DNA from: a bacterium
GTDB taxonomy: Bacteria > Patescibacteriota > Andersenbacteria > UBA10190
NCBI GenBank assembly: GCA_030698495.1
Contig: JAUYKA010000008.1
Span: 14,895-78,894, forward strand
DNA length: 64,000 nucleotides
Reading direction: 5' to 3'
In this document: positions 1-64,000 of the stretch, one piece after another
Layout: the number at the start of each line of letters is the position of its first letter
Position numbering within the stretch: position 1 is the first letter of the stretch
Notes under the pieces: generated by a model
Database searches by the model: none
Told to the model about the DNA's origin: nothing
The model's input: only the letters and a program-made list of their open reading frames with translations
Program-made: the position numbers and the translations under genes

Positions 1-225
1 TTTAATGCCAGTCCACATGATTACGTCGTGGTAATGAAGGACGAGGTAGGCGCGACAGGATGGTTTGTGCGGGCGCGATTGGAGAACCACCATGATGATA
101 AGGCGGGATTTGATGAAGAGCAGGGGCGAAATTATTATTATCGCTATGTTAATCCGACTAATTCAACTTTCTACGAAGTATGCGGCGGGGAGTTGCGCTG
201 TGATTTTAGCGGAGTTAGGGAATGA
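1..225 (+). CDS. C-terminal fragment of a hypothetical protein. The ORF is open to the window edge.
   Basis: The frame of ORF 28..225 has no stop codon back to position 1. I recognise no motif. Confidence 0.3.
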   Translation, partial: FNASPHDYVVVMKDEVGATGWFVRARLENHHDDKAGFDEEQGRNYYYRYVNPTNSTFYEVCGGELRCDFSGVRE

Positions 226-310
226 TGAATCGGTTGATTAAAAAAAGCGGCGTGGTGTTGGTGGTTAAGGTGTTGTTGTTTGTTTTTGTAGCGGTGTTAT
301 TTGTCGGTTA

Positions 311-2273
311 TTGTCTGGTCAACTGGAAAAATTATATGATGGAAAATCATTAAATTATAACCTTGCTTTTTCTTTGCGTCATACTGCTTTTGTAGATGAA
401 GGTGTGCGCCAAGGATTGCTGGCGGGGATAGCAGTTTTACTAGCAATGTTTCTGGTATCGCGAATTCAGTCTGGACGTTGGCGTTGGATAGCAGTGTTAG
501 TGGCGGCGGCGGTTCTGTTTCCGTTAGGAGTGCTGGGGTTTTGGTACTCGACTGGTAAGTTGGGAATAGCGGATTGGGATTTGAATAAAGCGGTACAGGA
601 CTCTTATCGTATTGCTATCTTAAATTATCGTCAGCTGCCGTTGTGGAATCCTCTTGCTTGCGGCGGCGGCGCGGGATTGGCGAATCCGGAAAATTCCATT
701 TTTTCTCTGCCTTTTTTATTTGTGCTGTTAGCAGGAACACTGACGGGTTTTAAAATGGGGATTTTGTTTTCAATAATAGTTCTGGCAATGGGAATGATAA
801 TCCTGGGAAAGGCGGCGCGCTTGACGCCCCTCGGTGCTTTTTTAGCGTCTTTAACGGTGGTAGCGGGTAGCGCTTTTGTTTTGCGTTTGGTGGAGGGGCA
901 TGTTTATATCGCTTTTGCTTATGCTTGGATTCCCTGGGTGTTGTGGGGCTGGTATAAGGCCTACGCCAATTTTCAATTTTCATAGAAATACCAAGGCACA
1001 AAAAATAGACAGGGGCGGCGTTGGTTTGAAAATTGGTCATTGGAAATTCAATGAAAATTGGTCATTGAAAATTGGAAATTTTAACTATTATTCTCTTCTC
1101 ACCGGTATCTTTCTGGCTCTGATGTTTTACTAGGGGGGTATTTATCCTCTAATGTACACGGGTTTTATTTTGCTCTTTTTGGTATTGGTGGCAAGACGAA
1201 AGGTAAGAGCATTATTAGTAACAGTGGTAAGCAGTGTTTGGGCGTTGGGCCTGTCGGCGTTCAAATTGGTGCCGGCTTTGTTTTGGATGAGCGGAGTTCA
1301 TCAAGGGGCCTACACGCAGTCCAGTTATACTTGGCGTTATTTAGGAAAAATATTTTTAGGACGCAACTGGCATGGTGCCAATGTTTTTTATAACCAGGGT
1401 ATAGGCTGGCATGAGTATGGGGCTTATGTTGGTCCGGTGATAGTTGTATTGGCGATAGTGGCGCTATTGGGTTGGCGGCGGGATCGGATAACGCGGCTGC
1501 TGGTGATTGGTGTGGTAATTACAATTACAGTGTCCACGCTTGGTCCGTTGGCGGGAGCGGCGCTGGCAAAGTTAGAGTTTTTACCCCGTTCGAATGTTTC
1601 CCGGTTGGTTCTTGTGGGTGTAATACCGCTGGCGTTATTGGCGGGCAAAGGGCTGGATGTGTTGGGTAGTCGCCGGTGGTTGTGGTGGATACCGGCAGCG
1701 ATGATCGGGTTGGCGGCGATAGATTTATTTACTTTGTCTTACCCTGTGTCTACGCAGGCGTTTACTATGGATGCCGTGCGAGAGAAGATGCCGGTACTTG
1801 TTAACCCGATTGCGTATAGCCGAGCGAGATATCCCGAAGGTCGGGGCGGTAGGGAATACACGCGTTTTTCCGCGTTAGTGGAGCAGGGTTACGGCTGGCT
1901 TGATTATTGCCCCCCGCTGAACCCTTCTCCGGCGGTAGTGAGCGCGGAAGCTAACGCTAAGGCACAATTCGCGGAAATAAAAGGAGGTGGGGAAGCCAGG
2001 GTTAGCGGTTGGTCGCCAAATGGTTTTGATGTTGATTACCGGGCGGAGGAGGAATCGATAGTTGTTTTTAACGAGAACTTTGGGTTTGGTTGGACGGTTA
2101 ATGGCGCGCCCGCGTTGAACGACAAGGGGCGGCTGGCAGCGAAGGTGCCGGCGGGAGAGGGACAAATAAAGATGAGATATAGAGCGCGGGGAATAGGGGT
2201 CGGCATAGCTATAGTCATCGCAACGGTTGGACTGGTTATAGGGTTAATGACAAGCAAACGTAGGTTTAGGTAA
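311..2273 (+). pseudogene. YfhO-family (GT-C-like) membrane glycosyltransferase, apparently disrupted. The N-terminal TM part is in frame +2 (311..985) and the C-terminal part in frame +3 (876..1133 and 1152..2273).
   Basis: The N-terminal piece has multi-TM helices and the motif LPLWNPLACGGG, shared with the two downstream paralogs (FPLWNPYFCGGSP and LPVWSNLFGFGQP). The C-terminal piece has TMs, a beta-rich domain and a terminal TM like the paralogs. Pieces are separated by an AT-rich repeat tract and TAG stops at 983..985 and 1131..1133. Confidence 0.5.
966..1090. repeat. AT-rich short direct and inverted repeats that interrupt the YfhO-like gene. The recurring unit is gaaaattggtcattg(g)aaatt.
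   Basis: gaaaattggtcattggaaatt lies at about 1027..1047 and gaaaattggtcattgaaaattggaaatt at about 1059..1086. The inverted partner ccaattttcaattttc lies at 966..981. Confidence 0.5.
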
Positions 2274-4712
2274 CTATTCAACTTTTGAAAGTACGATCAG
2301 GATTGTGATGGCAGATACTAAACTGATGAGACTGCCCCAAATAAAAGAGTTTGGCAGAAACTTTATAGTGATTGTTTGTCCGATATCCGCGGCGGATATA
2401 TAAAATGCGGGGCGGAAGTTTTGGGCGAAAACTGAACGATTCGACGCGCGCCAACCGGCGGCGTATTTTTGGTTGACAATGATCGTATCTTGGCCGTTGT
2501 CCGGTGTAATTGAGTTTACTTTGAAGGTAATTTTGTTGGGGGTGTATTGTATTAATGTAATACCGCTGCCGTTTTGCGCGAATAATTCGCCGCGGTATCG
2601 CTCGTTTTGGTGTCCGGTTATGGAGGCGTTAGATTGCCAGAGTTGAAGATGCGCCGGGCACTGATTGGCGGCACCGTCGCCTGCGTTGACGGTATGATAG
2701 CTGATGTCATTTCTGTTTTCTTCTTGGGTGAAGGTATTGCCATAGGGGCTGGCGGTTATAGGGGGCAGACTAAATATCTGCTGCCATGGATATGCCGCTG
2801 TCAGACTAAGATCTATGAATATTATACCTGCAACAATTGTAGTAACGGCGGGTCTAAAAGCAATTGGTAAGAAACGATTGATAATGGTTTGGGTGCCCAT
2901 GGCCGCCAGAAGAGAAAGGGCGAGGACAACCATAATCATTGCTCTGCCGGAGTTGCGGAGTTGGTTGAGTACGGGGAAAAAATCAATAAAGCTATGACTG
3001 GCAGGGGCGGTTACAATAAGCAAAAAGGAGAGACCGGATATGATAAAAAGGAAAAAGAGAAGACGGCGGCGTACTTGAAGGATGGCGGTTAAACCGGCAA
3101 GCGCTAATATTAGCGGAAACCAACCGATATAGGAGGAGTATTCGTGCCAAGGTTGTTCCAGCCAAGGCAGGAAATAATATAAATCAATATGTCGGTCGAG
3201 GAGGACGGTGGGTACATGAAGCCAGGGAGTGCCGTTGTTTTTTGCGAGTGCTCCGCTGACATAGCGGAGAAAATCCAGGATAGGCAAAATTTTTATAGCA
3301 CCCAGGGAGAGGGTTAGAATAAAAAATATACAAGTGTTGCGAATGATGGTTGATCTTAGGGGTGAGAGAAAGATAGCAACAAGAGCAGAAAATAAGATTA
3401 TAAAAAGAGATATATAGGTTACTAGATGCACGCGGCCTTCCAGTAAAATAAGAAGTAAAAATATTACCGACATAATAATATATCGGCGTTTCCTGAAAGA
3501 GCGGAGAAAGTAATAAAAAACCCAGGGGACCCAGGCCACTGATAGCCAGAGGAGTTGTCCGGCGGCAAGATGACTAGAGACGAAGCCATTGCCCATAAAT
3601 ATAATTGCTGGAATCAGGGCGGATGCTTTACTTAGCTTTAATTGGAGAGAGAGTAAATATGATCCTATAAGCCCAAGTGCTAGGTATGTGGTAATGGCTA
3701 TTTTAGAACCGATTATATCTCCGAAAACAATAGTGAGAAGGAAGGTTAGGGATGGCCAATAAGTTTGTGGATTGCCCCAACTGGGCGAGCCGCCGCAAAA
3801 GTAGGGATTCCAGAGGGGGAATTGTCCGGCCGCTAAGCTGTGCCGGGCGGCGCTGTAATGACTGGCCGCTTCGGTCCAGTCCCATGTCCCCCAATTGGTT
3901 GCGTTTTGATATACCGGTAAGGAGAAAAACAAAGCCAGGATAATAAATAATAAAATAGGCGGAGATGACAGGAGGCGGTGACTTTTAATTTGTCTGGCTA
4001 TTAAAAGTGATTCGATAGCAACCAGAGCTAGAAAAACAATGAGTACGATGTCGTATAGGCGTGATTGTTCGAATATCAAAGATTGAAGCCGTTGCAGAAA
4101 AGAGGCGCGGTAATAAGTGCGGAAGCTTAAGCTATTGGGTTTTACGCGGCCATTAACGGATATACTGCCGTCGGTGTATTTTGTGGCATCAATTTCCGAT
4201 GGAAGTAGTAATCCTTCGGCATCCGTTCGTAAGGAAAATTGGGAGGTAGTACCGGTTTTTAGAGAAACCGGTTCAAATCGGAATAACAACCAGCGGCCGG
4301 GTGTCAACGACTGTTCATTAAGAGCCGGTTGATTCGATTGCGAAGTAATAAGAAAATTTTGTATGTTATCGGTGCGGCTGACGACTATGGTTCCTGACGA
4401 AGACTTGACGGTAAAAGTTCCGTTAATATTTTTATCACCGGCAGTGTCCGGCTTGATTTGGACGGCGATGCCCGAGATAGGCTGACGTGTGACCAGGAAA
4501 CTTTGTGTGATTGTGTCGTGGGCGTCGAAGGTATGTTCGGAGCCAGGGAGAACGGCGAGTGATTGATCGGTAAGATTGGACGGCGCTGCAAGGAAAGCCA
4601 AAACAAAGCGCGCGGAGATAAAGACGATAACCAGGCAAATAATAACAGCAAATGACGCGGTTATTATCGATGTGGGTTTTAGCGCGGAACTATGAAAGAC
4701 TGGATCGCGCAT
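2274..4712 (-). CDS. YfhO-family polytopic membrane protein, a putative GT-C glycosyltransferase for extracytoplasmic glycosylation.
   Basis: 812 aa with more than 10 TM helices and the motif AAGQFPLWNPYFCGGSPSWGNP. It has a large C-terminal extracytoplasmic domain with AAGWRASN and a final TM anchor. Confidence 0.7.
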   Translation of the reverse strand: MRDPVFHSSALKPTSIITASFAVIICLVIVFISARFVLAFLAAPSNLTDQSLAVLPGSEHTFDAHDTITQSFLVTRQPISGIAVQIKPDTAGDKNINGTFTVKSSSGTIVVSRTDNIQNFLITSQSNQPALNEQSLTPGRWLLFRFEPVSLKTGTTSQFSLRTDAEGLLLPSEIDATKYTDGSISVNGRVKPNSLSFRTYYRASFLQRLQSLIFEQSRLYDIVLIVFLALVAIESLLIARQIKSHRLLSSPPILLFIILALFFSLPVYQNATNWGTWDWTEAASHYSAARHSLAAGQFPLWNPYFCGGSPSWGNPQTYWPSLTFLLTIVFGDIIGSKIAITTYLALGLIGSYLLSLQLKLSKASALIPAIIFMGNGFVSSHLAAGQLLWLSVAWVPWVFYYFLRSFRKRRYIIMSVIFLLLILLEGRVHLVTYISLFIILFSALVAIFLSPLRSTIIRNTCIFFILTLSLGAIKILPILDFLRYVSGALAKNNGTPWLHVPTVLLDRHIDLYYFLPWLEQPWHEYSSYIGWFPLILALAGLTAILQVRRRLLFFLFIISGLSFLLIVTAPASHSFIDFFPVLNQLRNSGRAMIMVVLALSLLAAMGTQTIINRFLPIAFRPAVTTIVAGIIFIDLSLTAAYPWQQIFSLPPITASPYGNTFTQEENRNDISYHTVNAGDGAANQCPAHLQLWQSNASITGHQNERYRGELFAQNGSGITLIQYTPNKITFKVNSITPDNGQDTIIVNQKYAAGWRASNRSVFAQNFRPAFYISAADIGQTITIKFLPNSFIWGSLISLVSAITILIVLSKVE

Positions 4713-7539
4713 GGGCTGATACGGGGTAGATTATAAGGCAAAAAACCAATATTAAAGCAACGAGTGTGATAATTTTGGCTTGGGCGATTGCGGGCGAGTG
4801 GTAGCGGAAAGTTACCGTGTGGTTGCCGGCGGGAACGTAGGCGGTTTTAAACACGGTATCGGCGACGTAGTACGGCGCCGGTTGGCCGTCTATGGTAGTT
4901 TGCCACATAGGCAGGGTGCTGTCGGTGACCACCAGCCAGGCGGCATTTTGCGTATCCACGTTAACGGTAGCTTCGCCGTCGCCGTAATCAGTAATAGTAG
5001 CAGTGCCGATAACGGGCGGATTATTGAGCGTGTCGTCGGCGGGAGGCTTCGGGCCGGAGACATATATCAATTCCGCGGGATTGAAATTGTTTTGCGTCAT
5101 GGCGGCGCGCGCTTCGTCATCGGCCGGCTGAAAAATCGCGTTTGGTACCAGAAAGGCTTTGGGAAAGGCTTGGGGGTTGATGTAGAGATTGGCGGAACCG
5201 ATGTTAGTGTCGACACTGTCTGTTAACTGAAAGTTATTGGCCGGCATATTGTCTTGGCCCTGCGGCGGAACTATTTGGGCCAAATGAGTGACGCCGGCCA
5301 GGTCTAGGGTTTTGCGATGGCGCTGGATGGCGTGTAAGCCCTCGCCATCGAAGGGTTGATCGTTGTCGTTGGCAAAGAATGTTTCGATGAATTCCCGATA
5401 AGGCCGGATGGATAGAGCGCCAATCCAGCGGGCGCTGCTGGTATTGGCAGTGGCTTGTAAGTGTCGGGCAAAGATAAGATTTTCGGGGTCGGTTTGCGCG
5501 GAAGAAGTTTCGGCGACTTCCAGACGGTTATACTTCTGCGACTGTTCGATTTGTTCGGTGGTGGGGTTGGCGACGCGGACAAAATAGGCTGATTTGGCGG
5601 TGGAAGTGGAATAAGTGTAAAGGCTGATGCCGTTATCTGTTTGGGATTTAAAGGAAAGATAATAAGTGGCATCGGGAGAGGGGAGGCTTACGTTAAAACA
5701 AAATGTTTGATCGTGAACTTGTGAGATATTGTAGGCGGTAATTGTTTGCGTGGCTACAGGTGGTCCGGTAACTGTTTGGCTTAACGCAATTTCTATGTTG
5801 CCGTCAGCGTTAGGCGGTGCGTACATGGGGGCTGAAAAACAAGGATTATTTGTATTATGGACAATAATAGGCTGGTAAGCGGAAAAATCCGGAGATAAAA
5901 GCGAAGTTGGTTTGATAGTGTACTTGTTGGCGTCTGTTAAGATGGTGTCGCGACTGTAAAGGCGTGGCGGGACGGCGTTATCCAGAGTGTATTGTTCAAG
6001 AGGTGAGGCCAGCGGCGACCGGACGGCTAAAGAAGGCAGCGTCGTTGGATTATAGGCGAAGCCATAAGCGACTAGAGAAAAAGACGCCGTTATAACCAGG
6101 GCCGGCGGCCAGAGGTTAGCGGCGCGGGGGAAACGATGGATAAAAATTCCAAGCAAGAAAACGATCAGGCCGATCAGGGCAATTACGAGCTGCCAGTTGT
6201 AGGTTTTAAGAAGACTGATAAGGCGTGCGGTGATAGTTGGGTCGTGCAGGGATAACAGAAAAGGCAGGAAAATTAAAAGGACTATGAAGGCAGAGAGCAA
6301 AACAGCAAGAGGAGTACGTTTGGGTTTTTTTGTCAGTGATTCAAATCCCAGGGCAGCTAAAATGGCGACGGCAAAATCAACGAAGTAGACGAAGCGGCCA
6401 GCGACGCTAAGGGTGGTTAGGTAACGGTGTTCGACAAGATATCGATAAACGGGCGAATATTGACCCAGGGCAAGTGCGATACCCGATAAAAACAGGATAA
6501 GGGCGGCAATACGCAGCTGTTTATGGTCGCGCCAGTAGAATAAGGAAACGGCTGTCAGCAGTAACGGGATAATACCGGTGAACGCGGCCAGTTCCTGAAA
6601 GCCTTTGGCGCCCCAGTAACGGGCGTGGTCGCCGAAGAAGTAAGGCGCGACTAATGTGATGGCGTGAGCCGGAGGATAACTAAAATCAAAGAGTTCTGTT
6701 TCAGGCAGGTCGGCGTTGCGTTCGGTGAAGGGGATAAATTCTTTTAAAGGGAGGATGGAGAAGGAAGAGAGAGATAAGGCGAGAAGGGCGGAGATAAGAG
6801 TATATACTATGACTAGTGATGTGTATTTTATGATTGAATTGTTAAATTGCTGAATTGTTAAATTGCTTTTTAGGTTAGCGAAGAACAAGGCTAGGCCGAC
6901 AGTGGCAGCGATGATGAAGCTATATAAAACTACTTGTGGTTGGGCGGACATCGTCATGGCAGTGGCGATCAGAGCCATGGCGGCGGCGGCGCGGCGGCGG
7001 GGGCGGTCAAGAAAAGATTTGATGGCGACCAGTAGCCAAGGCAGTAGCATGACGCCGGTATAGAAGTTAACGTGGTTGAGATGGCCGATATTAAAACCGG
7101 AAAAGGTGAAGACAATAGCGCCGAGGGCGGATGAAAGTTGGGATAGGTTAAACTTTCTCAAGAAAACATAAAAACCGGTAAGGCCAATGAGAAAATATGT
7201 TACGACTGATATTTGCAGCAAGATGAGCGGTGGGATATAAAGGGCGCGCATGAACAAATGGAGGGGCGTGAAGAAGCCGAGTTGCCCCCAGGCCATTAGC
7301 GGCTGACCGAAGCCGAACAGGTTGCTCCAGACCGGTAGCTGCCAAGAATGCTGAAACCGCGCGTAAACGGTTTCCAGGGGGTAGTAAATTATTTTTAGAT
7401 CGTCGAGGAAGTAGAACCTTTGTCCGGAGATTATTGGAAAGAAAAAAAACAGCCAGGCTCCGGTAATAATTAACAACCCGGTTCTGTTTTTTGAGACTAA
7501 CGAGAGCAGTTTTTGAAATAAAATAGCGGGGCTTGCCAT
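4690..7539 (-). CDS. YfhO-family polytopic membrane protein, a paralog of the 2274..4712 gene.
   Basis: 949 aa with a multi-TM N-terminus and the motif SWQLPVWSNLFGFGQP. It has a long soluble domain and a C-terminal TM. Its stop overlaps the start of the downstream paralog by 23 nt. Confidence 0.7.
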   Translation of the reverse strand: MASPAILFQKLLSLVSKNRTGLLIITGAWLFFFFPIISGQRFYFLDDLKIIYYPLETVYARFQHSWQLPVWSNLFGFGQPLMAWGQLGFFTPLHLFMRALYIPPLILLQISVVTYFLIGLTGFYVFLRKFNLSQLSSALGAIVFTFSGFNIGHLNHVNFYTGVMLLPWLLVAIKSFLDRPRRRAAAAMALIATAMTMSAQPQVVLYSFIIAATVGLALFFANLKSNLTIQQFNNSIIKYTSLVIVYTLISALLALSLSSFSILPLKEFIPFTERNADLPETELFDFSYPPAHAITLVAPYFFGDHARYWGAKGFQELAAFTGIIPLLLTAVSLFYWRDHKQLRIAALILFLSGIALALGQYSPVYRYLVEHRYLTTLSVAGRFVYFVDFAVAILAALGFESLTKKPKRTPLAVLLSAFIVLLIFLPFLLSLHDPTITARLISLLKTYNWQLVIALIGLIVFLLGIFIHRFPRAANLWPPALVITASFSLVAYGFAYNPTTLPSLAVRSPLASPLEQYTLDNAVPPRLYSRDTILTDANKYTIKPTSLLSPDFSAYQPIIVHNTNNPCFSAPMYAPPNADGNIEIALSQTVTGPPVATQTITAYNISQVHDQTFCFNVSLPSPDATYYLSFKSQTDNGISLYTYSTSTAKSAYFVRVANPTTEQIEQSQKYNRLEVAETSSAQTDPENLIFARHLQATANTSSARWIGALSIRPYREFIETFFANDNDQPFDGEGLHAIQRHRKTLDLAGVTHLAQIVPPQGQDNMPANNFQLTDSVDTNIGSANLYINPQAFPKAFLVPNAIFQPADDEARAAMTQNNFNPAELIYVSGPKPPADDTLNNPPVIGTATITDYGDGEATVNVDTQNAAWLVVTDSTLPMWQTTIDGQPAPYYVADTVFKTAYVPAGNHTVTFRYHSPAIAQAKIITLVALILVFCLIIYPVSAHARSSLS

Positions 7540-8632
<1,093 letters not shown>

Positions 8633-8653
8633 ACCGCCAAGTACTTTATTAGT

Positions 8654-9475
8654 ATGCCGATTATAAAAGACTACATAATTAAAACTACTCTAAAAGGGAT
8701 AGAAAACACGGTCGGGTTGTTTGGTAAAGAGTTGTCAATCGGCGGTGAAAGGGGAGAGGTAACTTTATTTATGGGATTGCCAAAAGACATGGATCCTGCT
8801 TTTCAGCGCATATATAAAGAATGCCGTCCTTACACAATGACTTCTGTAGAGCGAATGTATGCCCTATACCAGGCCACAAAATATATTATTGTTCAGCATC
8901 TTCCTGGTGATTTTGTCGAGTGCGGGGTGTGGAGGGGAGGAAGTGTGATGCTGGTGGCTAAAACTCTTAAAGAACTTGGCGTAACTGATAGGCGTATACA
9001 CCTATTTGACACATTTAAGGGGATGACTACTCCAACTGACCGTGATGCAAGGATATCTGACAATCTGCCGGCAACTTCCCTATGGAAGACGCAAGCTCGC
9101 GGTGACTATAACGAATATGCTTATGCTCCCCTTGAAGATGTGCAGCGAAACTTGTCGACTACGGGATATCCCGAGGAAAATTTTGTTATTGTTGCCGGTC
9201 CAGTGGAAGAGACTTTACCACGATTAGCCCCACCAAAAATTGCTCTTTTGCGTTTAGATACGGACTGGTATGAGTCTACTAAACATGAATTGGAACATCT
9301 TTTCCCGCTGCTTGTACAAAATGGCATTCTAATCATTGATGATTACGGGCATTTCACCGGTGCACGGGATGCAGTTGACGAATATTTTAAGGAGAAAGGC
9401 ATTAATCTTCTATTAAACAGAGTGGACTACACTGGGCGATTGGCTATTAATACCGCGCCGCAAAATAACGGCTAA
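8654..9475 (+). CDS. TylF/MycF-family SAM-dependent sugar O-methyltransferase.
   Basis: The motifs FVECGVWRGGSVM and LRLDTDWYESTK are typical of macrocin O-methyltransferase-like class I methyltransferases. Confidence 0.8.
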   Translation: MPIIKDYIIKTTLKGIENTVGLFGKELSIGGERGEVTLFMGLPKDMDPAFQRIYKECRPYTMTSVERMYALYQATKYIIVQHLPGDFVECGVWRGGSVMLVAKTLKELGVTDRRIHLFDTFKGMTTPTDRDARISDNLPATSLWKTQARGDYNEYAYAPLEDVQRNLSTTGYPEENFVIVAGPVEETLPRLAPPKIALLRLDTDWYESTKHELEHLFPLLVQNGILIIDDYGHFTGARDAVDEYFKEKGINLLLNRVDYTGRLAINTAPQNNG

Positions 9476-11151
9476 TTTGCTCTGTTTTTCGCCGCGTAAA
9501 TTTCTTGCTCGTCGAGCAAGTTGATTGGAATAACAAATTTTCCTTTAAGCAGGTTGTTTGGTGTGGAAGGTTTAGCGTTTAGATGCTTGCTCGCGCGGTA
9601 GAGAAGGTAACTTAGGCTAAAATAGCGGGTGTGCGAGGTGGCTTTAATGATGGAGAGATTGTGTTTTTTCAAGAGGACAGCCAGGGACTTTCGGGAAAAA
9701 TAGTGAAGATGAGAAGGAAAAATGCAGTACCATGAACGTCCCATCATTTTAGCCAACAAACTATCAAAGCGAGGAGTAGTTAGCACAAATAAGCCATCAG
9801 GTTTTAGTAAGCGCGCTGCTTGAGAAATTAATTTTTGGGGTTCGGGATGGTGTTCAATAACGTCTAGCATAGCTATAACATCAAAACTGGCGCTATCTAA
9901 TTTAGCGAGAGCGTTGTTATCAGTTTGAATATTTGTTAAGCCAAATTCAGCTTCGGCATAAGAGGCTGAGGCAATTGAAGGCTCGATACCGGTAACCCGC
10001 CATCCCTGCTTTTTTGCTTCATTTAAGAAGAAGCCTGGCCCAGCCCCTATATCAAGAAGGTGCCCCGGTTTTTTATTGGCTGAAATCCTGCTTAGGATTT
10101 TACGCGCTGTTTTTTGTCTGGTAACTTTTTCTGATAGATAGACTGTGTCTAAGGGTGCGTATTTATAGAGATGAGAGAGCTGTTCAAAGCTGTTGTTGAG
10201 GGGCGTGAATCCATGAGAGCATGAGGGGCAGCGGTAAATTGGCAATTGCTTATTTGTGTCTTCAATAGAGATGCGGTATTGGTGCTGTTTGAAGAAAACG
10301 CTTGGTTTAATATTTCCTTTTTGAAACAGTTTTGTTTTGTGGCTGCAAATGGGACATTTTTGAGGCGACAGGCTGCCGCTGGGCTTAAGGGTTTTAAGAG
10401 TTGACAGGCCATATTTAACTGATGATGCAAAAGGGATAGACGACGATTCGTTTGTATAGCGGCAGGGGATGGCCGCTTCGGCAAAACGGAATTTTTGGCG
10501 GGCGGCGGAGGCAATCATTTCCGAGTCAAAGACGAAGCTGTCAGAGAACTCTTCGAAAGGCAGCGACTCTAAGAGTTGTTTTGAGTAGGCCCGGTAACCG
10601 GAGTGACATTCTGACAGCGATATTCCCAAAATTTTATTTTGTAGAAAGGTGAGCAGCCTGTTGCCCCAATATCGCCACCAAACCATGCCGAATTCTCGCG
10701 GGTCTTGTTTTAAAAATCTTGAACCAATAACAAAATCGGCTTCCTGATGTAAAATTGGCTTGATCATTTGCGGCACATAGCGCGGATCATACTGAAAATC
10801 AGGGTGTATCATTACCACAATATCCGCTCCATGCTGCAAGGCTTCCTTGTAACAGGTTTTCTGGTTTCCGCCATAGCCCTTGTTCTGCCGATGTTTCACG
10901 ACCTTTAACCCGTCTATTGTTTCAGCAACCTTGACCGTATTATCACTACTGGCATCGTCTACCAAAATCACTTCATGAACATGGGTTTTTGGTATGGCTT
11001 TGTATGTTTTGGCCAGTGTTTGCTCGGCGTTGAAGGCCGGTAATACTGCGATGATGTATGGCTTTGGTTGTGCAGGCTGATCGTTGTCGAAACTCCTGAT
11101 AGCAGTTGACTGTTTCTCTGTTTTGGTTGGCTGTCTTGTTAATACGTCCAT
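9472..11151 (-). CDS. Fusion protein: an N-terminal GT2 (GT-A) glycosyltransferase, a CxxC...CxxC zinc ribbon, and a C-terminal class I SAM methyltransferase.
   Basis: The N-terminus has AVLPAFNAEQTL...VILVDDASSDNT...VIGSRF, which is DPM/GtrB-like. The middle has CPICSH...CPSCSH. The C-terminus has LLDIGAGPGFF...FDVIAMLDVIEHHPEP...LKPDGLFVLTTP. Confidence 0.75.
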   Translation of the reverse strand: MDVLTRQPTKTEKQSTAIRSFDNDQPAQPKPYIIAVLPAFNAEQTLAKTYKAIPKTHVHEVILVDDASSDNTVKVAETIDGLKVVKHRQNKGYGGNQKTCYKEALQHGADIVVMIHPDFQYDPRYVPQMIKPILHQEADFVIGSRFLKQDPREFGMVWWRYWGNRLLTFLQNKILGISLSECHSGYRAYSKQLLESLPFEEFSDSFVFDSEMIASAARQKFRFAEAAIPCRYTNESSSIPFASSVKYGLSTLKTLKPSGSLSPQKCPICSHKTKLFQKGNIKPSVFFKQHQYRISIEDTNKQLPIYRCPSCSHGFTPLNNSFEQLSHLYKYAPLDTVYLSEKVTRQKTARKILSRISANKKPGHLLDIGAGPGFFLNEAKKQGWRVTGIEPSIASASYAEAEFGLTNIQTDNNALAKLDSASFDVIAMLDVIEHHPEPQKLISQAARLLKPDGLFVLTTPRFDSLLAKMMGRSWYCIFPSHLHYFSRKSLAVLLKKHNLSIIKATSHTRYFSLSYLLYRASKHLNAKPSTPNNLLKGKFVIPINLLDEQEIYAAKNRAN

Positions 11152-11209
11152 GGATATTAGCAGTTTATGGCTTTGTGCGCTGCGGCGCGCTCTGATATGA
11201 TATTACACT

Positions 11210-13066
11210 ATGTCTAATCTTGGGCAACAAAAAAATAATATACGTATAGTGAGTATTGGTTTGCTAATAATAGGTGTGCTTGCTAGTGTTTTCCAGCTGT
11301 TATATGGCGTGGTTAGTGCTTCTATAGACCGCGATACCTATTTTTTGCTGGCGGCGGGCAGGGAAGTGGCATTAAGTGGAATTCCGCGCCTTCCTTTTTT
11401 TGTGAATAGTACGCCCGGAATCGATATTCTCTTTTGGACACACCAAGTGCCCGCCTTCTTATATGGGGCAATAGTGAAATTTTTGGATGTAAATATTTTT
11501 AGTTTTACCTGGGTTGTCATTGCCCAATTGATACTGACTATGGTTATTAGCTTCTTGTTTTTACGGGAGTTGTTGAAATGGTGTGAGCCGGGACTGGTGC
11601 GCTATGCACCGGTGTTCCTGTTGTTCCTGCTATATGATCCGATATTTAACATTCTTTTCCTGAATATAAAAATGTTTTTGCAATGGGCATATATTTGGTC
11701 TGTCTTAGCCATAATATTTTTAATATGGTTTTGGCATAACCCCCGCGGATGGCGTGGTTTAGTTTGGCTGTTTTTAAGCAGTTGTTCAGTGGCATTAGCT
11801 CCATTATCTTTTATAAGCTTGGGCATTCCGGCGGCACTTGGCATTGCCATCACAGAACTCTTGTTTGTGAGGTGGAGAACAAAAGGAATTTCACGAGAAT
11901 ATGCCATAAAAGCCTTTCTGGCCTGTATTTTAGGCTGGTTTATACCAGTGCTTTTTTTGTTAGTGTATTTGGGTGGTAAGCTGGATCCTGGCCAATGGAA
12001 AACTTTATGGGTTCTGGTTGGCTCTTATGGAGAAAACGCTTCCGTTCTAAGCATAAAACAATATATTCTCCAGCTTGGTTTTTTTGGGAGCACCATGTTT
12101 ATACCGCTACAGGGGTTCAGCTTGCTGCCAATCGGATTAATCTCAATATTTTCTAATTTTGTGCGGCGGCACAGTCTGGCTATCCAGCAGCAGTATTTGG
12201 TGTGGATGTCTTTTGTGTTGGTTGCAGCTTGGTTATTAGCGGCTTCTGTGGGGAGCACGCATTTTGCCAGCCACTTAATGATATGGATTTTGCCCATAAT
12301 GTTAGTGAATATTGCTATTATTTTAGGTTCAAAGAAGAACAGCGACACAAGAGCGATATTTTTGACGGCAGCATCGATTATTATTCTGGGGCAGGCTAGT
12401 TATCACTTAGTGCTTAATTCCTTAAACTATCTGGCAATTGCCGCGGCAGCAGGTGTGACATCGGGGATGATAATAGTTTTGTATTATCAAAAATGGAAAT
12501 TGCCGGTCTTTATAAGTTTGTTTATTTCTTTGTTGTTTTTTGTGCCGGTTGTACAAACAAGGTTAGTTTCCCTACATTCTTTTGCCCCAACGGTTTTACG
12601 GGAGGTCGGACGTGATAAATTATGGTCGTACGATAATTTTTTATTGGCTACTCGTGAAGTAACTAGCCGTTATGTTCAACCAAATGATTGGGTGTTAACT
12701 AATTTACCAGTGACTGAGCTTTTTCCCGAGGGCGTGAAGTTACAAATTCTTTATAACTATCGTGGTTTATTTAGCGGTGCTCGCCTTGAGCCGGGTGATG
12801 TGGCTATTCTTTTTGGTTCTACTGAAGCGAAGAGCATTGCTAATTATCAAAATATGAGTGTAGGTGAAGTATTTTCTTACCGTTTGTTTGAATATGAAAT
12901 ATTGAAGCGAGAAGAACTTTCTGCTGGGCATTATTTGTTAGTTGCTAAGCCAGCGGCCAGTTTAGATGCTAATAAGCAAGTTATTGAAGATGATCGAGCT
13001 GCTTCCAAAAGTGAGGTACGAAATTATTTGCAATGGCGGTTGGAGAACAATTTGCCAATTAAATAG
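11210..13066 (+). CDS. Large polytopic membrane protein of unknown function, a GT-C-like candidate with a C-terminal soluble domain.
   Basis: 618 aa with about 12 predicted TM helices, then a roughly 180-aa hydrophilic C-terminus. The first extracytoplasmic loop contains DRD. I recognise no family motif. Confidence 0.5.
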   Translation: MSNLGQQKNNIRIVSIGLLIIGVLASVFQLLYGVVSASIDRDTYFLLAAGREVALSGIPRLPFFVNSTPGIDILFWTHQVPAFLYGAIVKFLDVNIFSFTWVVIAQLILTMVISFLFLRELLKWCEPGLVRYAPVFLLFLLYDPIFNILFLNIKMFLQWAYIWSVLAIIFLIWFWHNPRGWRGLVWLFLSSCSVALAPLSFISLGIPAALGIAITELLFVRWRTKGISREYAIKAFLACILGWFIPVLFLLVYLGGKLDPGQWKTLWVLVGSYGENASVLSIKQYILQLGFFGSTMFIPLQGFSLLPIGLISIFSNFVRRHSLAIQQQYLVWMSFVLVAAWLLAASVGSTHFASHLMIWILPIMLVNIAIILGSKKNSDTRAIFLTAASIIILGQASYHLVLNSLNYLAIAAAAGVTSGMIIVLYYQKWKLPVFISLFISLLFFVPVVQTRLVSLHSFAPTVLREVGRDKLWSYDNFLLATREVTSRYVQPNDWVLTNLPVTELFPEGVKLQILYNYRGLFSGARLEPGDVAILFGSTEAKSIANYQNMSVGEVFSYRLFEYEILKREELSAGHYLLVAKPAASLDANKQVIEDDRAASKSEVRNYLQWRLENNLPIK

Positions 13067-13102
13067 CTTTTGTTACTTTACATATTTTGATAGACTATTT
13101 TA

Positions 13103-14032
13103 ATGCATAACAGCGAAGCAAAACCGAATGATTGGCTGAGCCGGATAGCTTTTGATGAAACTGTTGCCAACTATACCTCTCAAAGGGGCGAAGACAGGAT
13201 ACTGCAAAAGTTGTTTGAAACAATAGGTATAAAAAATAAGTGGTGTGCGGAGTTTGGGGCGGCTGACGGCAAGCATCGAAGCAATACCTGGTATTGGATA
13301 AATAAGCAGGGGTGGTTTGGTGTGCAGATAGAAGCGGCACGGGATGTTAATTTGGGCTTGAGGATACCTTGGCACGATAGTTTTGAGGCTTTACGGCGCC
13401 GTTACAAGAATAATAAGAAGATTGTGTGCTTCAATAAGTGGGTGGGGACCAAAGGTGAGAACGCATTAGATCAGATTTTTCGAGAGACTGGCATTCCGAA
13501 AGATTTTGATTTGCTTTCAATGGATGTGGATGGCGCCGAGTATGATATTTGGCAAGCGATGGTCGAATATAAGCCGCGAGTGATGGTTATTGAATATGAT
13601 AAAACGATACCGGTAGAAATTGATTTCCATTCGGATCGCGGATCGAGTTTACGGGCGTTGGCGCGATTGGGTAGAGAAAAAGGATATGAGTTGGCGGCGG
13701 CTAATGATTTGAACGGGGTTTTTGTAAGAAAGGAATTTTTTGGGATGCTGGGCATTAGCGACAATGATCCGGCCCGGTTGTGGTCAGGGTATGAACAGTA
13801 CAGGGTTTACGCGCAGAAGAATAATAAGGGGAGCTTAGAATTTTTTGGCCCAAACAATTTAAGGTGGGTTAGCGGCAAGGACGGAACTTTGAGAGGACAG
13901 TTTGAGTCGGGACAATATATCTGGATTAAACCCGGAGAAACTTCTATTAAAAGCAAAAAAGAAAATAGTAAGATGACTTGGTATTTAACGGGGTGGCTGC
14001 GTCACTGGTTTTATTATTTGACGGGAACTTAA
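13103..14032 (+). CDS. FkbM-family SAM-dependent methyltransferase.
   Basis: The N-terminal pattern SQRGEDRIL...WCAEFGAADGKHRSNT...GWFGVQIEA matches the FkbM signature (SQxGED..., fvDvGAnDG..SNT...GW.Gl.iEp). Confidence 0.6.
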   Translation: MHNSEAKPNDWLSRIAFDETVANYTSQRGEDRILQKLFETIGIKNKWCAEFGAADGKHRSNTWYWINKQGWFGVQIEAARDVNLGLRIPWHDSFEALRRRYKNNKKIVCFNKWVGTKGENALDQIFRETGIPKDFDLLSMDVDGAEYDIWQAMVEYKPRVMVIEYDKTIPVEIDFHSDRGSSLRALARLGREKGYELAAANDLNGVFVRKEFFGMLGISDNDPARLWSGYEQYRVYAQKNNKGSLEFFGPNNLRWVSGKDGTLRGQFESGQYIWIKPGETSIKSKKENSKMTWYLTGWLRHWFYYLTGT

Positions 14033-14953
14033 ATGAGGAAAATTGTAGTCTTGCAATCGCCGGCAAAGTTATACGAAGTTGTACCGGTGTTTTATAAAGA
14101 GCTAAACAAAGCTAATTACTTTGATGAATTTTATCTAGCGACAGACAAAAAGGAGCCCCATGGACTTGGTGGTAATGTAAAAGTAATAAATTTAGAGAAA
14201 GATTTAGGATGGGAGGCGAATTTAAAGATTTTACTAGAAAATATTCCGGAAGATATTTTTGTGATGATGTGCGATGATCATGTGACTGTTGGCGAGCAAA
14301 AAGTGGAGCTAGATAAATATTTTGAGGTGATGAAGCAAGCGCCGGAGTTGGGACGTTTGCAGCTTTCTCCTCCCACCAGGAATTATTATAAGTTTTTAAA
14401 GGTTCGCGGGTTGCCGGTTGTGATACCGGACGATAAGAAAGGGTGGTACCCCTACGACAAAAGATATCGCTGGCATCTTAATTTTCAACCATCTATCTGG
14501 CGCAAGGATTTTTTAAGTGAAGTGATCGAAGGCGGCGGCAATAGAAGCCAAATGGAAATTCGAGCAGCGGAGCGGGCAAGAAGAAGCAAGAGATATGTTT
14601 CCGGTTATATTGGCAGTTATGCTTTGCGGTATGAAAATTTTCTGGCCAGTTGCCAGGTTGATCATATTGATTTTACCCATCATCGCAAAAAGAAGACGTC
14701 GGTATATCGGGAGGAGTTTATTCGTTATGCTAAAAGAAACAATTACCAGCTTGATTCAAATAAAATGGCCTATATCAGACAAGCCGGTTTACAGGCTTTA
14801 ATGCCATCAAAATATGCCGTTGACCATTTTGGTGATCGCGAAGCTTATAAAAAATATGCAATCAAAAGAAGTTCGTTGGCTTATCGGTGGTCCAGGCTAA
14901 AGAGGCGTTTAAGGGCGAGAATAGCTCCTTTTATTTCAGTCTCCGGCCGGTAA
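14033..14953 (+). CDS. Hypothetical protein. It could be a nucleotide-sugar transferase-like enzyme but is unassigned.
   Basis: A 306-aa soluble protein. It is translationally adjacent (TAA-ATG) to the FkbM-like gene. It has an acidic FVMMCDDHV segment, and I recognise no family. Confidence 0.4.
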   Translation: MRKIVVLQSPAKLYEVVPVFYKELNKANYFDEFYLATDKKEPHGLGGNVKVINLEKDLGWEANLKILLENIPEDIFVMMCDDHVTVGEQKVELDKYFEVMKQAPELGRLQLSPPTRNYYKFLKVRGLPVVIPDDKKGWYPYDKRYRWHLNFQPSIWRKDFLSEVIEGGGNRSQMEIRAAERARRSKRYVSGYIGSYALRYENFLASCQVDHIDFTHHRKKKTSVYREEFIRYAKRNNYQLDSNKMAYIRQAGLQALMPSKYAVDHFGDREAYKKYAIKRSSLAYRWSRLKRRLRARIAPFISVSGR

Positions 14954-15655
14954 TTGTTTTTGTTTGGGGGTAATGATATGCTGGAACGCATGAAAACAAC
15001 GGTAAAAGACAAAGCGATTAAATTATGGAGGCGCGCTAATGGCCAGCCAAAAAAAATGTTTAATTGGTATGTTTTAGGTAATAAGGCGACCATTCCTCCT
15101 GATTTGTATAAACAGCGGATGGTTAAGAAAATTGGTCGGAAGTCTGGAATTAGGGTGTTTGTAGAGACTGGCACCTATAAGGGGGACATGACTTTGGCGG
15201 CCAGCAGGGTTTTTGAAAAAGTTTATTCCATAGAGTTACACAAGCCTTTTTATGATAAGGCGGTTGAGCGTTTTGCCGGTAATAATCGAGTGGAGATATT
15301 GTATGGAGACAGCGCTTCTGTTGTGAAGGATTTAATGCGTAAAATAGACGAACCTTGCGTCTTTTGGCTAGATGCTCATGGCGGGCAAGCGTCTAAAGAC
15401 GGGGCTGGTATTGAGGGTCCCGCTCCTGTTGATCCTGAATTAAGGGCTATCTTAAACCATTCTAAAGCGGCACAGCATATAATTTTGATTGATGATGCCC
15501 ATACTTTTATCCGTGATCAGAAGTGGGGAAAAGGTGTTTGGGGGCAAATAGAAAATCTGCGTAAAGAATGGCTAGAAAAGCACCCAGAGTGGGTTTGGAA
15601 GATAAAAGATAATGTTGTTCATATTTATAAAACAGGCAATGAGCAACGCTCTTGA
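14954..15655 (+). CDS. Class I SAM-dependent methyltransferase (Methyltransf_24 / CmcI-like).
   Basis: VFVETGTYKGDMTLAA resembles the glycine-rich SAM loop of the Methyltransf_24 family (vEiGtykGgSt). Confidence 0.55.
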   Translation: MFLFGGNDMLERMKTTVKDKAIKLWRRANGQPKKMFNWYVLGNKATIPPDLYKQRMVKKIGRKSGIRVFVETGTYKGDMTLAASRVFEKVYSIELHKPFYDKAVERFAGNNRVEILYGDSASVVKDLMRKIDEPCVFWLDAHGGQASKDGAGIEGPAPVDPELRAILNHSKAAQHIILIDDAHTFIRDQKWGKGVWGQIENLRKEWLEKHPEWVWKIKDNVVHIYKTGNEQRS

Positions 15656-15861
15656 GGACCAAGAAAGTCATGACAATAAAATGCCCGTTTGGCAGCTGAC
15701 TGACGGTACGGTGGTTATACAAAGCGAAGAGGATCCAGCGTTGGCTATCAATCGAGGGCGTATAAAATGGACGACAGACAAGGGCGTTGCTAGAAGAAAG
15801 ACTTTTTTCGAGACGCTAAAGCATTCAGCACGAAAAATACTGGAGCATATTTGATTTAATG

Positions 15862-16530
15862 TTATCTCCAGGGCTTGAGAATATTTCCGGCTATTTTGTT
15901 TAAATAAGAGACAGTTTTAGTCCGCAATAAATATTGGCGGCGGAATTTTTTGATGTCTTGTGTGCTGATATTAAGTGTTCTTGTTCGGGTAACAATTGAA
16001 TATAGTTTGATTAATGAAAGGTCTTTTTCGGTGAAATTAGCGGGTTTAATGACTTTGATAAATACCCCCGGTTTTTTGGAGTCTGACCCCATTTTAACTA
16101 TTTCGCAGTCAGAGAATATTGCCTGAAAGTCTTTTATTTCATAACGCCAGTAATCATCTGGGTACCCGTGATAGCGAAAACCTTTGGATCTAGTGGTAAC
16201 TAATATGATACCTTCCGGTTTACAAACCTGTTTGATGTTTGATATTGTTTCTCGCCAATAGCGAGTATGCTCTATTAATTCGGTGGCTATAACAACATCG
16301 AAACGATTGTTGCCAAATCTTTTTACTAGTTCTTCGGCTTTACAAACTTCGTCTACGTTTGGTCCGGCTTCTATGTCTACGCCGATATATGATTTGGGCT
16401 GGTGTATAGACAGGAGTGGTTTTAGGCTGCCGTTTACGTCGTATGATCCTACCTCGAGGATGTCTTTGTCTTTAATGTCTTCTGGTAACAAGTTGGTGGC
16501 ACCAAACATGACACCGTCCACAGTACACAT
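15862..16530 (-). CDS. Class I SAM-dependent methyltransferase.
   Basis: It has ILEVGSYDVNGS (motif I), FDVVIATELIEH (motif II) and KPEGIILVTT (motif III). Confidence 0.75.
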   Translation of the reverse strand: MCTVDGVMFGATNLLPEDIKDKDILEVGSYDVNGSLKPLLSIHQPKSYIGVDIEAGPNVDEVCKAEELVKRFGNNRFDVVIATELIEHTRYWRETISNIKQVCKPEGIILVTTRSKGFRYHGYPDDYWRYEIKDFQAIFSDCEIVKMGSDSKKPGVFIKVIKPANFTEKDLSLIKLYSIVTRTRTLNISTQDIKKFRRQYLLRTKTVSYLNKIAGNILKPWR

Positions 16531-16628
16531 AGTTAATAGAAATAAAGAAAAAAGAAGCCGTTTGCAATTCTTTATAAAGCTAAGTTACGCTGGTTGGTGG
16601 TGTTAATATTAACAGTTGTTACTGAAAT

Positions 16629-17834
16629 ATGCGAGTAGCTTTGGCGGTGGGGGGAATTAGTTATCTTAAGATTTTTGGATCTTTGATAAAGGAGAGCCAT
16701 AGATTTGGAATAGAGCCGATTATTCTGTATTGGCATCCGGAGAAAGATAGCAAAATTTATGAGAACATAACGGGGGATGCTTTATTGAGAACTTTTCCCG
16801 AACTATCCACCGAACAGTTGCATGAATTTGATCCCGCCAACATAAAGGATGTCCTGATTAGAACAAATTGTCAGGCAGTGTTATTTCTTTCGGCATATAA
16901 GCAATATTGTGACCAACTATCTGAAATAGAAGAGCATAACATTTCTACCTGGCGCCTGGAACATTTTGTGAATTCAATTTATGAAACAGCGAAGACAGAA
17001 TATGGTGCCGACGTAGATATGGCCATGAAGCATCTAACGGGTAAGTTTGTGGCCACTGATTTTTGGAAAAATTTGGAATTTAAAATCAAACCGGAGCTAT
17101 CAGCCGTGGCAGATAAATATTATATAGTTGGAAACTTGGTGGCTGACGTTTATAGGTATATAGAACCGGAAAATGCCAGACGAATTTTAAATATTAAGTC
17201 TAATGAAAAAATAATTACTTTTTTTGCCCCTAATATTAGAAAGCACCATTCTTATTATGTTTGGGGTTGGCGCTCGCAGAAGAAATTAGAAACGTTATTA
17301 AAGGAGCTTAGAAATTATTGTGATGAGTTCGGGTATAAACTAGTTATTAAATCCAGAAGAAAACAGTGGGATAATCCTTTGTATAAGGAATACGCCGACC
17401 ATTTTTTTACTGATGTTGTTAGTGCTGCTTATCCCCATGCGTCAGCTTTATTATTGAGTTTGTCTGAATTAATGGTTCATATGGGCTCCATGGCAGTATT
17501 GGAAGCGGCGGCTGTCAATGTTCCTTCTTTGGGGGTGGGAGTGTCGTCAATTGATAAGTTACACGGCTATATGAGTAAGCGGGCCAGACAAATCATTAAA
17601 AAAGATTTGTTTGGAGAGGAGGAGGGATGTCCGTTTTCCTTTAAGGGTGTGTCGGAGCAGATCTCGGTGAACCGAATTAAGAAGGATCTGCCGGAGAGGT
17701 GTGATAGTTTGATTAACTTGAGGGTTAAAAACATGAATAAAATGTTGGACTACAAAAGTAAATTTATAGGTACGTCCCGGTTGTCGGCGGATCGAATTTG
17801 GGAAGAAATTAAAAAACATCATGCGAGCAGTTAA
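16629..17834 (+). CDS. GT-B-fold-like transferase of unknown family. It is a candidate glycosyl- or glycerophospho-transferase, or the missing nonulosonate transferase.
   Basis: 401 aa. The C-terminal half has SELMVHMGSMAVLEAAAVNVPSL, typical of a GT-B C-domain. I could assign no family. Confidence 0.35.
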   Translation: MRVALAVGGISYLKIFGSLIKESHRFGIEPIILYWHPEKDSKIYENITGDALLRTFPELSTEQLHEFDPANIKDVLIRTNCQAVLFLSAYKQYCDQLSEIEEHNISTWRLEHFVNSIYETAKTEYGADVDMAMKHLTGKFVATDFWKNLEFKIKPELSAVADKYYIVGNLVADVYRYIEPENARRILNIKSNEKIITFFAPNIRKHHSYYVWGWRSQKKLETLLKELRNYCDEFGYKLVIKSRRKQWDNPLYKEYADHFFTDVVSAAYPHASALLLSLSELMVHMGSMAVLEAAAVNVPSLGVGVSSIDKLHGYMSKRARQIIKKDLFGEEEGCPFSFKGVSEQISVNRIKKDLPERCDSLINLRVKNMNKMLDYKSKFIGTSRLSADRIWEEIKKHHASS

Positions 17835-18834
17835 AGAAATTCAAGGGTTGCAGGTGGCAGCTAACGATGTGCTTAATTGGCTTCTTCAGAATAGGTCGAA
17901 AAGACTTAATAAGGAAGAATCATATGTTATGAGTATGTTTCGTCAGCAGTTATTGAAAACATATGAAATTTTACCAGTTGGCAGCAAGGGGCAAACAGTG
18001 AAGCTAAAACAATATCGAGTTCCTACAGAAAAAAAATATTTAGCTATTTATGAACTTCAGCAACAATTTCAAGAATTGAGAAACTATTTTAAAGCAGTGA
18101 TTATTCATGGGAGTTTGGCTGATGGATATGTTGTCGATAATTGGAGTGATGTGGATATTCTAGCAATTGTCAAAGACGATGTTTTTGAAAGTACAGAAAA
18201 ATTTGTAACTCTGCGTAAAAAACTATTATCGCTAGAGGAAGGATTGTATAAGTATGATCCGTGGCAACACCATGGGGTGCAGTACATAAGTGAGTCTGAT
18301 CTGGGTTTTTATCCTGAATATTTTTTACCAATTAATGTTATTAAGGAAGGCAGGTTGTTGGTGGGACAAAGTAGGTTGGTTTTTAATTTACGTGGTTCGG
18401 CGGAAGAACAAAGCGCTCGTTTGTACGCAATAAAAGATTTATTTATGGAGTCGGCTAAAAATGGGGAAATGAAGCATCATGCCAGGGACGGAAAATATCT
18501 TCAAGAAGATTTTCGTATGGCAAAAGATAATTTTTATCAGTTCAAGTATTTTATTTCACTAATTTTGTTGATGCCCAGTTTATTTATTGCGCTAGTTGAT
18601 AAACCGATTGATAAAAGGAAGTCTTTTGAAGTTATAAAGAATTATTTTTCTGAAGGCGATTTGGAATTAATCAGGGCAGGTGAGGAAGCGAGGTCTTTGG
18701 CGCCTGATTTTCATATCAAGAACAACGAAATTCCTCTTATTGTCCAAGAAACTCTTGGTGGGGGTTACTTTAAAAGGGCGAGTAAAATATTGAATCTATT
18801 TGTTAAAGAATATGAGTTACGTAAATCTGCCTAA
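17821..18834 (+). CDS. Polymerase-beta-like nucleotidyltransferase-fold protein.
   Basis: VIIHGSLADGYVVDNWSDVDILAIV matches the hG[GS]x9-13Dh[DE]h nucleotidyltransferase motif. A roughly 200-aa helical domain follows. Confidence 0.5.
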   Translation: MRAVKEIQGLQVAANDVLNWLLQNRSKRLNKEESYVMSMFRQQLLKTYEILPVGSKGQTVKLKQYRVPTEKKYLAIYELQQQFQELRNYFKAVIIHGSLADGYVVDNWSDVDILAIVKDDVFESTEKFVTLRKKLLSLEEGLYKYDPWQHHGVQYISESDLGFYPEYFLPINVIKEGRLLVGQSRLVFNLRGSAEEQSARLYAIKDLFMESAKNGEMKHHARDGKYLQEDFRMAKDNFYQFKYFISLILLMPSLFIALVDKPIDKRKSFEVIKNYFSEGDLELIRAGEEARSLAPDFHIKNNEIPLIVQETLGGGYFKRASKILNLFVKEYELRKSA

Positions 18835-19825
18835 AAAGACCGGATATGAAGTATATCGAGTGTGCGAAGAAGAGTTTGTAGAAACAGCTCGAAAATACGC
18901 GGATATTCTGGCGGTATATTCCGGTGGCACAGTCAAGCATCCGGGAATATCGGATTTAGATTTTATTGTTTTTCTAAAAAATCAACTTTCAGTTCGAATG
19001 GATATAGAAAATCGGTTGCCGCAAAAAGTAGTAAAGATGCTAAAAGGAGGGACGATTTTGAAAATTAACGAAAGGAACATACGTGATATTCAAATTATCG
19101 ACCCGTTGCCCTTAAAGCATTTATATGGAGACAAGTATGTATTCCGTCGATACGATGGCACTACTTTCAGTATTTGTCGTATTCTTGATTGGTTGCCAGA
19201 AAGAATTTTTTCTTTATGGCAATATGTATCGCAAGATAGGCGCGATGTTTCCAGGGGCTTGTTGCTATTAAAATCTCTCACAGTCAGTTTGGACCTGGTG
19301 GATCAGCTAAAAGGCGATGGGGCGTATGCTGCTTATCACGAAGAAGTGCATAGTCTCCGCCGCTTGTGGTTTGTATCAGAAAAATCTTTGGAAAATTTTA
19401 ATATTCTGTTAAAACGGGGTATGTGTTTGGCACAAGAAGCTCTTGATAGTATTTCTTTGTGGCTTGTTGATCAAAAATATATATCAGGTAGCCCCGAATT
19501 TATTAAGGGAGCGGTGTTTGATATTCCAAGTGGGCCTACATTTCATTTTGACCAAAAAACACATATAGTGAGAAGCCGCTTATATATTCCATGGGTAGTT
19601 GCAATATTTTTAGCGCAGCAAGCTCAAAGCGGGAAAGGATATCTGTCTATGAGGCTTAAAAAATCATTTGATACTATCATAGATGCAAATCAATATGATA
19701 TAAATTGGGCGTTTGCTAATACAATAACTAAACGTATTGCGTATGTGGAATCCCTGATTAAATTTTTTCATGACAATGGCCTGTCACGGGGTTTGCTGAA
19801 ATACGGTTGGTATTTAAAAGACTAG
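18800..19825 (+). CDS. Polymerase-beta-like nucleotidyltransferase-fold protein, a paralog of the 17821..18834 gene.
   Basis: AVYSGGTVKHPGISDLDFIVFL is a nucleotidyltransferase motif. Its length and layout match the upstream gene. Confidence 0.5.
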   Translation: MLKNMSYVNLPKKTGYEVYRVCEEEFVETARKYADILAVYSGGTVKHPGISDLDFIVFLKNQLSVRMDIENRLPQKVVKMLKGGTILKINERNIRDIQIIDPLPLKHLYGDKYVFRRYDGTTFSICRILDWLPERIFSLWQYVSQDRRDVSRGLLLLKSLTVSLDLVDQLKGDGAYAAYHEEVHSLRRLWFVSEKSLENFNILLKRGMCLAQEALDSISLWLVDQKYISGSPEFIKGAVFDIPSGPTFHFDQKTHIVRSRLYIPWVVAIFLAQQAQSGKGYLSMRLKKSFDTIIDANQYDINWAFANTITKRIAYVESLIKFFHDNGLSRGLLKYGWYLKD

Positions 19826-19828
19826 GGT

Positions 19829-21097
19829 ATGGATGCTAAAAAAATATACGAACAGCTTTTTTATCTGGATCGCTCACTTATGGGGTCGGCTAATGACAAA
19901 GCTCTTGAATTGATAGGGGCCGAAATACCTTTGAGGATTTATAGTTTTCGCAGCGGCGATAAAGTTTTTGATTGGCAGATTCCTAAAGAGTGGATATTTC
20001 ATTCGGGACACATGGTCGATCAAGATACGGGTAAAACGTTGCTGAATGCTGCCGATAATATACTGCGCGTTGTTAATTACAGCGAGAAATTCCACGGCAC
20101 CGTAGAGTACAAGCAGTTGGTAAAGCATCTTCATTATAGTCATGTCATGCCCAATGCGATCCCTTATCTTACTAGTTATTATGCTAAAAACTGGGGGTTG
20201 TGTATGCCCCAAAAACAATTTCATCAGTTAAACAAGAAACATACGTATAAGGTTGAAATTGATGTCGAACGGAAGAGCGGAGTAATGAATATTGGGGAAG
20301 CGGTAATAAAAGGGAAGTCAGACAAAGAGGTTGTATATTCTTCCTATTTATGTCATCCCAGACAAGCCCATGATGGGTTGTCGGGAGTTGTTATGATGTT
20401 GTTGTTATTCCATCTCTTACGAGATAGCAATAATTATTATACTTATCGTTTTTTATTTATTCCTGAAACGATTGGCAGCATCGCTTTGTTGTCGCGCAAT
20501 ATTATACGTCCTTCTCGGGTGGAATATGCCCTTGTCGTTACGTGTGTCGGCAGGGGAGAGCATATTAATTATAAAAAGACGTTTTTGGCAAACCACACTA
20601 TTGATCGTGTTGTGGAACGAGTGCTTAAGAAAAAGGGAAGAAAATATACAGTGCGAACATTTTGGCCCCAAGGCAGTGACGAGCGACAGTTTTCGAGTCC
20701 AAGCATAAGAATTCCCACCGGGTCTATTATGGGAAATGTTTATCAGGAATACCCCGAATATCATACTTCGGCGGACAATTTGAATTATGTATCTTTGCCT
20801 GCGGTGAAAAAATTTGCTCAATTATACTATCAAGTTGCTAAAGAGTATGAGCAGTACCCTAAATTGATCAATAATCTACCGGGGGGTGAGCCTTTTTTGA
20901 CTAAGTATGGTTTGTATCGTGTATTAGGAGTACCCGGGCATACGTCACAAGAGACAATTCGCAGTTGGATATTGTTTCTGGCCGATGGCAGCCATACAAT
21001 TGTTGATATGGCGGCAGAAACCGGTTTTACTGAACGTGAGCTAAAGCCGTTTGTGGCACAATTACTTAAGATGAAGTTAATAAAAGAAACTGAATAA
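19829..21097 (+). CDS. Hypothetical protein, possibly an M28-peptidase-like (DUF4910-type) domain protein with a C-terminal winged helix.
   Basis: 422 aa. The assignment is from memory of the family (IYSFRSGDKVFDWQIPKEW, FIPETIGSIALL) and is tentative. Confidence 0.35.
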   Translation: MDAKKIYEQLFYLDRSLMGSANDKALELIGAEIPLRIYSFRSGDKVFDWQIPKEWIFHSGHMVDQDTGKTLLNAADNILRVVNYSEKFHGTVEYKQLVKHLHYSHVMPNAIPYLTSYYAKNWGLCMPQKQFHQLNKKHTYKVEIDVERKSGVMNIGEAVIKGKSDKEVVYSSYLCHPRQAHDGLSGVVMMLLLFHLLRDSNNYYTYRFLFIPETIGSIALLSRNIIRPSRVEYALVVTCVGRGEHINYKKTFLANHTIDRVVERVLKKKGRKYTVRTFWPQGSDERQFSSPSIRIPTGSIMGNVYQEYPEYHTSADNLNYVSLPAVKKFAQLYYQVAKEYEQYPKLINNLPGGEPFLTKYGLYRVLGVPGHTSQETIRSWILFLADGSHTIVDMAAETGFTERELKPFVAQLLKMKLIKETE

Positions 21098-21098
21098 A

Positions 21099-22904
21099 AT
21101 GGATATGTTTGTGCAGAAACCATACGTTCTGGCGGAAATTGCCGGGGCTCACGATGGCAGTGAAGAGCGATTATTTCAATTGATTGATGCTATTGGTGAA
21201 ACAGGAGCCCATGGAGTTAAATTCCAATTATTTCAAGCCGAAGGGCTGGCCACACAAGATCATCCACAGTATGCAATATGGCAGCGCCTTTCCTTTACAA
21301 CAGATATATGGCTTAGGGCTATGGACAAGGCGCGAGGCCTCGGGTTGAATGTGTGGATCGATGTCTTTGATGACTGGGCGCAGGATTTTTGTCTAAAGCA
21401 CGAGAAAAAAATATATGGGTATAAGTTTCATGCAACAAAGGTATTTGACCCGAGAGTTCCCCGTGTTTTTTACGGGAGTAAGAAGCATATCCTTATTGGC
21501 ATAAGCGGTTATGAAGACAGCGAGGTGCATAAACTTGTAAATTTATACTCCAGGTTACGACACGCCTCAATAATTCTCGAACATGGTTTTCAGCAATACC
21601 CCACGCCTTTAAAGGAAGCCAGTCTGGCGCGCATTCGACACTTAAAAGATAGTTTTATGTTACCGGTTGCGTTTGCCGACCATACTAAAGGGGGCTCAAG
21701 GGAAGCCATGATGATTCCGGAATATGCTTATATGGTCGGTGCCTCTTTGATTGAAAAACATGTTTGTCTTTCCCGAGCCACTACGAAGTATGATTATCAT
21801 TCTTCGCTGGAACCGGGGGAATTAAAGAGAATGGTTGAGCGGCTACGTGTTTGTAATGATGTATTGGGTGAGGATACGCCCACTATTGCACAAATTGAAA
21901 ACACGAAACAAGTTGTAGTAAAACCGGTGTTAAAAAGAAGTATAAAAAAAGGGGTTGTGGTGGGCGAGAAAGATGTGACTTATCTTCGTTCCCCTAATCG
22001 TAACGCTTTAACTGCTGAACGGTTTCAATCTCTTTTTCCGGCAGTTACCGACATGGATCTGGTTGCGGGGCGTGTTATTGAGGGAAGAGATGTACATCGT
22101 CCTCGTGTTATTGCGGTTGTGCCTTGTCGAATGAAATCCACTCGTTTACCCAAGAAGGCTCTATTAGAAATAGGCGGAATGCCTTCTGTTAAACGAGCAT
22201 TGATAAACATAAAGACTTTTCCGGTGAGCCAGGTTGTGTTGGCAACTTCTATTAATGGCGAAAATGATGAGCTGGTGGAGTATGCCAAGGAATTAGATGT
22301 CTCGGTAGTGAGAGGACCAGAGGATGATGTGTTAGAGAGAATTATTTTAGCAGTCAATAAGTATCAGGCAGAGTATGTAATTCGTTGTCCGGCTGATTCC
22401 ATTTTTGCAAGCGGTGACATTATGCGTTTTCTGATCGAGCGGCATATTACATCCGGATATGATTTGACGACTCCCGCTCAACCATATTCTATTGGCACGG
22501 CGGGGGAAGTGTATACCGTCGAAGCGCTTTATAAATTACGCAAATTACTTTTTAAAACCGAGTATAGTGAATACTTGCCGATGTATTTTACTAATAATCC
22601 GTCTATTTTTACCGCACAGCGGGTTCTTCTTCCTGAACAATTTCGTAATGATCAATGGAGATTAACTCTAGATGAAGAAAGAGACTTGGAATTATTTCGT
22701 AAAATTTATGATTACCTTAAACCCGGCCACAATCCTGTTTTCTATGAGCAGGTTGCCGAGTTTTTTGCCGCCTATCCGGGTGCGGAGAAGATTAACGCGG
22801 GAGTTTCTACTAAATGGTGTGATGACTATGAATTAGTAAGAAAAATTACAGAGAAAACTACTATTTCAAAAAAAGTTATATTAACGAATCGGGCAGTTGT
22901 TTGA
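21099..22904 (+). CDS. Bifunctional fusion: an N-terminal NeuB/SpsE-like nonulosonic-acid synthase domain (TIM barrel plus SAF-like) and a C-terminal SpsF/NeuA-like cytidylyltransferase domain.
   Basis: The N-terminus has VLAEIAGAHDGS...HGVKFQLF...AFADHT...IEKHVCLS, which is NeuB-like with a variant NHNG. The C-terminus has IAVVPCRMKSTRLPKKALLEI...VLATS...VVRG, the cytidylyltransferase signature. Confidence 0.7.
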   Translation: MDMFVQKPYVLAEIAGAHDGSEERLFQLIDAIGETGAHGVKFQLFQAEGLATQDHPQYAIWQRLSFTTDIWLRAMDKARGLGLNVWIDVFDDWAQDFCLKHEKKIYGYKFHATKVFDPRVPRVFYGSKKHILIGISGYEDSEVHKLVNLYSRLRHASIILEHGFQQYPTPLKEASLARIRHLKDSFMLPVAFADHTKGGSREAMMIPEYAYMVGASLIEKHVCLSRATTKYDYHSSLEPGELKRMVERLRVCNDVLGEDTPTIAQIENTKQVVVKPVLKRSIKKGVVVGEKDVTYLRSPNRNALTAERFQSLFPAVTDMDLVAGRVIEGRDVHRPRVIAVVPCRMKSTRLPKKALLEIGGMPSVKRALINIKTFPVSQVVLATSINGENDELVEYAKELDVSVVRGPEDDVLERIILAVNKYQAEYVIRCPADSIFASGDIMRFLIERHITSGYDLTTPAQPYSIGTAGEVYTVEALYKLRKLLFKTEYSEYLPMYFTNNPSIFTAQRVLLPEQFRNDQWRLTLDEERDLELFRKIYDYLKPGHNPVFYEQVAEFFAAYPGAEKINAGVSTKWCDDYELVRKITEKTTISKKVILTNRAVV

Positions 22905-23562
22905 AATTGCTATGCAGCACATGAATAATAGAAACAATACTTATCTAACCAAAAGCGAAGAAAGTCGTTTACGGTTATTGGAGAAAAATTCTCATGAATA
23001 TCTAGAACAACTGCAGGACAGTGCTCTTAAGTGGTCGTGGAGAGGGTGGATACCGCGGGCGCTGGGGAGATCTAAGTATTCCTTGTGGGCATGGCAAACA
23101 CGAGTTCCTCTGGCGCATCGTTGGTCCTTAATTCTTCAGCAATGTGAAGAATTAAGGACTTTTTTGATCCAGTCGGATTCATGGGAAAAAGCGCGATGTA
23201 TGAATGTGCTTGATTTGGGATGTGGTTTTGGCATGTATTGGCCAATATTGAGGGAATATGGATTCCGTAAGTTTGTGGGAATAGATTTATTCGATATGAG
23301 GGGGAGGCAGCAATATTTTAAAGCGGCGAGAAAATATATTGGAAAATTTTGTTCGGACTGTGAAACTCAATTAATTATGGACGATGTTCGAAATCTAGAT
23401 AAACATAAACTGCTGGCTGATAAGTTTGATATAATTTTAAATATAGCAACTACCTCCACAAAACTTAGATCCACCGGTATTCCCCACGATATTCTAGAGA
23501 GTGTCGGGAAAAAACATGGGGCAGAAAATTGCCTTATAGTCGACGTTGCCAAGGCCCATTAA
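22897..23562 (+). CDS. Class I SAM-dependent methyltransferase.
   Basis: It has VLDLGCGFGMYW (motif I), FDIILNI and a post-I acidic residue. Confidence 0.6.
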   Translation: MFEIAMQHMNNRNNTYLTKSEESRLRLLEKNSHEYLEQLQDSALKWSWRGWIPRALGRSKYSLWAWQTRVPLAHRWSLILQQCEELRTFLIQSDSWEKARCMNVLDLGCGFGMYWPILREYGFRKFVGIDLFDMRGRQQYFKAARKYIGKFCSDCETQLIMDDVRNLDKHKLLADKFDIILNIATTSTKLRSTGIPHDILESVGKKHGAENCLIVDVAKAH

Positions 23563-24636
23563 TTGCATGTTATGACACACACTTATGTGATAGGTGAAAT
23601 AGGGCAGAACCATAATGGTTCTGTGGGTCTGGCAAAACGCATCATTGATATAGCGTCTATGCCGGTTATTGACAATAATGGCCGTGAGTACAAGGCAATG
23701 GATGCGATCAAGCTGCAAAAAAGGGACCTACGTGAAGAGATGACTGCTTCAGAGAGGCTAAAAGCGTATGATAGTACAAATTCTTTTGGTAGAACATACG
23801 GAGAGCACAGAGCGTATTTAGAATTAAGCAACGAGCAGCATGCGGAGCTTTATTACTACGCTAAAAATAGAGGGCTGGAGGTGGTGGAAACCATTTGCAG
23901 TGTGGGAGCGCTGGAGCTGCTTGATTTTTTTAAACCAGATAAATTAAAAGTTGCTTCAAGGGATCTGACTAATTTGCCATTGGTTGAGGCGATGGCAAGA
24001 ACTAAAATACCCCTTATTCTTTCGACGGGGATGTCGGGAATTGAAGATTTGGCAGAAGCTTTAAAAATTGTCAGTGCGTATCAATCCAGAATTACTATTT
24101 TGCATTGTCTTTCCCAGTATCCGGCGGATTATAAAAATATAAATTTGCATACCATTACATATCTTCGCCGGGAATATCCTCAACATATTATCGGTTACTC
24201 TGACCATAGTGAAGGCATTATGATTCCAGTTGCGGCGGTGTCTTTGGGCGCTCAAGTTATTGAAAAGCATTTAACATTGAATCGTGCAATGAAAGGATCT
24301 GATCATCGGGGGGCCTTGGCCCCTGATGGTGTTTTTCGGATGATGCGCGATATACGACATTTGGAGTTGGCTCTAGGAGAGCCAATAATGGAAGCTCATC
24401 CTGCAACTACCATCGCAAGGGATAAACTGGAAAGGTCAGTTGCTGCCAGAAGAGACCTGATGATTGGAGAGATTATAACAGAGGAAGATATCCATTTGCT
24501 TAGTCCGGGGATGGGGTTGAAATGGAGAGATAGAGGAAAGATTCTAGGACGCAAAGTCAAGCAGGTTGTCAAAAAAGATGAGCTGATACTATTGGAAGAT
24601 TGCACGCAGGAGACCGTGCTGCAAAAAGTAGCCTAA
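23563..24636 (+). CDS. NeuB-family nonulosonic acid synthase (N-acetylneuraminate / legionaminate / Kdn-type).
   Basis: VIGEIGQNHNGS, PLILSTGMSG, ILHCLSQYP, IGYSDHSEG and VIEKHLTLNRAMKGSDH align with NeuB catalytic motifs. A C-terminal SAF domain follows. Confidence 0.85.
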   Translation: MHVMTHTYVIGEIGQNHNGSVGLAKRIIDIASMPVIDNNGREYKAMDAIKLQKRDLREEMTASERLKAYDSTNSFGRTYGEHRAYLELSNEQHAELYYYAKNRGLEVVETICSVGALELLDFFKPDKLKVASRDLTNLPLVEAMARTKIPLILSTGMSGIEDLAEALKIVSAYQSRITILHCLSQYPADYKNINLHTITYLRREYPQHIIGYSDHSEGIMIPVAAVSLGAQVIEKHLTLNRAMKGSDHRGALAPDGVFRMMRDIRHLELALGEPIMEAHPATTIARDKLERSVAARRDLMIGEIITEEDIHLLSPGMGLKWRDRGKILGRKVKQVVKKDELILLEDCTQETVLQKVA

Positions 24637-24643
24637 ATTAGCC

Positions 24644-25207
24644 CTATATCGTTTTGGCGATCAGTAGTAATTCTAGTATTTCTCTGACGGCGCCGTCCCC
24701 GCCTGAAGATTTAGTAATGTACCCTTTTGTTTTTTGGACAAAATCAATGACTGGCGGGTAAGAATCTTTTACGGCAATGGGCAATCCAACTGCCCGGAGA
24801 CAGTCAAGGTCATTTAAATCATTGCCAACATATATTGTATTTTTCAAAGAGATTTTTCTTGATTTAGTCTGTTTTTGTAACTCAATTAATTTATTGGTGA
24901 CGCCGTGATATGCTTTAATTTTTAATTTGTTGGCACGAGAGACGACGATGTTGTTTGCTTCTGCGGATATGATTATAAATTTAAGACCCAGGGCGACTAA
25001 TTCTTTATAACCAAAAAAGTCACTGCGATCACATTGAACATACTCTAACCCCTCTCGATCTATTAATACTTTATTATTGGTGATTACTCCATCGAAATCT
25101 AAAACAACAAGCTTACAATTGCTAAGTATTTCTTTAGTTTTCTTGGGTAATCTATCAAATCTATTTTTAGCCTCTTTATTTTTGATGATGATATTGACGT
25201 AGTTCAT
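24644..25207 (-). CDS. HAD-superfamily KdsC/YrbI-family phosphatase (Kdo-8-P or nonulosonate-9-P phosphatase type).
   Basis: LVVLDFDGVITNN (DxD motif I), YVGNDLNDL and GDGAVREI are the classic KdsC family motifs. Confidence 0.85.
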   Translation of the reverse strand: MNYVNIIIKNKEAKNRFDRLPKKTKEILSNCKLVVLDFDGVITNNKVLIDREGLEYVQCDRSDFFGYKELVALGLKFIIISAEANNIVVSRANKLKIKAYHGVTNKLIELQKQTKSRKISLKNTIYVGNDLNDLDCLRAVGLPIAVKDSYPPVIDFVQKTKGYITKSSGGDGAVREILELLLIAKTI

Positions 25208-25219
25208 ATTAATGTCTCT

Positions 25220-26131
25220 CTATTTCTTACGGCAAACTACACGCTTAACACTACTGCCGTTCATTGTAATTTTGCCTTCTATAGCACGAAAATTATTTTT
25301 GATGAACTTGAGTACCTCCAAGCGCTGGTTGGTTGATCCGATAGTATCAAGGCCATCGCCGTCAGAGCTAATATAGTCGAAGATAAAGTAACCACCTGTT
25401 TGCAGCTGCCGGTGCAGATGCCGGACTATTGACAGCGGGCGGGGGAGATGCTCAAGAACAGTCAAACAAGTAATAACATCATAAGTATTTTTTAGAGGAG
25501 CGGTGTCAATGGGATCAAGGGTTTTTATCTCCACATTTTTATAGTTTTGCAGTTTCCAGCGAGCGAAGTGAAGCAGTATGTTTGGTATATCTGTTCCGGT
25601 TAATTTTAAATTAAGTTCGGGATAATAGCGGGCTAGGTTTTGTGTGATCGGCGCAAGTCCGCAGCCATACTCGCAAACAGAATCTCTTTTTTTGATATAT
25701 TTGCGAATACTCCAGACAGAGATCGGGTGGAGAGCCAGTTTGTATTGATAGGCAAAAATAAGGTAGGTTGTGGCGGGGTCCTGCCATGTCGATAAAAAGG
25801 ATTCCCTGTTTTGTTCTTGGTTAGCGGCTATTCTAACGAACTGAAATTTTGATCTATAGAGTCCATAAAGGTAGAAAAAATCAGGAAGAGACAATCGGCA
25901 TAATTGAAGTTCGTATTTCCAATAGTTTTGAAATTCATTAAACCACCCCAGCACCAGATTGGCATATACCATTCTTTTCCATATCCCGCTGATTTGTAAC
26001 GCTGCCAAACTCCAAAATTGTATTTTTCTGGTTAGCATTAGACCCGGCTTTTGGGTGCTTTGGGATCTTGGCGGAGAGGATAATAACCTATTAATATCCA
26101 ATTCTACTAGGTCGTAGTGGTTTTTAAGCAT
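25220..26131 (-). CDS. Class I SAM-dependent methyltransferase.
   Basis: It has VCEYGCGLAP, YDVITCLTVLEHLP and TGGYFIFD. Confidence 0.6.
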   Translation of the reverse strand: MLKNHYDLVELDINRLLSSPPRSQSTQKPGLMLTRKIQFWSLAALQISGIWKRMVYANLVLGWFNEFQNYWKYELQLCRLSLPDFFYLYGLYRSKFQFVRIAANQEQNRESFLSTWQDPATTYLIFAYQYKLALHPISVWSIRKYIKKRDSVCEYGCGLAPITQNLARYYPELNLKLTGTDIPNILLHFARWKLQNYKNVEIKTLDPIDTAPLKNTYDVITCLTVLEHLPRPLSIVRHLHRQLQTGGYFIFDYISSDGDGLDTIGSTNQRLEVLKFIKNNFRAIEGKITMNGSSVKRVVCRKK

Positions 26132-26170
26132 ATTTTGAGTCTACTGCCAAAATATGTACGATGAAAGGAT

Positions 26171-26845
26171 ATGGCAGGATACACATCAAAATTAGGCTAT
26201 TGGTGGTCAGCTACTTATCGTCGTAAGGCTCTGGATAGGTTGCAGTCTCAATATGCCGGCTATTATAGGGGGGTGGTGATTGATATCGGCGGACGTGATC
26301 GCGGGCGTTTTAATAAACCCAAGAAAAAGGTTGATAGGTGGGTTTTCGCCGATATAGAAGTGGGCCATAAACCGGATATTGTTTTAGATGTGATGGATAT
26401 GCAGGGTGTAGAAAGCGGGAGCGTGGATGTGGTTAATGCTATCGAGTTGTTTGAACACGTTGCAGATCCCAGGAAGGGGTTAGGTGAATGTTGGCGAGTA
26501 TTAAAGCCCAGGGGTGTTTTGGCGGTTTCTACTCCTTTTTTGTATCCCATTCATGGCGATCCGCACGACTATCAGCGCTGGACAGAAAAGCAGTGGCGAG
26601 TGTCTCTAGAATTGGCAGGTTTCAAAGTTGTACATTGTAATATTATGGGCAGATACTTTTTTGTATTGGCTGACATACTTAAAGATGGTTTGAAACAGCT
26701 ACCGGGTCTTTTGAAGTGGTTGGGCATTCCTTTAATGTTGCTGTTGGATTTGTTGACAGTTCTAGATAGGTCTGAACTTGTTCTTAAATCTAAGAAACTT
26801 AGTCAATACCATGGAGGATATTTTATAGTTGCTAAAAAAACATAA
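26171..26845 (+). CDS. Class I SAM-dependent methyltransferase (Methyltransf_11-like).
   Basis: It has VVIDIGGRD, VDVVNAIELFEHV and LKPRGVLAVST. Confidence 0.7.
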   Translation: MAGYTSKLGYWWSATYRRKALDRLQSQYAGYYRGVVIDIGGRDRGRFNKPKKKVDRWVFADIEVGHKPDIVLDVMDMQGVESGSVDVVNAIELFEHVADPRKGLGECWRVLKPRGVLAVSTPFLYPIHGDPHDYQRWTEKQWRVSLELAGFKVVHCNIMGRYFFVLADILKDGLKQLPGLLKWLGIPLMLLLDLLTVLDRSELVLKSKKLSQYHGGYFIVAKKT

Positions 26846-27732
26846 TGGCAGGACATGAAATTATAATCCAGGGATCTTCGTATCAGATTGATCTTTTGCA
26901 GAAATATAACGAGGATAGCAGTGTGCCAAGGTTGGTTATTATTAGTTACCTGCCGAATAAAGAGGCGCAGAGAATATTGCAGACAGCCTTGCGAGCGATT
27001 GAGGTTTTCACGCCCGGGAAGAAAGAAGTGTGGGTAATAGATAACGCGTCTCCTGATGAGGCGGTTCGGTGGCTGCAGAAGCAAGAGAATATAAATATTG
27101 TTTTGAATAAGACTGTCCCCGTATTACCTTGGGGTTTTTTGCGCCGGTTACCTTATTTTAAAAAAAGAATGAGTTCGGGCAGTTTTGCCAATGCTGTGGG
27201 TCTAGAGATAGCTAGTAAACTTATTGACCCCAACTCGAAATATTTTATGTCCCTGCACATGGACGTTATGCCGACTAGGATAGGGTGGCTGAGTTTTATG
27301 TTGTCTAAGTTGAATGACCGAGTGAAGGCAGCCGGAGTGCGTCTTGATAAGGCCCGTTCCCCTGAAGGGGTTTTGCATATTCTGGGATGTCTTTTTGATT
27401 GGCAGTTGTTCCAACAACTCAACGTATCTTTTTTGCCGGCATTACCGGAATTTGATGTAGGGGATAAAATAACAACGGAGTTTAGAGCTGCTGGCTATGG
27501 CGTTTATGCTTGTCCTAATACAATATGGAATCCAAGGCTGGCAGATGATTTGTCCGCGTCATCTCCTTTTAAAAATTTTAATGTTGACCGATCTTTTGAC
27601 GATGAGGGAGATGTTATTTTTTTACATCTGGGAAGGGGAATAAAAAAATCATCTTCTAATCGCAGCAGCTCTTATAAGGTTGATGCAGAAAAGTGGATTG
27701 AGTTTGGTGAGCAGCTTTTAAAAGATGGCTAG
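26845..27732 (+). CDS. Putative GT2-like (GT-A) glycosyltransferase.
   Basis: It has VWVIDNASPDEAV and a downstream HMDVMP acidic motif. The assignment is weak. Confidence 0.45.
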   Translation: MAGHEIIIQGSSYQIDLLQKYNEDSSVPRLVIISYLPNKEAQRILQTALRAIEVFTPGKKEVWVIDNASPDEAVRWLQKQENINIVLNKTVPVLPWGFLRRLPYFKKRMSSGSFANAVGLEIASKLIDPNSKYFMSLHMDVMPTRIGWLSFMLSKLNDRVKAAGVRLDKARSPEGVLHILGCLFDWQLFQQLNVSFLPALPEFDVGDKITTEFRAAGYGVYACPNTIWNPRLADDLSASSPFKNFNVDRSFDDEGDVIFLHLGRGIKKSSSNRSSSYKVDAEKWIEFGEQLLKDG

Positions 27733-27734
27733 GA

Positions 27735-28718
27735 TCAAAGAAAAATTTTACTTAGCTGGTACAGGCGATATTTTAGCAATAATTTTTTTTGGACGAGCTT
27801 GGGTGGCGTCAGATGTTTTTGTTTGGTTGTTTGATTAGCAAATGACAAATAATCTTGAGAGACTTTTTGTATGGAATGGTCTGCTTTTTTATAGATATTT
27901 TTATCTAAGTTTTTGGATACTCTATTAATAATTTCCAAAATATCTTTCTGTCCCTTGAATAGTTCTCCTTGCGATCCGATTAGTTCTGGGTGTCCTCCGC
28001 TATTCAATGCAATGGCCGGAAGACCGCAAGAAAGTGCCTCTATCAGTGAATTTGAGCAGGGATCATTTTTTGAAGCAGTAATATACATATCGTGTTGTCG
28101 CAGAATATTAGCTAGTTCGTTAGAGTGAAGAGGTTTAATAATCTTAATATTTTTGAAGTCTACTGTTGTGTTGCCAACAAAAGTCATGTCGTATTTGCTG
28201 AAATCTAGATTATTGTCTAAATATTGATATATTTGAAATCCTTTTCTGGGATTGCCCGACCAGGAAGTGGTAATGATTTTTATTTTATGGTTGCTATGAT
28301 GATTGTTGCTTGGGAAGAATATTCTAGAATCAGCGGCATTGCTAATGATTGTGCTGTTTTGGTGGGTGATATTAAAAATCTTCTCATTTTCTTTCTTGGA
28401 CCACTTTGACTGAAAAACTATTCCGTCTGCATATAATGTAATGAATTCTTTTATCAAATAATCGATATATTTATCCTTACCTCTTACTAAAGATATGGGG
28501 CCGTCTATTCGCGCAATGACTGGTTTTTGGTTGTTGGCGATCTTATTGATTAGTTCTGGTATTGCCGTTGGGTTAACGTTGGCTATCAGGCAATCTGCTG
28601 CTTGGTGGGTGTCAGAATATGCATTTTGGTTTTCTAACTCTTTTTTTAGTGCTTTGAGAAATTGATTTCCCCCACCATAAGGACCGTCAATCAAAGAGTT
28701 TAATATGTGGAACTTCAT
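27735..28718 (-). CDS. GT4-family (GT-B) glycosyltransferase.
   Basis: The C-terminus has ITASKNDPCSNSLIEALSCGLPAIALNSGGHPELI, the E-x7-E-like GT4 motif. Confidence 0.75.
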   Translation of the reverse strand: MKFHILNSLIDGPYGGGNQFLKALKKELENQNAYSDTHQAADCLIANVNPTAIPELINKIANNQKPVIARIDGPISLVRGKDKYIDYLIKEFITLYADGIVFQSKWSKKENEKIFNITHQNSTIISNAADSRIFFPSNNHHSNHKIKIITTSWSGNPRKGFQIYQYLDNNLDFSKYDMTFVGNTTVDFKNIKIIKPLHSNELANILRQHDMYITASKNDPCSNSLIEALSCGLPAIALNSGGHPELIGSQGELFKGQKDILEIINRVSKNLDKNIYKKADHSIQKVSQDYLSFANQTTKQKHLTPPKLVQKKLLLKYRLYQLSKIFL

Positions 28719-29818
28719 GTGTGTTGTTTGAGGAGGGGTTTATATAGTTCGTTATAGTATCTTTGGGCAATAAGAGGCCAGTCAAATTTTTTAGCTTGAG
28801 TATAAGCTTGTTCCGTTAGCTGCTTATTTAGTTCTTTGCTGCTTATTAATGTGGATATTTTTTGTGACAGCGTCTTTACGTCCTCACTATTTGCCAATAG
28901 TGCTGTCTTTTTATCATTGGCTATATCTGGTACCATGCCCACTTCTGTACTGATTACCGGTATTTTACTGGCCCATGCTTCCAATAATGCCAGTGGGCCA
29001 CCCTCTTCTCGGGATGTTATCAGATAAGCGTCTAGCGCGGAGTAATAGGGAGCTACTTCGTTAATGTCTGGGAGATATCCAAGATGAGTAAAGGGGACGC
29101 CGGCTTTTTTAAGGTTGGTTTTTACATAGCCCCTCGCTGGACCAATTAGCAGTACGTGTAGGGGGTGGCTTTTGTTAACCTCTTTCACTGTTTTTATAAA
29201 GATGTCCGGACCCTTTTCTAGTTTTGGTTGCAGGCCGTCTTGCCAGCCGATACCGTCTTTTTGGAACGATCCAATAACGAAAGAATTTTTAGGAATGTTT
29301 AATTTTTGTCTAATGGAACTTTTTTTGCCACTGTCGGCTGGTTTAAAAGTTTGAAGGTCAACTCCTAAAGGAATTACCTTGACTTTATTTTCAGGAATGC
29401 CTTTGTCGATTATTTTCTTTTTGGTATTTTCGCAAGAAGTATGGATATAGAAAACTTGGTTGGAAATTCGTACTAAGAAGAAAGGGTTACTTTTTTGGGG
29501 CAGTAAGTGAAAGATGGAGAGGACATATTTATTATTGAGTGTTAATTTCTTGGGCTGTTTACCCCGGAAGATGGTGTGCAGTGAGCCAAAATGAACCAAG
29601 CTGTTTCGAAGAGCAAAGTTTGTAGATGTTATGGTTGCTTTTATATCAGTTGAAGTATTTATGTTTTTGATGACTTGAGATCCAACATACCTTATTGCCC
29701 ATGATTTTGCTTCGACAACGTAGGACAGATCTCTCGGACTAATAATGTTATTAGCGAGACTCTTGGCAATGAAAGTTTTACTTTTCCAGTTTCTGAACAA
29801 CTGCATATAGTTCCCCAA
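28715..29818 (-). CDS. GT4-family glycosyltransferase.
   Basis: ITSREEGGPLALLEAWASKIPVISTEVGMVPDI. Confidence 0.8.
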   Translation of the reverse strand: MGNYMQLFRNWKSKTFIAKSLANNIISPRDLSYVVEAKSWAIRYVGSQVIKNINTSTDIKATITSTNFALRNSLVHFGSLHTIFRGKQPKKLTLNNKYVLSIFHLLPQKSNPFFLVRISNQVFYIHTSCENTKKKIIDKGIPENKVKVIPLGVDLQTFKPADSGKKSSIRQKLNIPKNSFVIGSFQKDGIGWQDGLQPKLEKGPDIFIKTVKEVNKSHPLHVLLIGPARGYVKTNLKKAGVPFTHLGYLPDINEVAPYYSALDAYLITSREEGGPLALLEAWASKIPVISTEVGMVPDIANDKKTALLANSEDVKTLSQKISTLISSKELNKQLTEQAYTQAKKFDWPLIAQRYYNELYKPLLKQHT

Positions 29819-30452
29819 AATTTATATGATAATGTAGTATTTTTAGGTTGGCTTCTTTAATCTCTTTAAAGAAGGAATGTAGATCGTATTCAATGTAGTG
29901 GGTGTCGTCTAGACGATAGGCAAATCCTTCATTCTTTTTATAGACACTAATCCAATCTCTGGTAATCATTGGTACTCTTATAAGTATGCGGGGTGCTATG
30001 CCGGATAGTTTTTTTAGAAAATCGACTCGGTTTTTTATATGCTCTAAGACGTTGGATAAAATTATTACATCGAATTTCTGGTTAAAGCGGTAGGTGGTAG
30101 CGTCTCCTACTATATAGCTTAAGTTAGTTGGAGTTTTATTTTCATCGGCTAATTGTATGTTTTTATTTGAGATATCTATGCCGACAACTTCTTTAGCTTT
30201 TTGACTGACGCTTCTCGCGACTTCTCCTTTCCCGCAACCAATATCTAGTACTGTGTTGTTTGCATCTATATTATCCAAGAAGAATTTGTGATAATTGATA
30301 ATTGTGTGTTTGGGGTGGGTACCGCTACTTGAGGCAAAAAATGAGATGAGCTGATAGGAGGCGTTGTGTATTGTGACTAGCAACCTAGTAATAGGGCGAT
30401 TTAGGCGCGATTTCCTAAGAATTATTAGCAGATAGTGGATTATTTGGCGCAT
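29778..30452 (-). CDS. Class I SAM-dependent methyltransferase.
   Basis: It has VLDIGCGKGEV, VGIDIS and FDVIILSNVLEHI. Confidence 0.75.
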   Translation of the reverse strand: MRQIIHYLLIILRKSRLNRPITRLLVTIHNASYQLISFFASSSGTHPKHTIINYHKFFLDNIDANNTVLDIGCGKGEVARSVSQKAKEVVGIDISNKNIQLADENKTPTNLSYIVGDATTYRFNQKFDVIILSNVLEHIKNRVDFLKKLSGIAPRILIRVPMITRDWISVYKKNEGFAYRLDDTHYIEYDLHSFFKEIKEANLKILHYHINFGELYAVVQKLEK

Positions 30453-30456
30453 CAGA

Positions 30457-31464
30457 TTATTCTAAGAGTGATTCAAATACTTTTAAATATCTAGTAGACA
30501 TTTTATTTAAAGCAAAGTCCGAGATGGCCTTATTTCTGGCTGCAGACTTGTAGGTTGGCAGGCCGTTGATTATTCTATGCATGTTTTTTGCTAATTCTTC
30601 CAAGTTGTAAGCTCTTCTTTTATAGAAGGCGTTAGAATTAATTCTGATTAATTCGGCTTCGTGACCACTACTAACAAGCTCTGGCATAGCTCCGTCGCCA
30701 ATTCCTGCTATGGGAAGCCCGCAGGACAGTGCTTCAACTACATTATTCGGGCAGGGAGGGTTTAGGTGTGTGAAAACAAAAACATCAGCTGCTCTTAAGT
30801 AGGCGGGAAGCTGCTTGTTTTCCACTATACCTACAAAATCTATGTTTTTTTCGCCTCTGTATTTAGAGGGAATATTTTTTGTTGATCTTGTGAAATTTCC
30901 CACTACTACCAGCTTACTGTTCGGGTTATATTTTTTTAGGTATGTCTTAAAAGCTGCGATAACGGGATTAATTTGATCTAGGCGTCTGAAGCGAGAGGCA
31001 GTTATGAAAACATTTTGGTTGGGGGTTGCTCTAAGTTGTTTGGTGTTTCCAATATTAGAAAAAAAGTCCGTATCTACTCCGTTATAAATTATGGTATGTG
31101 GCCGTGAGGTTTTTCCTAGAAATTTGTTGCAACAGTATAGGGAGAATTTGCTTTGATAAATTGTGTAATCAGTAAAAAAATGATGGATGATAAATAAGGG
31201 AGTGTTATATAGGGGGTATAACCAACTGGCAGTAGTTGTGGGGTAATACACGCCATCTAAGCGCTGCACTATTGGTTTGCCTCGCTTTTTTGCGTCAAAT
31301 AAGAATTTCCAGGGAGCGGTTGGCGAGGCTAGTAAAATATCATAGTTAGTTTCATAAGAAAAAATAACTGTATGTCCTAATTTTTGCAGTCCGGTTTGCA
31401 GTTTCTGGGCAAAAGACGAGGTGCCTCCGGTTGATCTTAATTTAATTGGTAAAAAGATAACCAT
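30457..31464 (-). CDS. GT4-family glycosyltransferase.
   Basis: THLNPPCPNNVVEALSCGLPIAGIGDGAMPELV. Confidence 0.8.
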   Translation of the reverse strand: MVIFLPIKLRSTGGTSSFAQKLQTGLQKLGHTVIFSYETNYDILLASPTAPWKFLFDAKKRGKPIVQRLDGVYYPTTTASWLYPLYNTPLFIIHHFFTDYTIYQSKFSLYCCNKFLGKTSRPHTIIYNGVDTDFFSNIGNTKQLRATPNQNVFITASRFRRLDQINPVIAAFKTYLKKYNPNSKLVVVGNFTRSTKNIPSKYRGEKNIDFVGIVENKQLPAYLRAADVFVFTHLNPPCPNNVVEALSCGLPIAGIGDGAMPELVSSGHEAELIRINSNAFYKRRAYNLEELAKNMHRIINGLPTYKSAARNKAISDFALNKMSTRYLKVFESLLE

Positions 31465-32260
31465 ATTTTCTGAATAATATTCTTAGCCGGTTCGGTACGA
31501 GCAACAGACTGATTGGTTGAATAAGATATAAATAATATTTTACCGGCGCCTGATATTTTTTCAGGTATTTAGTTGTAGTAGCTATTTGTTGGATGACCTG
31601 TTGTCTTTTGTTGGTGTTAGATTGGATTGTTCGATGGCAGAGCACATCTTCTAGGTTGGCCATTTGGGTTAGTGGTAAGAGCCTAAACCATAAATCACGA
31701 TCTTGTCCGTAGCGAATTTTTTCGTCGTATTTACTTGATTTATCTAATAGTGTTTTTTTTACAATAACGCAACTATGCCCAAAAGGGTTTTGTTTAAATA
31801 TATGTTTTTTGATTTCTCTGTTTGATAAAGGGACGAACACGTTTCGTTTGTGGTTTGAGTAGTGGTTGGTGTAGCAACTGCCTAATAATCCGTGGTCCGG
31901 GTGGTTGGTTAGCCAAGATATTTGTTTCGATAGCTTATTGGGTTCCCACCAATCATCTGCGTCAAGACGAGCGATATATTGACCCTTGGTTATCTCAATA
32001 CCTTTATTAAGAGATTTAGTCAGACCTATATTTTGTGTATTAGTTAGACAGCGAATGATTGGTGGATATTTCTTTTGCCATTGTTTTAACATCTTAGGAG
32101 TATTATCCGTTGAGGCATCGTCAATACAAACAATCTCAAGGTTTTGGTAGGTTTGGTTTATAACGCTTTGCAGGCAGCGATTAAGATGGGCGCTGCCGTT
32201 GTAGATTGATATTACTACCGATACTAACGGTTCAGTATTGAATGAAATAAATCGTTCCAT
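31442..32260 (-). CDS. GT2-family glycosyltransferase.
   Basis: It has VSVVISIYNGSAHLNRCLQSVINQTY, EIVCIDDASTDNT and ARLDADDWWEP (DxD). Confidence 0.85.
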   Translation of the reverse strand: MERFISFNTEPLVSVVISIYNGSAHLNRCLQSVINQTYQNLEIVCIDDASTDNTPKMLKQWQKKYPPIIRCLTNTQNIGLTKSLNKGIEITKGQYIARLDADDWWEPNKLSKQISWLTNHPDHGLLGSCYTNHYSNHKRNVFVPLSNREIKKHIFKQNPFGHSCVIVKKTLLDKSSKYDEKIRYGQDRDLWFRLLPLTQMANLEDVLCHRTIQSNTNKRQQVIQQIATTTKYLKKYQAPVKYYLYLIQPISLLLVPNRLRILFRKYGYLFTN

Positions 32261-33303
32261 AAGTTGGATACTTTATTTAAAGAATGGTTGTTCTCGGTAT
32301 ATGTTTTGGCATTCTGGGCTAATCTTTCTCTTAAGATGTGGTTGCTGATAAGAGCATCAAGTTGACTGATGAGTGATGTTAAATTCCTGTTTTTATACAG
32401 TAAACCGTTTTCTTGGTTATGAATAAGTTCTTGGTTGGCTTTGATGTCAGAAGTCAGACAGGGGAGACCCATATTCATGGCTTCAAGTAGCGCATTACTC
32501 ATACCCTCCCCCTCGGTTGGTAAAACAAAAATATCAGCGGCAGCAAGATGCGACCAAACCGATTCTTGTTGTCCTAGAAAGCGAATGTGCTGGCGGGAAG
32601 CGTATTCGCTTATCTGTCGACGAAGGGGCTTTTCTAGTGGTCCCTTACCCATAAGTAGAAGCCTAATGTTTGGGTGTTGTTTGTGAAGGTTATTAAATGC
32701 TTTTAATAAAAGGGAGTGTCCTTTGCCTTTTTTAAAGTTGGCGACGCAGATAATGTTAAGACTATTGTCTGTTGGGACTAGGTTGTTCTTATTGGTAGGA
32801 GGGGTAATGACGGTATTGGGGATGATGAATATCTTCGAAGGAGAAATTTTCCAGGAATTAATTAGTTCTGTTTTCCTGGCGCGGGTGTGTACCGTAAAAA
32901 AATCTGCTAACCGCTTGGTGGTTTTGTTAAGAGAAGCCAGAAAAGGATGGTGCACCAGGCTGCTTCTCTGGCTTGATACGTAAGCAACGTTTTTATTGTG
33001 GCAGGCAAAGCGCGAGATTACATCCGCTTCAACCAGATAGCCGACCACAATATCGGGTTTGAGTTTATTAATTGTTTTTGTAATGGATAAGAAAATCCCG
33101 GGACTGAACGGAAGTTTGCGATTGAGATATGTGACCGGTATGTCCTTGTCGACCAGAGCTTTGCCGGTTAAGGCCGGTCCTCTAAGACAAACAACACGGT
33201 TGTCGTATGATGACTGTAGGGTTGGTAGCAATAAAAGCAGCTGTTTTTCTGCGCCGCCGATACCGAGGTCGGAAATAATATGTAGGATGATAGGCCTTTT
33301 CAT
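32224..33303 (-). CDS. GT4-family glycosyltransferase.
   Basis: It has ILHIISDLGIGGAEKQ and VLPTEGEGMSNALLEAMNMGLPCLTSDIKANQELI. Confidence 0.85.
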   Translation of the reverse strand: MKRPIILHIISDLGIGGAEKQLLLLLPTLQSSYDNRVVCLRGPALTGKALVDKDIPVTYLNRKLPFSPGIFLSITKTINKLKPDIVVGYLVEADVISRFACHNKNVAYVSSQRSSLVHHPFLASLNKTTKRLADFFTVHTRARKTELINSWKISPSKIFIIPNTVITPPTNKNNLVPTDNSLNIICVANFKKGKGHSLLLKAFNNLHKQHPNIRLLLMGKGPLEKPLRRQISEYASRQHIRFLGQQESVWSHLAAADIFVLPTEGEGMSNALLEAMNMGLPCLTSDIKANQELIHNQENGLLYKNRNLTSLISQLDALISNHILRERLAQNAKTYTENNHSLNKVSNLWNDLFHSILNR

Positions 33304-33305
33304 AT

Positions 33306-34532
33306 TTAAACAGTAAGGCTATTAAGTATTTCTTGGTATTTTTGTATTGATTTATCCCAATTGAATTTTTCTATATTTTCTTGATAGGCCTTGATTCCCA
33401 TTTGTTTACGAAGTTCCGGGTGAGTTACTAAAAAGTTTATTTTTTCAGACATAATTTGAGGGCTGTGGGTTGGAATGAGGATGCCGGATTCACTGGAGGT
33501 AATAATTTCTTTTGTTCCGCCGACATCAGTTGCTATGATTGCTTTTTGGCAGAGCGCAGCTTCGATAACGGAAGTAGGCAGACCTTCCGTGTAGCTGGGA
33601 TTAATGAAAATATCAGAAGCTTTGATTATGGAGATTGTTTGTTCCCACGGCTGCGAGTCCAGAAAAGTAATCCTATCGGCCAGATCAAGGTTGGCAGCTT
33701 GCCGGCGCAGAGCGGATAGTTGGCTGCCTTGGCCTATTATAAAACAGTGGAAGTTTATTAACTGAAGATGATCGAGAGCGTTGAGGAGATCGGTTACTCC
33801 TTTGCCATCGATGAGGCGGCCGGCGTAGGTGATTATAGGGGTAGCAGGCAGCAGGTAGTAGGTAGTATGCAGGTTGACTGGTTGTATCTTCTGTATTTGC
33901 TGAATATCAACGCCGCGATAGATGACTGTGACCGGTTTTTGGAGCACGAATTTTTTGACAAAAGCGGCGGAGGCGTGGGAATTGGCAACGACGGCGTCGG
34001 CGGAACGCAATATGAGCCGGCCAAGCGTGAGATCGTAAAATTTGGCGATGAAGCTAAGTAGGGGGTTATGTAGGTGCACGTAATCGGAGCCGTGCTCGAT
34101 ATGTAGCCAAGGCATGCGGTGTGTTTTAGCATAAAACCCGGCCATTATAGAAGCGAAGAAGAAACGGGTTCTTGAAAGTACTATAGTTTGTAGTGAGTAG
34201 TTTGTGGTGAGTAGGGACTTTTTAACTAAGTGCCATTGTTCCCAAAAAAGAGGCTGCCAGAATTTTGGAACTGGATAATTAGGTATTATTTCCCAGGCGG
34301 GGAACCGAAAGATGTGTACTCCTTCTGATTTTTCCGTGAGTTTTGCATTTGGTGTGATGAGTGGAGTGAAAACAGTGATTTTATAGCCGCGCCTAGTCAT
34401 TTCCTGATCAAATTGCTGGGCATGGGTTTCAAGCCCCCCCACGTGGGGCGGATAAAGGGGGGAAAAGACAAGTATATGCCGCTGAATTTGGTTTTCAGGG
34501 GGAGTATGTGTATGATGTATAGTTGGTTTCAT
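33306..34532 (-). CDS. GT4-family glycosyltransferase. I chose an internal ATG start at 34532; the longest ORF extends to 34823.
   Basis: It has RHILVFSPLYPPHVGGLETH and INPSYTEGLPTSVIEAALCQKAIIATDVGGTKEII. The 5-prime extension to 34823 is hydrophilic, non-GT-like and overlaps the divergent gene. Confidence 0.75.
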   Translation of the reverse strand: MKPTIHHTHTPPENQIQRHILVFSPLYPPHVGGLETHAQQFDQEMTRRGYKITVFTPLITPNAKLTEKSEGVHIFRFPAWEIIPNYPVPKFWQPLFWEQWHLVKKSLLTTNYSLQTIVLSRTRFFFASIMAGFYAKTHRMPWLHIEHGSDYVHLHNPLLSFIAKFYDLTLGRLILRSADAVVANSHASAAFVKKFVLQKPVTVIYRGVDIQQIQKIQPVNLHTTYYLLPATPIITYAGRLIDGKGVTDLLNALDHLQLINFHCFIIGQGSQLSALRRQAANLDLADRITFLDSQPWEQTISIIKASDIFINPSYTEGLPTSVIEAALCQKAIIATDVGGTKEIITSSESGILIPTHSPQIMSEKINFLVTHPELRKQMGIKAYQENIEKFNWDKSIQKYQEILNSLTV

Positions 34533-35258
34533 ATGGCTATAAATATTCAGAAAAAGATTTGTATAATAGTACCGGCTTATAACGAGGAGGGGTTTTTGGC
34601 CGAGGTGGTGGGTGATATCAGAAAATATTGCCCAGAGGCCCAAATAGTGGTTGTGAATGATGCCTCTAGTGATAGTACTAAACTGGTTGCGTGGTCGCAA
34701 AGAGTGCCCGTTTTGGACTTGCCTACCAATTTGGGTATTGGCGGGGCTATGCAGACGGGGTTTTTGTATGCGGTGCGTAACGGTTTTGACGTTGCGATGC
34801 AGGTAGACGCCGACGGGCAACATGATCCTCGGTTCATACCTGTTTTATTGGAAGCGCTGGGGGAACGCGGGGCCGACATGGTAATCGGAAGTCGTTTTTT
34901 GGAGCGAGTCGGCTACCGGGCCTCGTTTATGAGGTTGTTTGGGATCAGATTTTTTGCCTGGTTGATTGGTATGATGACCAATAGGCGTGTTTATGACGCT
35001 ACCTCCGGATACCGTGCCTATAATAAAGAAGCTTTAAATTTCGTGGCAAAATATTATCCGTCTGATTTTCCGGAGCCGGAATCGATTGTCATTATGCTCC
35101 GTAACGGGTTCAAAATTAAAGAAGTGCCGGTCGTGATGAAACATCGCCAAGCAGGAACTTCCTCGGTGCGTCCTTTAAAGGGAACATATTTTGTGGTATC
35201 TAATGCTGTGGCGATTATAATCAGTGCTTTTAAAAGAAGGTTACGTTCAAGTTTATGA
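34533..35258 (+). CDS. GtrB/CsbB-like GT2 polyprenol-phosphate sugar transferase. I chose a start at 34533; the longest ORF starts at 34413.
   Basis: It has ICIIVPAYNEEGFL, VVVNDASSDST, MQVDADGQHDP and MVIGSRF, the classic dolichol/undecaprenol-phosphate glycosyltransferase signature. Confidence 0.85.
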   Translation: MAINIQKKICIIVPAYNEEGFLAEVVGDIRKYCPEAQIVVVNDASSDSTKLVAWSQRVPVLDLPTNLGIGGAMQTGFLYAVRNGFDVAMQVDADGQHDPRFIPVLLEALGERGADMVIGSRFLERVGYRASFMRLFGIRFFAWLIGMMTNRRVYDATSGYRAYNKEALNFVAKYYPSDFPEPESIVIMLRNGFKIKEVPVVMKHRQAGTSSVRPLKGTYFVVSNAVAIIISAFKRRLRSSL

Positions 35259-35641
35259 TTGATTTTTTGGTTTTCAGCGGTTCTATTCCGGCTCGTACAC
35301 AAACGTTTGCTATTGTTGTTAGCGGGGGTTTATTTTTATTGATTGTGTATTTAATACGTAGCGGTCGCCTGAAAGAGGGTTATTCGCTGATATGGTTTTT
35401 TATAGCGTTAGCTACGGTTGCCTTGTCGGTTTTTAGTGGACTGCTTGATGTTTTTGCCAGGTTTATCGGAATTGCTTATGTACCGGCAGCTCTGTTTTTA
35501 GTGTTGTTGGGCGGAGTGTATTTATTGGGTATTCATTTTTCTTTGCTGCTCAACAGGTATGATAAACGCATCCGACAATTGGCCCAAGAGCATGCTATAC
35601 TGAAGGAACAAATCGCTAAACTGCTTGATAAAAAGTTATGA
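35255..35641 (+). CDS. Small 3-4 TM membrane protein with a C-terminal amphipathic tail (GtrA-role or DUF2304-like). It is a likely partner of the GtrB-like enzyme.
   Basis: 128 aa, translationally coupled to the upstream GT2 by an ATGA overlap. It has hydrophobic helices then KRIRQLAQEHAILKEQIAKLL. Confidence 0.5.
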   Translation: MIDFLVFSGSIPARTQTFAIVVSGGLFLLIVYLIRSGRLKEGYSLIWFFIALATVALSVFSGLLDVFARFIGIAYVPAALFLVLLGGVYLLGIHFSLLLNRYDKRIRQLAQEHAILKEQIAKLLDKKL

Positions 35642-36624
35642 AAAAATTTCTCATAACCGGGGGGGCGGGGTTTATCGGGTCTCATCTTGCAGAGTATCTG
35701 TTAGCTAAGGGCGCGGGAGTTAGGGTTGTAGATAATTTGTCTACCGGGTCGGCAGACAATATGCGGTCTTTTTCGGGTAATCCGTCTTTTGAATTTACTA
35801 TCGGGGATGTTGTTGACAAAGAACTGATGACAAAGGAGATGTCGGGGGTGGATGGTGTGTTTCACCTAGCCGCTTCTGTGGGGGTAAAGCATATTATGGA
35901 GAACTTGGTGGCATCTATCAGAAATAATGTATTGGGCACGGAGGTGGTATTGGAGACGGCGAGTGATTTAGGGGTAAGGATTCTTTTAACGTCAACTTCG
36001 GAAGTATATGGAAAAATTAGTGATCAGCCATCGGCGGAAAGCGATGATTTTCGGATGGGTGAGCCGTTGAAAAGCCGTTGGTCTTATGCTTGTTCCAAGG
36101 CGTTGGATGAATATATGGCTTTTGCCTATTATCATGAGCGTAACTTGCCAGTTACGGTCACCAGATTGTTTAATACTGTCGGGCCAAGACAAACAAGTGC
36201 TTACGGAATGGTTATTCCGACATTTGTAAAACAAGCTGTAGCCGGGGAACCGATAACAATTCATGGTGACGGGAAGCAGTCTCGCTGCTTTGTGTATGTT
36301 AAGGATGTTGTATGGGCCTTGTATAATTTAATGTTTTCCGACGCGGCAGTGGGGGAAATATACAATATTGGCAGTACCGAAAAAATAACAATTGATGAGT
36401 TAGCGGACAGAATAATCAAAATAACCGGAAGCGCCAGCATTAAGAAATATTTTCCTTATGATCATGTTTATAAAGTTGGTTTTGACGATGCTTACAGTAG
36501 ACAGCCTAAAATTGATAAGGTGCAACAAGCGATAGGGTTTATGCCGCGGCATAAACTTGATGACATCATTAAATTGGTTTTAGAAAACATTGCGAAGCCT
36601 GAAAAAGCGGTGGTGAGTAATTAG
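35638..36624 (+). CDS. NAD-dependent sugar-nucleotide epimerase/dehydratase (UXS/ArnA-decarboxylase-like SDR).
   Basis: It has ITGGAGFIGSHL, TSTSEVYGK, the catalytic YACSK, and RLFNTVGPRQ. Confidence 0.8.
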   Translation: MKKFLITGGAGFIGSHLAEYLLAKGAGVRVVDNLSTGSADNMRSFSGNPSFEFTIGDVVDKELMTKEMSGVDGVFHLAASVGVKHIMENLVASIRNNVLGTEVVLETASDLGVRILLTSTSEVYGKISDQPSAESDDFRMGEPLKSRWSYACSKALDEYMAFAYYHERNLPVTVTRLFNTVGPRQTSAYGMVIPTFVKQAVAGEPITIHGDGKQSRCFVYVKDVVWALYNLMFSDAAVGEIYNIGSTEKITIDELADRIIKITGSASIKKYFPYDHVYKVGFDDAYSRQPKIDKVQQAIGFMPRHKLDDIIKLVLENIAKPEKAVVSN

Positions 36625-38480
36625 TTTTTAAAACTAGCAGACATTTGAGTTTTCCATTGCTTGGCGAATTGTCCATTAAGAGAGATAAGTTGCGTTAAGG
36701 TGCCGTGTTCTTTAATTTCGCCATGTTCCAGATAAATGACTTGACTCGCATTTTTTATAGTGGACAGGCGATGGGCTATAAGTAATAGTGTCTTATTCCG
36801 AAAAACTGTATTCATAGTGTTTTGAATATATCTTTCAGTGGCGGAATCCAGGGCACTGGTGGCTTCGTCAAGTAGTATTATTTCTGCTTTTTTGATTAGT
36901 GCCCTGGCGATAGCCACTCTTTGTTTTTCTCCGCCGGATAATTGGACGCCTCGGTCGCCAATAACAGTATCCAGGCCTTTTTCCAAACGGTTAATGAGCT
37001 CGTTCAGTTGTACTTGAGATATTATGTGTTGTAGTTGTTGGTCGCTGACTTCTTTTTGGCTGTAGGTAAGATTGTTTTTTAAGGAATCGTGTAATAAAAT
37101 CGGGTCTTGATCAACGATAGCAATATGCTGTCTTAATGATTTAAAATCTAAATCCCTAATATCGGTGTTATCAAAAAAAATGGTTCGGGGCGGACACTCG
37201 TAAAAGCGCATTAAGAGATTAATAATAGTTGATTTCCCGCTGCCGGAGGGTCCTACTAAAGCAGTAAGTTGTCCCTTAGGGACATTGAAGCTGACATGGC
37301 GCAATACCGGTTCTCTTCCTTCGTAAGTAAAGCTTAAATTTGATATTCTGATTTTGTTTTGAAGGCCGGTGAAAATTGTACTGCCTTCTCGCACTATATA
37401 TTTTCCTTTATTGTTAAAAGTGCCGATAATTTCCAGAAGAGGCGGAGTCATTTCTGAAATTGCAACCCAAATACTGTTAAACACTTTAAACAAAGGAACT
37501 GTTCGGGAGGCCACATAAAGAAAGATTATAATTCTGGTTAAATCCAGGCCGTTGTCACGGTGGATGGAGAAGGCGATGTAAGCTACTACAAAAAATAAGG
37601 TGAGGACGGTGATTAAGCGAGGAATCAGGATAGTAAAGTATCCCAGGGCTTCGGCCTTGAGTTGAACTTTTCTGAACTTTTCATTCATTTGAGCATAATG
37701 TTTTTTTGATTGTTCTTCTTGGGAGTAACTCCAGACCAGGGGCAAAGAAGACAAAATATTAAAAGATTCTCGGCTAAGATCCATGGTGACTTCTTTGGCT
37801 TGCCGCCAAAGAGTGTTAACTTTTTTCATGATTTGGCGGGAAGTTAGGTACAGAAGAGGAAATATCAGTAAAACCATTATCATTAGACGCCAGGATAGCC
37901 AAGTCATAACAGCCAGGTATCCGATCAGTTGGGTTAGGCTAGCCAGGTTGTTCTGGGATATTCTAACTAACTGTACGCTGCTGTTGGTGTATTCCAGGAC
38001 TTTTTTGATGGTGCCGTGGCTTGTTTTATCAAAAAATAATTTACCGAAGGAAAAATAGCGGTTATATACAAAAGTATGGAGATGCCATTGGTATTTTCCC
38101 TGAAGATAACGACCATAGTAGGTGTAGATAAAAGTGACAATTATTCCCAATAAATTAGTCAGAAATATTGTACCGGCCAGTATAAAAAATATGAGGGCGG
38201 GACTAATTTTGATATTAGTGTTGCGGAAGAAAAAACCCGCTGTTTTTGAAAGTGGTTCCGGCAGTTGAGCTGCCGTGAAGCCCGTTCCCGTGATGCCTTG
38301 TGCCAAAGGAACCAGTAGGCCGATACCCAAAACATCGAAAGTAGCAACGGCGATGGACAGAAGAATTAAGATAACAATCTGATACGGTTTGACATGCATT
38401 ACGTTCAGAAGGCGCCGAAGGAGCTTAATCTGTTGTCTTCGCTTATCAGAAAGCCAAAATTTGTTATTTGGGGTAAGCAT
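36621..38480 (-). CDS. ABC exporter with fused permease and ATPase (MsbA/PglK-like). It is a candidate lipid-linked oligosaccharide or glycolipid flippase.
   Basis: The N-terminus has 6 TM. It has Walker A GPSGSGKST, the signature LSGGEKQRVAIARAL and Walker B ILLDEATSALD. Confidence 0.9.
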   Translation of the reverse strand: MLTPNNKFWLSDKRRQQIKLLRRLLNVMHVKPYQIVILILLSIAVATFDVLGIGLLVPLAQGITGTGFTAAQLPEPLSKTAGFFFRNTNIKISPALIFFILAGTIFLTNLLGIIVTFIYTYYGRYLQGKYQWHLHTFVYNRYFSFGKLFFDKTSHGTIKKVLEYTNSSVQLVRISQNNLASLTQLIGYLAVMTWLSWRLMIMVLLIFPLLYLTSRQIMKKVNTLWRQAKEVTMDLSRESFNILSSLPLVWSYSQEEQSKKHYAQMNEKFRKVQLKAEALGYFTILIPRLITVLTLFFVVAYIAFSIHRDNGLDLTRIIIFLYVASRTVPLFKVFNSIWVAISEMTPPLLEIIGTFNNKGKYIVREGSTIFTGLQNKIRISNLSFTYEGREPVLRHVSFNVPKGQLTALVGPSGSGKSTIINLLMRFYECPPRTIFFDNTDIRDLDFKSLRQHIAIVDQDPILLHDSLKNNLTYSQKEVSDQQLQHIISQVQLNELINRLEKGLDTVIGDRGVQLSGGEKQRVAIARALIKKAEIILLDEATSALDSATERYIQNTMNTVFRNKTLLLIAHRLSTIKNASQVIYLEHGEIKEHGTLTQLISLNGQFAKQWKTQMSASFKN

Positions 38481-38552
38481 AACTACATATAATAACCTAT
38501 CATACAGGGAGCTGCCTATGCTAATATGGCGACATATTAAAAGTCGGTTTTT

Positions 38553-39659
38553 ATGGCTTTAATTAATAAAAAGATAAAGATTTTACACCAATATCATAAC
38601 AATGTTTTTGATATGGTAAAGGTTCTTGAAGAAAACAATGAAGTGGTTTTTTTATCTTATAGGACCAGTCGTTTGGTGCCAGGGATAAGGAATAACGAGC
38701 CGAGCACATTTAGGTTTATATGGCCGATGTACAATCCTTTTAAATTATCAAAATTACTGGGTAAAGATACTGATATATTGGTTTTAAAACATATAAACGA
38801 TCCAATTAACTTTTTTCCGTACATTTTGTCTTGGATTAAAGGAGTAAAATGCGTGGTGGCTGTTCAGCGACTTACTCATAAAAATTTTTGGGGCTACCGG
38901 TTTCTTTTTCGTTTGGGCGTACGCTTGTTGTGTCTGCTTGGAGTTAGAATTATGGCCGTAACGCAAGATAGTTATGAAGAGTTGTCCAAAACCCGCCTAA
39001 AGACTGTTTATATTCCAGCTTGTATCAAGGCGAGCTGCTGGGAATCGGTTAATGACCAGACGTCCCACTTAAGCGCTAACCAACTGTCAATTATCACCGT
39101 TGCGAAATATCAGAAGCGCAAAAACATCCCCCTACTGGTGAAGGCTGTAGCTGAATTAGTTAAAAAATATCCACTTATGGGGTTCCGGTTAGTAATAGTT
39201 GGTGATCTTTCCATTAGAAAGAAATCTCAAGATGAGTTTAGACGAGTTAAAAATTTAGTGAAGCAATATTGTCTTGAGGATATAATTATTCTTCGCTCTA
39301 ATGTTTCCCACAAAGAAATGCCCGCTATTTATAATCAGAATAATATTTTTGTATTGCCGGCCGGTAGTGAGCCGTTAGGTTATGCCGTGCTGGAAGCAAT
39401 GGCTAGCGGTAAACCGGTTATTTGCTCGGACCAAGTTGGGGCGGTTTCGTATATAGAGGAGGGAAAAAATGGTTATATATGTGAGGCCGGATCATTAAGC
39501 TCTCTCGTTCAAAGCCTGGAAAAGTTTATTAGAAACAATAATGAGATTAATATTCAAAAAATCGAAGAGTTTGGAAGATATGGTAAAACTTTAGTGGAAA
39601 GAAATCACAGCGCGGGTGTATTTTTAAATAAGTTTGAAGAATTAGTATGTATGAAATAA
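38553..39659 (+). CDS. GT4-family glycosyltransferase.
   Basis: VLPAGSEPLGYAVLEAMASGKPVICSDQVGAVSYIEEGKNGYI. Confidence 0.85.
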   Translation: MALINKKIKILHQYHNNVFDMVKVLEENNEVVFLSYRTSRLVPGIRNNEPSTFRFIWPMYNPFKLSKLLGKDTDILVLKHINDPINFFPYILSWIKGVKCVVAVQRLTHKNFWGYRFLFRLGVRLLCLLGVRIMAVTQDSYEELSKTRLKTVYIPACIKASCWESVNDQTSHLSANQLSIITVAKYQKRKNIPLLVKAVAELVKKYPLMGFRLVIVGDLSIRKKSQDEFRRVKNLVKQYCLEDIIILRSNVSHKEMPAIYNQNNIFVLPAGSEPLGYAVLEAMASGKPVICSDQVGAVSYIEEGKNGYICEAGSLSSLVQSLEKFIRNNNEINIQKIEEFGRYGKTLVERNHSAGVFLNKFEELVCMK

Positions 39660-41080
39660 TGAGAAGAAGAGACGTATCCTGGTTATTGGTGGTGGTCACA
39701 GCTGTTTTTGTGATTGTGCTTTGTTGGCAATATCCTTTGTCGGTTTCGTTTCCTGTCGGTGGAGATGTTATGCGCTATATAGCCAGAGCTAATGCGGTAA
39801 AGGACGCCTTGCAATTTTCTATACCAGACGGGTTCAGTCTTCTAATAAGAAATTCATCATACCCGGCTTCTATTTTGGTAGTTCTGGTGGCCGGTTTGGT
39901 GCCGATAGGGTGGCCCGAGAAGTGGCTATTGTTGATGTTTCTGGCTCAAATTGCTTGTGCGGGATCGCTTTATTATGTAGTCGGAAAAATTACCGGCAAC
40001 AGAATAACGGCTTGTTTAGCGGCCGCAGCCTGGGCGATTGTGGGTTTAAGTTTTACCCGCCATATTGAAGACGGGACATTTGCCCAACTTATGAGTCTGC
40101 CGGCTTTTGTGTTTTTTCTGGGGCAGTTGATGAATAAAAAGTATATCACGGCGATTTTTTGGGTGATGTTGTCGTTCTTGTTCCATCCGGTTACCGGCTT
40201 GGTCGCCGGGTTGGTTGCTGTTCTTTATCTGGTGACTAACCTTGATAATTTTGTAAGCTCGAGCAAAAAAAAGGTTGTTGGTTTGGTGTTGTTGGTGATT
40301 TCTTTGGGGGTAGCGATCTATTTTTTGAAAAAATATGATCATTTATTTTTATTGGACTATTCAAGTGATAATGGCATATCGTTGACTGATTTACTTAACT
40401 CTTCTTTTGGTACTTTGTTGGTCATGACTCCCTTGGGAATGATAGTGTTTTTGAGAAAATATAAGCGAGAGGGACAGGCCCTGGTTGTTGCTACGTTTAT
40501 ACTATTTCTCTTTATTTTTCAGAACCAGCTGGTGGGGGAGAGTATGTTTATTAACCGCATAAATTCTTATCCGGCCATTTTTGTTTCCATATTCTCGGCG
40601 ATTGCGATAGCTGAAGTGGTGAGAACCATTAGGGTTGCCAATATTCTTTTGCGGGTGCTTCTGGTCTTAGTGTTTTTTAGTATGGGTGTTAGCGTTTGGT
40701 CGCAGCAAGGAAATATTTATCGGTATTATGATGATCCGGGAAATTATGCCAGAGTGCACCCTGATGAACTGGCTGCTATTTACTGGTTACGCGATAATAC
40801 TGCTGCTGATGACGGAATTGTTTCTACCGTTGCTAACAGACATAGTGAGTGGATACCAATATTAAGCCAAAGACAGTGGGTCGGTTTGTATGCTGACGAC
40901 GTATTATTTACCGCCGATAATTTTTTGTTTAAGAAGATTAGCGGGGAAAAGGGCTATGATTACGCAGTGGTTTTTAAGAACCGTGAGGAGAGAGTTGATT
41001 TGATTAAAGGAGGGGTTTCGGAATCGTCTATTGTGTATCAGAATGACGCCGCGGAAATAATTAAAATATCACAGCTATGA
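39647..41080 (+). CDS. Polytopic membrane protein of unknown function, a GT-C-like candidate.
   Basis: 477 aa with 10-12 TM helices, then a roughly 120-aa soluble C-terminus. I recognise no motif. Confidence 0.5.
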   Translation: MYEIMRRRDVSWLLVVVTAVFVIVLCWQYPLSVSFPVGGDVMRYIARANAVKDALQFSIPDGFSLLIRNSSYPASILVVLVAGLVPIGWPEKWLLLMFLAQIACAGSLYYVVGKITGNRITACLAAAAWAIVGLSFTRHIEDGTFAQLMSLPAFVFFLGQLMNKKYITAIFWVMLSFLFHPVTGLVAGLVAVLYLVTNLDNFVSSSKKKVVGLVLLVISLGVAIYFLKKYDHLFLLDYSSDNGISLTDLLNSSFGTLLVMTPLGMIVFLRKYKREGQALVVATFILFLFIFQNQLVGESMFINRINSYPAIFVSIFSAIAIAEVVRTIRVANILLRVLLVLVFFSMGVSVWSQQGNIYRYYDDPGNYARVHPDELAAIYWLRDNTAADDGIVSTVANRHSEWIPILSQRQWVGLYADDVLFTADNFLFKKISGEKGYDYAVVFKNREERVDLIKGGVSESSIVYQNDAAEIIKISQL

Positions 41081-41463
41081 AAAATAACCGGAAAACATCC
41101 CTGGCGTTACTGGCTATTTTGGGTGTTGCTATTAGTGTTAATTTTCACGTACCAGTGGGGATAGTCATACTGGCGAGCACACTGTTGTACGTCGTGTATA
41201 TTGTGTCGGTCCATGATTATCAGATAATGGTGCGGGTATTTCCTTATGGGGCAGTAATTGGCCTGGCATATTTTATCAGAATACCGGTATTGGAAAACCA
41301 ACCTATTCTGCCAAGGGTGCTGACGGTGATTGCTTTATGGTCTATGGTTTTTTTATCTATTGCTTGGTTTACGGAATGGATTTTGCGAAGCAAGAACAAA
41401 ACCACCCTGCAGCGTGAGGATAGCAAGAGAGAGCCACATAATAATTTGGGAAAAAGCAATTAG
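41077..41463 (+). CDS. Small 4-TM membrane protein.
   Basis: 128 aa with an ATGA overlap to the upstream membrane gene. It overlaps the convergent 41353..42027 ORF by 111 nt. Confidence 0.4.
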   Translation: MKNNRKTSLALLAILGVAISVNFHVPVGIVILASTLLYVVYIVSVHDYQIMVRVFPYGAVIGLAYFIRIPVLENQPILPRVLTVIALWSMVFLSIAWFTEWILRSKNKTTLQREDSKREPHNNLGKSN

Positions 41464-42027
41464 TTTTTCTTTGCTGTTTAGCCTTTCAAGTAATAGCTCT
41501 AATCGTGTATTAGATTGGGTGAGTATCAGGCTGATGTTGCCCTGTTTAATGTTGTTGGCGATTTGGTAATGGCCTTGAGGAAAGGCATTGGCGTCTTTTT
41601 CAATAAAGACCGCGGGGGCTAAAGAAGATTCATCTGCGGGGATATGGTTGGCGTCTATGGTGATTGTTAGTACGCCATCCACAGGCGTTGGTGTGTCTAG
41701 CGGGAAATTGAATTGGTGGGTACCTTGGTTGGTGGTGACTGTCCAGGTCTGTAGTAAAGCACTGTTGTGAAGAAGGCTTACCGCGAAAGGCGTGCCTTGG
41801 TTTCGGGAGTAGATGGGTATGGTAAGACCGGACAAGCGATATAATCGGTTGAGGGTGATGTTTTCACTATAGACAAATTGAGCATATGCCGGATCGGCTA
41901 GTTCCGGTTCACTGTGTGCTTTGATATTATATAAAACGGTTTCTTGATTGGAGGATAAATAATAATAGGCCCCGGTCAGCCAGGCGGCAATAATAAGTGT
42001 TGAAATAATGGTTGTTTTAGTGCGCAT
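41353..42027 (-). CDS. Membrane-anchored hypothetical protein with an N-terminal signal anchor and a beta-rich ectodomain.
   Basis: 224 aa with an N-terminal TM IISTLIIAAWLTGAYYYL. Its 3-prime end overlaps the convergent small ORF, so one of the two may be shorter or spurious. Confidence 0.4.
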   Translation of the reverse strand: MRTKTTIISTLIIAAWLTGAYYYLSSNQETVLYNIKAHSEPELADPAYAQFVYSENITLNRLYRLSGLTIPIYSRNQGTPFAVSLLHNSALLQTWTVTTNQGTHQFNFPLDTPTPVDGVLTITIDANHIPADESSLAPAVFIEKDANAFPQGHYQIANNIKQGNISLILTQSNTRLELLLERLNSKEKLIAFSQIIMWLSLAILTLQGGFVLASQNPFRKPSNR

Positions 42028-42108
42028 ATTGTGATTATATCAGTCAAAGTTGAATAACAGGAGTAATACAGATAGGATAAACAATATTTACTTATTATAG
42101 GTTATATT

Positions 42109-43065
42109 ATGGCAAAGTATTTAGTAACGGGCGGAGCGGGCTTTATCGGATCACACTTAGTGCACCGTTTGGTGGCCGAGGGGAACGAAGTGATAGCGCT
42201 CGATAATCTTACCGCCGGTAAAATAGAAAATATTAAGGCAGTCGCAAGCCGGGTGACGTTTGTAAAGGGAGATATTAGACAAATTGATTTACTACAGAAA
42301 CTGATGGGGGGTGTTGAGGTGGTTTTGCACACGGCGGCGTTAAGATCCGTTCCTCTTTCAGTAGATAATCCGTCGGCAGTGAACGATGTAAATATCGGTG
42401 GAACTTTAAATATACTGTTGGCGGCCAGAGACAATGGGGTGAGGCGGGTGGTGATGTCCTCGTCTTCGTCGGTTTACGGGCAGATTGAAGCGGAGAAACA
42501 GGTGGAAACCTTGCCGACTCATCCGGAATCACCTTATGCGCTCACAAAACTGGCGGGCGAGCAGTATTGTCGTCTGTTCGGCGAGTTGTATGGGCTGGAT
42601 GCTATATGCTTGCGCTATTTTAATGTGTTTGGGCATTGGCAGGATCCAAATTCAAAGTATTCGGCGGTGATACCTATTTTTGTAAGCGCCCTGTTACGAG
42701 GACAGATGCCGACGATACATTGGGACGGCCAGCAGAGCCGTGATTTTACTTTTGTCGATAATGTGGTTGACGCTAATTTATGCGCGGCGCAGGCGCCAAT
42801 AAAAAGCCAGGGAAATGCTTATAATATCGCTAATGGCGGAACGACTTCCATAAATGAATTATTGGCGCAGATTCAGGAATTACTGGGGACGAATATTGTT
42901 CCCAGATATATGCCGAAAAGGGCGGGCGATATCGGCAGGACACGTGCTGATATTGAGCGGGCGAGGCGAGAATTAAACTGGGAGCCTAAGGTTTCGTTTA
43001 ATGAGGGGTTGGCGCGTTCGCTGGAATGGTATAAAGAGAACGCGGTAGAGCCGGTAGCGGTTTAG
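42109..43065 (+). CDS. WbpP/TviC/WbgU-family UDP-N-acetylhexosamine (uronic acid) 4-epimerase.
   Basis: It has VTGGAGFIGSHL, SSSSVYGQ, SPYALTKLAGEQY (the YxxxK triad), LRYFNVFGHWQDPNSKYSAVIP and NDVNIGGTLNIL. These align with WbpP motifs. Confidence 0.8.
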   Translation: MAKYLVTGGAGFIGSHLVHRLVAEGNEVIALDNLTAGKIENIKAVASRVTFVKGDIRQIDLLQKLMGGVEVVLHTAALRSVPLSVDNPSAVNDVNIGGTLNILLAARDNGVRRVVMSSSSSVYGQIEAEKQVETLPTHPESPYALTKLAGEQYCRLFGELYGLDAICLRYFNVFGHWQDPNSKYSAVIPIFVSALLRGQMPTIHWDGQQSRDFTFVDNVVDANLCAAQAPIKSQGNAYNIANGGTTSINELLAQIQELLGTNIVPRYMPKRAGDIGRTRADIERARRELNWEPKVSFNEGLARSLEWYKENAVEPVAV

Positions 43066-43089
43066 GACAAGCAACTAGCCAGAGAAGGT

Positions 43090-45249
43090 TTGCGGGCATA
43101 TATTGAGTTCATGAAAACGAGTGTAAAAACGCATGTTTTGGCAGTAGGATTCTATTTGCTAGCGACGGTAATTTTTAGCTTGCCGGTGGGGTTACATTTG
43201 ACCGACCAGGTGGTTGGGGCGGGAGGTGATCCGTGGCAGACAATGTGGAGATTTAGCCATTACGAGCAGCAAGTAGTAAGTAGTAAGCAGCAAGGAATGT
43301 TGCTGCAGTTAGTGCGAGAAACATTTGGCGGTGCCGGAGATTCACGTTTGGTTAATTTGTCGGCATGGCCGTGGATGTGGCTGCAGGTTATCGCGGGGCA
43401 GCCGCTAACATATAATTTGGTTTGGCTGGGCAGTTTCACATTGGCTGGTTACGCAATGTTTTTGCTGGCGCAATATTTATTAAAAAGACATTGGGATCAG
43501 ATAAAGGAAAAGGAAGAGATTAGAAATACGCCGGCTAGGCAAATTAAAGTGGCTGCATTTTTGGCCGGTTTTTATTATATGCTGCTTCCTTTTCATGTGG
43601 CGCATGCGCAAGGGCATTTCGGCGCGATGCAACTGGCGTGGCTGCCGCTGGCGATATTATTGATTTTTAAAATTTTGGATAAGCCGACTTGGGGGCGTGG
43701 TCTGGGGCTGGCAATTGTGGTAATTATTCAGGCGTGGACAGAGCACCACTATGCTCTGTGGCTGGCTGTATTTGCTTTAATTTTGGCGGTTTGGCGGTGG
43801 CGCAAAGTGATTGATATTATGCGAGGCAAGCGGTCGGTGGTGATTTGGGTCATGGCGGTGGTGATTGGGTTGGGGATTATTGTGCCATACTGGCCGACGG
43901 TGAGGTTGGTGGGGTCCGGTGATAGTGTTTTGAATTTAGGGACGGATCAGACAGTCAGGTTTTCGGCTGACGTATTTTCCTATCTGGTGCCGGCGCCGTT
44001 TCAAACATTGTGGGGAAAATACGCGCAGATGTTGTTTTCCCAGCGCTTTACCGGAAACTTTACCGAATCCACGCTTTTTCTCGGCTGGGTGCCTTTGTTG
44101 CTGATATTGTTCTTTAGTCAAAGAGTACCGCGCCAACAGCGAGTATTTTGGTTGGTAGTTGCCGGTTTTTTTGGATTGATTAGTTTAGGCCCGCTACTTC
44201 ATGTAATGGGAACAGTAACGCGTATTCCGTTACCGTACGCGCTGATTGATAGTTGGCCGATATTTAGCTCGGTTAGGGCGGTGGCTCGGGCAGGAGTAAT
44301 GGTAGAAATTAGCGTCGCGGTTTTGCTGGGTTGGGTGGTGGCCACTCAAGTAAATAGGAAAAGCATGGTTTTTGCGCTGGCGGGCGTGATTATGCTGGAG
44401 TTTATGTTTTGGCCGATGCCAATGCAGTCGGCGAGACTGTCTCAAGTGTATCGGCGTGTGAGCGAATTGCCGGGGAAGAGCGTGATAGAGATACCGGCAG
44501 CGACAAATTACACGACCGCATCTCGGGCTTTGTACGCGAGTGAGATTCATGGTAAAAAAGTTGTCGGCAGTATCGCGCTGGAGCGGGCTGAAGGCGATAG
44601 TGATAACGCAGAAATAAGATCTCTACCGGCCTTAAGGCAGCTGCTTTATTTGCGAACAACTCATGTCGAGCGGCAGAGTGATGATTTCTTCGGCCAGGTG
44701 TTGGCGGAAACACTGCCGGATGTTTTGAGGTATTTGGACGTGGGCGCGATTGTTATAAATAAAGATTCTTTATCAGATAATCAGTTGACGGTCGTGCGTC
44801 AGTTTCTGGAGCGGGAGATGAAGATGCAGGCGGAGGATTTTGGCGATGTTGTGTTATACCTGGCTGAAATTGATAAACTGCCGGCGGGCGACGGTGTTTT
44901 CTTGTCGCGGGATAGCCGCTGGGCCAACGTGGGGTATGACAGTAAGCGTGACAGTATTTTTGCCGAAATACCCAATGAGGCTGAAGTGGCACTGTATAAC
45001 GTAAGGGGTGAGAATGTCCAGGTTGGGTTAAGGTTTGATATCGCGCCAGAGTCACAAGGAAACATTTTGGTTAAATCCGCGGACAAAATGGTAACAGACT
45101 TACATTTACAAGGAGGTGAAGAGGCAAAAATTAGGATGACACTACCGTTGGGTAAAACAACTTTGACTTTCATTAATCGCGGTAGCGGGAAAGTGGTTAT
45201 CCAAAATCCCTTGCTGGAAGTCGCTGGGGTAGGAGTAGAGATTAATTGA
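43090..45249 (+). CDS. Large polytopic membrane protein with a C-terminal extracytoplasmic domain. It is a GT-C-like candidate, possibly an oligosaccharyltransferase or polymerase-type enzyme.
   Basis: 719 aa with about 12 TM helices. The first loop has LTDQVVGAGGDPWQ, an acidic motif. The C-terminal roughly 250 aa is hydrophilic and beta-rich. I assigned no family. Confidence 0.5.
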   Translation: MRAYIEFMKTSVKTHVLAVGFYLLATVIFSLPVGLHLTDQVVGAGGDPWQTMWRFSHYEQQVVSSKQQGMLLQLVRETFGGAGDSRLVNLSAWPWMWLQVIAGQPLTYNLVWLGSFTLAGYAMFLLAQYLLKRHWDQIKEKEEIRNTPARQIKVAAFLAGFYYMLLPFHVAHAQGHFGAMQLAWLPLAILLIFKILDKPTWGRGLGLAIVVIIQAWTEHHYALWLAVFALILAVWRWRKVIDIMRGKRSVVIWVMAVVIGLGIIVPYWPTVRLVGSGDSVLNLGTDQTVRFSADVFSYLVPAPFQTLWGKYAQMLFSQRFTGNFTESTLFLGWVPLLLILFFSQRVPRQQRVFWLVVAGFFGLISLGPLLHVMGTVTRIPLPYALIDSWPIFSSVRAVARAGVMVEISVAVLLGWVVATQVNRKSMVFALAGVIMLEFMFWPMPMQSARLSQVYRRVSELPGKSVIEIPAATNYTTASRALYASEIHGKKVVGSIALERAEGDSDNAEIRSLPALRQLLYLRTTHVERQSDDFFGQVLAETLPDVLRYLDVGAIVINKDSLSDNQLTVVRQFLEREMKMQAEDFGDVVLYLAEIDKLPAGDGVFLSRDSRWANVGYDSKRDSIFAEIPNEAEVALYNVRGENVQVGLRFDIAPESQGNILVKSADKMVTDLHLQGGEEAKIRMTLPLGKTTLTFINRGSGKVVIQNPLLEVAGVGVEIN

Positions 45250-45262
45250 TGAAATTTGCAAT

Positions 45263-46411
45263 ATGAAAGTTTTGATTTTTAATTTTGAATATCCGCCGTT
45301 GGGTGGGGGGGGAGGAGTGGCAACGAAACAGCTGGCAGAACAGCTGGGAAAAAATCATGATATTCATATCGTAACTACCAGATACGGAAAACTGCTTGCC
45401 CAAGAGACAATAAATCAAGTAACGGTGCACCGCGTTAAGGTATGGGGCAGGCGGAATTTGCCAACAGCCAGTATTGAGTCGTTGGTTACTTATGTGCCGG
45501 CGGCTATTTGGTGTGGCTGGCTAATTCTAAGAAATAATAATTTTGATGTTATTAACGCTCAATTTGTCATTCCCTCGGGGTTGCCGGCGTATGTTTTAGC
45601 TAAGTTTTTCGGATTGCCTTTAGTCATTAGCTTTATCGGCGGTGATATATTTGATCCGACAAAAGGGATTTCACCCCATCGCCATTGGTGGTTGCGGGTG
45701 TTGATCCGTTTTTTGGCGGGACAGGCACAGGCGAGAACAGCGATTTCGGAGGATACAAAAAGACGCGCTTGGCAATTGCATGGTGTGGATAAAAACATTG
45801 TTGTGACGCACCTAGGATTGGTGCCGAGCGGTTTTGTGGTACGAGACAGACACGCGCTTGGTTGGCCCGCCGATACGCCGATAATAGTAACAGTGGGAAG
45901 ATTGATATCGAGAAAAGGTTATTTGACGTTGCTGGAAGCGTGGCAAACAGTAACGGACGCGATGTTGGTTATTATTGGTGAGGGGGTGGAACGAAAAAAA
46001 ATTGAGCAGAAGATACGAAAATACGGTTTGGGGAATCGGGTAAAATTGGCCGGATGGGTGACAGAAGATAAAAAACAGAAGATGTTGGCGGCAGCCGACT
46101 TGTATGTTTCGGCAGCCGAGCACGAGGGATTTGGTATAGTTTTTTTAGAGGCGATGCAGGCGGGGCTGCCGATTGTGGCCACTACCGAAGGAGGACATAC
46201 TGATTTTTTGATGGAAGGAGAGAATGCTTTACTGGTAGCACCTAATGATCCGGTAGTGTTAGCCGTGAGTGTAAACAAGCTGTTGCATGATCGGCAGCTG
46301 CGTTTGCAAATAAGTGAGAATAATAAAGAAAAAGTGAGGGAGTTTTACATTGATAAAACCACGGCCAGGTTTGAGAAAGTGTTAGTAGGAGTGGTTAAAT
46401 CTAGGGTATGA
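45263..46411 (+). CDS. GT4-family glycosyltransferase.
   Basis: It has LIFNFEYPPLGGGGGV and VSAAEHEGFGIVFLEAMQAGLPIVATTEGGHTDFL. Confidence 0.85.
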   Translation: MKVLIFNFEYPPLGGGGGVATKQLAEQLGKNHDIHIVTTRYGKLLAQETINQVTVHRVKVWGRRNLPTASIESLVTYVPAAIWCGWLILRNNNFDVINAQFVIPSGLPAYVLAKFFGLPLVISFIGGDIFDPTKGISPHRHWWLRVLIRFLAGQAQARTAISEDTKRRAWQLHGVDKNIVVTHLGLVPSGFVVRDRHALGWPADTPIIVTVGRLISRKGYLTLLEAWQTVTDAMLVIIGEGVERKKIEQKIRKYGLGNRVKLAGWVTEDKKQKMLAAADLYVSAAEHEGFGIVFLEAMQAGLPIVATTEGGHTDFLMEGENALLVAPNDPVVLAVSVNKLLHDRQLRLQISENNKEKVREFYIDKTTARFEKVLVGVVKSRV

Positions 46412-47517
46412 GGATTGTTATTGAAGCAAGGGCGTTATCGTCTCCGGGAGGAGGCGTAAAAACTTATGTCCGGCAGTTGATTTTGGGGTTAGCGGCAGAT
46501 AAACAAAATTCTTTGACTGTTATTTACGATAGGGAAAACCCTAGGGATAAGTTTATCGGTGCCGGTGAAGCGATTATTAAGAGATACACAGACGCGGGGT
46601 TGAGCTGGTGGCTTAATCATCAGGTGCCAAGAATACTGGATAAAATAAAGCCGGACGTGGTTCATTTTACCAAAGCGGCTGTGCCGTCACGGAAGATATT
46701 ACCGACAGTGGTGACTATTTATGACGTAATTCCCCTGTTGTATCCGCAGGGACAGAAATTATCGAGGCGTTGGTATTGGCGACGAGCACTAAAACAGGCG
46801 GCACAGTTTTCAGATCGCATTATCACTATCTCAAATGTGAGTAAGAGAGATCTTGTAGAGCAGTTAGACGTATCGGCGGATAAGGTTACGGTAACGCCAT
46901 TGGCGGTCGATACTGATTTTTTCAAACCGGTTGATAGGAGGGGGGTAGTGAAACCTTATATTTTATTTGTCGGAACACTGGAGCCGAGAAAAAATGTGCC
47001 GATGTTGGTGCGGGCTTTTTCTCGAATCGCCGGGGAGGTGCCGCACGATTTGATCATAGCGGGGCGCCCAGAAAAGGATATAGCGGCAGTTAAACGGGAG
47101 ATTGACCGGAGTAAAGCGGTGGATAGGATAAAACTTATAGGCAGGGTGTCTGGCAACGACTTGCCGGCATTATACAGCGACGCCGATTTGTTTGTCTGGC
47201 CGTCTATTTATGAGGGTTGGGGATTCCCGCCGCAAGAGGCAATGGCGTGCGGTACGCCGGTAATTGTCAGTGACGGCGGATCACTGCCGGAAGTAGTGGG
47301 CGAGGTGGGTGAAGTTGTCAGTTTTGCCGAGATGGAAGTTTCGAGGCGAACTGGTGATGTTGATTTTGAAGAAAGATTAGCGAAAAGTGTGTTGGATCTC
47401 CTGAATAATAAAGAGAAAAGAAAAAATATGAGTGAACAGGGACTACTACAAGCTAGGGAAAATACGTGGCAACAAGTGGTGGAGATGACAATGTCCGTAT
47501 ATAAGCAGCTTACTTAG
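46408..47517 (+). CDS. GT4-family glycosyltransferase.
   Basis: VWPSIYEGWGFPPQEAMACGTPVIVSDGGSLPEVV. An ATGA overlap with the upstream GT4 indicates coupling. Confidence 0.85.
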   Translation: MRIVIEARALSSPGGGVKTYVRQLILGLAADKQNSLTVIYDRENPRDKFIGAGEAIIKRYTDAGLSWWLNHQVPRILDKIKPDVVHFTKAAVPSRKILPTVVTIYDVIPLLYPQGQKLSRRWYWRRALKQAAQFSDRIITISNVSKRDLVEQLDVSADKVTVTPLAVDTDFFKPVDRRGVVKPYILFVGTLEPRKNVPMLVRAFSRIAGEVPHDLIIAGRPEKDIAAVKREIDRSKAVDRIKLIGRVSGNDLPALYSDADLFVWPSIYEGWGFPPQEAMACGTPVIVSDGGSLPEVVGEVGEVVSFAEMEVSRRTGDVDFEERLAKSVLDLLNNKEKRKNMSEQGLLQARENTWQQVVEMTMSVYKQLT

Positions 47518-47550
47518 ATTATTTATCTATCATGATCACATATGGGTTGT

Positions 47551-47576
47551 ATTACCACATATCGATATGTGGTAAT
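47551..47576. promoter_or_regulatory. Perfect 26-bp palindrome attaccacatatcgatatgtggtaat, 9 bp upstream of the TrpR-like gene start. It is a candidate operator.
   Basis: The sequence equals its own reverse complement. It lies in the promoter region of the 47585 gene. Confidence 0.5.
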
Positions 47577-47584
47577 ATTTTGTT

Positions 47585-48043
47585 ATGGCTAAATATGATT
47601 ATCGTAAATTAAAAACAAAAGAGCGGGAGAAAATTACAGGACAACTCGTTAAAGCGTTTAGTAAAGCAAACAGCAAGCAGGAAGTTCAGCAGTTTATAGA
47701 CCAGCTGTTAACGCCGAGTGAAAAAATAATGTTGGGACGAAGAATTCAGGTGGCTCGATTACTTATTCGCGGGTATACATACGTGGAAATTAGGCAAAAA
47801 TTGAAAGCGGGGATAAGTACAATTAAGTCAGTAGATGGCTGGTTAGAGATGACAGTACCTGATTATCAGGAATTGAGAGATTGGTATCGCAAGTGGATCT
47901 ATACAGATAAGGCAAAAAAGCCGGAGAAAAAGCGGAGCGGCAGTAGGGAGCCGGATATGTTTGGCTCATTTGCCAGTGTTCGGCATCGTTATGCCGGCCA
48001 TTTCTTATTATTGAATTTGTTGTTAGACAGTAATGAGGAATAG
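47585..48043 (+). CDS. TrpR-like DNA-binding protein (YerC/YecD family).
   Basis: LTPSEKIMLGRRIQVARLLIRGYTYVEIRQKLKAGISTIKSV resembles the Trp-repressor-like HTH of YerC/YecD. 152 aa. Confidence 0.55.
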   Translation: MAKYDYRKLKTKEREKITGQLVKAFSKANSKQEVQQFIDQLLTPSEKIMLGRRIQVARLLIRGYTYVEIRQKLKAGISTIKSVDGWLEMTVPDYQELRDWYRKWIYTDKAKKPEKKRSGSREPDMFGSFASVRHRYAGHFLLLNLLLDSNEE

Positions 48044-48054
48044 TTGTGTGTATA

Positions 48055-48078
48055 GTTCCACATATCGATATGTGGTAA
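48055..48078. promoter_or_regulatory. Second copy of the palindrome, with the core ccacatatcgatatgtgg perfect over 18 bp, 14 bp downstream of the TrpR-like stop.
   Basis: The core at 48058..48075 is identical to the core of the upstream palindrome. The flanks differ slightly. Confidence 0.45.
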
Positions 48079-48107
48079 TAATGATAGTTAGTGTTTTTAA
48101 AAAGAGA

Positions 48108-48142
48108 AAACCGCCGGGAGATTTTTGTCTCGCGGCGGTTTG
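48108..48142. terminator. Bidirectional intrinsic terminator between convergent genes.
   Basis: aaaccgccgggag-atttttg-tctcgcggcggttt. It has a GC-rich stem of about 13 bp, an upstream A-tract and a downstream T-tract (ggtttgtaattt). Confidence 0.55.
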
Positions 48143-48157
48143 TAATTTGAAGTCCCT

Positions 48158-48637
48158 TCACGGTTTGGCGCTGCCGGTTTCTGGTGTTTCGGCGGCCGGA
48201 ACCTTGGCGAGGGGATCGGACTGCTCTGGGGCAGATGGGGTTTCGGGACGGGCGAGGATTTCGCGTTCACCTTTTTCGTTGGTGATGACAATAAAGCGGG
48301 GCGGGGGAGGCTCCCTGCCGTCGATTTCGAGCGTGACGGCATCTGTTTCGGCTTGTTCTTCTTTGTAGACTTGAGCGCGGTAGTAAAAAGGAGTGATTTG
48401 GGTGCCGCCTTCGATAGTGAGATAGACACATGTATCGAGGTCAGGAAGGTGTATGGGGTCGCCGCTCTTGTTCTGTGTTTCGACCCATATAGCAGTCATG
48501 ACTAGTATTAGTAAACATATGAGCGCAGCTCCTAGTAAGATGCGTAAGGCTTTGGGGCAGTTCTTCTCTACCAGGTTGGCTCCAAGGATCATTGCAATCA
48601 TACATAAACCAAGAATTAACAGTGTCAGGTCGACCAT
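48158..48637 (-). CDS. Small membrane protein with 2 TM helices and a proline-rich C-terminal tail. Hypothetical.
   Basis: 159 aa. It has LTLLILGLCMIAMILGANL and ALICLLILVMTAIWV helices, then a PPPPRF...PETPSAPEQSDP tail. Confidence 0.45.
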   Translation of the reverse strand: MVDLTLLILGLCMIAMILGANLVEKNCPKALRILLGAALICLLILVMTAIWVETQNKSGDPIHLPDLDTCVYLTIEGGTQITPFYYRAQVYKEEQAETDAVTLEIDGREPPPPRFIVITNEKGEREILARPETPSAPEQSDPLAKVPAAETPETGSAKP

Positions 48638-48737
48638 AATAAGTCTCCTACAACTTCAAGGTGGGATTGAATTGCCAAACGAACGATATTCGAATATATT
48701 GCAGATACTAAGTTATGTCAAGCGTGGTGGCGAATAA

Positions 48738-48863
48738 CTAGATTGCCGCGCCCGCCTATATTTTGCTGAAGCAAAACATAGGCGGGCTCCAGCCGTCGCT
48801 AATCCCACTTTACTAAAGCTACGCGGGACACAGAGCTATGGCCGGCACAGCGCAATGACGACG
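48738..48863. repeat. Intergenic repeat element, copy A. It contains a 17-bp-stem hairpin and the motif GCTATGGCCGGCACAGCGCAATGACG. It is related to 51541..51615.
   Basis: It shares tagattgccgcg...ctccagccg...gctaa...agctatggc(c/t)ggc(a/g)cagcgcaatgacg with copy B. The hairpin gcccgcctatattttgc/gcaaaacataggcgggc is at about 48747..48786. Confidence 0.45.
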
Positions 48864-48929
48864 ACTTTCACGTCAGCGAGCAGTTACTTAGAGACGATAG
48901 CTATGCTCAATTAAAGGAAGGTAAATAAT

Positions 48930-50096
48930 ATGAAAGTAGCCTATTTGACAAATTCGGGGGAGAGGACGGGGGTGGGTTTTAGGGCGGCTAATATCAGACA
49001 ATTGCTAGTATCCGATGGTATTGGGCTGGATGAGTTTTATGTTGATGGGGACAGGGGGGAGTTAAGAGTAAACGGCGAGGTACGGCAGATAATAAAAAAA
49101 TGGCCGGGAGTTTGGGGAAGTAAGACGGTTAACTGGGTCAGGTTGGGCTTGAAGACAAAAAAAGAGCTTGTGAGTGGCGGGTACGATATTGTTCATGCCA
49201 CTAATCAAACTTTGAGTTTTATAATTGACGGCAGTTTGCCGGCGGTGGTGACGGTGCATGATATTATTGAAGTGCTGGAGCCGCAAAGCGGATGGGGGGG
49301 ACTGGCGGCAAAATATTTGTATAGCGGCATAAAGAGAGCAGACCATATTATCGCGGTGTCGGAGTATACCAAGAAAACCATCATGGATTATTACGGTGTG
49401 GCGGCCGGTAAAATAACCGTGGTTTATAACGGAGTAGGCGAGGATTTTTATCCGCTGGAAAGTTTTAGGCAATCTATTGCTTATCAGCAGTGGTTGAGTC
49501 AGCTTAAAATATCAGCAGAGACAAGGGTGATATTGTATGTGGGGTCAGACCATTCTCGTAAAAACGTGATTGGCGCAGTACGGGCTTTTGCCGGGGTAAA
49601 AACTGCGCTTGAGGACGATGGGCAGAGGGCGGTGTTTGTTAAGGTGGGAAAACCGGGGCTGGCTGGCGGCCGAGAGCAATTGCTAAATGAAATTGATGAG
49701 CTGGGAATTAAGGGCAGTGTAAAGTTGATAGCGGATGTGGATAACGAGCAGTTAAACGAGTTGTATAATTTGGCGGACGTTTTGATTTACCCGTCTCGGT
49801 TTGAAGGGTTCGGCCTGCCGGTTTTACAGGCTTTCGCGGCCGGAACACCGGTGGTGACTTCGAATACGACTTCATTGCCGGAAGTCACGGGTGATGATGC
49901 AAAATACGGTAAATGCGCGGCGCTGGTTTATAATCCCGACGACATTGATCGTATGGCGGAAGGGTTAAAAGAGATATTAACTGATAATGACAGGGCGGAA
50001 GAGTTGAGGCTGGCCGGTTTGGAGCGAGCGAAGAAGTTTACCTGGGAGAAGGCAGTACAGAAAGTAAGGCGTGTTTATAGTGAATTGGCAGGTTGA
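48930..50096 (+). CDS. GT4-family glycosyltransferase.
   Basis: LIYPSRFEGFGLPVLQAFAAGTPVVTSNTTSLPEVTGD. A Shine-Dalgarno AAGGAAGG lies upstream. Confidence 0.85.
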   Translation: MKVAYLTNSGERTGVGFRAANIRQLLVSDGIGLDEFYVDGDRGELRVNGEVRQIIKKWPGVWGSKTVNWVRLGLKTKKELVSGGYDIVHATNQTLSFIIDGSLPAVVTVHDIIEVLEPQSGWGGLAAKYLYSGIKRADHIIAVSEYTKKTIMDYYGVAAGKITVVYNGVGEDFYPLESFRQSIAYQQWLSQLKISAETRVILYVGSDHSRKNVIGAVRAFAGVKTALEDDGQRAVFVKVGKPGLAGGREQLLNEIDELGIKGSVKLIADVDNEQLNELYNLADVLIYPSRFEGFGLPVLQAFAAGTPVVTSNTTSLPEVTGDDAKYGKCAALVYNPDDIDRMAEGLKEILTDNDRAEELRLAGLERAKKFTWEKAVQKVRRVYSELAG

Positions 50097-50121
50097 AAAT
50101 ATATCTATAAATAGCTTAAAT

Positions 50122-50150
50122 AAACGGCTCAACCGCCGCTTGAGCCGTTT
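50122..50150. terminator. Putative terminator hairpin after the GT4 gene.
   Basis: aaacggctcaa-ccgccgc-ttgagccgttt forms a 10-11 bp stem. The T-tract is only 3 T, so this is weak. Confidence 0.35.
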
Positions 50151-50315
50151 AGGAGTTAGCTGCTAATTTCATCTGCAGGTAGAACGGGGTTTATATTGAT
50201 GACTGGATTGCTCGGCTAAACCGGATGATGACATGCGACGTGGATCCCGGATCGTGTCCGGGATGACGACGAATAGTAAGTTGGACTTGGTATTTGTTTG
50301 TGCCATGATTAGGCT

Positions 50316-51539
50316 ATGAAAATATTGTTTTTGTCGGCCTTATATCCGCCGCAGACGCGCGGAGGCGGCGAGTTGTCAACACACTATATTGCCCAGGGAC
50401 TACGTCAAATCGGGCATGAAGTTCAAGTTGTGACGACAGGCGCGCGAAACGGAGCATATGAAGTTGAGGGCGTGCCGGTCAGGGTGTTGGCGGCTAATCT
50501 AACCGCGAAACCTTTGCTGGAAAGAAGGCATAGCCGGAAAATGGCGAAGATATTGGCGCGGGAAATTAATAGCGGTAAAAAATACGATGTCGTGCACGCA
50601 CATGATTTCAGGTCAGCTTTGGCGCTGGCGGAGTTAAACTTGCCTAACGCACTGGTAACGACACGCGATTACGCGCAGATTTGCGGTTCCCCGAATAATT
50701 TATTAGCGGACGGACGGGAATGTCCCGGCTGTACCAGTATTAAAAATGTTTTGCAAAATCGCAACGTGGTGGAAGCGCCGTTTTTGCGTAAACCGTTCAG
50801 AGTTTGGCAGTACCGGTACAATATTGGATATCGCTTGAAGGCTTTTCGTAAATTTAAACAGCAGGTTTTTATATCGCACGCACAATTGGCGGAAATAAAA
50901 AAAATACAGGATTTATCGCAAACCCAAACAACGGTGATTTATAATCCGGTACCGCCGGCTTATTTGAACAACGCTATCCAGCTGCCGGTGGGGCGGACTA
51001 TCTTGTTTGTTGGTACGATAGAATCGTATAAGGGAGTGGGGTTGTTACTGGAAGCGTTTAAACAAATAAGCCGTCAATATAACGACATCAATTTAAAGAT
51101 TGTCGGAGAAGGGGCGGGGAAGGAAGGATATCAAAACTGGGTAGAGAAAAACGGGTTACAGTACCGGGTGACTTTTGTGGGTCGGGTACCGTGGGATCAT
51201 ATGGGCAGGATTTATGATGAAGCGGCGATAGTGGTGGCGCCGCATATTTGGGTAGAACCTTTTGGCAGGACGGTCGCTGAAGCTATGGCGCGAGGTAAAA
51301 TAGTTATTAGCGCCAATATTGGCGGGCCGGCGGAGATCATCCAGCCTTTTAAGACAGGGGTATTATTCGAAAGGGGCTCCGTTGAAGATTTAATTTTATC
51401 AATTGGTGAGGTACTGGAGATGAATGAGTTCGATAAGAGGGAGATTAGCCGGGCGGCGCGAGAGTGGGTGGCGAATAATTTGAATATTGAGAAGATTGCG
51501 CGGGAATATGAGGAAGTTTACAAGAATTATTTGTGTTAG
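50316..51539 (+). CDS. GT4-family glycosyltransferase.
   Basis: It has ILFLSALYPPQTRGGGE and VVAPHIWVEPFGRTVAEAMARGKIVISANIGGPAEII. Confidence 0.85.
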   Translation: MKILFLSALYPPQTRGGGELSTHYIAQGLRQIGHEVQVVTTGARNGAYEVEGVPVRVLAANLTAKPLLERRHSRKMAKILAREINSGKKYDVVHAHDFRSALALAELNLPNALVTTRDYAQICGSPNNLLADGRECPGCTSIKNVLQNRNVVEAPFLRKPFRVWQYRYNIGYRLKAFRKFKQQVFISHAQLAEIKKIQDLSQTQTTVIYNPVPPAYLNNAIQLPVGRTILFVGTIESYKGVGLLLEAFKQISRQYNDINLKIVGEGAGKEGYQNWVEKNGLQYRVTFVGRVPWDHMGRIYDEAAIVVAPHIWVEPFGRTVAEAMARGKIVISANIGGPAEIIQPFKTGVLFERGSVEDLILSIGEVLEMNEFDKREISRAAREWVANNLNIEKIAREYEEVYKNYLC

Positions 51540-52753
51540 TTAGATTGCCGCGTCTCGCGATTTATCACGCACCTCCAGCCGGCGCTAAAGCTATGGCTGG
51601 CGCAGCGCAATGACGTTGCTTTAGAAACAATATCGGGTAAAACCATTTCGGGTGCTAGTTTTAGAAGGGTGGGATGGGTGTTTGAACCAAAATTGTAATT
51701 AGTATTGACGTCATAAACCGGTGTGGTTTCAGGGGCGCGAACCGACCAGCTTTGCCGGCCGCGAGGACCGGTTTTATTTTCATCGGTAGGGCCGAATAAA
51801 CCAAGGGTGGGTGTGCCAACGATGGCGGCTAGATGCATAAGTCCGGAGTCGTTGGATATAAAAAGTTGGCAGTTTTTCATGATGGCGGCGGTAGTGAGGA
51901 GATTGGTGGTATTTAGTATTTTGTATTTAGTATTTTGCCGCTTTAAAAGCTCTCCTAGTTTTTGCTTGATATCATTTTCATCATTACCGCCAAAGATGAG
52001 AAATATTGTTTGTTGATAGCGTGTTTGATTGGTGAGTAGTTCGGCTAGTTTGGCAAAGTTTTCTAATGGCCAGCGTTTCCATTTGAATTCCTGGCTGGAG
52101 CCGGGATGGAGGCCAACGAGGGTCGTCCCGGGTGGTATGTTGAGCGATTTTAAGATTTTATTTGCTTGTGCAGTTAATTTATTGGGGATGTTTATTTTGT
52201 AGGACGACCCAATTTCCAATTTCCCAGCCGTTGTTTGCGAGCTATGGCCGGCAAGGCAATTTCCCAGCCGTTGCTTGCGAGCTATGGCCGGCAAGGCAAT
52301 TTCCAATTTTGACAGTAAGTTGAGGTTTTGTTCTATGTCATGGAGTTTCGGGTTTGGCGGGACTGAATCTGTCAGTAAGAAACCGCTTTGCGGGTTATGA
52401 CGATAGGGATATTGATGGGCGAGACGTTTGGGGATGCCGGCTAAGTACATATAGGCGGCGCCTTTCCATAATTGGCCGGGGTGGAGCATGATGGCGATGT
52501 CATAATGGCCGCGGCGCAGACGCCACAGTTGTTGATAGTGGAAAAGAAGCGACCCTCTGATTGGCGCTTCGATAACTTCGTCGATATACGGATTGGTTTG
52601 AGCTAAAGCTTTAGTACCGCGTGGGGCAACCCAAACGACTAGACGGGCGTGAGGGTAGTGTTGTTTTAATGTGCGGAAGACCGGCGATTGTATGAGAAAA
52701 TTGCCAATACCGGCAAGAGAAAGTATCAGAATATTGGGTGATTTTTTTGACAT
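51536..52753 (-). CDS. GT9-family glycosyltransferase (ADP-heptose:LPS heptosyltransferase-like).
   Basis: The N-terminus has ILILSLAGIGNFLIQSPVFRTLKQHYPHARLVVWV. The C-terminus has LFISNDSGLMHLAAIVGTPTLGLFGPTD. Confidence 0.8.
   Translation of the reverse strand: MSKKSPNILILSLAGIGNFLIQSPVFRTLKQHYPHARLVVWVAPRGTKALAQTNPYIDEVIEAPIRGSLLFHYQQLWRLRRGHYDIAIMLHPGQLWKGAAYMYLAGIPKRLAHQYPYRHNPQSGFLLTDSVPPNPKLHDIEQNLNLLSKLEIALPAIARKQRLGNCLAGHSSQTTAGKLEIGSSYKINIPNKLTAQANKILKSLNIPPGTTLVGLHPGSSQEFKWKRWPLENFAKLAELLTNQTRYQQTIFLIFGGNDENDIKQKLGELLKRQNTKYKILNTTNLLTTAAIMKNCQLFISNDSGLMHLAAIVGTPTLGLFGPTDENKTGPRGRQSWSVRAPETTPVYDVNTNYNFGSNTHPTLLKLAPEMVLPDIVSKATSLRCASHSFSAGWRCVINRETRQSN
51541..51615. repeat. Repeat element copy B, a short version of 48738..48863. 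It overlaps the 3-prime end of the GT9 gene.
   Basis: tagattgccgcg...ctccagccggcgctaaagctatggctggcgcagcgcaatgacg. It encodes the last roughly 25 aa of the predicted GT9 protein. Confidence 0.45.
52217..52296. repeat. Perfect-but-one 40-bp tandem duplication inside the GT9 coding sequence. The unit is caatttcccagccgttg(t/c)ttgcgagctatggccggcaagg.
   Basis: The two units are at 52217..52256 and 52257..52296 and differ at one base. Caatttc heptamers flank them. The unit shares gctatggccggca with the intergenic repeats. Confidence 0.8.
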
Positions 52754-52833
52754 GGATTAATGATAAGTATACTACGTAATTGTAGGTACCTTGTCATCAA
52801 CAATCGGACTACTTGGTATAAAGGGGTGTACCG

Positions 52834-53223
52834 ATGAAGAAAAATGAAATATACCGAGTGTTTGTGTCAACGGGAACGAGAAATAGAAGCGCGGTGGATT
52901 GGTGGTGCCGTCAGGTTATCAGTCACGGTTGTATGCCAGAGATAATCGCGCCCGGTGACTTAGAGGCTGCGTTTTTGGTTTCATCCGTTCACGATGCTTT
53001 TTTGATTGATTTTGTTAATCCGGTGGAAGCGCCGGTTTTGGCCAGGTGCATTTACTTGATCAAGCGAGTATATCCGCGGAGATTGGCGCTGGTGCTGGTA
53101 TCCCAAGACGATCCGCTGGATATGGTGCGTCTGTTTGACGATATGATGTGGGTGCACCGCCATAACTGGGATATGCAGTGCGATTTGGCGAGAATATCCC
53201 GACGGGACATTGAAGCGGCGTAA
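52834..53223 (+). CDS. Hypothetical small soluble protein with a possible degenerate receiver-like (flavodoxin-like) fold.
   Basis: 129 aa with an alternating beta-alpha pattern (YRVFVSTG / DAFLIDF / LALVLVS). It lacks the canonical DD. Speculative. Confidence 0.35.
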   Translation: MKKNEIYRVFVSTGTRNRSAVDWWCRQVISHGCMPEIIAPGDLEAAFLVSSVHDAFLIDFVNPVEAPVLARCIYLIKRVYPRRLALVLVSQDDPLDMVRLFDDMMWVHRHNWDMQCDLARISRRDIEAA

Positions 53224-53235
53224 GCCGACAAGCGA

Positions 53236-54390
53236 TTACTGGTTGGTTGGTACCAGTTCTTGGTACAAATCAACCAGTTTTTTTATTGATTTTTCCCAAC
53301 TAAAGTTTTGCCGAACGTATGCCTGGCCGTTTTTACCAAGACGAGTGGACAGGGCTTTATTACGCAACAGACCATCCAAGGCGCGGGTCAGTTGGTTTTT
53401 GTCATTAAAGAGCAAAGATGATTGATTATGGGGAGCAACATAAGGTATGGCTGCAACATTACGGGCAACAACGGCCAGGCCGGCAGCGGAGGCTTCGGCG
53501 ATAACAATGCCGAACGCTTCGTAAAAAGAGGGGTGGACAAAAACATCGGCGTGCCGATAGGCGGCCAGTATTTCCCGGTCGGTCAGATGACCGATGAATT
53601 TTACGTGGCGGTCTACACCTTGCGCGCCGGCCAGTTTTAGTAATGTTTTTTTGACACCAAAATCATCACCGATGATGACGTACATGACGTCGGGGTGTTT
53701 TTTGATAATTTCCGGGAGCGCCAAAATCATGTCTTGGTAACCCTTGGCCGCTGAAATACGTCCGATCGAAAGAAGTATTCGGCCCGATATACTCCTGGCG
53801 GCAAACGGATTTTCGTTTGCGGGCGTTGATTGGTTGACCGTAACGCCCGGAGGAATTAAGACAAAACGTTTAACGGGAAAATTGTTTTTTTCTATCAGCT
53901 TTTGTTCATAGGGAGAAATGACAATGACAGCATCGGCGTTAGCAAAAGTTTTTTTGCCGATAGTGCCGGCATATAGCCGCCAGAGGGGCTTATGTCTGAT
54001 TTTGTTAGTGTAGAAAAACGGATTAAAAACGAAGGGTATATGATGTTTTTTGGCATAGCGCGAGGCGGTGTCAGCCGGTTGGTACCAAAAGCTATGGGCG
54101 TGAATAATGTCGGGCTGGTGGTGCTTCAGGTAATAGGGCAGCGCTTGAAGTTTAGGATAAGAAACAAAGGGGGTGGTGCCGGTAAAAAGACGCTGAATAT
54201 AAGGAGGATCATCCAGAAGCAGTTCGGGGTTTAATGTTGTGACGGGTCCGTGTGTGCGCATGGCGCTGGTTAAAACGCGTACGTCGCGGTGAGCCGATAT
54301 GTTGCGCGTTCTTTCAACGAGCTGTTTTACGTATGTTTCAACGCCGCCGGTGGCGGGAGGGTAACGCAGGCAGGTGTGGATGATTCTCAT
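53236..54390 (-). CDS. GT4-family glycosyltransferase.
   Basis: It has MRIIHTCLRYPPATGGVE and FVHPSFYEAFGIVIAEASAAGLAVVARNVAAIPYV. Confidence 0.85.
   Translation of the reverse strand: MRIIHTCLRYPPATGGVETYVKQLVERTRNISAHRDVRVLTSAMRTHGPVTTLNPELLLDDPPYIQRLFTGTTPFVSYPKLQALPYYLKHHQPDIIHAHSFWYQPADTASRYAKKHHIPFVFNPFFYTNKIRHKPLWRLYAGTIGKKTFANADAVIVISPYEQKLIEKNNFPVKRFVLIPPGVTVNQSTPANENPFAARSISGRILLSIGRISAAKGYQDMILALPEIIKKHPDVMYVIIGDDFGVKKTLLKLAGAQGVDRHVKFIGHLTDREILAAYRHADVFVHPSFYEAFGIVIAEASAAGLAVVARNVAAIPYVAPHNQSSLLFNDKNQLTRALDGLLRNKALSTRLGKNGQAYVRQNFSWEKSIKKLVDLYQELVPTNQ
53238..53286. terminator. Putative intrinsic terminator for the 52834..53223 gene. It lies within the 3-prime coding end of the convergent GT4 gene.
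   Basis: The outer stem is actggttg/caaccagt, with an inner hairpin gtacca-gttct-tggtac. A run of seven T residues follows. Confidence 0.35.
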
Positions 54391-54503
54391 GACTGCAGAA
54401 TGATAAATATTTGTCTAAATTGGAAGCTGGTATGTTGACGAATATCAAATATCAAATTACAAATGCCAAATAAATTCCAAAATCCAAATACCAAAATGAA
54501 GAT

Positions 54504-54567
54504 AGTATTTGTCATTTGGGCTTTGACATTGATTTAGTATTTGTCATTTGGGCTTTGACATTTAGTA
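54504..54567. repeat. 32-bp tandem direct repeat x2 (agtatttgtcatttgggctttgacatt...) spanning the stop codon of the GT2 gene.
   Basis: The copies are at 54504..54530 and 54536..54562. Copy 2 encodes NVKAQMTNT and copy 1 contains the TGA stop. A CAAAT-rich tract lies upstream at 54443..54498. Confidence 0.7.
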
Positions 54568-55396
54568 GATATTTGTTTCCCATTTCAAATTCATAATAAG
54601 CTGACAAGAGGCACCAAACTATACCAGACCAGCCATCCAGTATGCCGCGGCGGTAAAATAATAGTTTGATTAGTTGGTGCAGAGCTAGATAGTAGGGCAG
54701 AAAAAACGATGGGGAAACTTTGCGTCCCGAGCGGTGGCGACCGGTTTCGGCCATCAGGGAGGCATCGAGCGTGGTGTAATGGTGCATTTTTGTTAGGTAG
54801 GATTTTACGGTTTGGTGCGAATAATGGAGGAGGGGGGTTTCCAGGATTTTCGTGTCTTGGTCGCCTAGGTGGATCACATTTTGTTGCTTAGAGATTGCCG
54901 CGTCGTCGCCAGAGGCTCCTCCTCGCAATGACGGTATTACGCGAGTCACTTGTTCGTGGACTTTGTCGTCTGTCCAGCGGGCGGTGTCTTTTTTAAATAA
55001 ACGCAAGTTGTGCCCGTAGAGATGATTTAAGGGTTTGCCCAGAAAAACAGTTACTATTTTGAGCCAGTAATAATTAATGTATTTTGTATTTTGTATTTTG
55101 TATTTTGCGGTGACGGTCTTTATTTCATTGGCGAGTTCCGGTGATACTTCTTCATCGGCGTCGATAAATAATACCCACTCTCCGGAAGCGTGTTTAAGAC
55201 CGACGTTTTTTTGCGGGCCATAACCAAGCCAGCTTTGTTTAATTACTTGGGCGCCTAGGGTGTGAGCTATATCTACGGTGTTATCGGTGCTGTCTGAATC
55301 GACGATAATTTTTTGGTTAACAAAGTTAAGACCGTTCAGGCAGCGGCTGATGTTGGACTCTTCGTTTTTGGTGATGGTGACGGAAGTTATACTCAT
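54512..55396 (-). CDS. GT2-family glycosyltransferase of the WaaE/KdtX (LPS-core-type) subfamily.
   Basis: SVTITKNEESNISRCLNGL...IIVDSDSTDNTVDIA...GEWVLFIDADEEV closely matches the WaaE/KdtX N-terminal signature. Confidence 0.8.
   Translation of the reverse strand: MSITSVTITKNEESNISRCLNGLNFVNQKIIVDSDSTDNTVDIAHTLGAQVIKQSWLGYGPQKNVGLKHASGEWVLFIDADEEVSPELANEIKTVTAKYKIQNTKYINYYWLKIVTVFLGKPLNHLYGHNLRLFKKDTARWTDDKVHEQVTRVIPSLRGGASGDDAAISKQQNVIHLGDQDTKILETPLLHYSHQTVKSYLTKMHHYTTLDASLMAETGRHRSGRKVSPSFFLPYYLALHQLIKLLFYRRGILDGWSGIVWCLLSAYYEFEMGNKYLLNVKAQMTNTKSMSKPK
55078..55105. repeat. Heptanucleotide tandem repeat (TGTATTT)x4 inside the WaaE-like GT2 coding sequence.
   Basis: There are four perfect 7-nt units, followed by tg. 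The unit length is not a multiple of 3. Confidence 0.85.
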
Positions 55397-55402
55397 TGAT
55401 TT

Positions 55403-56038
55403 TTAGCTGCTGATGGTACGAATTTTGATAGGTAATTTACGGATAAAATTCAAGTGGCGGTGAAAATCTTTTAAAGATACAAAATAAGGGTAAGAAGACG
55501 GCGTGCTGGAGACCAGGTGGAATGTTTCGATAAGCCAGAGGTTATTGATACATGCCCAGACAGCTAATAAATTGGCTTTCCAGACGCGGTAATTAGCGGT
55601 TGTAAAATTGTAAGTTTTAAGAGCCATTGGTTCGGCCGGCGGTATTTTTTCAAAGCCTTTTTCTACGGTACGAGCGAAACGATAAAAACGAGAGGCGGCG
55701 GTTGTAACGGTTTGGTTGTATGCTCCGCCCGGATAAACCAGGGTTTGAGCATGAAGAAGACTGGCCGGTTGCTGTAATTCCGATAATAGTTGAGTTTTAT
55801 TTAGCTTAGTGAGATCTGCGTGAGAAATGGAGTGGGCAGCAATTTCGTGTCCGGATTGTTTAAGTGGCAGCCAACGGTCGGGTCCGGCCGTAGCTATTTT
55901 TTCTTGGGCGGCTACTGCCTGGCTCTGAATAGGCACGGCAAAGACAGCCGGAATTTTATGTTTATTGAGCATAGGAACAACTTCGTTTAAAACCGGCTCG
56001 TAGCCATCATCAAATACGAATGTAAGATAACCGGACAT
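55403..56038 (-). CDS. Polysaccharide deacetylase (CE4 / NodB-homology domain).
   Basis: LTFVFDDGYEP is motif 1 (TFDDG) and AAHSISHADL is motif 2 (H-S-x-x-H). Confidence 0.8.
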   Translation of the reverse strand: MSGYLTFVFDDGYEPVLNEVVPMLNKHKIPAVFAVPIQSQAVAAQEKIATAGPDRWLPLKQSGHEIAAHSISHADLTKLNKTQLLSELQQPASLLHAQTLVYPGGAYNQTVTTAASRFYRFARTVEKGFEKIPPAEPMALKTYNFTTANYRVWKANLLAVWACINNLWLIETFHLVSSTPSSYPYFVSLKDFHRHLNFIRKLPIKIRTISS

Positions 56039-56039
56039 T

Positions 56040-57215
56040 CTAAGAAGAGACTCTTTTAAGTAGATTGATTAAGCGCTGACTGCTTTGGCCGTCGGTGTAG
56101 GTGATAAGTTTTTTGATAGTGGCGAGACGAGTGTTTTGTTTGAAGGCGGGATCGGTCAGATATTTTTGCATGGCCAAAATAAGTTGTTTTTCATTATTGA
56201 CAACAGTGGTGCCGCCACTTGAAATAATATCACGGTAATGTTGCCGGAAATCACGGTAAACCATTGAGCGGTACCAACGCCACCAATCGAAGCGGCGGCC
56301 GTATTTTACGTTAACGACCGGGACATCGGCTAGCATGGATTCAATAGCCACGGTGGAAGATTGGTTGATGAGTATGGCAGAGTGTTTAAATAGGGCTACG
56401 TGCCGATAAATTTCTTCGTATGTCGGCAAGTAGTGAAAATGCGGTGAGGGCGAGTCTGACCTTCGGCCGAAGGAATATTCAACCTTGGCGCCGTATTGGC
56501 GATAGAACAAATGGCGGGAGATATCACCGCCGGGATGAACCGAAGCGTAAATTGAGGTGTTGCCAGGCAATTGGCGGCGGCTGACAGCTTGCTTAATGGA
56601 TTGAATAATGTAACCGAAGGGGTACAGCTCGGTGGTGGCGCAGTGAATAAGCTTTTGATCAGGCTTTAGCGATAGAGAGGTCAAGAACTGTTGGCGATCG
56701 GGAATTAGATGGTTATGATAGAAAAAATCAAAACGGGGAACGCCGATAATGTCTATTTTTTCTCTGTATTGAGAAAAGAGACGTAATGCGTGGTCACGCA
56801 TCATACTATTCCAAACAGCCAGATGGTCGGGCAGAGCGTATTCCCGACCGTATTTTATCAGACGCTCAATTTTATAAACATTGTCCCAACTGGCAATAAA
56901 CGCGCAGGAGGGGATATTGTGGCGGTGCGCGGCGCGAATTATGGGCAGGTCAGAACTATCAAGGCCGATAGTGGGGGTGACTACAATGTCCGGTTGCAGT
57001 TGGTTTAGCAGTTTGTCGTGCCCTGTTTGGTCGGAAGGGGTTTGGTGATAGCTGAATTTATCACCCAAGCTATTGAGGCGAGAGCGTAAATAATCGGCCG
57101 CGGGGGTTAAGACTTGAACGTGTGATATGACGGGGTCATTTTTCAATAAAGGAGCGAGAGGCAATAAGAGCTCGCGTGTGTTGAAGCCGGTGGGAGCAGA
57201 AACGGCTATTTTCAT
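56040..57215 (-). CDS. GT-B-fold-like transferase of unknown family. I chose a start at MKIAVSAPTGF (57215); the alternative is 57263.
   Basis: About 391 aa. It has a Rossmann-like N-domain and a C-terminal SSTVAIESMLADVPVVNV segment consistent with GT-B. I could assign no family. Confidence 0.4.
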   Translation of the reverse strand: MKIAVSAPTGFNTRELLLPLAPLLKNDPVISHVQVLTPAADYLRSRLNSLGDKFSYHQTPSDQTGHDKLLNQLQPDIVVTPTIGLDSSDLPIIRAAHRHNIPSCAFIASWDNVYKIERLIKYGREYALPDHLAVWNSMMRDHALRLFSQYREKIDIIGVPRFDFFYHNHLIPDRQQFLTSLSLKPDQKLIHCATTELYPFGYIIQSIKQAVSRRQLPGNTSIYASVHPGGDISRHLFYRQYGAKVEYSFGRRSDSPSPHFHYLPTYEEIYRHVALFKHSAILINQSSTVAIESMLADVPVVNVKYGRRFDWWRWYRSMVYRDFRQHYRDIISSGGTTVVNNEKQLILAMQKYLTDPAFKQNTRLATIKKLITYTDGQSSQRLINLLKRVSS

Positions 57216-57235
57216 GAGATAGGCTTTATGCGGGA

Positions 57236-57943
57236 TTATTTCCCCGTCAGCCGCAGTTTCCAAACTATAGCCATGGCTTCACGGACTATTTTGCCACTCA
57301 TTTTAGATTTCCCGGCCCGGCGTTCAGTAAAGACAATGGGTATTTCTTTAATGCGCAGATGTCGGCGCCATGACCGGAAGATGGTTATTACTTGAAAACC
57401 ATAGCCATCGGCACGGATTGTTGGTAAGTCAATAGTTTGAAGAGCGCTTGATCGCCAAGCGCGAAAGCCGCCGGTTGAATCTTTAAAAGGAAGGCCGGTA
57501 ATAAAACCGGCGTAAGCGTTGCCGCCGATGCTTAAAAGTAAGCGGCGCAGGGGCCAATTGACGATACTGATGCCGTTAACGTAGCGCGAGCCAATAACAA
57601 CATCGCTGCTTTCCAGGTGTTGGAGTAGTCGGGGGACATCATGGGGGTTATGAGAAAAGTCCGCATCCATCTGCACGACACTATCCGCCCCTTTTGCGAC
57701 GGCGTATTGAAAACCATGAATGTAGGCGCGGCCGAGGCCGGATTTTTTGGGGCGGACGACGAGTTGCAGTTTTGGAAAGTTGGTTTGCAGACGGCGCACT
57801 ATATCGGCCGTGCGGTCGGGAGAGTTATCGTCAATAATAAGAACGGAAATATTGGGTACGTTAAGAGCGAACAAAGATTTGATCATTTGTTCGATATTCA
57901 TTTTTTCGTTGTAGGTAGGTATGACTACCCAAGGATTGTTCAT
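57236..57943 (-). CDS. Dpm1/Ppm1-like GT2 polyprenol-monophosphate sugar synthase (dolichol-phosphate mannosyltransferase family).
   Basis: It has VVIPTYNEKMNI, VLIIDDNSPDRT, GLGRAYIHGF, VQMDADFSHNP and VVIGSRY. Confidence 0.9.
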   Translation of the reverse strand: MNNPWVVIPTYNEKMNIEQMIKSLFALNVPNISVLIIDDNSPDRTADIVRRLQTNFPKLQLVVRPKKSGLGRAYIHGFQYAVAKGADSVVQMDADFSHNPHDVPRLLQHLESSDVVIGSRYVNGISIVNWPLRRLLLSIGGNAYAGFITGLPFKDSTGGFRAWRSSALQTIDLPTIRADGYGFQVITIFRSWRRHLRIKEIPIVFTERRAGKSKMSGKIVREAMAIVWKLRLTGK

Positions 57944-58005
57944 ATGCCAAGATTAGCAGTATATGGGGTTATTAGTAAACCCTGCGGATGCAGGCAAATA
58001 AGTAA

Positions 58006-59052
58006 TTAACCGGGCGGAAGAATGTCTTGAAGCACAGTCATGATTTCGGACACGGTAATGGCCGCCAGGCCGGACTTGGTTGATTGTTTGCCGGGACGCG
58101 TCCAATTTTTATAGTGTTGTCGGTTTACCTCGGCGGATGTTAATTCGGGCGGAGGATTCGGGCTTTTTAGGATAGTATACGGAAGAGAAGATGGTCCGAG
58201 TAGAGTACGGTGTCGGCGTTGTTTATCCGCAATATATTTATTAAGAAAAAAGGCCGGAGCTGATCGGTGTAACGCCTGATCGCAAAAAAGGGTAAGCGTA
58301 GGCGCACCGACGGCCGCGGCAAAATGGAGAGGTCCGGACATTACGCCGATAGCCGCATCGGCAAAAGTCAACGTGGCCATGTTTTCTCTTAACGTAAGGG
58401 GGCGCCCTTTGTATTCCGGCGTATATTTACCGCCAAACCAGATAGGCGCGACGCGGTATATTTTTTTTATTTGCGATGACAAATCGTCTATTTTACCGGG
58501 GTCCCAACCGCGAGTAGTGGCGCCTTCCAGTCCTTCCAGCAGAATAATGCGGGGGTGAGGCGCGCTGGCCATAACGTTGGAGGCAATATATTCGTCTTGA
58601 GGTGTTAAATATATTTTATAGTTGGTAAAATCCGCTTGCGGTAATCCCAGGTGCCGATATATTTTTTTTAATGGGTTGTCTTCGTGGCCGATGCCGAAAT
58701 CAAGTTCGTATGTGTTAGTATAGGAGCCGGAATTTTTTTGTTGATTAAAATACTGACGGTTCCAGGTGGGGAAACACCGGCCATCTTCACAACAAGTGCG
58801 GGCTGACAGGTCAAGCTTGGTATCATGCCAATGGATTAATTGATCTATGTGAGGGTTAGTCATGATGAGACTGACGCAGAAACCGTCCTGATTTCTTTTG
58901 CCCCAGCGGCCGTGTTTATCTTTAAATCCCCAGGGTGTTATAAAGGTAATATGGCAGTCTGGATATTTTTGTTTCAGGACAGATAATATGGGCGGTATAA
59001 AAAAAACCAGATCACCCATGTTGCCGACGTGTTTTATTAAAAATTTTTTCAT
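58006..59052 (-). CDS. GT9-family (heptosyltransferase-like) glycosyltransferase.
   Basis: It has KHVGNMGDLVFFIPPILSVLKQKYPDCHITFIT at the N-terminus and GVMSGPLHFAAAVGAPTLTLF at the C-terminus. Confidence 0.6.
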   Translation of the reverse strand: MKKFLIKHVGNMGDLVFFIPPILSVLKQKYPDCHITFITPWGFKDKHGRWGKRNQDGFCVSLIMTNPHIDQLIHWHDTKLDLSARTCCEDGRCFPTWNRQYFNQQKNSGSYTNTYELDFGIGHEDNPLKKIYRHLGLPQADFTNYKIYLTPQDEYIASNVMASAPHPRIILLEGLEGATTRGWDPGKIDDLSSQIKKIYRVAPIWFGGKYTPEYKGRPLTLRENMATLTFADAAIGVMSGPLHFAAAVGAPTLTLFCDQALHRSAPAFFLNKYIADKQRRHRTLLGPSSLPYTILKSPNPPPELTSAEVNRQHYKNWTRPGKQSTKSGLAAITVSEIMTVLQDILPPG

Positions 59053-59135
59053 GGCTTATTTTTAAGCATATACATAAGAAGGAAAAGTGGAAGCGCCTTA
59101 ATAGACAATCAGAAGAGCTGTAATATAATAAAGCT

Positions 59136-60179
59136 ATGTATGACAAGAGCTTAAGAGGCGGGTTTGTGTTGGCGGAGTTGTTGATTGTAATAGCGATCTT
59201 TGGAATTCTAACGGCAATTATTGTAGTGGCGGTAATGTCGGCAAACAGGAGCGCTCATTTAGCGCGGGTTAAGGTGCATGCCGCGCAGGTTAATCGATAT
59301 ATCGAAGCTGATTGCGTCAGTAAAATTGATATTACCGACAGCGCGCCACTGGACAGCTGTGCCGGTGCCAGCGTAACTACTTATGGTAATCCGCAAGTGG
59401 TGGAGGGTTTTGACGGCAAGAAGGCGTGGCATTTTACGGGTAATGAGTATGTTGAGGTATCAGACGTGCCAGCTTTAGGTGATTCATGGACAATAGCCAG
59501 CTGGTTTAAGCCCGATGATGTGGCTACGTTGAACGGGGCGGTAATTAGCGCTGTCGGAAACAGCGGTTCTTATTATCATATTTTTGTTGCCGGCAAGACC
59601 GTTTATGCCTACATGATAACTCCATTGTTGGATATTCAACTGACAGGTCTTGATGTGTTATCTGCAGACGATTGGAATCATATCGCTTTTACTTACGATA
59701 ATACGAAGAAGTTGGCGAGCCTGGTGGTCAACGGGGAACTGGTGGATCAAGTGTTAAAGTCCGACACGGCCGCGCTGAAGCAAAGTTCTCTAGCACTAAG
59801 TCGTCAAGAGGGGCGTGTGGCGGGAATTATGGACGAGGCGGGTTTTGATCGGATTGTCATTGGTAATTATGCAAGTTCATATCCGGTAGAGGGTTTGGTT
59901 ATGGGTGTGATAGAATCAAACGTTTCCGTACCGACAGCGGTGATCAGTACCTCACCGACGGCGCAGCCAACGGATTCACCGACACCTACACCGACTATTA
60001 CGCCGACCGATTCACCGGTCTACTCTCCAACTTACACACCGACGGATTCACCAACTTGGTCGCCAACACCATCAGAAACACCAACGATAACCCCGACGTG
60101 GACTCCGACATTGACCCCAACTCCGACTTCGTCATGGACGCCAACTCCAACAATTACTCCCACAACATCCCCGACTTAA
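59136..60179 (+). CDS. Type IV pilin-like protein with an N-terminal prepilin motif, a LamG/concanavalin-like domain and a C-terminal Pro/Thr-rich tail.
   Basis: RGG|[20 protein letters not shown] has a Glu at +5 relative to the putative cleavage site. [27 protein letters not shown] is a LamG signature. The last roughly 80 aa are SPT/PTP repeats. Confidence 0.7.
59941..60176. repeat. Low-complexity coding repeat of ccgac/ccaac-rich units that encodes the PT-rich tail.
   Basis: It holds many reiterations of acnccgac(g/t). It translates to [12 protein letters not shown]...TPTPT. Confidence 0.7.
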
Positions 60180-61296
60180 TTTTTTGGGTTAAACTTTGAT
60201 CTACAAGCGCCATTAATCGCTCGGCGGATGGCTGATAGTCATATTTAATTAAGTTATCAAGGGCTATCTGAACTGTCTGTTGGTAGTAATCACTGTCAGT
60301 GAGTAGTCGGATGGCTTGACCAATAAGGTCAGTAACGTCGGCAGGATCAGGAGAGTAAAGATCGGGATATAAGTCGCGTTGGCCGTCGGAGTTGGCGCCG
60401 ATGCTGGGCGTGCCAACGGCGGCGCAATCGGTTTGCACACGCCCGCGTGTAAACGTGGCGTCAGTATTTATAACTAAGCGAGCGCGCGCGATGGTTTGCA
60501 GATGTTTAGACCATTGCTCAAAGGGAAGAAATTCGTATTTTGATTGGCCGAGGTTAGTTGTGTCGTAGTCGAGTTCGGGGACTTTAGGAATTAAGATTCT
60601 TAAATCAGGATATTTTTTCTGGATGGCGGCCGCGACAAGCTGCCCTTTGGTAATATCGGAGCGCTGGGTAACTCCGGCAATAATAATAGTGTTGTTCTTG
60701 TGGCCGCCGTCTTTAAAAAACTTGGTGGCATAATGGGTCGGGTACGGCTGGGGGAGGTAACTCGCTTTGACACCAGATATTTTAGTGTACCAATCCACCG
60801 TATCACGGACTACGCTAATAAAAATATCACATGATTGAATAAAGTCTACCAAGTCTTTTTTACTGATCGGATTGTTTTCTACGGCCTGGCGCAGAATGCC
60901 GTACGGCTGTGTAGGGACGCCGATTATAAATGGACGGGGTGATGTCTCGCGCAGATGATTGACGGCCTTAATCATTTCACGGGTGTCACTTAGTTGGTGA
61001 ACGGTCATGATCGTGTCGAAGCGGCGCAGATACTCAAGGTTGTAGTCGTCCGGCCAGGATCCGGACAAGCGCTTTATTATTTTGCGAAAAAGGACGGCGG
61101 CGGGAGAAACATGGTTTACTGGACCGACAATTAGACCCAGCAGCGGAACATGTTCTCCCTTGAGAGCGGAAACATAACAGCCGAAGCTGGTGGGATCTAT
61201 TTCTGTTTGGGGATTACACAGGTAGTTGGGCTTGTTCTCTTGGTGGCGCCAGACGCGGCCGGATTTTGATGTGTATTCAAGAACGGCGAATTTCAT
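60154..61296 (-). CDS. GT-B-fold glycosyltransferase-like protein (degenerate GT4-like).
   Basis: 380 aa. The C-terminus has [37 protein letters not shown], resembling the GT4 E-x7-E region. The assignment is uncertain. Confidence 0.45.
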
Positions 61297-61316
61297 AAGT
61301 TATAAAAAAGATTTTA

Positions 61317-62906
61317 TTATATGGTAAGATCCGGTGTTTTAGAACGCGTTAACTTATTTTTGGCAATTGCGACAATGTCGTGAATTTCTTCGATGCGCCA
61401 GAGGTAAGCGGCCGTTAGGTAGAAGGCGGCGCCGGTTATGATAGGTATTATAACCTGGATTAGGTTGCTAAGCGCTGGCTGGTCGGGGAAAATAGATAAG
61501 AGAGGGAAGACAAGCCGGAGAAGGAAAAACATGGCGACGGTTAGTACTATGATTTTGGGGTAGGAAGAATGCCAATAGGCAAGGTGGAGGCGAGGAATGA
61601 AACGAGAGAGGTAAAGGAAATACAGTCCGGCTATAACTAGCGGTACAAGTGAAGAAGCCAGGGCTAATCCGGCCACACCCATTCTGGGGGTGAGTAGGAC
61701 GAAGAGAAAAATCGCAACAGCTTGGGAAGATATAGATACGGCGACAGCCGCGCGAGTTTCCTGCAGAGCCAGAACGGTGTGACCGAGAATAGAGCTTAAA
61801 CCGTTGATAGCTAGGCCTAACCCCAAGAAGAGGAGAGCGATGCTGGTTAGGCGAGTATCAGCCGCGGAAAAAGATCCGTGTTGGTAAAGTAATGATATCA
61901 GCGGCAGGCGCAGTATGATTATGCCGGCGATAACTGGCAGGGTAATAAGGAATATCAGGCGGCTGGCATAGCCGATGGTGTCGCGCATGCCGGTAAAATC
62001 TTGCTGGCTGGACTTGGCGGACAAGAGGGGAAAAATGACAACTGTGATTGAATTTAGAAACATGATTGCCAGAAGTTGAGTGATTTTCTCGGCATATTTT
62101 AGAGAGGAAAGGCTGCCGGCGGAAAGATCAGATACAAGGACGCGATAAACGATACCAGCTCCTTGCGTAACTAGGACGGAAAAAAGAAAGGGATAGGTAA
62201 GACGAAGCATTTTTTTGAAAGCGGGATCAAGCGGGGCAAAGACAAAACGATAATGAAAATTTTTGCGTCCAAGCGTCCAAAAGACCAAAAGTAATTGCAG
62301 GCAGGATCCCGCCAATACGCCAATTGCCAGCGAGTAGATGCCAATTAATGAAGTGAGAGTGGCCACCGCTATTAAAGAAACGGCGGGGGCAATTACGCGC
62401 AGTAGAGCCGGTACAATAAACGACTTAAGCGAATAGAGTATGGATACAGCCAAATCCACCAGATACAGAAACAGGAAAGAGGGCAGCATGATGCGCAATA
62501 GCGCCACGGTCAGGTCGGTGGTGACAGGATCAAACCCGGGTGCGATAAAGGCGACGAATGGCCTGGCAAAAAGAGCCAGGAGAGTAATTAAAATGATAAA
62601 GATACAACCGGTGACATGTAGGATGTTTAAACCGAGTTGCCAAGCTTCCTGGTGTCGGTTTTTGGCGATGCGGTTAACAAACATAGGTAGAAATACGGCG
62701 GTAATAGAACCGCCGAGCAACAACTTACTAAGCATCTCCGATGTTGATTGTGCCATAAAGAAGGCATCGGTTTTAGATGAGGCGCCGAAGAAGTAGGCAA
62801 CCGTTAACTGAAGGAGAAATCCGACCAGCGCGCCGCCCAGGGCGGCCGAGCTGATCAAGCTGGCGGACCCGATTGTTTGTTGTGACTCCTTGGTGTTTTT
62901 ATTCAT
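61317..62906 (-). CDS. murJ: MurJ/MviN-family (MOP superfamily) lipid-linked glycan flippase.
   Basis: 529 aa with about 14 TM. The N-terminal LQLTVAYFFGASSKTDAFFMAQSTSEMLSKLLLGGSITAVFLPMF matches the MurJ N-terminal signature (fGas..tDAff.A...P....eGa...afvP.f). Confidence 0.7.
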   Translation of the reverse strand: MNKNTKESQQTIGSASLISSAALGGALVGFLLQLTVAYFFGASSKTDAFFMAQSTSEMLSKLLLGGSITAVFLPMFVNRIAKNRHQEAWQLGLNILHVTGCIFIILITLLALFARPFVAFIAPGFDPVTTDLTVALLRIMLPSFLFLYLVDLAVSILYSLKSFIVPALLRVIAPAVSLIAVATLTSLIGIYSLAIGVLAGSCLQLLLVFWTLGRKNFHYRFVFAPLDPAFKKMLRLTYPFLFSVLVTQGAGIVYRVLVSDLSAGSLSSLKYAEKITQLLAIMFLNSITVVIFPLLSAKSSQQDFTGMRDTIGYASRLIFLITLPVIAGIIILRLPLISLLYQHGSFSAADTRLTSIALLFLGLGLAINGLSSILGHTVLALQETRAAVAVSISSQAVAIFLFVLLTPRMGVAGLALASSLVPLVIAGLYFLYLSRFIPRLHLAYWHSSYPKIIVLTVAMFFLLRLVFPLLSIFPDQPALSNLIQVIIPIITGAAFYLTAAYLWRIEEIHDIVAIAKNKLTRSKTPDLTI

Positions 62907-63078
62907 GGTTCCAATAAAAAACTATGGCCAATGTCAGTAATAGGATGCCGGCATAAAAAAGGGACGTGTCCGCATAAGGGGTAAATAACGCTGACTGCAG
63001 CCAGCGCATGGCAGTAACAAGCGTAGATGCTACTAAGAACGACAAGGCGAGAAAAATAGTTACCTGTTCAAGTTTCAT
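62899..63078 (-). CDS. Small 2-TM membrane protein (59 aa), translationally coupled to murJ. It is below the ORF-track length cut-off.
   Basis: It reads MKLEQVTIFLALSFLVASTLVTAM...ILLLTLAIVFYWNHE. Its stop overlaps the murJ ATG (cATGAATAA). Its start overlaps the upstream gene stop. Confidence 0.3.
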   Translation of the reverse strand: MKLEQVTIFLALSFLVASTLVTAMRWLQSALFTPYADTSLFYAGILLLTLAIVFYWNHE

Positions 63079-63677
63079 ACAGCTCGCTCGCGTAATAGTA
63101 TACCGCGCAGAAAACGAATAGTTGGTAAAATGGTAGGTTGGGTGGTCTTGATGTGTGCGTTTATGTTACGCAATGTCCATAGTGCCGTCTGATTGTTCTC
63201 ATCCAGTGCTTTAAGGGGGTCGTTATTATCAGTAAAGAACATTAGATCGAGCGATTGGTCAGCCGCGGCCAGTTTGTCGGTTAAATCAATTGTAATAGAA
63301 GCTGTTTGCGGGTCGGTGATGTCGCGGCCGGTTTCGTTTTTATAAAAGGTGACGGGCTGATAACTTAGCCAGAATTGGTTCTGTCTGATGCCGACCGATA
63401 GGCTGGCCGTGCGTCGGGGGATAAAATCGACAGTAAGGTTTAATTGTTTGGCAAAGACCGGTTGATGAATAACAATATCGCTGTGGGCTAAATTTTCCGT
63501 GATTAGCGTTTCGTTGTTTGGCTGCGGGAAGGGGATCCCGTCGATATTGGTCGGCGCGGAAATATAGACATTGCCAGTAAAGATAAGCGACCACACAAAA
63601 ATCGACGCTGCTATCATCAGCGCGAAATAGCAAACAGCTACCAAATATATAATTGCGGCGAAGACCTTAGGCAGCAT
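63075..63677 (-). CDS. Membrane-anchored hypothetical protein with an N-terminal TM and an extracytoplasmic domain.
   Basis: 200 aa with an N-terminal AAIIYLVAVCYFALMIAASIFVWSLIF. It is in an operon with murJ. Confidence 0.5.
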   Translation of the reverse strand: MLPKVFAAIIYLVAVCYFALMIAASIFVWSLIFTGNVYISAPTNIDGIPFPQPNNETLITENLAHSDIVIHQPVFAKQLNLTVDFIPRRTASLSVGIRQNQFWLSYQPVTFYKNETGRDITDPQTASITIDLTDKLAAADQSLDLMFFTDNNDPLKALDENNQTALWTLRNINAHIKTTQPTILPTIRFLRGILLRERAV

Positions 63678-63682
63678 AAAAT

Positions 63683-64000
63683 CTACCGGATTATTTTATT
63701 AAGACGGGGATTAAGCGAGGCGAGACGAGCGCGATCAGCCGGGGTTATTTCTCTTAATAAAATCATTACGGCTAAATATATAACCAGCGCTAACAGGTAG
63801 TGTAGAGGCAGGTTCAGCGGCGTAGTGCGCCATAGATAAGTCGGTAAGACAGCGGTGAAACTGGCAATGGATATATTAATAATACTGTGGATTGGCAGCG
63901 GAATTTTAAAGGAGCGAAAAGTGTATAGGCTTATGACGATTAACCCAATAAGTCCGGTGGTGGTGGTTTGCCAGGCAGCGCCGATGAGACCTAGGCGAGG
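63683..64000 (-). CDS. C-terminal fragment of a polytopic membrane protein (possibly a Wzx-like polysaccharide flippase). It continues beyond the window.
   Basis: The reverse-strand frame is open from 64000 to the stop at 63683..63685. It is hydrophobic: ...GLIGLIVISLYTF...IINISIASFTAVLPTYLW...LLALVIYLAVMILL. There is no start codon in the window. Confidence 0.35.
   Translation of the reverse strand, partial: PRLGLIGAAWQTTTTGLIGLIVISLYTFRSFKIPLPIHSIINISIASFTAVLPTYLWRTTPLNLPLHYLLALVIYLAVMILLREITPADRARLASLNPRLNKIIR

Follow-up and report, generated by a model that had tools for sequence, protein, structure and literature searches.

A probable GacI/GacJ-type polyprenyl-phosphate sugar synthase and its candidate YfhO-related glycosyltransferase in Candidatus Andersenbacteria

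Do a short family 2 glycosyltransferase (GT2) and the small membrane protein encoded directly after it form a synthase for a lipid-linked sugar and, if so, which enzyme would use that sugar outside the membrane? The question is raised by a 64,000-nucleotide stretch of a Candidatus Andersenbacteria (Patescibacteria) genome (contig JAUYKA010000008.1, positions 14,895 to 78,894), referred to as a whole as the window. In the original prediction the two genes encode a GtrB-like polyprenol-phosphate sugar synthase and a partner filling a GtrA/flippase or DUF2304-type role, and make up a three-component extracytoplasmic glycosylation module with GT-C proteins encoded elsewhere in the window. Two characterised systems bear on this. 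In Streptococcus pyogenes GacI makes GlcNAc-P-Und, and GacJ co-purifies with GacI and stimulates it; in Mycobacterium tuberculosis the DUF2304 protein Rv3632 assists the synthase PpgS (Rv3631). The features considered are collected in Table 1, and genes outside the pair are named below by the first coordinate of their open reading frame.

Table 1. Features of the window discussed in the text
Feature	Coordinates	Strand	Remarks
YfhO-like paralog	2274..4712	-	812 aa
Divergent GT-C, probably of the YfhO family	4690..7539	-	949 aa
Third Dpm1/PpgS-like GT2 domain	9472..11151	-	N-terminal half, fused to methyltransferase
GT4 glycosyltransferase	33306..34532	-	divergent neighbour of GT2; Pfam Glycos_transf_1 and Glyco_transf_4
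GT2, Dpm1/GacI/PpgS-like	34533..35258	+	241 aa, hydrophobic C-terminal tail; start MAINIQKKICIIVPAYNEE
DUF2304 (GacJ/Rv3632-type) small membrane subunit	35255..35641	+	128 aa; ATGA-coupled to GT2
Extended SDR, UDP-glucuronate decarboxylase-like (UXS/ArnA type)	35638..36624	+	ATGA-coupled to DUF2304 gene
Half-size ABC exporter (TMD-NBD)	36621..38480	-	Pfam ABC_membrane and ABC_tran
Polytopic protein, tentatively GT-C-like	39659..41080 (ORF 39647..41080)	+	NCBI label 'EpsG family'
WbpP/WbgU-type UDP-HexNAc 4-epimerase-like SDR	42109..43065	+	directly upstream of the 43090 GT-C gene
Predicted GT-C fold glycosyltransferase, remote YfhO relative	43111..45249 (ORF 43090..45249)	+	712 aa
Two GT4 genes downstream of the 43090 GT-C gene	45263..47517	+	Pfam; collinear with L008
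Second Dpm1-type polyprenyl-phosphate sugar synthase candidate	57236..57943	-	235 aa; Pfam GT2 E 5.2e-32

Results

Judged by its sequence relatives, the GT2 is probably a polyprenyl-phosphate sugar synthase. It matches Pfam Glycos_transf_2 (E 2.6e-22), and its best NCBIfam model is PpgS (92.2 bits), followed by AglJ and Dol-P-hexose transferase; these top models all describe polyprenyl/dolichyl-phosphate sugar synthases, and all of the matches lie under the equivalog cut-offs. The score is far under the 370 bits of the PpgS equivalog (NF058614), so the GT2 is related to this family without being orthologous to a characterised enzyme. Its best PDB matches are Pyrococcus furiosus DPMS (5mlz, E 2.4e-13), GtrB (5ekp) and ArnC. 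The alignments with 5mlz and 5ekp bring the motifs NDAS, VDADGQHDP and IGSRF into register, which places the acidic motifs (N/D-D-x-S, and D-x-D followed by Q/H) where DPMS and GtrB have them. NCBIfam and PDB matches alike favour the synthase family originally predicted, and the DPM/GtrB signature ascribed to the protein is present. A Kyte-Doolittle scan found no TM segment in it, which is normal for the short form represented by GacI and PpgS and is no argument against a synthase role; the protein has the length of that form (~230–240 aa), lacks C-terminal TM helices and is encoded next to a DUF2304 gene on the same strand.

The second protein of the pair belongs to DUF2304 (PF10066; E 2.5e-21, 76.4 bits against a cut-off of 25.5), with a match that is essentially full length (positions 2–105 of the 106 in the profile). 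DUF2304 was the one family reported for it in a Pfam scan at E ≤ 0.01, in which GtrA (PF04138) gave no match. Of the two roles originally offered for the small protein, the DUF2304-type role therefore stands, and its identification as GtrA, for want of a Pfam match, is rejected. The two roles are distinct and not interchangeable as the original prediction had it: in published work the effect of GacJ and Rv3632 is to stimulate the synthase, and flipping is presumed to fall to another protein, a Wzx or GtrA. A TM scan gives three hydrophobic segments followed by a charged, basic C-terminal helix. Conservation over 76 homologs is highest at Y43, W47 and Q111, positions that belong to the basic loop following TM1 and to this C-terminal helix; the positive-inside rule would put both regions in the cytoplasm. 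Searches with the single sequence and with a 74-sequence profile turned up neither a solved DUF2304 structure nor significant similarity to the membrane domains of DPMS or GtrB; the matches returned, to ABCB6 TM helices and coiled coils, are noise.

Translational coupling of the GT2 to a 128-residue membrane protein was part of the original prediction, and it is seen here as an ATGA overlap at 35255–35258 preceding a protein with three TM segments. An identical overlap (35638–35641) joins the DUF2304 gene to the first SDR gene. A scan of 33800..37200 for promoters and terminators gave counts no higher than those in shuffled sequence.

We examined the 80 genome loci that hold the best relatives of the GT2, which are 42–53% identical to it and come from many phyla. 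A DUF2304 gene adjoins the GT2 gene in 76 of them and is almost always directly downstream. The pair is real and not a chance association, because it is conserved in close relatives as well as in 76 of 80 distant loci. One of the paired loci, L020, is a streptococcal rgp/gac-type cluster with the order GT2-DUF2304-polytopic-DUF2142. In other phyla, 71 polytopic proteins are encoded no more than 3 kb from the pair. Of these, 36 match families taken as GT-C (DUF2142 16, PMT_2 15, PMT 2, GT87 2 and STT3 1), and about 8–10 are Wzx/MATE-like.

Closer relatives extend the arrangement. Orthologs of the first SDR (61–64% identity) follow DUF2304 in L002, L003, L005 and L008, and the resulting GT2-DUF2304-UXS-like SDR operon is clade-specific and conserved in at least three Patescibacteria lineages. 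In the Andersenbacteria locus L003 the order is GT2-DUF2304-SDR-SDR-YfhO-like, and the last gene, which ends the operon, is a 45%-identical ortholog of 4690. In L005 the three genes are followed directly by an ortholog of 43090 and then by the same GT4 genes as in the window; L008 has the same order with one opposite-strand gene interposed before the 43090 ortholog, and there the orthologs of the two GT4s are 56–58% identical. In three related Patescibacteria lineages, then, GT2-DUF2304-SDR is followed on its own strand by an ortholog of 43090 or 4690, either immediately or one or two genes further along. The two GT4s probably build the acceptor glycan in the cytoplasm. On the other side of the pair, orthologs of the GT4 33306 (43–49% identity) adjoin it divergently in L002, L005, L006 and L007, and that of L008 is situated further upstream with other genes in between.

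The first SDR matches Pfam Epimerase and GDP_Man_Dehyd and, in the PDB, human UXS1 (E 4e-52). Its STSEVYG and Q-x-R-[AC]-F motifs are those of UXS and differ from the SSAAVYG and QTRDF of the epimerase PelX. We regard it as a candidate supplier of the nucleotide sugar; no UDP-glucose dehydrogenase to feed it is present. The second SDR, 42109, resembles WbpP (E 5e-69) and WbgU (E 2e-67) in the PDB, and L002 and L003 have a similar second SDR between the first SDR and the YfhO-like gene.

Direct assignment of the large membrane proteins 2274, 11210, 39647 and 43090 with Pfam and NCBIfam gave no matches even at E ≤ 10. An AF2 model of the 43090 protein nevertheless confidently folds (pLDDT 92.9, pTM 0.91) as a GT-C enzyme, with AftD, PglB, STT3, EmbB and AftA as top Foldseek matches (E 1e-7 to 1e-3), and its C-terminal part, predicted to be extracytoplasmic, is a beta-sandwich domain that matches CBM35/36/6 and so resembles carbohydrate-binding modules. 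A predicted remote relationship to YfhO comes from hhalign of the 43090 profile against a YfhO-type profile (99.6% probability, E 1.6e-24); G38-G39-D40 is invariant after TM1 in the 43090 family, and its D40 pairs in the alignment with D46, which the YfhO-type profile likewise keeps invariant. The relationship is seen profile against profile only, as hhalign of the 43090 profile with the single 4690 sequence failed. A search of PDB sequences with the 43090-family profile found nothing.

For 4690 the protein's own Pfam YfhO (PF09586) score of 27.9 bits, over the C-terminal part only, is just under the cut-off of 28.5, and all 52 of its aligned relatives (21–48% identical) match YfhO, the best with E 8e-33. 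Its neighbour 2274 is related to it by blastp (E 3.6e-14) and to the YfhO-type profile A5 by hhalign (99.65% probability, E 4.7e-25), and on this sequence evidence we assign both to the YfhO superfamily. The 39647 protein, with just three homologs found, is tentatively GT-C-like: the 10 best Foldseek matches of a weak AF2 model (pLDDT 59, pTM 0.59) are all to STT3, ArnT or PglB, and in L002 its ortholog lies ~2 kb upstream of the GT2-DUF2304 pair. The Pfam scan gave no EpsG match that would correspond to its NCBI label, and the weak model resembles GT-C enzymes and not ligases. Neither 39647 nor 11210 was found by hhalign of the YfhO-like and 43090 profiles against the single sequences, and 11210..13066 gave no Pfam, NCBIfam or hhalign signal. 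The transferases originally named as users of the lipid-linked sugars, the YfhO paralogs together with 11210, 39647 and 43090, therefore fare differently: 4690, 2274 and 43090 are upheld as candidates, 39647 has a weak model in its favour and 11210 has no signal.

The operon ends at the convergent ABC gene, and the GT-C candidates of the window lie 6.5 kb and 27 kb from the pair, so that it is gene order in other genomes that links the pair to a GT-C. A MurJ homolog aside, the window gave no GtrA or Wzx flippase. Of the proposed three-component module, then, a predicted synthase and GT-C are present and are syntenic in relatives, and the flippase is the component not found in the window. ORFs of 60–230 aa with at least three TM segments comprise, besides the DUF2304 gene, a fragment of a split YfhO-like gene and the intact ORF 41077..41463; this last, a small 4-TM protein, was considered as GtrA and set aside, having no Pfam match and no conservation with same-position ORFs of other contigs. 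The ABC exporter, which overlaps the operon by 4 nt, is a speculative flippase candidate. Close homologs of it are found near the pair (1.6–7 kb) in 4 of the 76 distant loci and are absent from the closest relatives L002–L008, and a role as a conserved flippase is unsupported.

The window was originally said to hold two Dpm1-like synthases. That at 57236 is indeed Dpm1-like by its match to DPMS 5mlz (E 2.5e-34, residues 6–230), which is stronger than that of the GT2 of the pair; it has no DUF2304 partner, and there is no second DUF2304 match anywhere in the window. The count is three, however, as the N-terminal domain of 9472 had been overlooked: this protein matches Pfam GT2 and Methyltransf_23, with AglJ and PpgS as best NCBIfam models and 5mlz at E 8e-8.

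Discussion

From the family memberships, the coupling, the conserved pairing, the synteny and the GT-C fold observed here, together with published work on homologs, we propose that the GT2 and the DUF2304 protein are probably the two subunits of a polyprenyl-phosphate sugar synthase like GacI/GacJ and PpgS/Rv3632. In this model the GT-A fold GT2 would sit on the cytoplasmic face of the membrane, held there by amphipathic helices and its short hydrophobic tail, and would load undecaprenyl (polyprenyl) phosphate with a single sugar taken from a UDP-sugar. Translational coupling would supply the three-TM DUF2304 protein in stoichiometric amounts, and this protein would bind the GT2 and raise its activity, while the co-transcribed UDP-glucuronate decarboxylase-like SDR probably tailors the nucleotide sugar. 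Some transporter would then flip the lipid-linked sugar, and, on the outer side of the membrane, a YfhO-related GT-C would transfer the sugar to a glycopolymer or protein of the cell surface. The cognate transferase is most likely 43090, with 4690 as an alternative or as a second, additional acceptor-side enzyme. The enzymatic product, the stimulation by DUF2304 and the extracytoplasmic transfer are drawn by analogy from published homologs, and we infer that synthase and GT-C would act jointly in one system.

The likeness to GacI/GacJ is in the short, TM-less Dpm1-like GT2 followed directly by a small three-TM DUF2304 protein, in the linkage of a GT-C to the pair (GacL in S. pyogenes), and in the 46% identity between our GT2 and the one at the equivalent position in the rgp/gac-type cluster of L020. 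The window differs in having no Wzx gene beside the pair, where S. pyogenes has the Wzx-type GacK, and in a linked GT-C that is YfhO-related and not PMT_2 or DUF2142; the UXS-like SDR in its operon means that a sugar other than GlcNAc may be involved, and its host belongs to the Patescibacteria (CPR), with no rhamnan genes in view. With PpgS/Rv3632 the locus shares the best NCBIfam model and the DUF2304 partner, a nucleotide-sugar epimerase in the pathway (Rv3634c, here the WbpP-like SDR 42109) and a GT-C encoded far from the pair (Rv3779 in M. tuberculosis), whereas at 92 against 370 bits the GT2 is not an ortholog, and this organism has no arabinogalactan, the mycobacterial acceptor. The CsbB/GtcA/YfhO systems of Bacillus, Staphylococcus and Listeria teichoic acid are alike in that a GT-A lipid-sugar synthase supplies a YfhO-family GT-C; however, CsbB and GtrB have C-terminal TM helices of their own and a GtrA-family flippase, while here a short-form synthase is combined with a DUF2304 subunit and a GtrA gene is lacking.

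In eukaryotic DPM1/DPM3 the catalytic GT2 has no TM helix of its own, and a small membrane protein uses its cytoplasmic C-terminal helix to tether and stabilise it. The GT2/DUF2304 pair would be similar in architecture, and we claim no sequence kinship between DUF2304 and DPM3.

The DUF2304 protein might itself be the flippase, a functional analog of GtrA that possibly also activates the synthase. It is small, with three TM segments and a size like that of GtrA proteins, neither the operon and its surroundings here nor those of the closest relatives include a GtrA or Wzx gene, and no flippase has yet been assigned to the mycobacterial PpgS/Rv3632 pathway. We nevertheless think this improbable: Pfam gives no GtrA match, S. 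pyogenes needs the separate Wzx-type GacK, to which flipping is assigned, with GacJ acting on GacI catalysis, Wzx/MATE-like proteins account for about 8–10 of the 71 polytopic neighbours counted in other phyla, and the best-conserved DUF2304 residues are in the basic loop and C-terminal helix and not within the membrane. It is likewise improbable that the GT2 is an ordinary cytoplasmic Leloir transferase acting on a lipid-pyrophosphate-linked glycan or other acceptor, with DUF2304 as a mere tether and the GT-Cs using other donors such as the product of 57236. The GT2 family is very broad, every NCBIfam match is under its curated cut-off, 57236 matches DPMS much more strongly than the GT2 does (E 2.5e-34 against 2.4e-13) and cytoplasmic GT4, GT2 and GT9 enzymes abound in the window; yet all of the top NCBIfam and PDB matches are polyprenyl/dolichyl-phosphate monosaccharide synthases, both characterised DUF2304-paired GT2s make polyprenyl-P-HexNAc, and the pair recurs beside GT-C genes.

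The nature of the acceptor is a separate matter. That the module glycosylates a protein (S-layer, pilin or a Ser/Thr-rich region of a membrane protein) and not a cell-wall glycopolymer is possible, though we doubt it. The S-layer N-glycosylation enzyme AglJ is the second-best NCBIfam model, the oligosaccharyltransferases PglB and STT3 are among the best structural relatives of 43090, the window has a pilin-like gene (59136..60179), and GT-C-dependent O-glycosylation of streptococcal membrane proteins has been reported. On the other hand, the characterised YfhO enzymes act on teichoic acids, the carbohydrate-binding-module-like domain of 43090 suggests a glycan acceptor, and the conserved downstream genes are GT4s, typical of polymer assembly. 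A bolder proposal, which we consider unlikely, is that GT2, DUF2304 and the UXS-like SDR make a polyprenyl-phospho-pentose (for example xylose from UDP-xylose) that the unclassified YfhO-related GT-C family of the 43090 type would use on CPR surfaces, with DUF2304 or the adjacent ABC exporter as flippase; to our knowledge a polyprenyl-phospho-pentose donor such as xylose has not been characterised in bacteria.

The probable two-subunit synthase and its candidate GT-C user are an ordinary addition to a known kind of system, the decoration of the surface with sugars from outside the cell, and involve no new mechanism. GacI/GacJ-type pairing is near-universal for this GT2 subfamily in at least ten phyla, which supports treating DUF2304 as an obligate synthase subunit. 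The 43090-type family, of which 172 homologs were found and which has so far been labelled just 'hypothetical', now has a predicted GT-C/YfhO-like identity, and Candidatus Andersenbacteria, whose envelope chemistry is almost unknown, gains a testable annotation of a surface-glycosylation pathway.

The predicted synthase and its small membrane partner

The product of the GT2 gene at 34533 matches Pfam Glycos_transf_2 (E 2.6e-22). Its top-scoring NCBIfam models all describe lipid-phosphate monosaccharide synthases (PpgS 92 bits, AglJ 76, the haloarchaeal Dol-P-hexose transferase 67, then PgfS and ArnC), and in every case the score stays below the equivalog cut-off. The closest solved structures are the P. 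furiosus dolichol-phosphate mannose synthase 5mlz (E 2.4e-13), Synechocystis GtrB 5ekp and ArnC, and the acidic motifs NDAS, VDADGQHDP and IGSRF align with the solved synthases, which bears out the DPM/GtrB signature of the original prediction. No transmembrane helix is found by Kyte-Doolittle scan; the protein carries a hydrophobic, amphipathic stretch, SFMRLFGIRFFAWLIGMMT, and its C-terminal tail is hydrophobic and conserved and then basic. S. pyogenes GacI is described as the same short form lacking a TM segment; it associates with the membrane and retains activity in the absence of GacJ, its partner.

The product of the next gene matches Pfam DUF2304 over its full length (E 2.5e-21, 76 bits against a cut-off of 25.5) and gives no GtrA match in the Pfam scan, so that of the GtrA/flippase and DUF2304-type roles first offered for it the latter is much the more likely. 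Three hydrophobic segments lie along the protein, with a basic loop (RSGRLKEG) after TM1 and a basic C-terminal helix, from which the positive-inside rule predicts an external N-terminus and an internal C-terminus. Among 76 homologs of many phyla conservation is highest at L39, Y43, W47 (invariant), G72, position 100, L109 and Q111. The majority of these belong either to the basic loop where TM2 begins or to the C-terminal helix, and both elements are predicted to face the cytoplasm, the side of the GT2. DUF2304 has no solved structure and no detectable PDB relative.

Because stop and start codons overlap as ATGA at both junctions (35255-35258, as expected for the coupling originally proposed, and 35638-35641), the GT2, DUF2304 and SDR genes are read as a tightly coupled operon. 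An identical copy of this stretch is recorded in the NCBI MAG assembly GCA_034376345.1; neighbouring proteins have 100%-identical entries under the names 'bacterium' or 'Candidatus Andersenbacteria bacterium', and Candidatus Andersenbacteria is placed within the Patescibacteria/Parcubacteria group. On the other side of the GT2 gene, its start codon and that of the divergent GT4 gene abut as CATATG (34530..34535) with zero intergenic nucleotides, as against a spacer of 29–60 nt in relatives, so that any promoters of the two genes would lie inside coding sequence.

Features of the window by coordinate
Feature	Coordinates	Strand	Remarks
Predicted GT2 synthase	34533..35258	+	241 aa
DUF2304 protein	35255..35641	+	128 aa
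SDR	35638..36624	+	third gene of the predicted operon
Second Dpm1-like GT2	57236..57943	-	DPMS-like, 5mlz E 2.5e-34; no DUF2304 partner
Third Dpm1/PpgS-like domain	9472..11151, N-terminal half	-	fused to class-I methyltransferase
Disrupted YfhO-like paralog	311..985 (frame 2), 1152..2273 (frame 3)		matches to 2274..4712
YfhO-like protein	2274..4712
YfhO-type protein	4690..7539
Large membrane protein	11210..13066		618 aa, about 12 TM segments
Large membrane protein	39647..41080
Large membrane protein	43090..45249
GT4	33306..34532	-
ABC exporter	36621..38480		convergent
Small multi-TM ORF	41077..41463	+	128 aa, four TM segments
MurJ homolog	61317..62906
TagF-like protein and second Dpm1-like GT2	56040..57943	-
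Nonulosonic-acid-like gene set	19829..24636
Trp-repressor-family protein	47585..48043		small; inside glycosylation island
Pilin-like protein	59136..60179		inside glycosylation island

Pairing across phyla

When the GT2 and four close orthologs were aligned and used to search one genome per species, at least 570 relatives were found. The top 80 are 42–53% identical and represent Clostridia, Streptococcus, Coriobacteriia, Actinomycetes, Bacteroidota, Omnitrophota, Chloroflexota, Planctomycetes, 'Deltaproteobacteria', Chlorobiota and others. A search of these 80 loci with an HMM of close DUF2304 homologs showed that 76 have a DUF2304 ORF adjoining the GT2 gene, nearly always directly downstream on the same strand. 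In S. equinus the pair lies within an rgp/gac-type rhamnan cluster that also encodes RgpF, an ABC-2 transporter pair and a sulfatase-like protein; next after the pair come genes for a 426-aa polytopic protein and for a DUF2142 protein. A census of polytopic proteins within 3 kb of the pair at 49 distant loci gave 71, about half of which (36) match DUF2142 (which we take to be a member of the Pfam GT-C clan), PMT_2, PMT, GT87 or STT3; about 8–10 are Wzx/MATE-like. In one relative (L006:4281..5699) genes for an RVT_1 reverse transcriptase and bAvd lie directly 3' of the DUF2304 gene and are together parts of a diversity-generating retroelement.

Candidate transferases

The original prediction named the YfhO paralogs and three large membrane proteins (11210, 39647 and 43090) as GT-C transferases. 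The YfhO assignment of the paralogs is supported: on its own the protein at 4690 scores 27.9 bits against a Pfam YfhO cut-off of 28.5, and among its 27,057 representative relatives all 52 that were aligned (21–48% identity) match YfhO, with a best E of 8e-33, while the protein at 2274 matches the 4690-family profile with a probability of 99.65% (E 4.7e-25). Residues 297-406 and 411-807 of the latter are matched by the ORFs 311..985 and 1152..2273, which are in different frames, are separated by an odd spacer of about 170 nt and represent a frameshifted or split paralog.

The protein at 43090, which probably starts at 43111 (712 aa), has no Pfam or NCBIfam match, and its 172 homologs are nearly all unnamed or 'hypothetical'. 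Its AlphaFold2 model is confident (pLDDT 92.9, pTM 0.91), and every Foldseek match at E<=0.001 is a GT-C enzyme (AftD at 1.4e-7, PglB, STT3, EmbB), with AftA just past this threshold (1.3e-3); the C-terminal beta-sandwich resembles CBM35/36/6 domains. Profile-profile comparison relates this family to the YfhO-type alignment at a probability of 99.6% (E 1.6e-24), and places D40 of the G38-G39-D40 motif, invariant after TM1, on the invariant D46 of the 4690 family. Fold and profile thus agree with the GT-C assignment. For 39647 only three homologs were found (NCBI label 'EpsG family') and the model is weak (pLDDT 59); its ten top Foldseek matches are all STT3, ArnT and PglB, with a sharp fall to noise thereafter, and we tentatively regard it as GT-C-like. 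The protein at 11210 gave no family match at all.

Two of these proteins are candidate users of the lipid-linked donor. In Andersenbacteria contigs L002 and L003 a divergent GT4 gene is followed by GT2, DUF2304, two SDR genes and a 947-aa protein 45% identical to 4690 over its full length. In metagenome contig L005 the order is GT2, DUF2304, a 50-aa ORF, SDR and then a protein 46% identical to 43090, and in MAG contig L008 GT2, DUF2304, SDR and an opposite-strand 264-aa ORF precede a 43090 ortholog (49% identity), after which orthologs of 45263, 46408, 48930 and 50316 (55–58%) keep the window gene order. Relative to L008, an extra segment at about 36.6–43.0 kb separates the synthase operon of the window from its GT-C gene; it contains the ABC exporter, a GT4, 39647, 41353 and a second SDR. 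On this arrangement we take 43111..45249 to be the most likely cognate transferase, with 4690 as an alternative or additional user. Fold, profile and synteny all support a link of the pair to GT-C enzymes.

Sugar donor and flippase

The operon SDR is closest to human UDP-glucuronate decarboxylase (E 4e-52), with which it shares the motifs STSEVYG and Q-x-R-[A/C]-F; its second-best match PelX, presumably a UDP-GlcNAc 4-epimerase, has SSAAVYG and QTRDF instead. The public name 'GDP-mannose 4,6-dehydratase' is therefore probably a domain-name misannotation. The other SDR, just 5' of the GT-C gene, is similar to the UDP-HexNAc 4-epimerases WbpP and WbgU. Taken together, the two SDRs make a pentose (Xyl) or GalNAc-type donor plausible. 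No UDP-glucose dehydrogenase was seen among the window ORFs.

No flippase for the lipid-linked sugar was identified in the window, where the sole MOP-family protein is a MurJ homolog. The convergent ABC exporter is not supported as a conserved flippase, as it is not kept beside the pair in close relatives. There is no second DUF2304 gene, and the only other intact small multi-TM ORF, at 41077, has no Pfam match. Its start overlaps the stop of 39647 (ATGA) and it overlaps 41353..42027 (-) by about 110 nt; ORFs of 109–126 aa occupy this position after 39647 orthologs (L002, L088, L089/L090), with negligible sequence similarity to it.

Other synthases and features of the window

The second Dpm1-like synthase of the original prediction is confirmed, and a third brings the number in the window to three; their pairwise identity of only 24–30% is consistent with different donors. 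The third is divergent from 11210, and the two could be a further synthase/transferase pair. In the closest genome relative (L008:6171..8910, -) a second GT2-DUF2304 pair precedes a 552-aa polytopic protein; its 238-aa GT2 is similar to the 9472 N-terminal domain and its DUF2304 protein has 128 aa (E 2.8e-13). The window counterpart of this GT2 is a methyltransferase fusion without DUF2304. At its end the second Dpm1-like GT2 is overlapped by a TagF-type CDP-glycerol glycerophosphotransferase-like protein (Glyphos_transf, E 2.6e-10), and a polysaccharide deacetylase comes next, a hint that a CPR bacterium may make a teichoic-acid-like polymer.

In the nonulosonic-acid-like set (sialic, legionaminic or pseudaminic) one of the two NeuB homologs carries a fused CMP-sugar synthetase domain, and methyltransferases and a DUF4910/M28-like protein are also encoded. 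The pilin-like protein combines an N-terminal hydrophobic helix with a Laminin_G_3 domain. GC skew is +0.09 to +0.31 in every 2-kb bin (1..64000), whatever the gene strand, which is unusually high for a bacterial chromosome.

Relation to characterised pairs

S. pyogenes GacJ is a DUF2304 protein encoded directly 3' of gacI; it co-purifies with GacI, which makes GlcNAc-P-undecaprenol, and raises its catalytic efficiency, and GacI-DUF2304 fusions occur naturally. Flipping of the GlcNAc lipid is attributed to the Wzx-type GacK, and the GT-C enzyme GacL moves GlcNAc onto polyrhamnose. Likewise M. tuberculosis PpgS makes polyprenyl-P-GalNAc assisted by the DUF2304 protein Rv3632, with UDP-GalNAc supplied by an epimerase and the sugar transferred by the GT-C Rv3779, no flippase having been identified. 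The window pair is a predicted synthase and helper of this GacI/GacJ (PpgS/Rv3632) type, so that the synthase and small membrane partner originally proposed were correct in substance, and by analogy with these homologs it would work in the same manner. Such systems are already known, and the window pair adds one in an under-studied phylum.

Follow-up and report, generated by a model that had tools for sequence, protein, structure and literature searches.

A conserved pair of palindromes, very probably its own operators, brackets the gene of a TrpR-fold regulator in Candidatus Andersenbacteria and its CPR homologues

A gene for a TrpR-fold protein in a Candidatus Andersenbacteria genome lies between two copies of a palindrome, one (P1) directly ahead of its start codon and the other (P2) shortly past its stop codon, and the same bracket, built each time from a palindrome of different sequence, recurs around the homologous genes of other genomes. 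Comparison of these loci indicates that P1 and P2 are very probably operators of the protein encoded between them. The explanation that best accounts for the observations jointly, and which we consider probable, is that the two sites are cognate operators of a homodimeric TrpR-fold regulator, with P1 serving autorepression and P2 acting as a cooperating site, likely by looping of the intervening DNA. The sites themselves, their restriction to this gene, the conservation of the bracket with co-varying sequence and the fold of the protein are described below for the window, which is the whole 64,000-nucleotide (64-kb) stretch of DNA that was analyzed, and for its homologous loci; from these we infer binding and the sign of regulation, together with looping and any effector or regulon.

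The preliminary description of this DNA placed a perfect 26-bp palindrome, attaccacatatcgatatgtggtaat, at 47551–47576, and it is there as claimed; its full length is 28 bp (47550–47577), and the 26-mer ends 8 nt ahead of the ATG at 47585 rather than the 9 given, leaving a gap of 7 nt between the end of P1 and the start codon. The 22-bp core frame of P1, TACC-N14-GGTA, spans 47553–47574. The 18-bp core CCACATATCGATATGTGG has an exact second occurrence at 48058–48075, 14 nt past the TAG stop (48041–48043), as had also been described, and the stretch shared by P1 and P2 is 23 bp, with 47555–47577 identical to 48058–48080. Viewed in the 22-bp frame (48056–48077), P2 is a palindrome with a single mismatch (TTCC versus GGTA), and the two sites lie 504 bp apart from center to center. 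By our own estimate (64000 x 4^-14), the chance of a perfect 28-bp palindrome in 64 kb is ~2e-4. With up to three mismatches allowed, two matches are observed in the 64-kb window versus 0.01 expected from shuffled sequence, and a search tolerating up to 7 mismatches in 22 positions finds no further P1- or P2-like site in the 64 kb. The 18-mer has eight single matches in the GTDB species genomes (596 Gb; Prevotella, a Pirellulaceae MAG, a Bacillales MAG), among which the source genome does not figure; these matches are uninformative, since their count is about that expected by chance (roughly 9 in 596 Gb). The features of the window and the palindromes of homologous loci are collected in Table 1.

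Table 1 Features of the regulator locus in the window and palindromes of homologous loci
Feature	Coordinates	Strand	Sequence, basis or remarks
P1, putative upstream operator	47550..47577	.	perfect 28-bp palindrome TATTACCACATATCGATATGTGGTAATA
Candidate -10 hexamer TAATAT	47573..47578	+	read from the sequence; 6 nt before the A of the ATG; putative
Gene of TrpR-fold protein, 152 aa	47585..48043	+	Pfam, PDB profile, AF2/Foldseek and family alignments
P2, putative downstream operator copy	48056..48080	.	TTCCACATATCGATATGTGGTAATA; in the 3' untranslated stretch, ahead of the terminator
Bidirectional intrinsic terminator	48108..48141	.	AAACCGCCGGGAGA-TTTTTG-TCTCGCGGCGGTTT; inverted repeat; -25.3 kcal/mol, z = -5.8
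Palindrome of L013			TACCTCATATCGATATGAGGTA
Palindrome of L017			TACCATACATCGATGTATGGTA
Palindrome of L023			TACCGTATT-CTGT-AATACGGTA
Palindrome of L025			TACCATTCGCCTATATATGGTA
Palindrome of L014 and L021			ACCTATCGATAT-N6-ATATCGATAGGT

The encoded protein consists of a TrpR core (about residues 11–110), a basic linker and a family-conserved C-terminal motif, SVRHRYxGHFLLLNLLLD, and its start is backed by the N-terminal alignment of homologues (MAKYDYRKL / MSKFDYRKL). Residues 20–96 match the Pfam family Trp_repressor (PF01371) at 54.5 bits, above the cut-off of 27. In contrast, the protein scores below the cut-offs of both the YerC/YecD model TIGR02531 (37.1 versus 42.2 bits) and the TrpR equivalog TIGR01321 (34.5 versus 67.25). 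A profile of the family matches the YerC-like structures 3kor, 3frw and 3g1c in the PDB at ~1e-10 and E. coli TrpR at ~1e-5. An AlphaFold (AF2) monomer model built from 43 family members reaches pLDDT >90 over residues 11–110, and Foldseek returns 3kor, 1trr, 1tro, 3frw and 3g1c as its best matches, with probability 1.0 and target TM scores of 0.66–0.73. As such, the model confirms the predicted all-helical TrpR/YerC protomer fold, with the C-terminal helices (129–150) modeled at low confidence (pLDDT ~60). In NCBI the exact protein (MDP3997128.1), from a Candidatus Andersenbacteria MAG, carries the annotation of a Trp-family regulator. The earlier label YerC/YecD is only approximate, because the TIGR02531 score falls under the cut-off and the palindromes differ from the published HisR/YerC operator motif (PMC9413887). 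The protein is an orthologue of neither HisR/YerC nor TrpR; its place is in a large subfamily that is known so far only from the CPR and carries the conserved C-terminal FLLLNLL motif. This subfamily comprises 121 clusters (50% identity) at E <= 1e-30 and 1926 at E <= 1e-10, and the source names seen among them are CPR lineages throughout (Andersenbacteria, Moranbacteria, Patescibacteria). A literature search found no paper on TrpR-like regulators in the CPR.

The DNA around the homologues was compared in 13 independent loci, whose proteins are 27–57% identical in pairs and to which a metagenome scan contributed only two. A cognate palindrome pair, one member upstream and one downstream of the TrpR-like gene, is present in 13/13 loci. 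The upstream palindrome or inverted repeat lies 4–49 nt ahead of the ATG in 12 of them, and the downstream copy, found in all, lies between -2 and +39 nt from the stop codon in 10. In L015 the downstream copy is 326 nt past the stop, beyond a small convergent ORF, and in L017 three tandem ~47-bp units (3851–3990), each with an operator copy, stand upstream; the first of these is perfect, the second and third are degenerate, and P1 lies 118 nt ahead of the ATG. The sequence of the palindrome varies from genome to genome, and the frame TACC-N14-GGTA is common to seven loci. Thus the position of the palindromic site at its own gene is conserved among orthologues while its sequence co-varies (13/13).

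As a control, the two 150-bp flanks were compared for each of 105 further ORFs of these loci, and the longest word common to both was scored. For 103 of the 105 this word is just 6–11 nt long, the exceptions being a T/A-rich word of 13 nt and a 29-bp repeat of an unrelated kind, whereas the TrpR-like genes have 14–35 nt common to both flanks in 12/13 loci. On the strength of this flank comparison, the bracket is a property of the TrpR-like gene family and is neither chance nor a generic repeat. The one control comparable to the TrpR-like bracket is a 150-aa ORF of L014 (1970–2422, minus strand) that has no Pfam domain and is bracketed by the exact 29-bp repeat AACGACTGCGTGAGTAGCTTCTGAACAAC. 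A separate observation comes from a 157-kb metagenome contig (L016, 3001–3412), in which the TrpR-like gene appears to be frameshifted around 3250; tblastn aligns residues 1–83 only, the C-terminal motif lies in a different frame, and both flanking palindromes are intact.

Several properties of the sites fit recognition by a symmetric protein dimer. The size and symmetry of TACC-N14-GGTA agree with the operators of TrpR and HisR, which are 18–20-bp palindromes (PMC9413887), and the outer TACC/GGTA is kept in sequence across divergent genomes. Where the center of the palindrome is asymmetric, the upstream and downstream copies have the same orientation in L024 and L025 and are reverse-complemented in L021 and L023; the orientation of the site is therefore irrelevant, as for a symmetric dimer. 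The recognition helices of L014 and L021 are near-identical (STIESVDRWLSEA), and the operator arms are the same in both. In L025 a third site, TTACTACTATTCGCCTATATATAGTAGTAA at 2858–2887, lies 8 nt ahead of an HD-domain gene with both arms altered in a compensatory manner, and a weaker operator-like site (7973–7994) precedes a GH1 gene; in L023 an operator-like site with one arm mismatch lies inside argS (129–158). A point against this reading is that several P1 sites are perfectly symmetric over 28–38 bp, which exceeds the footprint of one TrpR-type dimer. The original suggestion of a dimeric HTH repressor with two operators flanking its own gene is strongly supported by these comparisons, in that palindrome pairs are found in 13/13 loci with a sequence that changes from one genome to another; the autoregulation and DNA looping proposed along with it are putative.

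In the proposed mechanism, each dimer would recognize the 22-bp dyad TACC-N14-GGTA, the inner bases of which would be specific to the lineage. The candidate -10 hexamer TAATAT lies inside or adjoins the right arm of P1, and the same geometry, TANNNT followed after 6–7 nt by the ATG, is found in L014, L019, L028 and possibly L013; a consensus promoter scan calls no full sigma-70 promoter at P1. This arrangement suggests a leaderless mRNA whose core promoter is covered by P1. Since P1 overlaps the probable core promoter, its occupancy would shut off transcription of the regulator's own gene and so provide negative autoregulation, and it could also block read-through arriving from the upstream GT4 genes. 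P2, placed right after the stop codon, would be the second, cooperating site. Most likely, a dimer at P1 and another at P2 would join across ~500 bp and loop out the gene between them, with the hydrophobic C-terminal FLLLNLL helix as the candidate bridge. Alternatively, P2 may serve as a roadblock or insulator. The next gene is convergent in five loci (among them the window, L013, L019 and L023) and co-directional in at least six (among them L012, L021, L024 and L025), and a cooperating second operator is favored because P2 is tied to the stop codon of the regulator whatever lies downstream. The distance from P1 to P2 ranges from 463 to 822 bp over the 13 loci and shows no helical phasing (Rayleigh R = 0.10–0.27, p = 0.39–0.87 for repeats of 10.0–11.3 bp, n = 13), phasing being only weakly constrained at ~500 bp.

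A more specific form of this mechanism is tentative, and we hold it to be possible rather than likely. Here the FLLLNLL helix would pair dimers into a tetramer that clamps the palindromes at the start and the stop of the gene, so that gene and sites together would form a portable, context-independent autoregulatory cassette of the CPR and a valve on through-transcription. Such a valve might act, equally tentatively, in heptose and GT4 glycan operons, for example, where the cassette is frequently located. In a variant of the same reading, the long perfect palindromes would be recognized as extruded hairpins or cruciforms.

A rather unlikely alternative is that the encoded protein uses P1 and P2 as operators that work independently of each other, with P1 autoregulatory and no loop formed. 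In that case P2 could be a roadblock, an insulator, or the operator of the next gene or of a small transcript starting in P2, and the cassette could gate read-through in gene arrays such as glycan operons. The lack of a helical-phasing signal between P1 and P2 is compatible with such sites. A co-directional gene follows in 6/13 loci, starting 0–215 nt past P2; in L021, L023 and L025, P2 directly adjoins the stop codon or overlaps with it, and the sites of L025 precede two HD-domain genes, one on each side of the regulator. However, P2 faces a convergent gene or a terminator in 5/13 loci, including the window, which leaves it with no downstream target there. P2 is kept regardless of the orientation of the neighbor, a sign that its role belongs with the regulator gene, and the looped pair of cooperating operators thus remains the preferred reading.

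It is far less probable that the palindromes function as nucleic-acid hairpins, that is, as RNA stem-loops at both ends of the mRNA, 5' and 3' (a terminator, a stabilizer or an RNase III site), or as hairpins or cruciforms extruded from the DNA, with recognition by the protein optional in either case. In several genomes P1 is perfectly palindromic over 28–38 bp, and compensatory double changes distinguish copies within a genome, as in the third site of L025 and at positions 8 and 23 in L012, which is what conserved pairing would produce. The outer TACC/GGTA, however, is conserved as sequence across divergent genomes, which pairing alone does not require, and the mismatches between arms show no bias toward G-T (G-U) wobble pairs (7 of 35). 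As an RNA hairpin, P1 is stable (-16 kcal/mol, z = -3), whereas P2 is no stabler than shuffled sequence (z = -0.5). P1 with its T-run (TTTTGTT) scores as terminator-like, but it was flagged as an intrinsic terminator only once and has only 3 GC pairs, its U-tract is not conserved among homologues (the T-run is absent after P1 in 11/12 other loci), and a true strong terminator lies 30 nt beyond P2. A Rfam search of 46500–49500 gave no match. The invariable link of the palindromes to an HTH gene argues for recognition of the DNA by protein.

The strong terminator is common to the TrpR-like gene and the convergent ORF at 48158–48637 on the minus strand, and it marks the real 3' end of the unit. 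This 159-aa ORF was considered as a conserved partner of the regulator and rejected, as it has no similarity to its counterpart in L013 and no Pfam domain. NCBI annotates it as such, whereas the gene caller of the Logan contig instead places a 106-aa ORF at 48033–48368 on the plus strand, running across P2 and the terminator; by eye, the minus-strand product resembles a small membrane protein and the plus-strand translation looks like noise. These differing calls mean that automated annotation of the P2 region is inconsistent.

Least probable of all, at a level we regard as close to negligible, is that the pair forms the ends of a small mobile or recombining cassette of a Xer/dif-like, pdif-module-like or REP/RAYT-like kind: the contexts of the gene are diverse (glycan clusters, the str operon between fusA and tuf, beside aaRS genes or dnaG), the layout is like that of the palindrome-bracketed genes of REPtrons and pdif modules, and two short-read assemblies break exactly at P1, but no recombinase or transposase is found near the gene among the window ORFs scanned or in most loci, no target-site duplication is seen at the outer edges of P1 and P2, the product is a 150-aa HTH protein without a catalytic domain, the crossover region would be perfectly symmetric in many sites, a scan of viral contigs found no relatives, and the palindrome occurs in 2 copies in 64 kb rather than as a multi-copy repeat. 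The assembly breaks are better explained in another way. In two independent k=31 Logan assemblies (L009, L011, L030) the contig on one side stops at 47579, its successor begins at 47551, and a single 31-mer, 47550–47580 (TATTACCACATATCGATATGTGGTAATATTT, the palindrome plus TTT), is missing from both flanking contigs. Inversion or excision of the cassette was rejected as the cause, since the break is only on the outer side of P1 and the downstream contigs run through P2. A k=31 graph built from the window by itself does not branch at P1. The break pattern is that of a node with two predecessors and two successors; by implication, the palindrome with its TTT recurs unchanged at another place in the genome or sample, and at least one more operator outside the window is predicted. 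Two 81-aa ORFs around the cassette of L028 were also considered as paralogues and are not paralogous.

The window surrounds the regulator with glycan genes, namely GT4 enzymes on both sides, a GT9 heptosyltransferase, GT2s, methyltransferases and an epimerase. No other DNA-binding domain is found among the 30 window ORFs scanned, which agrees with the earlier statement that this is the only recognizable transcription factor of the window, and the same ORFs include no histidine gene. Homologues lie in glycan/GT or sugar-nucleotide clusters in 5/13 loci: those of L017 and L024 sit among GT4 genes, and those of L012 and L019 in clusters for heptose and dTDP-sugar precursors (SIS, PfkB, CTP_transf and epimerase genes). 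Other homologues are located in the str operon, beside aaRS genes or beside dnaG. No site is present at any other gene in the 64 kb, and the window therefore holds no direct evidence of control of the GT genes. The proposal that this pair serves the glycosylation system as its regulatory handle draws on guilt by association with the 5/13 homologues and is not supported by the distribution of sites, with P2 facing a terminator and a convergent gene; taken together, these neighborhoods suggest such a role only weakly.

Some further features of these neighborhoods were recorded in their own right. The window has a GT9 heptosyltransferase ORF at 51536–52753 on the minus strand, and heptose-precursor genes (SIS/GmhA-like, PfkB, CTP_transf_like) occupy 7652–9760 in L012 and 1012–2985 in L019, a recurring link between the regulator and the synthesis of heptose-containing glycans. 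Inside the same GT9 ORF, a 40-bp unit, GGCAATTTCCCAGCCGTTGYTTGCGAGCTATGGCCGGCAA, stands twice in tandem with one mismatch (52234–52313), the only other k=31 repeat in the window. GC skew, (G-C)/(G+C), is positive in every 2-kb bin of the whole 64 kb, at 0.09–0.31, with genes on both strands, and this strand asymmetry is unusually strong and uniform.

CPR/Patescibacteria are mostly uncultivated. The comparison made here yields a defined protein–site pair for a large family (the 121 clusters at E <= 1e-30), with a predictable operator frame and a conserved layout in which operators stand at both ends of the regulator gene. Such a pair would be accessible in vitro by means of synthetic DNA, with no culture needed, and the regulons could be read from metagenome-assembled genomes.

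HisR is the TrpR-family histidine repressor of Firmicutes (B. subtilis YerC), with a palindromic operator of ~20 bp and the motif cacTTTA-N6-TAAAgtg, and in about half of genomes a site ahead of hisR itself indicates autoregulation (PMC9413887). The present protein shares PF01371 with HisR, and its nearest solved structures are YerC-like (3kor, 3frw, 3g1c). Unlike HisR, it has an extra C-terminal extension of ~50 aa that carries FLLLNLL; its sites, TACCACATATCGATATGTGGTA in the 22-bp TACC-N14-GGTA frame, do not follow the cacTTTA-N6-TAAAgtg motif, a second operator regularly follows the stop codon here, an arrangement not reported for HisR, and no his genes are nearby, the source names here all being CPR. 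E. coli TrpR has the same intertwined-dimer HTH fold (matches to 1tro and 1trr), and the motif LLTPxE and the G..TI recognition helix are common to both. TrpR acts at trp, aroH and trpR, where its palindromic operators overlap the promoter, is autoregulated, and binds extended symmetric operators as tandem dimers. The two differ in that E. coli TrpR uses one promoter-proximal operator at each target, with none downstream of trpR, while the present protein falls well short of the TIGR01321 cut-off and has no amino-acid genes nearby.

A gene bracketed by palindromic, hairpin-forming repeats is also known from REP/RAYT systems (REPtrons) and from the ends of IS200/IS605 elements, yet those involve HUH Y1 transposases and high-copy repeats, in contrast to an HTH regulator with two copies in 64 kb. 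In function, the proposed arrangement is closer to repressors that act through spaced operators and looping, such as lambda CI (with OR and OL flanking cI-rexAB), LacI (O1, O2, O3), GalR (OE, OI) and DeoR. Like these, the present locus has at least two cognate operators hundreds of base pairs apart that enclose a promoter or gene; the operator clusters of lambda have the repressor gene itself between them. These repressors are of unrelated protein families, however, and the bracket here is a tight one from start to stop codon (~500 bp), family-wide, and with no phasing signal in its spacing. If the C-terminal motif proves to be the bridging element, the CPR regulators would constitute a compact new case of autoregulation by looping out the regulator's own gene.

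Follow-up and report, generated by a model that had tools for sequence, protein, structure and literature searches.

The window analyzed here, a 64,000-nucleotide stretch of Andersenbacteria DNA, contains a heptosyltransferase-like gene of the GT9 class that runs convergently with a GT4 glycosyltransferase gene and carries within it a short tandem repeat. Two further sequences resembling the repeated block lie nearby. The repeated blocks and these two copies were scored with R1, a covariance model for the hairpin family CCAGCCG...AGCTATGGCYGGC that was built only from metagenome copies and included no window sequence. The features are, by position:

48785 to 48852, plus strand: hairpin copy B, intergenic, with an apical insertion of 33 nt (R1 score 39.6 bits, E 1.7e-8)
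50316 to 51539, plus strand: GT4 glycosyltransferase gene, convergent with the GT9 gene, the stop codons of the two overlapping
51536 to 52753, minus strand: GT9 (heptosyltransferase-like) gene, an intact ORF of 405 aa
51571 to 51607, plus strand: hairpin copy C, located in the convergent spacer that follows the GT4 gene (R1 score 43.3 bits, E 1.6e-9)
52210 to 52223, minus strand: two heptamers (coding-strand sequence GAAATTG), on the downstream side of the blocks as the gene is read
52217 to 52296, within the minus-strand gene: tandem repeat of two 40-bp units, each combining one heptamer with one 33-bp hairpin block
52224 to 52256, motif sense on the plus strand: hairpin block A1, sister of A2 with a C-to-T change at 52234, encoding CLAGHSSQTTAG (aa 166-177)
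52257 to 52263, minus strand: one heptamer, separating the two hairpin blocks
52264 to 52296, motif sense on the plus strand, antisense to the gene: hairpin block A2, CCAGCCGTTGCTTGCGAGCTATGGCCGGCAAGG, encoding ALPAIARKQRLG (aa 153-164)
52297 to 52310, minus strand: two heptamers, GAAATTG and AAAATTG, on the upstream side of the blocks as the gene is read

The 405-aa product of the GT9 gene matches the Pfam family PF01075 (Glyco_transf_9) over aa 78-340 with a score of 114.4 bits, above the curated cut-off of 22 (E 7.1e-33), and it retains 53 of 53 invariant columns in an alignment with 22 homologs. Its AlphaFold model has a mean pLDDT of 86.7 and a pTM of 0.85, and the best matches to it among PDB folds in a Foldseek search were WaaF (1psw, E 5.9e-22), a GT9 protein (3tov) and WaaC (6dfe), with target-normalized TM scores of 0.77-0.81 for the top matches. 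The protein is thereby predicted to adopt the two-lobe GT-B fold of solved heptosyltransferases. It shares this fold and PF01075 with WaaC and WaaF but differs from them by carrying 22 extra residues in the inter-lobe linker and a C-terminal tail of ~25 aa, at the start of which the homologs in the alignment come to their end. Only two segments of the model, aa 158-182 and aa 387-405, fall below a pLDDT of 50, and both are hairpin-encoded. The GT9 ORF spans the whole convergent spacer, which gives the protein its odd tail, and it reads through copy C to produce the C-terminal extension ...ATSLRCASHSFSAGWRCVINRETRQSN. A Pfam scan of the neighboring ORFs places the gene in a cell-envelope glycan cluster with GT4, GT2, deacetylase and TagF-like genes. 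Judging from this cluster, the acceptor of the GT9 enzyme is probably another envelope glycan, the host being a monoderm-type CPR bacterium without LPS.

Tandem Repeats Finder describes the repeat as spanning 52217-52304 with a period of 40, 2.2 copies, 97% matches and a score of 169. The two units, 52217-52256 and 52257-52296, are 98% identical and differ by a single mismatch, T at 52234 versus C at 52274. Each 40-mer consists of 7 bp (GAAATTG on the coding strand) and 33 bp, and the 7-mer also flanks the pair at 52210-52216, 52297-52303 and 52304-52310. The 33-nt core is unique to the repeat pair within the window at up to three mismatches, and shuffled sequences gave 0 matches. Because 33 is divisible by 3 and 40 (33 + 7) is not, the reading frame differs between the two copies, the unit that lies upstream in the coding direction encoding ALPAIARKQRLG and the downstream unit CLAGHSSQTTAG. 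An earlier note on this DNA had described a 40-bp tandem duplication with a one-base difference, read in two frames, and Tandem Repeats Finder, a repeat search and translation all confirm that description. Its further statement that the gene is in frame only with two copies holds for changes of whole units, since simulated alleles with 0, 1, 3 and 4 units end after 164, 173, 183 and 183 aa, respectively. Gain or loss of one heptamer likewise truncates the simulated protein; the frame survives deletion of one or both 33-mers alone.

With the two 33-bp blocks removed (66 bp, 22 codons), the linker reads KLEIGNWKLEIGSSY and is colinear with LEIENWKLKIGAPY, the heptamer linker that two homologs, P0005 and P0007, have without interruption. 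The net insert relative to the uninterrupted linker is thus 66 bp, so the GT9 gene stays in frame. The block-free linker, LLSKLEIGNWKLEIGSSY, equals that of P0007, LLSSLEIENWKLKIGAPY, in length, and its DNA is identical to P0007 at 43 of 54 nt and to P0005 at 42 of 54, compared with 56-57% identity gene-wide; all five heptamers belong to a tract homologous to the P0005/P0007 linker. The anchor-to-anchor distance of 88 aa falls to 66 aa without the blocks, as in P0005 and P0007, and the mode among 120 homologs is 63-65 aa. The 80-bp segment itself is absent from the orthologs compared, and R1 gives no match at their loci. Linker insertions in two other homologs, P0002 and P0009, were considered as the same element and rejected: they are different GC-rich palindromes, and R1 is silent in L008 and L009. 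Inheritance of the heptamer linker within a clade of the query, P0005 and P0007 is also unsupported, the nearest relatives of P0005 and P0007 having ordinary linkers. In the structural model, the insert is a predicted disordered loop at the inter-lobe linker, and the remainder of the protein is intact.

R1 recognizes block A2 at 52260-52298 (38.5 bits, E 3.5e-8) and block A1 at 52220-52258 (29.3 bits, E 1.1e-5), and the block thus belongs to a hairpin family that is widespread. The family form has a 12-bp basal stem topped by a variable apical helix or loop; the blocks are laid out as CCAGCCGTTGCT-TGCG-AGCTATGGCCGGC, and A1 and A2 have in common the TGCG loop and a rare GTTG variant, with T at stem position 9, that occurs in 1 of 62 family members. 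Both blocks hold two mismatches, A.C and U.U, and fold no better than shuffled sequences (z -0.44 and +0.63), and the hairpin potential of neither the 33-mers nor the whole 114-nt region is above that of shuffles. A structured element is not evident from the A blocks alone. Across the family, compensating changes in the apical helix number 32 double-change cells versus 9.9 +/- 3.2 after shuffling, with 0 of 500 shuffles as high, and apical extensions fold at -7.9 versus -2.9 kcal/mol for shuffles; this comparative evidence marks the family hairpin as a real structure.

The family is dispersed well beyond this contig. A scan with a 20-mer core turned up an almost full-length copy in a Peribacteria MAG, and a degenerate pattern matched at least 120 stretches in JGI metagenomes, a few of them false (L091, for example, is a chance match inside a native frataxin/CyaY motif). 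Its hosts include at least two groups of Patescibacteria (Andersenbacteria and Peribacteria) and candidate division TM6; copies also occur on contigs of 28-70% GC, and the core is 27-51 nt long. Many copies lie directly 3' of tRNA genes with a wide variety of specificities, often fused to the CCA end and oriented like the tRNA; at least one of these copies is in candidate division TM6. Others lie in frame within genes: a copy in RNase R makes a 10-aa insertion in the RNB domain relative to solved homologs, and further copies occur in E2 acyltransferase linkers (9-10 aa) and in the C-terminal region of DnaX. Some loci, such as L011 and L041, carry adjacent hairpin pairs. Flanking direct repeats of at least 8 nt accompany 7.0% of copies versus 1.7% of controls, a difference that is suggestive of target-site duplication for a subset only (L032, L048, L111 and L121) and that we do not take as a general rule. 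At the GT9 locus, target duplication does not fit, as a 7-bp model implies an out-of-frame ancestor.

Rfam 15 gave no match in the window at the gathering score and no relevant one in 48700-52350 at E up to 10, and at 15 loci searched at E up to 1 it found only adjacent tRNAs and an SRP RNA. Literature searches with sequence strings and for REP, Patescibacteria, tRNA-downstream hairpins and in-frame palindromic elements found nothing relevant to the hairpin. A scan of IMG/VR yielded 0 matches and a blastn search of PLSDB plasmids did not match the element, which is thus not evidently viral or plasmid-borne. Pfam detected no transposase or other mobilizing enzyme among the 11 neighboring ORFs in 46.4-57.3 kb. 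We tentatively entertain, as a reading with somewhat less than even chances, that the family is an uncatalogued cross-phylum hairpin of ~30 nt that would serve as the standard post-CCA sequence of many TM6 tRNA genes, is scattered through CPR and other uncultured bacteria, and can colonize ORFs in frame, including those for GT9, RNase R, E2 and DnaX.

Two classes of dispersed palindromic repeat offer close parallels. Rickettsia palindromic elements (RPEs), which are ~100-150 bp long and restricted to the genus Rickettsia, are likewise dispersed palindromic repeats found both between genes and in frame within genes, at permissive surface sites that leave the host protein functional, and in both cases the bacteria are host dependent with reduced genomes. 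Insertion in frame at permissive sites is what we observe in the GT9 linker and, on other contigs, in RNase R, E2 and DnaX. The present hairpin is nevertheless set apart by the description of RPEs, having a core of only 27-51 nt, a distribution across phyla and a frequent fusion to the tRNA CCA end. With REP/BIME elements it shares a short imperfect palindrome with a conserved stem and mismatch, a mostly extragenic position near gene 3' ends and occasional pairing, but it differs in being cross-phylum rather than species-specific and in having in-frame coding copies. The GTAG/GTGG 5' tetranucleotide of REP is not in the hairpin, the consensus of which starts (N)CCAGCCGUCGCU with no GTAG on either strand of the core, and no gene for a RAYT, the Y1 transposase associated with REP elements, was found among the same 11 ORFs.

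We consider it probable that the GT9 repeat is a tolerated in-frame insertion of such a REP/RPE-like hairpin, locally duplicated, in the heptamer linker of an intact gene, and that it is not a programmed switch. One hairpin copy would have landed in frame at a permissive site in the linker between the two Rossmann-like lobes. The second block may have arisen by either of two routes: the 40-bp unit may have been duplicated by slippage on the flanking heptamers, with one heptamer lost later (+40 -7), or a second 33-bp insertion may have occurred one heptamer away. With the gene under purifying selection, the pair would then persist as tolerated passenger DNA, and the collapse of a whole unit would presumably create a null allele. 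Each route has a cost that counts against this explanation. Tandem duplication requires two frameshifting steps through a null intermediate, and double insertion requires exact 33-bp placement twice, 7 bp apart, without target duplication. The "compensated frameshift" proposed in the earlier note accordingly fits one of the two possible histories, that in which a 40-bp gain was followed by the loss of one 7-bp unit. In addition, the four copies in the window share one orientation and all lie within 3.5 kb, which pure chance insertion does not predict, and the cross-phylum conservation and regular post-tRNA placement of the hairpin suggest that it has a function, so that "passenger" may understate its role here.

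The same observations bear on an explanation that we regard as unlikely, though the least so of the alternatives, in which the hairpins are kept for an action at the nucleic acid level, with C, A1 and A2 serving as barriers to antisense read-through from the GT4 gene or affecting stability of the GT9 mRNA or translational pausing at the domain boundary. All four window copies are oriented as the GT4 gene, and lie downstream either of it or of the plus-strand ORF before it, the family sits directly behind tRNA genes in their orientation, and the compensating changes indicate selection on structure. The 118 instances also favor the 3' ends of genes over 5' ends (47 versus 28), but their orientation relative to protein-gene 3' ends is nearly balanced, 27 versus 20, a bias too weak for us to claim a directional 3'-end function. 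The A blocks, moreover, carry weakening mismatches and fold no better than shuffles. None of the four window copies is terminator-like: AAGG/GCAG follows the stem in place of a T-run, and they were rejected as intrinsic (Rho-independent) terminators, which combine a GC-rich hairpin with a T-run.

A slipped-strand, phase-variable switch, in which 40-bp units or heptamers would vary at high rate with two units on and other states off, appears improbable. It has in its favor a unit length that is not a multiple of 3, so that a whole-unit or single-heptamer change truncates the protein, and a position in a cell-envelope glycan cluster, a gene class in which phase variation is common. Phase variation is established for LOS genes of Haemophilus, Neisseria and Campylobacter, and the GT9 gene resembles contingency loci, such as the tetranucleotide tracts of Haemophilus lic2A and lgtC and the homopolymer of Neisseria lgtA, in having a non-multiple-of-3 repeat in a surface-glycan gene. 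Those loci, however, have many short units and measurable variation, whereas the long tract of short units is missing here, with 2.2 copies of 40 bp and no more than two adjacent heptamers. The frame entered in a third unit has a TAG stop, leaving a single ON state, and the step from OFF to ON, from one unit to two, requires exact re-duplication. With a base by which they have come to differ, the two units are not a brand-new pair. The identical two-copy state is found in another assembly, GCA_034372665.1 (a 2788-bp contig), and no truncated or other-copy GT9 allele was found among 5.8 billion protein clusters, in which the next relative is 52% identical. The slipped-strand switch raised in the earlier note therefore finds no support. 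That note had named two observations that would tell against it, a uniform two-copy state and orthologs bearing the same 80-bp segment as ordinary linker; the former is seen in the two assemblies, but the latter is not, the segment not being shared as a linker. What it chiefly missed is that the repeated block copies a hairpin dispersed across phyla and sits within a tract of heptamers.

We give very little credence to an assembly artefact or a decaying pseudogene, that is, to a mis-assembled repeat or a non-functional gene with a frame open by luck. The source is a metagenome-assembled genome and the ORF does cross the whole convergent spacer into its odd tail, but the independent assembly agrees except for 1 SNP in 2788 bp, located outside the repeat, and collapse or expansion artefacts do not produce a one-base difference between units. 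Among whole-unit states only the two-unit one yields a full-length protein, and that protein retains every invariant residue and has a confident model with a GT9 fold. Least credible of all is that the blocks go untranslated, being cut out of the mRNA or passed over by the ribosome by analogy with yeast mitochondrial byp elements, the hallmark of which is hairpin-forming inserts of 27-55 nt inside ORFs: the GT9 blocks do recall byp and the mobile GC clusters of yeast mitochondria in being GC-rich hairpins of ~30-50 nt, spread through genomes and landing inside ORFs, but byp is skipped by the ribosome and need not hold frame, its sequence and host are unrelated, and here the frames used are open, with a net length divisible by 3, as translation but not bypass requires, which suggests that the GT9 insert is translated, like the equally open in-frame copies in RNase R (10 aa) and E2 (9-10 aa).

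In the GT9 enzyme, the repeat probably does no harm, as a disordered loop of 22 residues in an insertion-tolerant linker, and what looks in the raw sequence like a frameshift switch is the trace left by a hairpin repeat of dispersed type. The repeat concerned, absent from Rfam 15, is conserved between Patescibacteria and candidate division TM6, is found fused to the 3' ends of tRNAs and can occur in frame in essential proteins. Should the family prove mobile, it would rank with the smallest coding-compatible repeats known, and its hosts include lineages whose genomes are tiny. If the reading as a ~30-nt cross-phylum hairpin is true, it would constitute a new, very small, coding-compatible repeat class, possibly with a function at the RNA level, and the GT9 locus would offer a rare view of the element as it nests in a heptamer tract and is copied locally. 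Whether the family is mobile or a functional RNA, copies of this kind lengthen and distort the proteins predicted from MAGs, here by a 22-aa insert and a tail of ~25 aa.

A 40-bp sequence stands twice, head to tail, within the minus-strand GT9 gene and is read in two frames, as the earlier note had proposed. TRF reports a period of 40 with 2.2 copies (97% matches, score 169), a repeat search gives 98% identity between the units, and their sole mismatch is T at 52234 versus C at 52274. The features concerned are as follows.

51536-52753, minus strand: GT9 ORF (the query), 405 aa
52217-52256 and 52257-52296, within that ORF: the two 40-bp units
52224-52256 and 52264-52296, plus strand: 33-bp hairpin blocks A1 and A2
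48789-48846, intergenic: related hairpin copy B
51575-51601, convergent spacer after the GT4 gene: related hairpin copy C

The upstream unit is translated as ALPAIARKQRLG (aa 153-164) and the downstream unit as CLAGHSSQTTAG (aa 166-177). The coding strand runs AAAATTG, GAAATTG, 33-bp block, GAAATTG, 33-bp block, GAAATTG, GAAATTG, GG, so that each 40-mer consists of a heptamer and a 33-bp block, with further heptamers on both sides. With up to three mismatches allowed, the 33-nt core has no further match in the 64-kb window, and none in shuffles. The claim that gain or loss of a unit would shut the gene off holds as arithmetic: simulated alleles with 0, 1, 3 or 4 units all reach a stop after 164-183 residues, and adding or removing one heptamer in simulation gives the same premature stop.

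The blocks belong to a hairpin family. A scan with a 20-nt core across one genome per species gave a single match, in a Peribacteria MAG, which extends over almost the whole block, and a degenerate pattern (CCAGCCGNYGYT, 0-30 nt, AGCTATGGCYGGC) matched at least 120 stretches in JGI metagenomes and none in IMG/VR. Common to the metagenome matches listed is a 12-bp stem, CCAGCCGUCGCU/AGCUAUGGCUGG, with one C.U mismatch; the helix on top of it varies in both length and sequence (60 distinct middles among the matches listed). The apical segments fold at -7.9 kcal/mol versus -2.9 kcal/mol for shuffles, and three variable pairs show compensating changes, with 32 double-change cells where shuffles give 9.9 +/- 3.2 (0 of 500 as high). 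A covariance model, R1, made from 62 metagenome copies only, scores the blocks at 38.5 bits (E 3.5e-8) and 29.3 bits (E 1.1e-5) and also recovers copies B and C and the Peribacteria copy; four homolog loci gave no match. The hairpin corresponds to no Rfam 15 family, PLSDB plasmids gave no match, and a literature search found neither its sequence nor an evident description. Copies B and C (48740-48860 and 51542-51615) have common outer flanks, AGATTGCCGCG ... CAGCGCAATGACG, which are able to pair (ATTGC/GCAAT); the same flanks recur at 54892-54933, inside a GT2 ORF (54512-55396), where the core hairpin is missing, and in metagenome contig L060, where a hairpin is present. The hairpin may form the centre of a larger element. 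Copy B carries an additional perfect hairpin at 48750-48787. A possible degenerate copy (CGAGCCGCCGCA...AAGCTGTGCCGGGC) at 3786-3848, inside an 812-aa membrane-protein ORF, came from a relaxed arm search only and is not matched by R1.

When both blocks are deleted (66 bp), the frame is kept and the protein reads ...LLSKLEIGNWKLEIGSSY..., and the homologs P0005 and P0007 read LLS(C/S)LEIENWKLKIGAPY at the same site, encoded by the same heptamer tract, TTGGAAATTGAAAATTGGAAATTGAAAATTGGGG. The query linker minus the blocks is identical to that of P0007 at 43 of 54 nt and to that of P0005 at 42 of 54 nt, compared with 56-57% over the whole genes. Most of 120 homologs have 63-65 aa between two conserved anchors, P0005 and P0007 have 66 aa, and the query has 88 aa. 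The net change in the query lineage is thus exactly two 33-bp blocks at adjacent heptamer boundaries. In both blocks the loop is TGCG and stem position 9 is T, a rare variant (1 of 62 family members), indicating that the blocks are copies of each other and not independent arrivals from different sources. The data are compatible with two routes to the pair. The first starts with a single 33-bp insertion in frame; the flanking heptamers would then have primed a tandem duplication of 40 bp, and a heptamer would later have been lost (+33 +40 -7 = +66), a path that passes through a null allele. In the second, another exact 33-bp insertion would have occurred one heptamer away, which requires a mechanism without target duplication. 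A model with a 7-bp target duplication fails here, since the ancestral gene would have been out of frame. Across the family, enrichment of direct repeats at the flanks is confined to a minority of copies.

An exact 32-nt run of the heptamer tract (36 nt with the adjoining GGGG) is common to P0007 (L002 3455-3492) and P0005 (L004 1217-1254), GT9 genes with only 57% DNA identity, and their nearest relatives (P0058, P0048 and P0021, P0020) have ordinary linkers, so the tract is patchily distributed, as if independently acquired or converted. A second (G/A)AAATTG-like tract, at 960-1150 of the window (966-982 on the minus strand, 1026-1080 on the plus strand), falls exactly where a membrane-protein gene is split into ORFs 311-985 and 1152-2273, whose products align to aa 297-411 and 437-807 of the adjoining 812-aa paralog (2274-4712); given this position, the heptamer tract itself resembles an insertional or expanding sequence. 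Homologs P0002 and P0009 (L008, L009) have other insertions of ~20 aa in the same inter-lobe linker, encoded by GC-rich inverted repeats, e.g., CCCTCCCCTTGTCAGGGGAGGG and ATCCCCCAGACAAGGGGGAT, which R1 does not match, and long linkers also occur in P0011, P0082 and P0085. This site seems to be generally prone to small palindromic insertions.

The host gene is intact. Its product matches Pfam Glyco_transf_9 (E 7e-33), is identical to an NCBI GT9 protein from a Candidatus Andersenbacteria MAG and agrees with a 22-sequence alignment at all 53 invariant columns. The AlphaFold model (mean pLDDT 86.7, pTM 0.85) has its best PDB fold matches in the heptosyltransferases WaaF and WaaC and a Veillonella GT9, and pLDDT falls below 50 only at aa 158-182, the insert, and aa 387-405. 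Lacking a stop where one is usual, the ORF continues across the full convergent spacer (51539-51619, aa 379-405), copy C included, to a TAA that overlaps the GT4 TAG (TTAG at 51536-51539); the C-terminal tail of ~25 aa is not in homologs, and the low-confidence stretch at aa 387-405 is also hairpin-derived. The gene lies in a conserved envelope-glycan cluster (GT4s, GT2, polysaccharide deacetylase, TagF-like enzyme), with like neighbours at homolog loci.

The earlier note's interpretation is partly supported: its frame arithmetic holds, and a working slipped-strand switch looks unlikely. The repeat comprises just two units, with one ON state; the units have diverged by one base; over 2788 bp, contig JAXMKP010000038.1 of a second assembly (GCA_034372665.1) differs from the window by one SNP only, at 53176; and a protein search found no truncated or other-length relative above 52% identity. 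Together these points argue against a working phase switch but leave room for low-level heterogeneity. A third unit would fall in a TAG-containing frame. The SNP (C versus A) lies in a small ORF, 52834-53223, without a Pfam match. Judging by tandem-repeat deletion rates in E. coli, a 40-bp tandem repeat should collapse fairly often, and persistence of a diverged pair despite this suggests selection for an intact GT9 gene.

Elsewhere, many listed family copies begin at the CCA end of a tRNA gene (Leu, Ser, Lys, Thr, Val, Met, Ala, Arg or Tyr), always in tRNA orientation; one such contig encodes a protein recorded from a candidate division TM6 MAG. The fetched family loci as a whole range from 28 to 70% GC. 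Low-GC contigs (L023, L026, L029, L031, L040, L049, L052, L065, L067, L082, L100 and others), one of them attributable to candidate division TM6, have the hairpin directly 3′ of tRNA genes of many specificities, where it starts at the encoded CCA; RRGCCA(G) usually comes next and could form an alternative helix with the 3′ arm. Other listed copies are intergenic, oftener near gene 3′ ends than 5′ ends and with little strand preference. In-frame copies encode a 10-aa insertion in the RNB domain of RNase R, where three solved homologs have a gap, and the inter-lipoyl linkers of an E2 acyltransferase (SPAIASATAG, SPAIASASAG), and occur in the DnaX C-terminal region and an HhH-GPD glycosylase. In the E2 gene (L024 7584-9185, on the 706-kb contig JACXTT010000001.1), each decapeptide follows one of two near-identical lipoyl domains, and the two copies probably stem from domain duplication. 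A frataxin/CyaY pattern match is native coding sequence matched by chance. At L011 3291-3362 (minus orientation), two adjacent hairpins with different apical loops (CCGTCG and CTGCGG) have the 40-nt start-to-start spacing seen in the window and are flanked by TAGGGT-like short repeats; copies in L032, L020, L037 and L121 also lie inside short tandem repeats.

The feature is most aptly described as two REP/RPE-like hairpin repeats, nested and in frame, within a permissive linker. This kind of event is already known; the hairpin element itself is apparently undescribed and unusually widespread, and that is the main reason for further interest.

Follow-up and report, generated by a model that had tools for sequence, protein, structure and literature searches.

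The 64-kb stretch of DNA analysed here (the window) holds an open reading frame encoding a pilin-like protein of three parts: a prepilin leader, a LamG jelly-roll and a tail of 85 residues dominated by Ser, Thr and Pro (Table 1). A protein of identical sequence is present at NCBI (P0001), annotated as 'LamG-like jellyroll fold domain-containing protein [bacterium]'. The gene lies in a glycan island that exceeds 64 kb and is read against the direction of its immediate neighbours, two divergent glycosyltransferase genes and MurJ.

Table 1. Features of the pilin gene and its surroundings, in positions of the window
Feature	Position	Strand	Basis or detail
Lineage-specific inserted segment, ~1.13 kb	59053..60180	.	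synteny, junctions, unk380 extension
Pilin-LamG-PT-tail ORF	59136..60179	+	347 aa plus stop, ATG start
Class III signal (leader) peptide MYDKSLRGG	59136..59162	+	sequence, TIGR02532, family alignment
Pilin alpha-1 helix, residues 10-58	59163..59309	+	AlphaFold, hydrophobic segment, weak PDB pilin matches
LamG / concanavalin-A-like jelly-roll head, residues 60-238	59313..59849	+	Pfam, AlphaFold, Foldseek, PDB profiles
Disordered Thr/Pro/Ser-rich C-terminal tail, residues 263-347	59922..60176	+	composition, pLDDT, repeats
Sigma-70-like promoter TAGACA-16 nt-TATAAT	59102..59129	+	11/12 consensus matches, region's best site
Divergent GT9-like glycosyltransferase, conserved flanking gene	58006..59052	-	Pfam, orthologues
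'unk380', divergent GT-B (GT4-like) glycosyltransferase, conserved flanking gene	60154..61296	-	hhalign, orthologues
MurJ	61317-62906	-	profile matches
26-nt overlap of the pilin 3' end with the convergent unk380 3' end	60154..60179	.	ORF coordinates

The leader is nine residues long, basic and ends in Gly, with prepilin-peptidase cleavage predicted after Gly9. Read directly from the sequence (MYDKSLRGG/FVLAE), it is followed by Phe at +1 and Glu at +5, the pattern of a class III signal peptide. TIGR02532, which models the prepilin N-terminal cleavage/methylation domain, scored 18.7 bits against a cutoff of 16.3, a small margin, and Pfam N_methyl (PF07963) was not reported for this ORF at E ≤ 0.01. 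An alignment of 111 family sequences shows F10, L12 and E14 to be invariant. On the combined strength of the sequence reading, the TIGR02532 score and the invariance of F10 and E14, we retain the prepilin leader of the original prediction. The leader gives way to the long alpha-1 helix of a pilin, modelled by alignment-based AlphaFold over residues 9-58 at a pLDDT of ~90; its N-terminal half, which includes the Glu at mature position 5, is hydrophobic (segment centre near residue 15), and PDB pilins gave weak matches to this region. A type II secretion pseudopilin was considered because of matches to GspG and GspH and was rejected, since these covered the shared N-terminal helix alone at scores far below the cutoffs. 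We found no gene for a prepilin peptidase, an assembly ATPase or a further pilin, either in the window or in the 10 kb that follow it on the right; type IV pilus genes are reported to be well conserved in Patescibacteria (PMC11623550).

The head is a LamG/concanavalin-type domain, as first proposed, both by sequence profile (Pfam Laminin_G_3, cutoff 27.6 bits, matches residues 101-234 with 56.1 bits) and by its modelled jelly-roll, a beta-sandwich spanning residues 60-238 at a pLDDT of ~85-95. The model used was built from the 111-sequence alignment, and a single-sequence model (pLDDT 44) was discarded. Foldseek matched the head to the lectin-like Hc-N domains of clostridial neurotoxins and to domain 4 of AbnA, and PDB profile matches were to 4qvs, 5hon and neurexin LNS. 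The closest subfamily invariably has Cys60 and Cys75, a pair that could form a disulfide. LamG domains are known to mediate protein-protein contacts as well.

The tail contains 30 Thr, 22 Pro and 12 Ser (75% Ser/Thr/Pro), in good agreement with the PT-rich end of roughly 80 residues described earlier, and AlphaFold predicts it to be disordered (pLDDT<50). It is the sole Ser/Thr/Pro-rich stretch across the six frames of the window. The last residues are ...TTSPT, leaving a C-terminal Thr that is unspecific in a tail of this composition. Imperfect repeats of 36 nt and 24 nt are present in the DNA that encodes it. Third-codon positions in the tail avoid C, as they do in other + strand genes, yet C-rich Thr and Pro codons are retained in the face of a strong G>C strand bias, a sign that the composition of the tail may be under selection.

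The combination of N_methyl with Laminin_G_3 is a frequent modular-pilin architecture (Raynaud et al., 2021; PMC8179133) and widespread in the ultrasmall Patescibacteria, and the protein described here, with a pilin motif and PF13385 in one polypeptide, is a member of this family. An exhaustive HMMER search returned 1610 relatives, dozens of which are 240-300 aa long and align from residue ~8 to ~205-240, and at least 2767 proteins carry PF07963 together with PF13385 at E ≤ 1e-10; source taxa named for the latter are Patescibacteria, Paceibacterota, Daviesbacteria and Nealsonbacteria. Against the family profile the ORF reaches 233 bits. Members from the CPR share its two-part build, and their alignment with it extends from the leader through the final strand of LamG, with W180 invariant in addition to the three N-terminal positions and with both Cys residues present in the closest subfamily. 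They are annotated either as 'LamG-like jellyroll fold domain-containing protein' or as 'prepilin-type N-terminal cleavage/methylation domain-containing protein'. No other protein is more than ~37-41% identical to the present one, and its function therefore cannot be taken over from close homologues. A third homologue search, with a profile of the Cys-pair subfamily, recovered essentially the same set and neither a closer relative nor a longer contig. The search with the full-length protein was dominated by unrelated proteins with TPTPT linkers, its useful output being the identical NCBI entry; the matches inspected indicate that linkers of this type are ubiquitous among secreted proteins and often mere spacers. 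What sets the present pilin apart from its family is the added 85-residue PT tail, found in none of 133 sampled members and unique in a set of 135 family sequences, and its atypical location in a glycan island. Seven homologues elsewhere have housekeeping or pilus-assembly genes around them and not glycan clusters, and some adjoin pilM/pilO/T2SSE genes or another pilin gene. The protein is thus an ordinary member of a known family with one unusual feature, its Thr/Pro tail.

The neighbours had been named as a GT9 gene, a GT-B-like gene and murJ, and Pfam/NCBIfam and hhalign bear this out. The GT9-like protein matches Pfam Glyco_transf_9 at 25.6 bits over residues 219-263 only, and its orthologues, 55-62% identical, directly follow unk380 in relatives. 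No Pfam, NCBIfam or PDB sequence match was obtained for unk380 itself; we assign it to the GT-B enzymes because hhalign aligned it with the window's own GT4s (96.3%, E=1.7e-9, 223 columns) over the GT4/GT-B C-terminal domain. Its orthologues are 47-56% identical and lie downstream of MurJ in 12 genomes.

These 12 related loci or genomes (Candidatus Andersenbacteria and allies), compared by tblastn synteny, reveal how the pilin gene came to lie where it does. The order unk200-MurJ-unk380-GT9-GT2-...-Glyphos_transf-deacetylase-GT2-GT4 is conserved in all of them; unk380 and the GT9 gene are separated by 9-40 nt or share an ATGA start/stop overlap, with no pilin gene between them, and no pilin-LamG homologue was detected within +/-7 kb. 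Because the flanking genes are directly adjacent in the 12 relatives, the pilin gene is a lineage-specific antisense insertion. The inserted segment consists of an 83-bp promoter region and the pilin ORF, and its right boundary can be placed only to within about +/-10 nt, since unk380 C-termini vary in length. In the present lineage unk380 runs on for 8 non-conserved codons into the inserted DNA, which accounts for the 26-nt overlap with the convergent gene that had been pointed out before and that the coordinates corroborate. A search around the inserted segment for the marks of a mobile element (flanking direct or inverted repeats, or a terminator) gave nothing convincing. When the exact GT9-like protein sequence was looked up for population variants without the insertion, no record was found; the sequences L001-L003 are 100% identical to the window.

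The inserted gene probably brought its own strong promoter, judging by the sigma-70-like site in the promoter region. The -10 hexamer ends 6 nt 5' of the ATG and no Shine-Dalgarno sequence can be seen, which points to a possibly leaderless mRNA. Synonymous-site usage in the pilin gene agrees with that of resident + strand genes, which argues for a long-established coding sequence in its current orientation; a recent foreign acquisition is rejected on the same grounds. Read from the synteny, the location among sugar-building genes is a result of a recent insertion and not a conserved partnership. Since the insertion is confined to the present lineage, the neighbours say little about what the pilin does, a caution against guilt by association at a locus whose glycan setting is unfit for inferring function.

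We consider it probable, at about 0.6, that the protein is a modular type IV pilin of a member of the Patescibacteria (CPR), probably from the Andersenbacteria lineage, that acts as an adhesive, glycan-binding minor pilin, with a LamG head and a disordered tail, encoded by an inserted gene. In this model, prepilin peptidase would remove the nine-residue leader, and the protein would be anchored by its hydrophobic alpha-1 helix, first in the membrane and later in a type IV filament. The LamG/concanavalin-A-like jelly-roll, which is carried directly on the helix in place of an ordinary pilin head, would bind carbohydrate of another cell or surface, by analogy with characterised lectin pilins. 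The pilin would most likely function in attachment, as a tip subunit or one of low abundance, and the tail, a disordered extension, may serve as a spacer or brush and is possibly O-glycosylated. The gene, together with what appears to be its own promoter, entered a conserved MurJ-linked envelope-glycan operon in antisense orientation in this lineage only. Patescibacteria spend their lives attached to other microbes, presumably by means of their type IV pili. Lectin-headed pilins are prime candidates for host recognition, and they form a very large family of which we found no experimentally studied member in the literature searched. The present pilin alone adds little to this picture, but a tail shown to be glycosylated would open up protein glycosylation in the CPR.

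Two sets of pilins, the nearest characterised analogues, serve as comparisons for this model. PilC of Streptococcus sanguinis, a glycan-binding lectin pilin of the ConA-like type (PMC9934059; PDB 7OA7/7OA8), likewise has a class III signal peptide and a module of the ConA/LamG superfamily and comes from a monoderm organism, and it could be a model for tip-located glycan binding by the present pilin. PilC differs in having a short pilin moiety and an Ig-like module before the lectin, a mass of ~53 kDa and no PT tail, whereas the jelly-roll of the present pilin directly follows the alpha-1 helix; PilC is absent among the listed sequence and Foldseek PDB matches, and the likeness is one of analogy. 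The Saccharibacteria strain TM7x (N. lyticus) has lectin-like jelly-roll minor pilins that have been linked to host binding (PMC11623550). These pilins, PilX1 and PilX2, resemble the present protein as CPR type IV pilins with jelly-roll or lectin-like modules implicated in the binding of host glycans. The PilX1 domain was missed by standard domain searches, the PilX2 domain is of the PLL type, and both are encoded in pil loci (PMC11623550).

Glycosylation of the tail is possible, given its composition. The original prediction went further and, from the position of the gene, took the tail to be an in-cis acceptor of the glycan encoded around it. Its pilin-like LamG protein with a PT tail stands, but the argument from position is left without its chief support: the 12 syntenic loci have no pilin, the seven homologues compared lie outside glycan clusters, window ORFs of at least 120 aa give no Pfam match to Wzy_C or PMT, and the overlap is a by-product of the insertion. 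We therefore regard it as unlikely that the tail is a dedicated acceptor for the glycan of the neighbouring genes (GT9, GT-B-like, GT2, MurJ and others) on a heavily O-glycosylated pilin. The flanking operon is often translationally coupled in the 12 relatives, and its presence there without the pilin implies that the glycan pathway is older than the pilin and functional without it; the context of MurJ, Glyphos_transf and deacetylase suits a wall-polymer pathway better. GT9-like protein heptosyltransferases of the TibC/Aah type are paired with an adhesin substrate, but the orthologues in the 12 genomes have no adjacent pilin and hence no conserved pairing of that kind. GT9 and GT-B enzymes are of the cytoplasmic type, and Sec would have to translocate a tail already heavily glycosylated by them in the cytoplasm.

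Among window ORFs of at least 120 aa, as well as two ORFs beyond the right end, there was no match to Wzy_C (PF04932), a search that very divergent enzymes might escape; nor was there a Pfam match to GT39/PMT (PF02366/PF13231) among the window ORFs of that length, the large membrane proteins being checked to E ≤ 5. At permissive Pfam/NCBIfam thresholds the large membrane proteins yielded no family beyond weak YfhO/AftD-like GT-C signals at 4690-7539 and 1152-2273. Several window proteins with 13-15 TM segments and no family match could nevertheless be GT-C enzymes, in favour of an in-cis acceptor. So is the GT2 at 57236-57943, two genes away, which resembles a polyprenyl-phosphate-sugar synthase; for this GT2 and the one at 34413-35258, the best matches are PpgS, AglJ and dolichyl-P-hexose transferase, whose cutoffs of 325-375 bits lie far above the 62-91 bits scored. 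NeuB and CMP-sugar genes (21099-24636) are also in the window. The tail itself is Pro-rich, Ser/Thr-rich, disordered and would be extracytoplasmic after Sec insertion, the type of segment favoured by the mycobacterial protein mannosyltransferase (PMC12331936), and no other segment of the island is of this kind.

The same properties could make the tail a substrate for a general system encoded elsewhere, or for one of the GT-C-like membrane proteins without a family match, with the position of the gene irrelevant, which we view as possible though doubtful. PT-rich disordered segments are O-glycosylation targets in Actinobacteria (PMC12331936), and O-glycosylation of PilX1 and PilX2, the jelly-roll minor pilins of Saccharibacteria, has been predicted in silico only (PMC11623550). 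The C-rich Thr and Pro codons kept against the strand bias also fit such a role. On the other side, no glycosylation enzyme was identified in the window, TPTPT-type linkers may be spacers only, and this kind of modification is without experimental precedent in the CPR. It is quite unlikely, to our mind, that the lectin-headed pilin carries a mucin-like, densely O-glycosylated brush, made by a GT-C-like enzyme on the outer face from the lipid-linked sugars of the island, the gene having been captured for advantageous co-expression. If this were true, Patescibacteria would have their first demonstrated pilin glycosylation system, and the tail would represent a new type of acceptor in pilins.

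Known O-glycosylation systems offer partial parallels. Pilins are modified by TfpO (PilA of P. aeruginosa 1244), by TfpO/TfpM in Acinetobacter and Moraxella, by PglL in Neisseria and by PglS (ComP of A. baylyi), and a Wzy_C domain is common to all known pilin O-oligosaccharyltransferases (PMC9829042). TfpO/TfpM-type enzymes modify a C-terminal Ser/Thr of the pilin, and the present protein ends in Thr, which can be counted in favour of an acceptor; for PglL/PglS the acceptor is an internal sequon in a low-complexity region. All of these systems need a Wzy_C oligosaccharyltransferase, for TfpO/TfpM usually encoded beside the pilin gene, and none was detected in the window; they also modify one or a few sites, compared with a PT region of 85 residues here. 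Actinobacterial O-mannosylation by Pmt/Ppm1 (PMC12331936, PMC6593405) acts on similar Pro/Thr-rich disordered segments of Sec-translocated proteins, and the window has short GT2s resembling polyprenyl-phosphate-sugar synthases, far below the equivalog cutoffs; the CPR host is, however, not an actinobacterium, and no GT39/PMT domain was found in the window.

Two further explanations were considered. The tail could be a vestigial inter-domain linker, the inserted fragment being the 5' part of a longer gene for pilin, LamG, linker and a second module, with the ORF ending at the edge of the insertion. The stop codon TAA (60177-60179) does lie only a few nt from the right boundary, the tail is unique within the family, and one member, P0072 (497 aa), has a pilin-LamG part, a Ser/Ala/Pro/Thr linker and a second LamG. 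That boundary is, however, uncertain by ~10 nt, the third-codon positions of the tail have equilibrated to the + strand bias, which implies long residence as coding sequence, and the ORF is intact behind a strong promoter with no remnant of a second module downstream, all of which make such an origin fairly unlikely. Alternatively, the pilin-like protein could belong to the glycan pathway itself, for example by binding, exporting or anchoring the island's polymer as a pseudopilin or lectin. The LamG fold binds carbohydrate in many proteins and the gene lies inside the island, but we find this reading very improbable: the pathway is conserved without the pilin in relatives, no other pseudopilus component is nearby, and homologues are dispersed among other gene neighbourhoods.

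The ORF at the centre of this analysis encodes a LamG pilin-like protein with a prepilin leader and a PT-rich tail, just as the original prediction had described it. The leader (MYDKSLRGG) is short and basic and ends in Gly; Phe follows at +1 and Glu at +5. Against TIGR02532, the NCBIfam model of the prepilin N-terminal domain, the N-terminus scores 18.7 bits, above the cutoff of 16.3, and no match to Pfam N_methyl was reported at E<=0.01. Pfam Laminin_G_3 covers residues 101-234 (56.1 bits against a cutoff of 27.6), and of the 85 residues of the tail (263-347), 30 are Thr, 22 are Pro and 12 are Ser, encoded by DNA with only loose repeats of 24-36 nt. A scan of all frames across the 64-kb window found no second S/T/P-rich stretch; the only prepilin motif there is that of this ORF, and the window has no pilus machinery.

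AlphaFold on the pilin sequence alone gave a pLDDT of 44, and the model used instead was built from a 111-sequence family alignment. It confidently places a long helix at residues 9-58 and, immediately after it, a beta-sandwich at 60-238 with a pLDDT of about 85-95. Foldseek against the PDB returned clostridial neurotoxin receptor-binding fragments (the lectin-like jelly-roll sub-domain) and domain 4 of the arabinanase AbnA, and the family profile matched 4qvs (an S-layer-associated LamG protein), AbnA (5hon) and neurexin LNS domains among PDB sequences, as well as type IV pilins through the N-terminus. By the model and these matches, the protein is a pilin stem bearing a LamG head in place of the usual small pilin globule. 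Residues 246-347 have a pLDDT below 50, so the PT tail is predicted to be disordered.

We suggest that the protein is a modular type IV pilin, the best-supported reading. A prepilin peptidase would remove the leader, the alpha-1 helix would insert into a type IV filament, and the exposed LamG head would bind a ligand, most probably a carbohydrate, as a putative lectin. This reading follows the established model of modular pilins, a survey of which counts those with PF13385 among the 15 most frequent architectures, CPR examples included (PMC8179133). Further precedents are PilC of S. sanguinis, a characterized lectin pilin of the ConA-like type (PMC9934059), and, in Saccharibacteria, minor pilins that are lectin-like and linked to host binding (PMC11623550).

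The architecture is already known and abundant. When residues 1-262 were run exhaustively with HMMER against 1.84 billion cluster representatives, 1610 relatives came back, many of them 240-300 aa long and alignable between residues ~8 and ~205-240; the closest non-self relative is 37% identical. Profile searches of a 5.8-billion-protein collection found at least 2767 relatives at E<=1e-10, nearly all with PF07963 and PF13385; where the source names an organism, it belongs to the Patescibacteria (Paceibacterota, Daviesbacteria, Nealsonbacteria). The identical NCBI entry is named 'MAG: LamG-like jellyroll fold domain-containing protein [bacterium]'. An invariant cysteine pair, C60 and C75, is common to the closest subfamily, and an S/T/P-rich region was found in none of 133 sampled family members. 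The protein is a divergent member with the PT tail as its sole distinctive trait.

Of seven family members on long contigs, one is next to mraZ and the dcw cluster; one next to rpoBC; one beside dnaE, with another pilin gene adjacent; one near pilM, MshEN and T2SSE ATPase genes; one near pilM and pilO; one near murB, secA and bacA; and one near a single GT2 and a galT-like gene. None of the seven lies inside a glycan island, so a link with glycan biosynthesis is no property of the family. At least two different members occur in the assembly GCA_040384245.1, a finding that fits a multi-copy, dispersed family.

With MurJ as anchor, the locus was compared with those of 12 species-representative genomes (MurJ 52-58% identical; deposited as Candidatus Andersenbacteria/Anderseniibacteriota or as 'uncultured Saccharibacteria'). 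All 12 keep the order unk200-MurJ-unk380-GT9-GT2-(...)-Glyphos_transf-deacetylase-GT2-GT4, with proteins 42-65% identical, and in each of them the stop of unk380 lies 9-40 nt from the GT9 start or overlaps it by ATGA. The family HMM found no pilin-LamG gene in these loci (~150 kb). In the window about 1.13 kb lies between the two genes, made up of an 83-bp promoter-bearing region and the pilin ORF, on the strand opposite to the flanking genes. Here unk380 has an 8-residue, non-conserved C-terminal extension reading into the inserted DNA, which accounts for the 26-nt overlap of the pilin gene with the convergent ORF that the original prediction had correctly noted. A search around the insertion for flanking repeats or signatures of mobile elements found none. 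A lineage-specific insertion accounts for the position of the pilin gene. Synonymous third positions of the gene, tail included, avoid C, like those of other + strand genes and unlike those of - strand genes, so the gene has long been coding sequence in its present orientation and is no recent foreign arrival.

Features of the window and of related loci
Feature	Position	Strand	Remarks
Pilin-LamG-PT-tail ORF	59136..60179	+	347 aa
Region upstream of pilin	59102-59136		-10 hexamer, no Shine-Dalgarno sequence
Inserted DNA	59053 to ~60180		divides a translationally coupled gene pair
unk380	60154..61296	-	convergent with pilin
Block common to 12 genomes	53236-63677		operon-like, often ATGA start/stop overlaps
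DUF4910/DUF2172/HTH_47	19829-21097		next to NeuB genes
NeuB homologue	21099-22904		601 aa; fused CMP-sugar cytidylyltransferase domain
Second NeuB homologue	23563-24636		SAF domain
Large membrane proteins (six)	2274-4712, 4690-7539, 11210-13066, 43090-45249, 39647-41080, L001 10091-12415		477-949 aa, roughly 7-15 predicted TM segments; L001, identical to the window, runs past its right end
GT2, then DUF2304	34413-35641		polyprenyl-phosphate-sugar-synthase-like; small, 3-TM
Trp-repressor family (PF01371)	47585-48043		amid glycosyltransferase genes
Wzy_C + TPR protein	L023 1-1202		733 aa; GCA_040384245.1

The original prediction had also proposed that the tail accepts, in cis, the glycan made by the surrounding locus. 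This part fared less well than the description of the protein, because position, its main argument, is explained by the insertion. Neither a Wzy_C domain, carried by all known pilin O-oligosaccharyltransferases (PMC9829042), nor a PMT domain was detectable in the window, and spacers of the TPTPT type are ubiquitous in secreted proteins; in-cis modification is improbable. Glycosylation by some system beyond this has a somewhat larger chance, still well short of even. The tail is acceptor-like, and a mycobacterial protein mannosyltransferase prefers Pro-rich Ser/Thr segments (PMC12331936); among the genes of the window, two short GT2s are similar to polyprenyl-phosphate-sugar synthases, though far under equivalog cutoffs; and several large multi-TM proteins there have no family assignment. 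The tail could possibly be the left-over linker of a longer two-module pilin, ended at the insertion edge, where the stop codon lies. A 497-aa family member (P0072) has such a layout, with a Ser/Ala/Pro/Thr linker and a second LamG beyond the first, but the equilibrated codon usage favours long-standing coding status.

The predicted pilin promoter, TAGACA-16-TATAAT, is near-consensus (11/12) and ends 6 nt ahead of the ATG, which, with the lack of a Shine-Dalgarno sequence, suggests a leaderless mRNA. Transcription from MurJ/unk380 can now reach GT9 only by crossing the pilin gene in antisense, unless it restarts; we found no convincing terminator or minus-strand promoter. Convergent transcription driven by this strong promoter could interfere with the operon. 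The strand asymmetry of the window is unusually strong: the + strand GC skew, (G-C)/(G+C), is +0.226 over 1-64000 and positive in every 2-kb bin (0.09-0.31) and every gene, whichever the coding strand, and the choice of synonymous codons differs sharply between + and - strand genes (for example ACC 17% vs 40%; CCG 50% vs 23%).

The entire window, judging by its gene content, is a glycan-biosynthesis island, with many GT4 and several GT2 copies, two GT9-like genes, epimerases/dehydratases, about ten methyltransferases, a TagB/F-like Glyphos_transf protein, a polysaccharide deacetylase, an ABC exporter and, just past its end, a Wzx-like flippase. MurJ is embedded in the glycan cluster, and a GT2 of the conserved block is polyprenyl-P-sugar-synthase-like. 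The unk380 family is highly conserved; unk380 matches nothing in Pfam, NCBIfam or the PDB sequences, and its profile with 11 orthologues aligns to window GT4 enzymes (96.3% probability, E=1.7e-9, 223 columns), which supports its earlier label as GT-B-like. The two NeuB genes suggest nonulosonic-acid synthesis (sialic, legionaminic or pseudaminic-type) in a CPR genome. The six large membrane proteins have no Pfam/NCBIfam assignment save weak YfhO/AftD-like signals in the one at 4690-7539, and all six are candidates for GT-C glycosyltransferases or polymerases; the GT2 and DUF2304 genes are a possible synthase-flippase pair, and the PF01371 gene is a possible local regulator. The TTG start listed for that GT2 creates a ~410-nt overlap with a convergent GT4 gene and probably lies too far upstream, as the Pfam domain begins at residue 50. 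In L023, a homologue locus from a different Patescibacteria genome, some ~5 kb separate the Wzy_C + TPR protein from another pilin-LamG gene, and such proteins could be candidate O-oligosaccharyltransferases in CPR.
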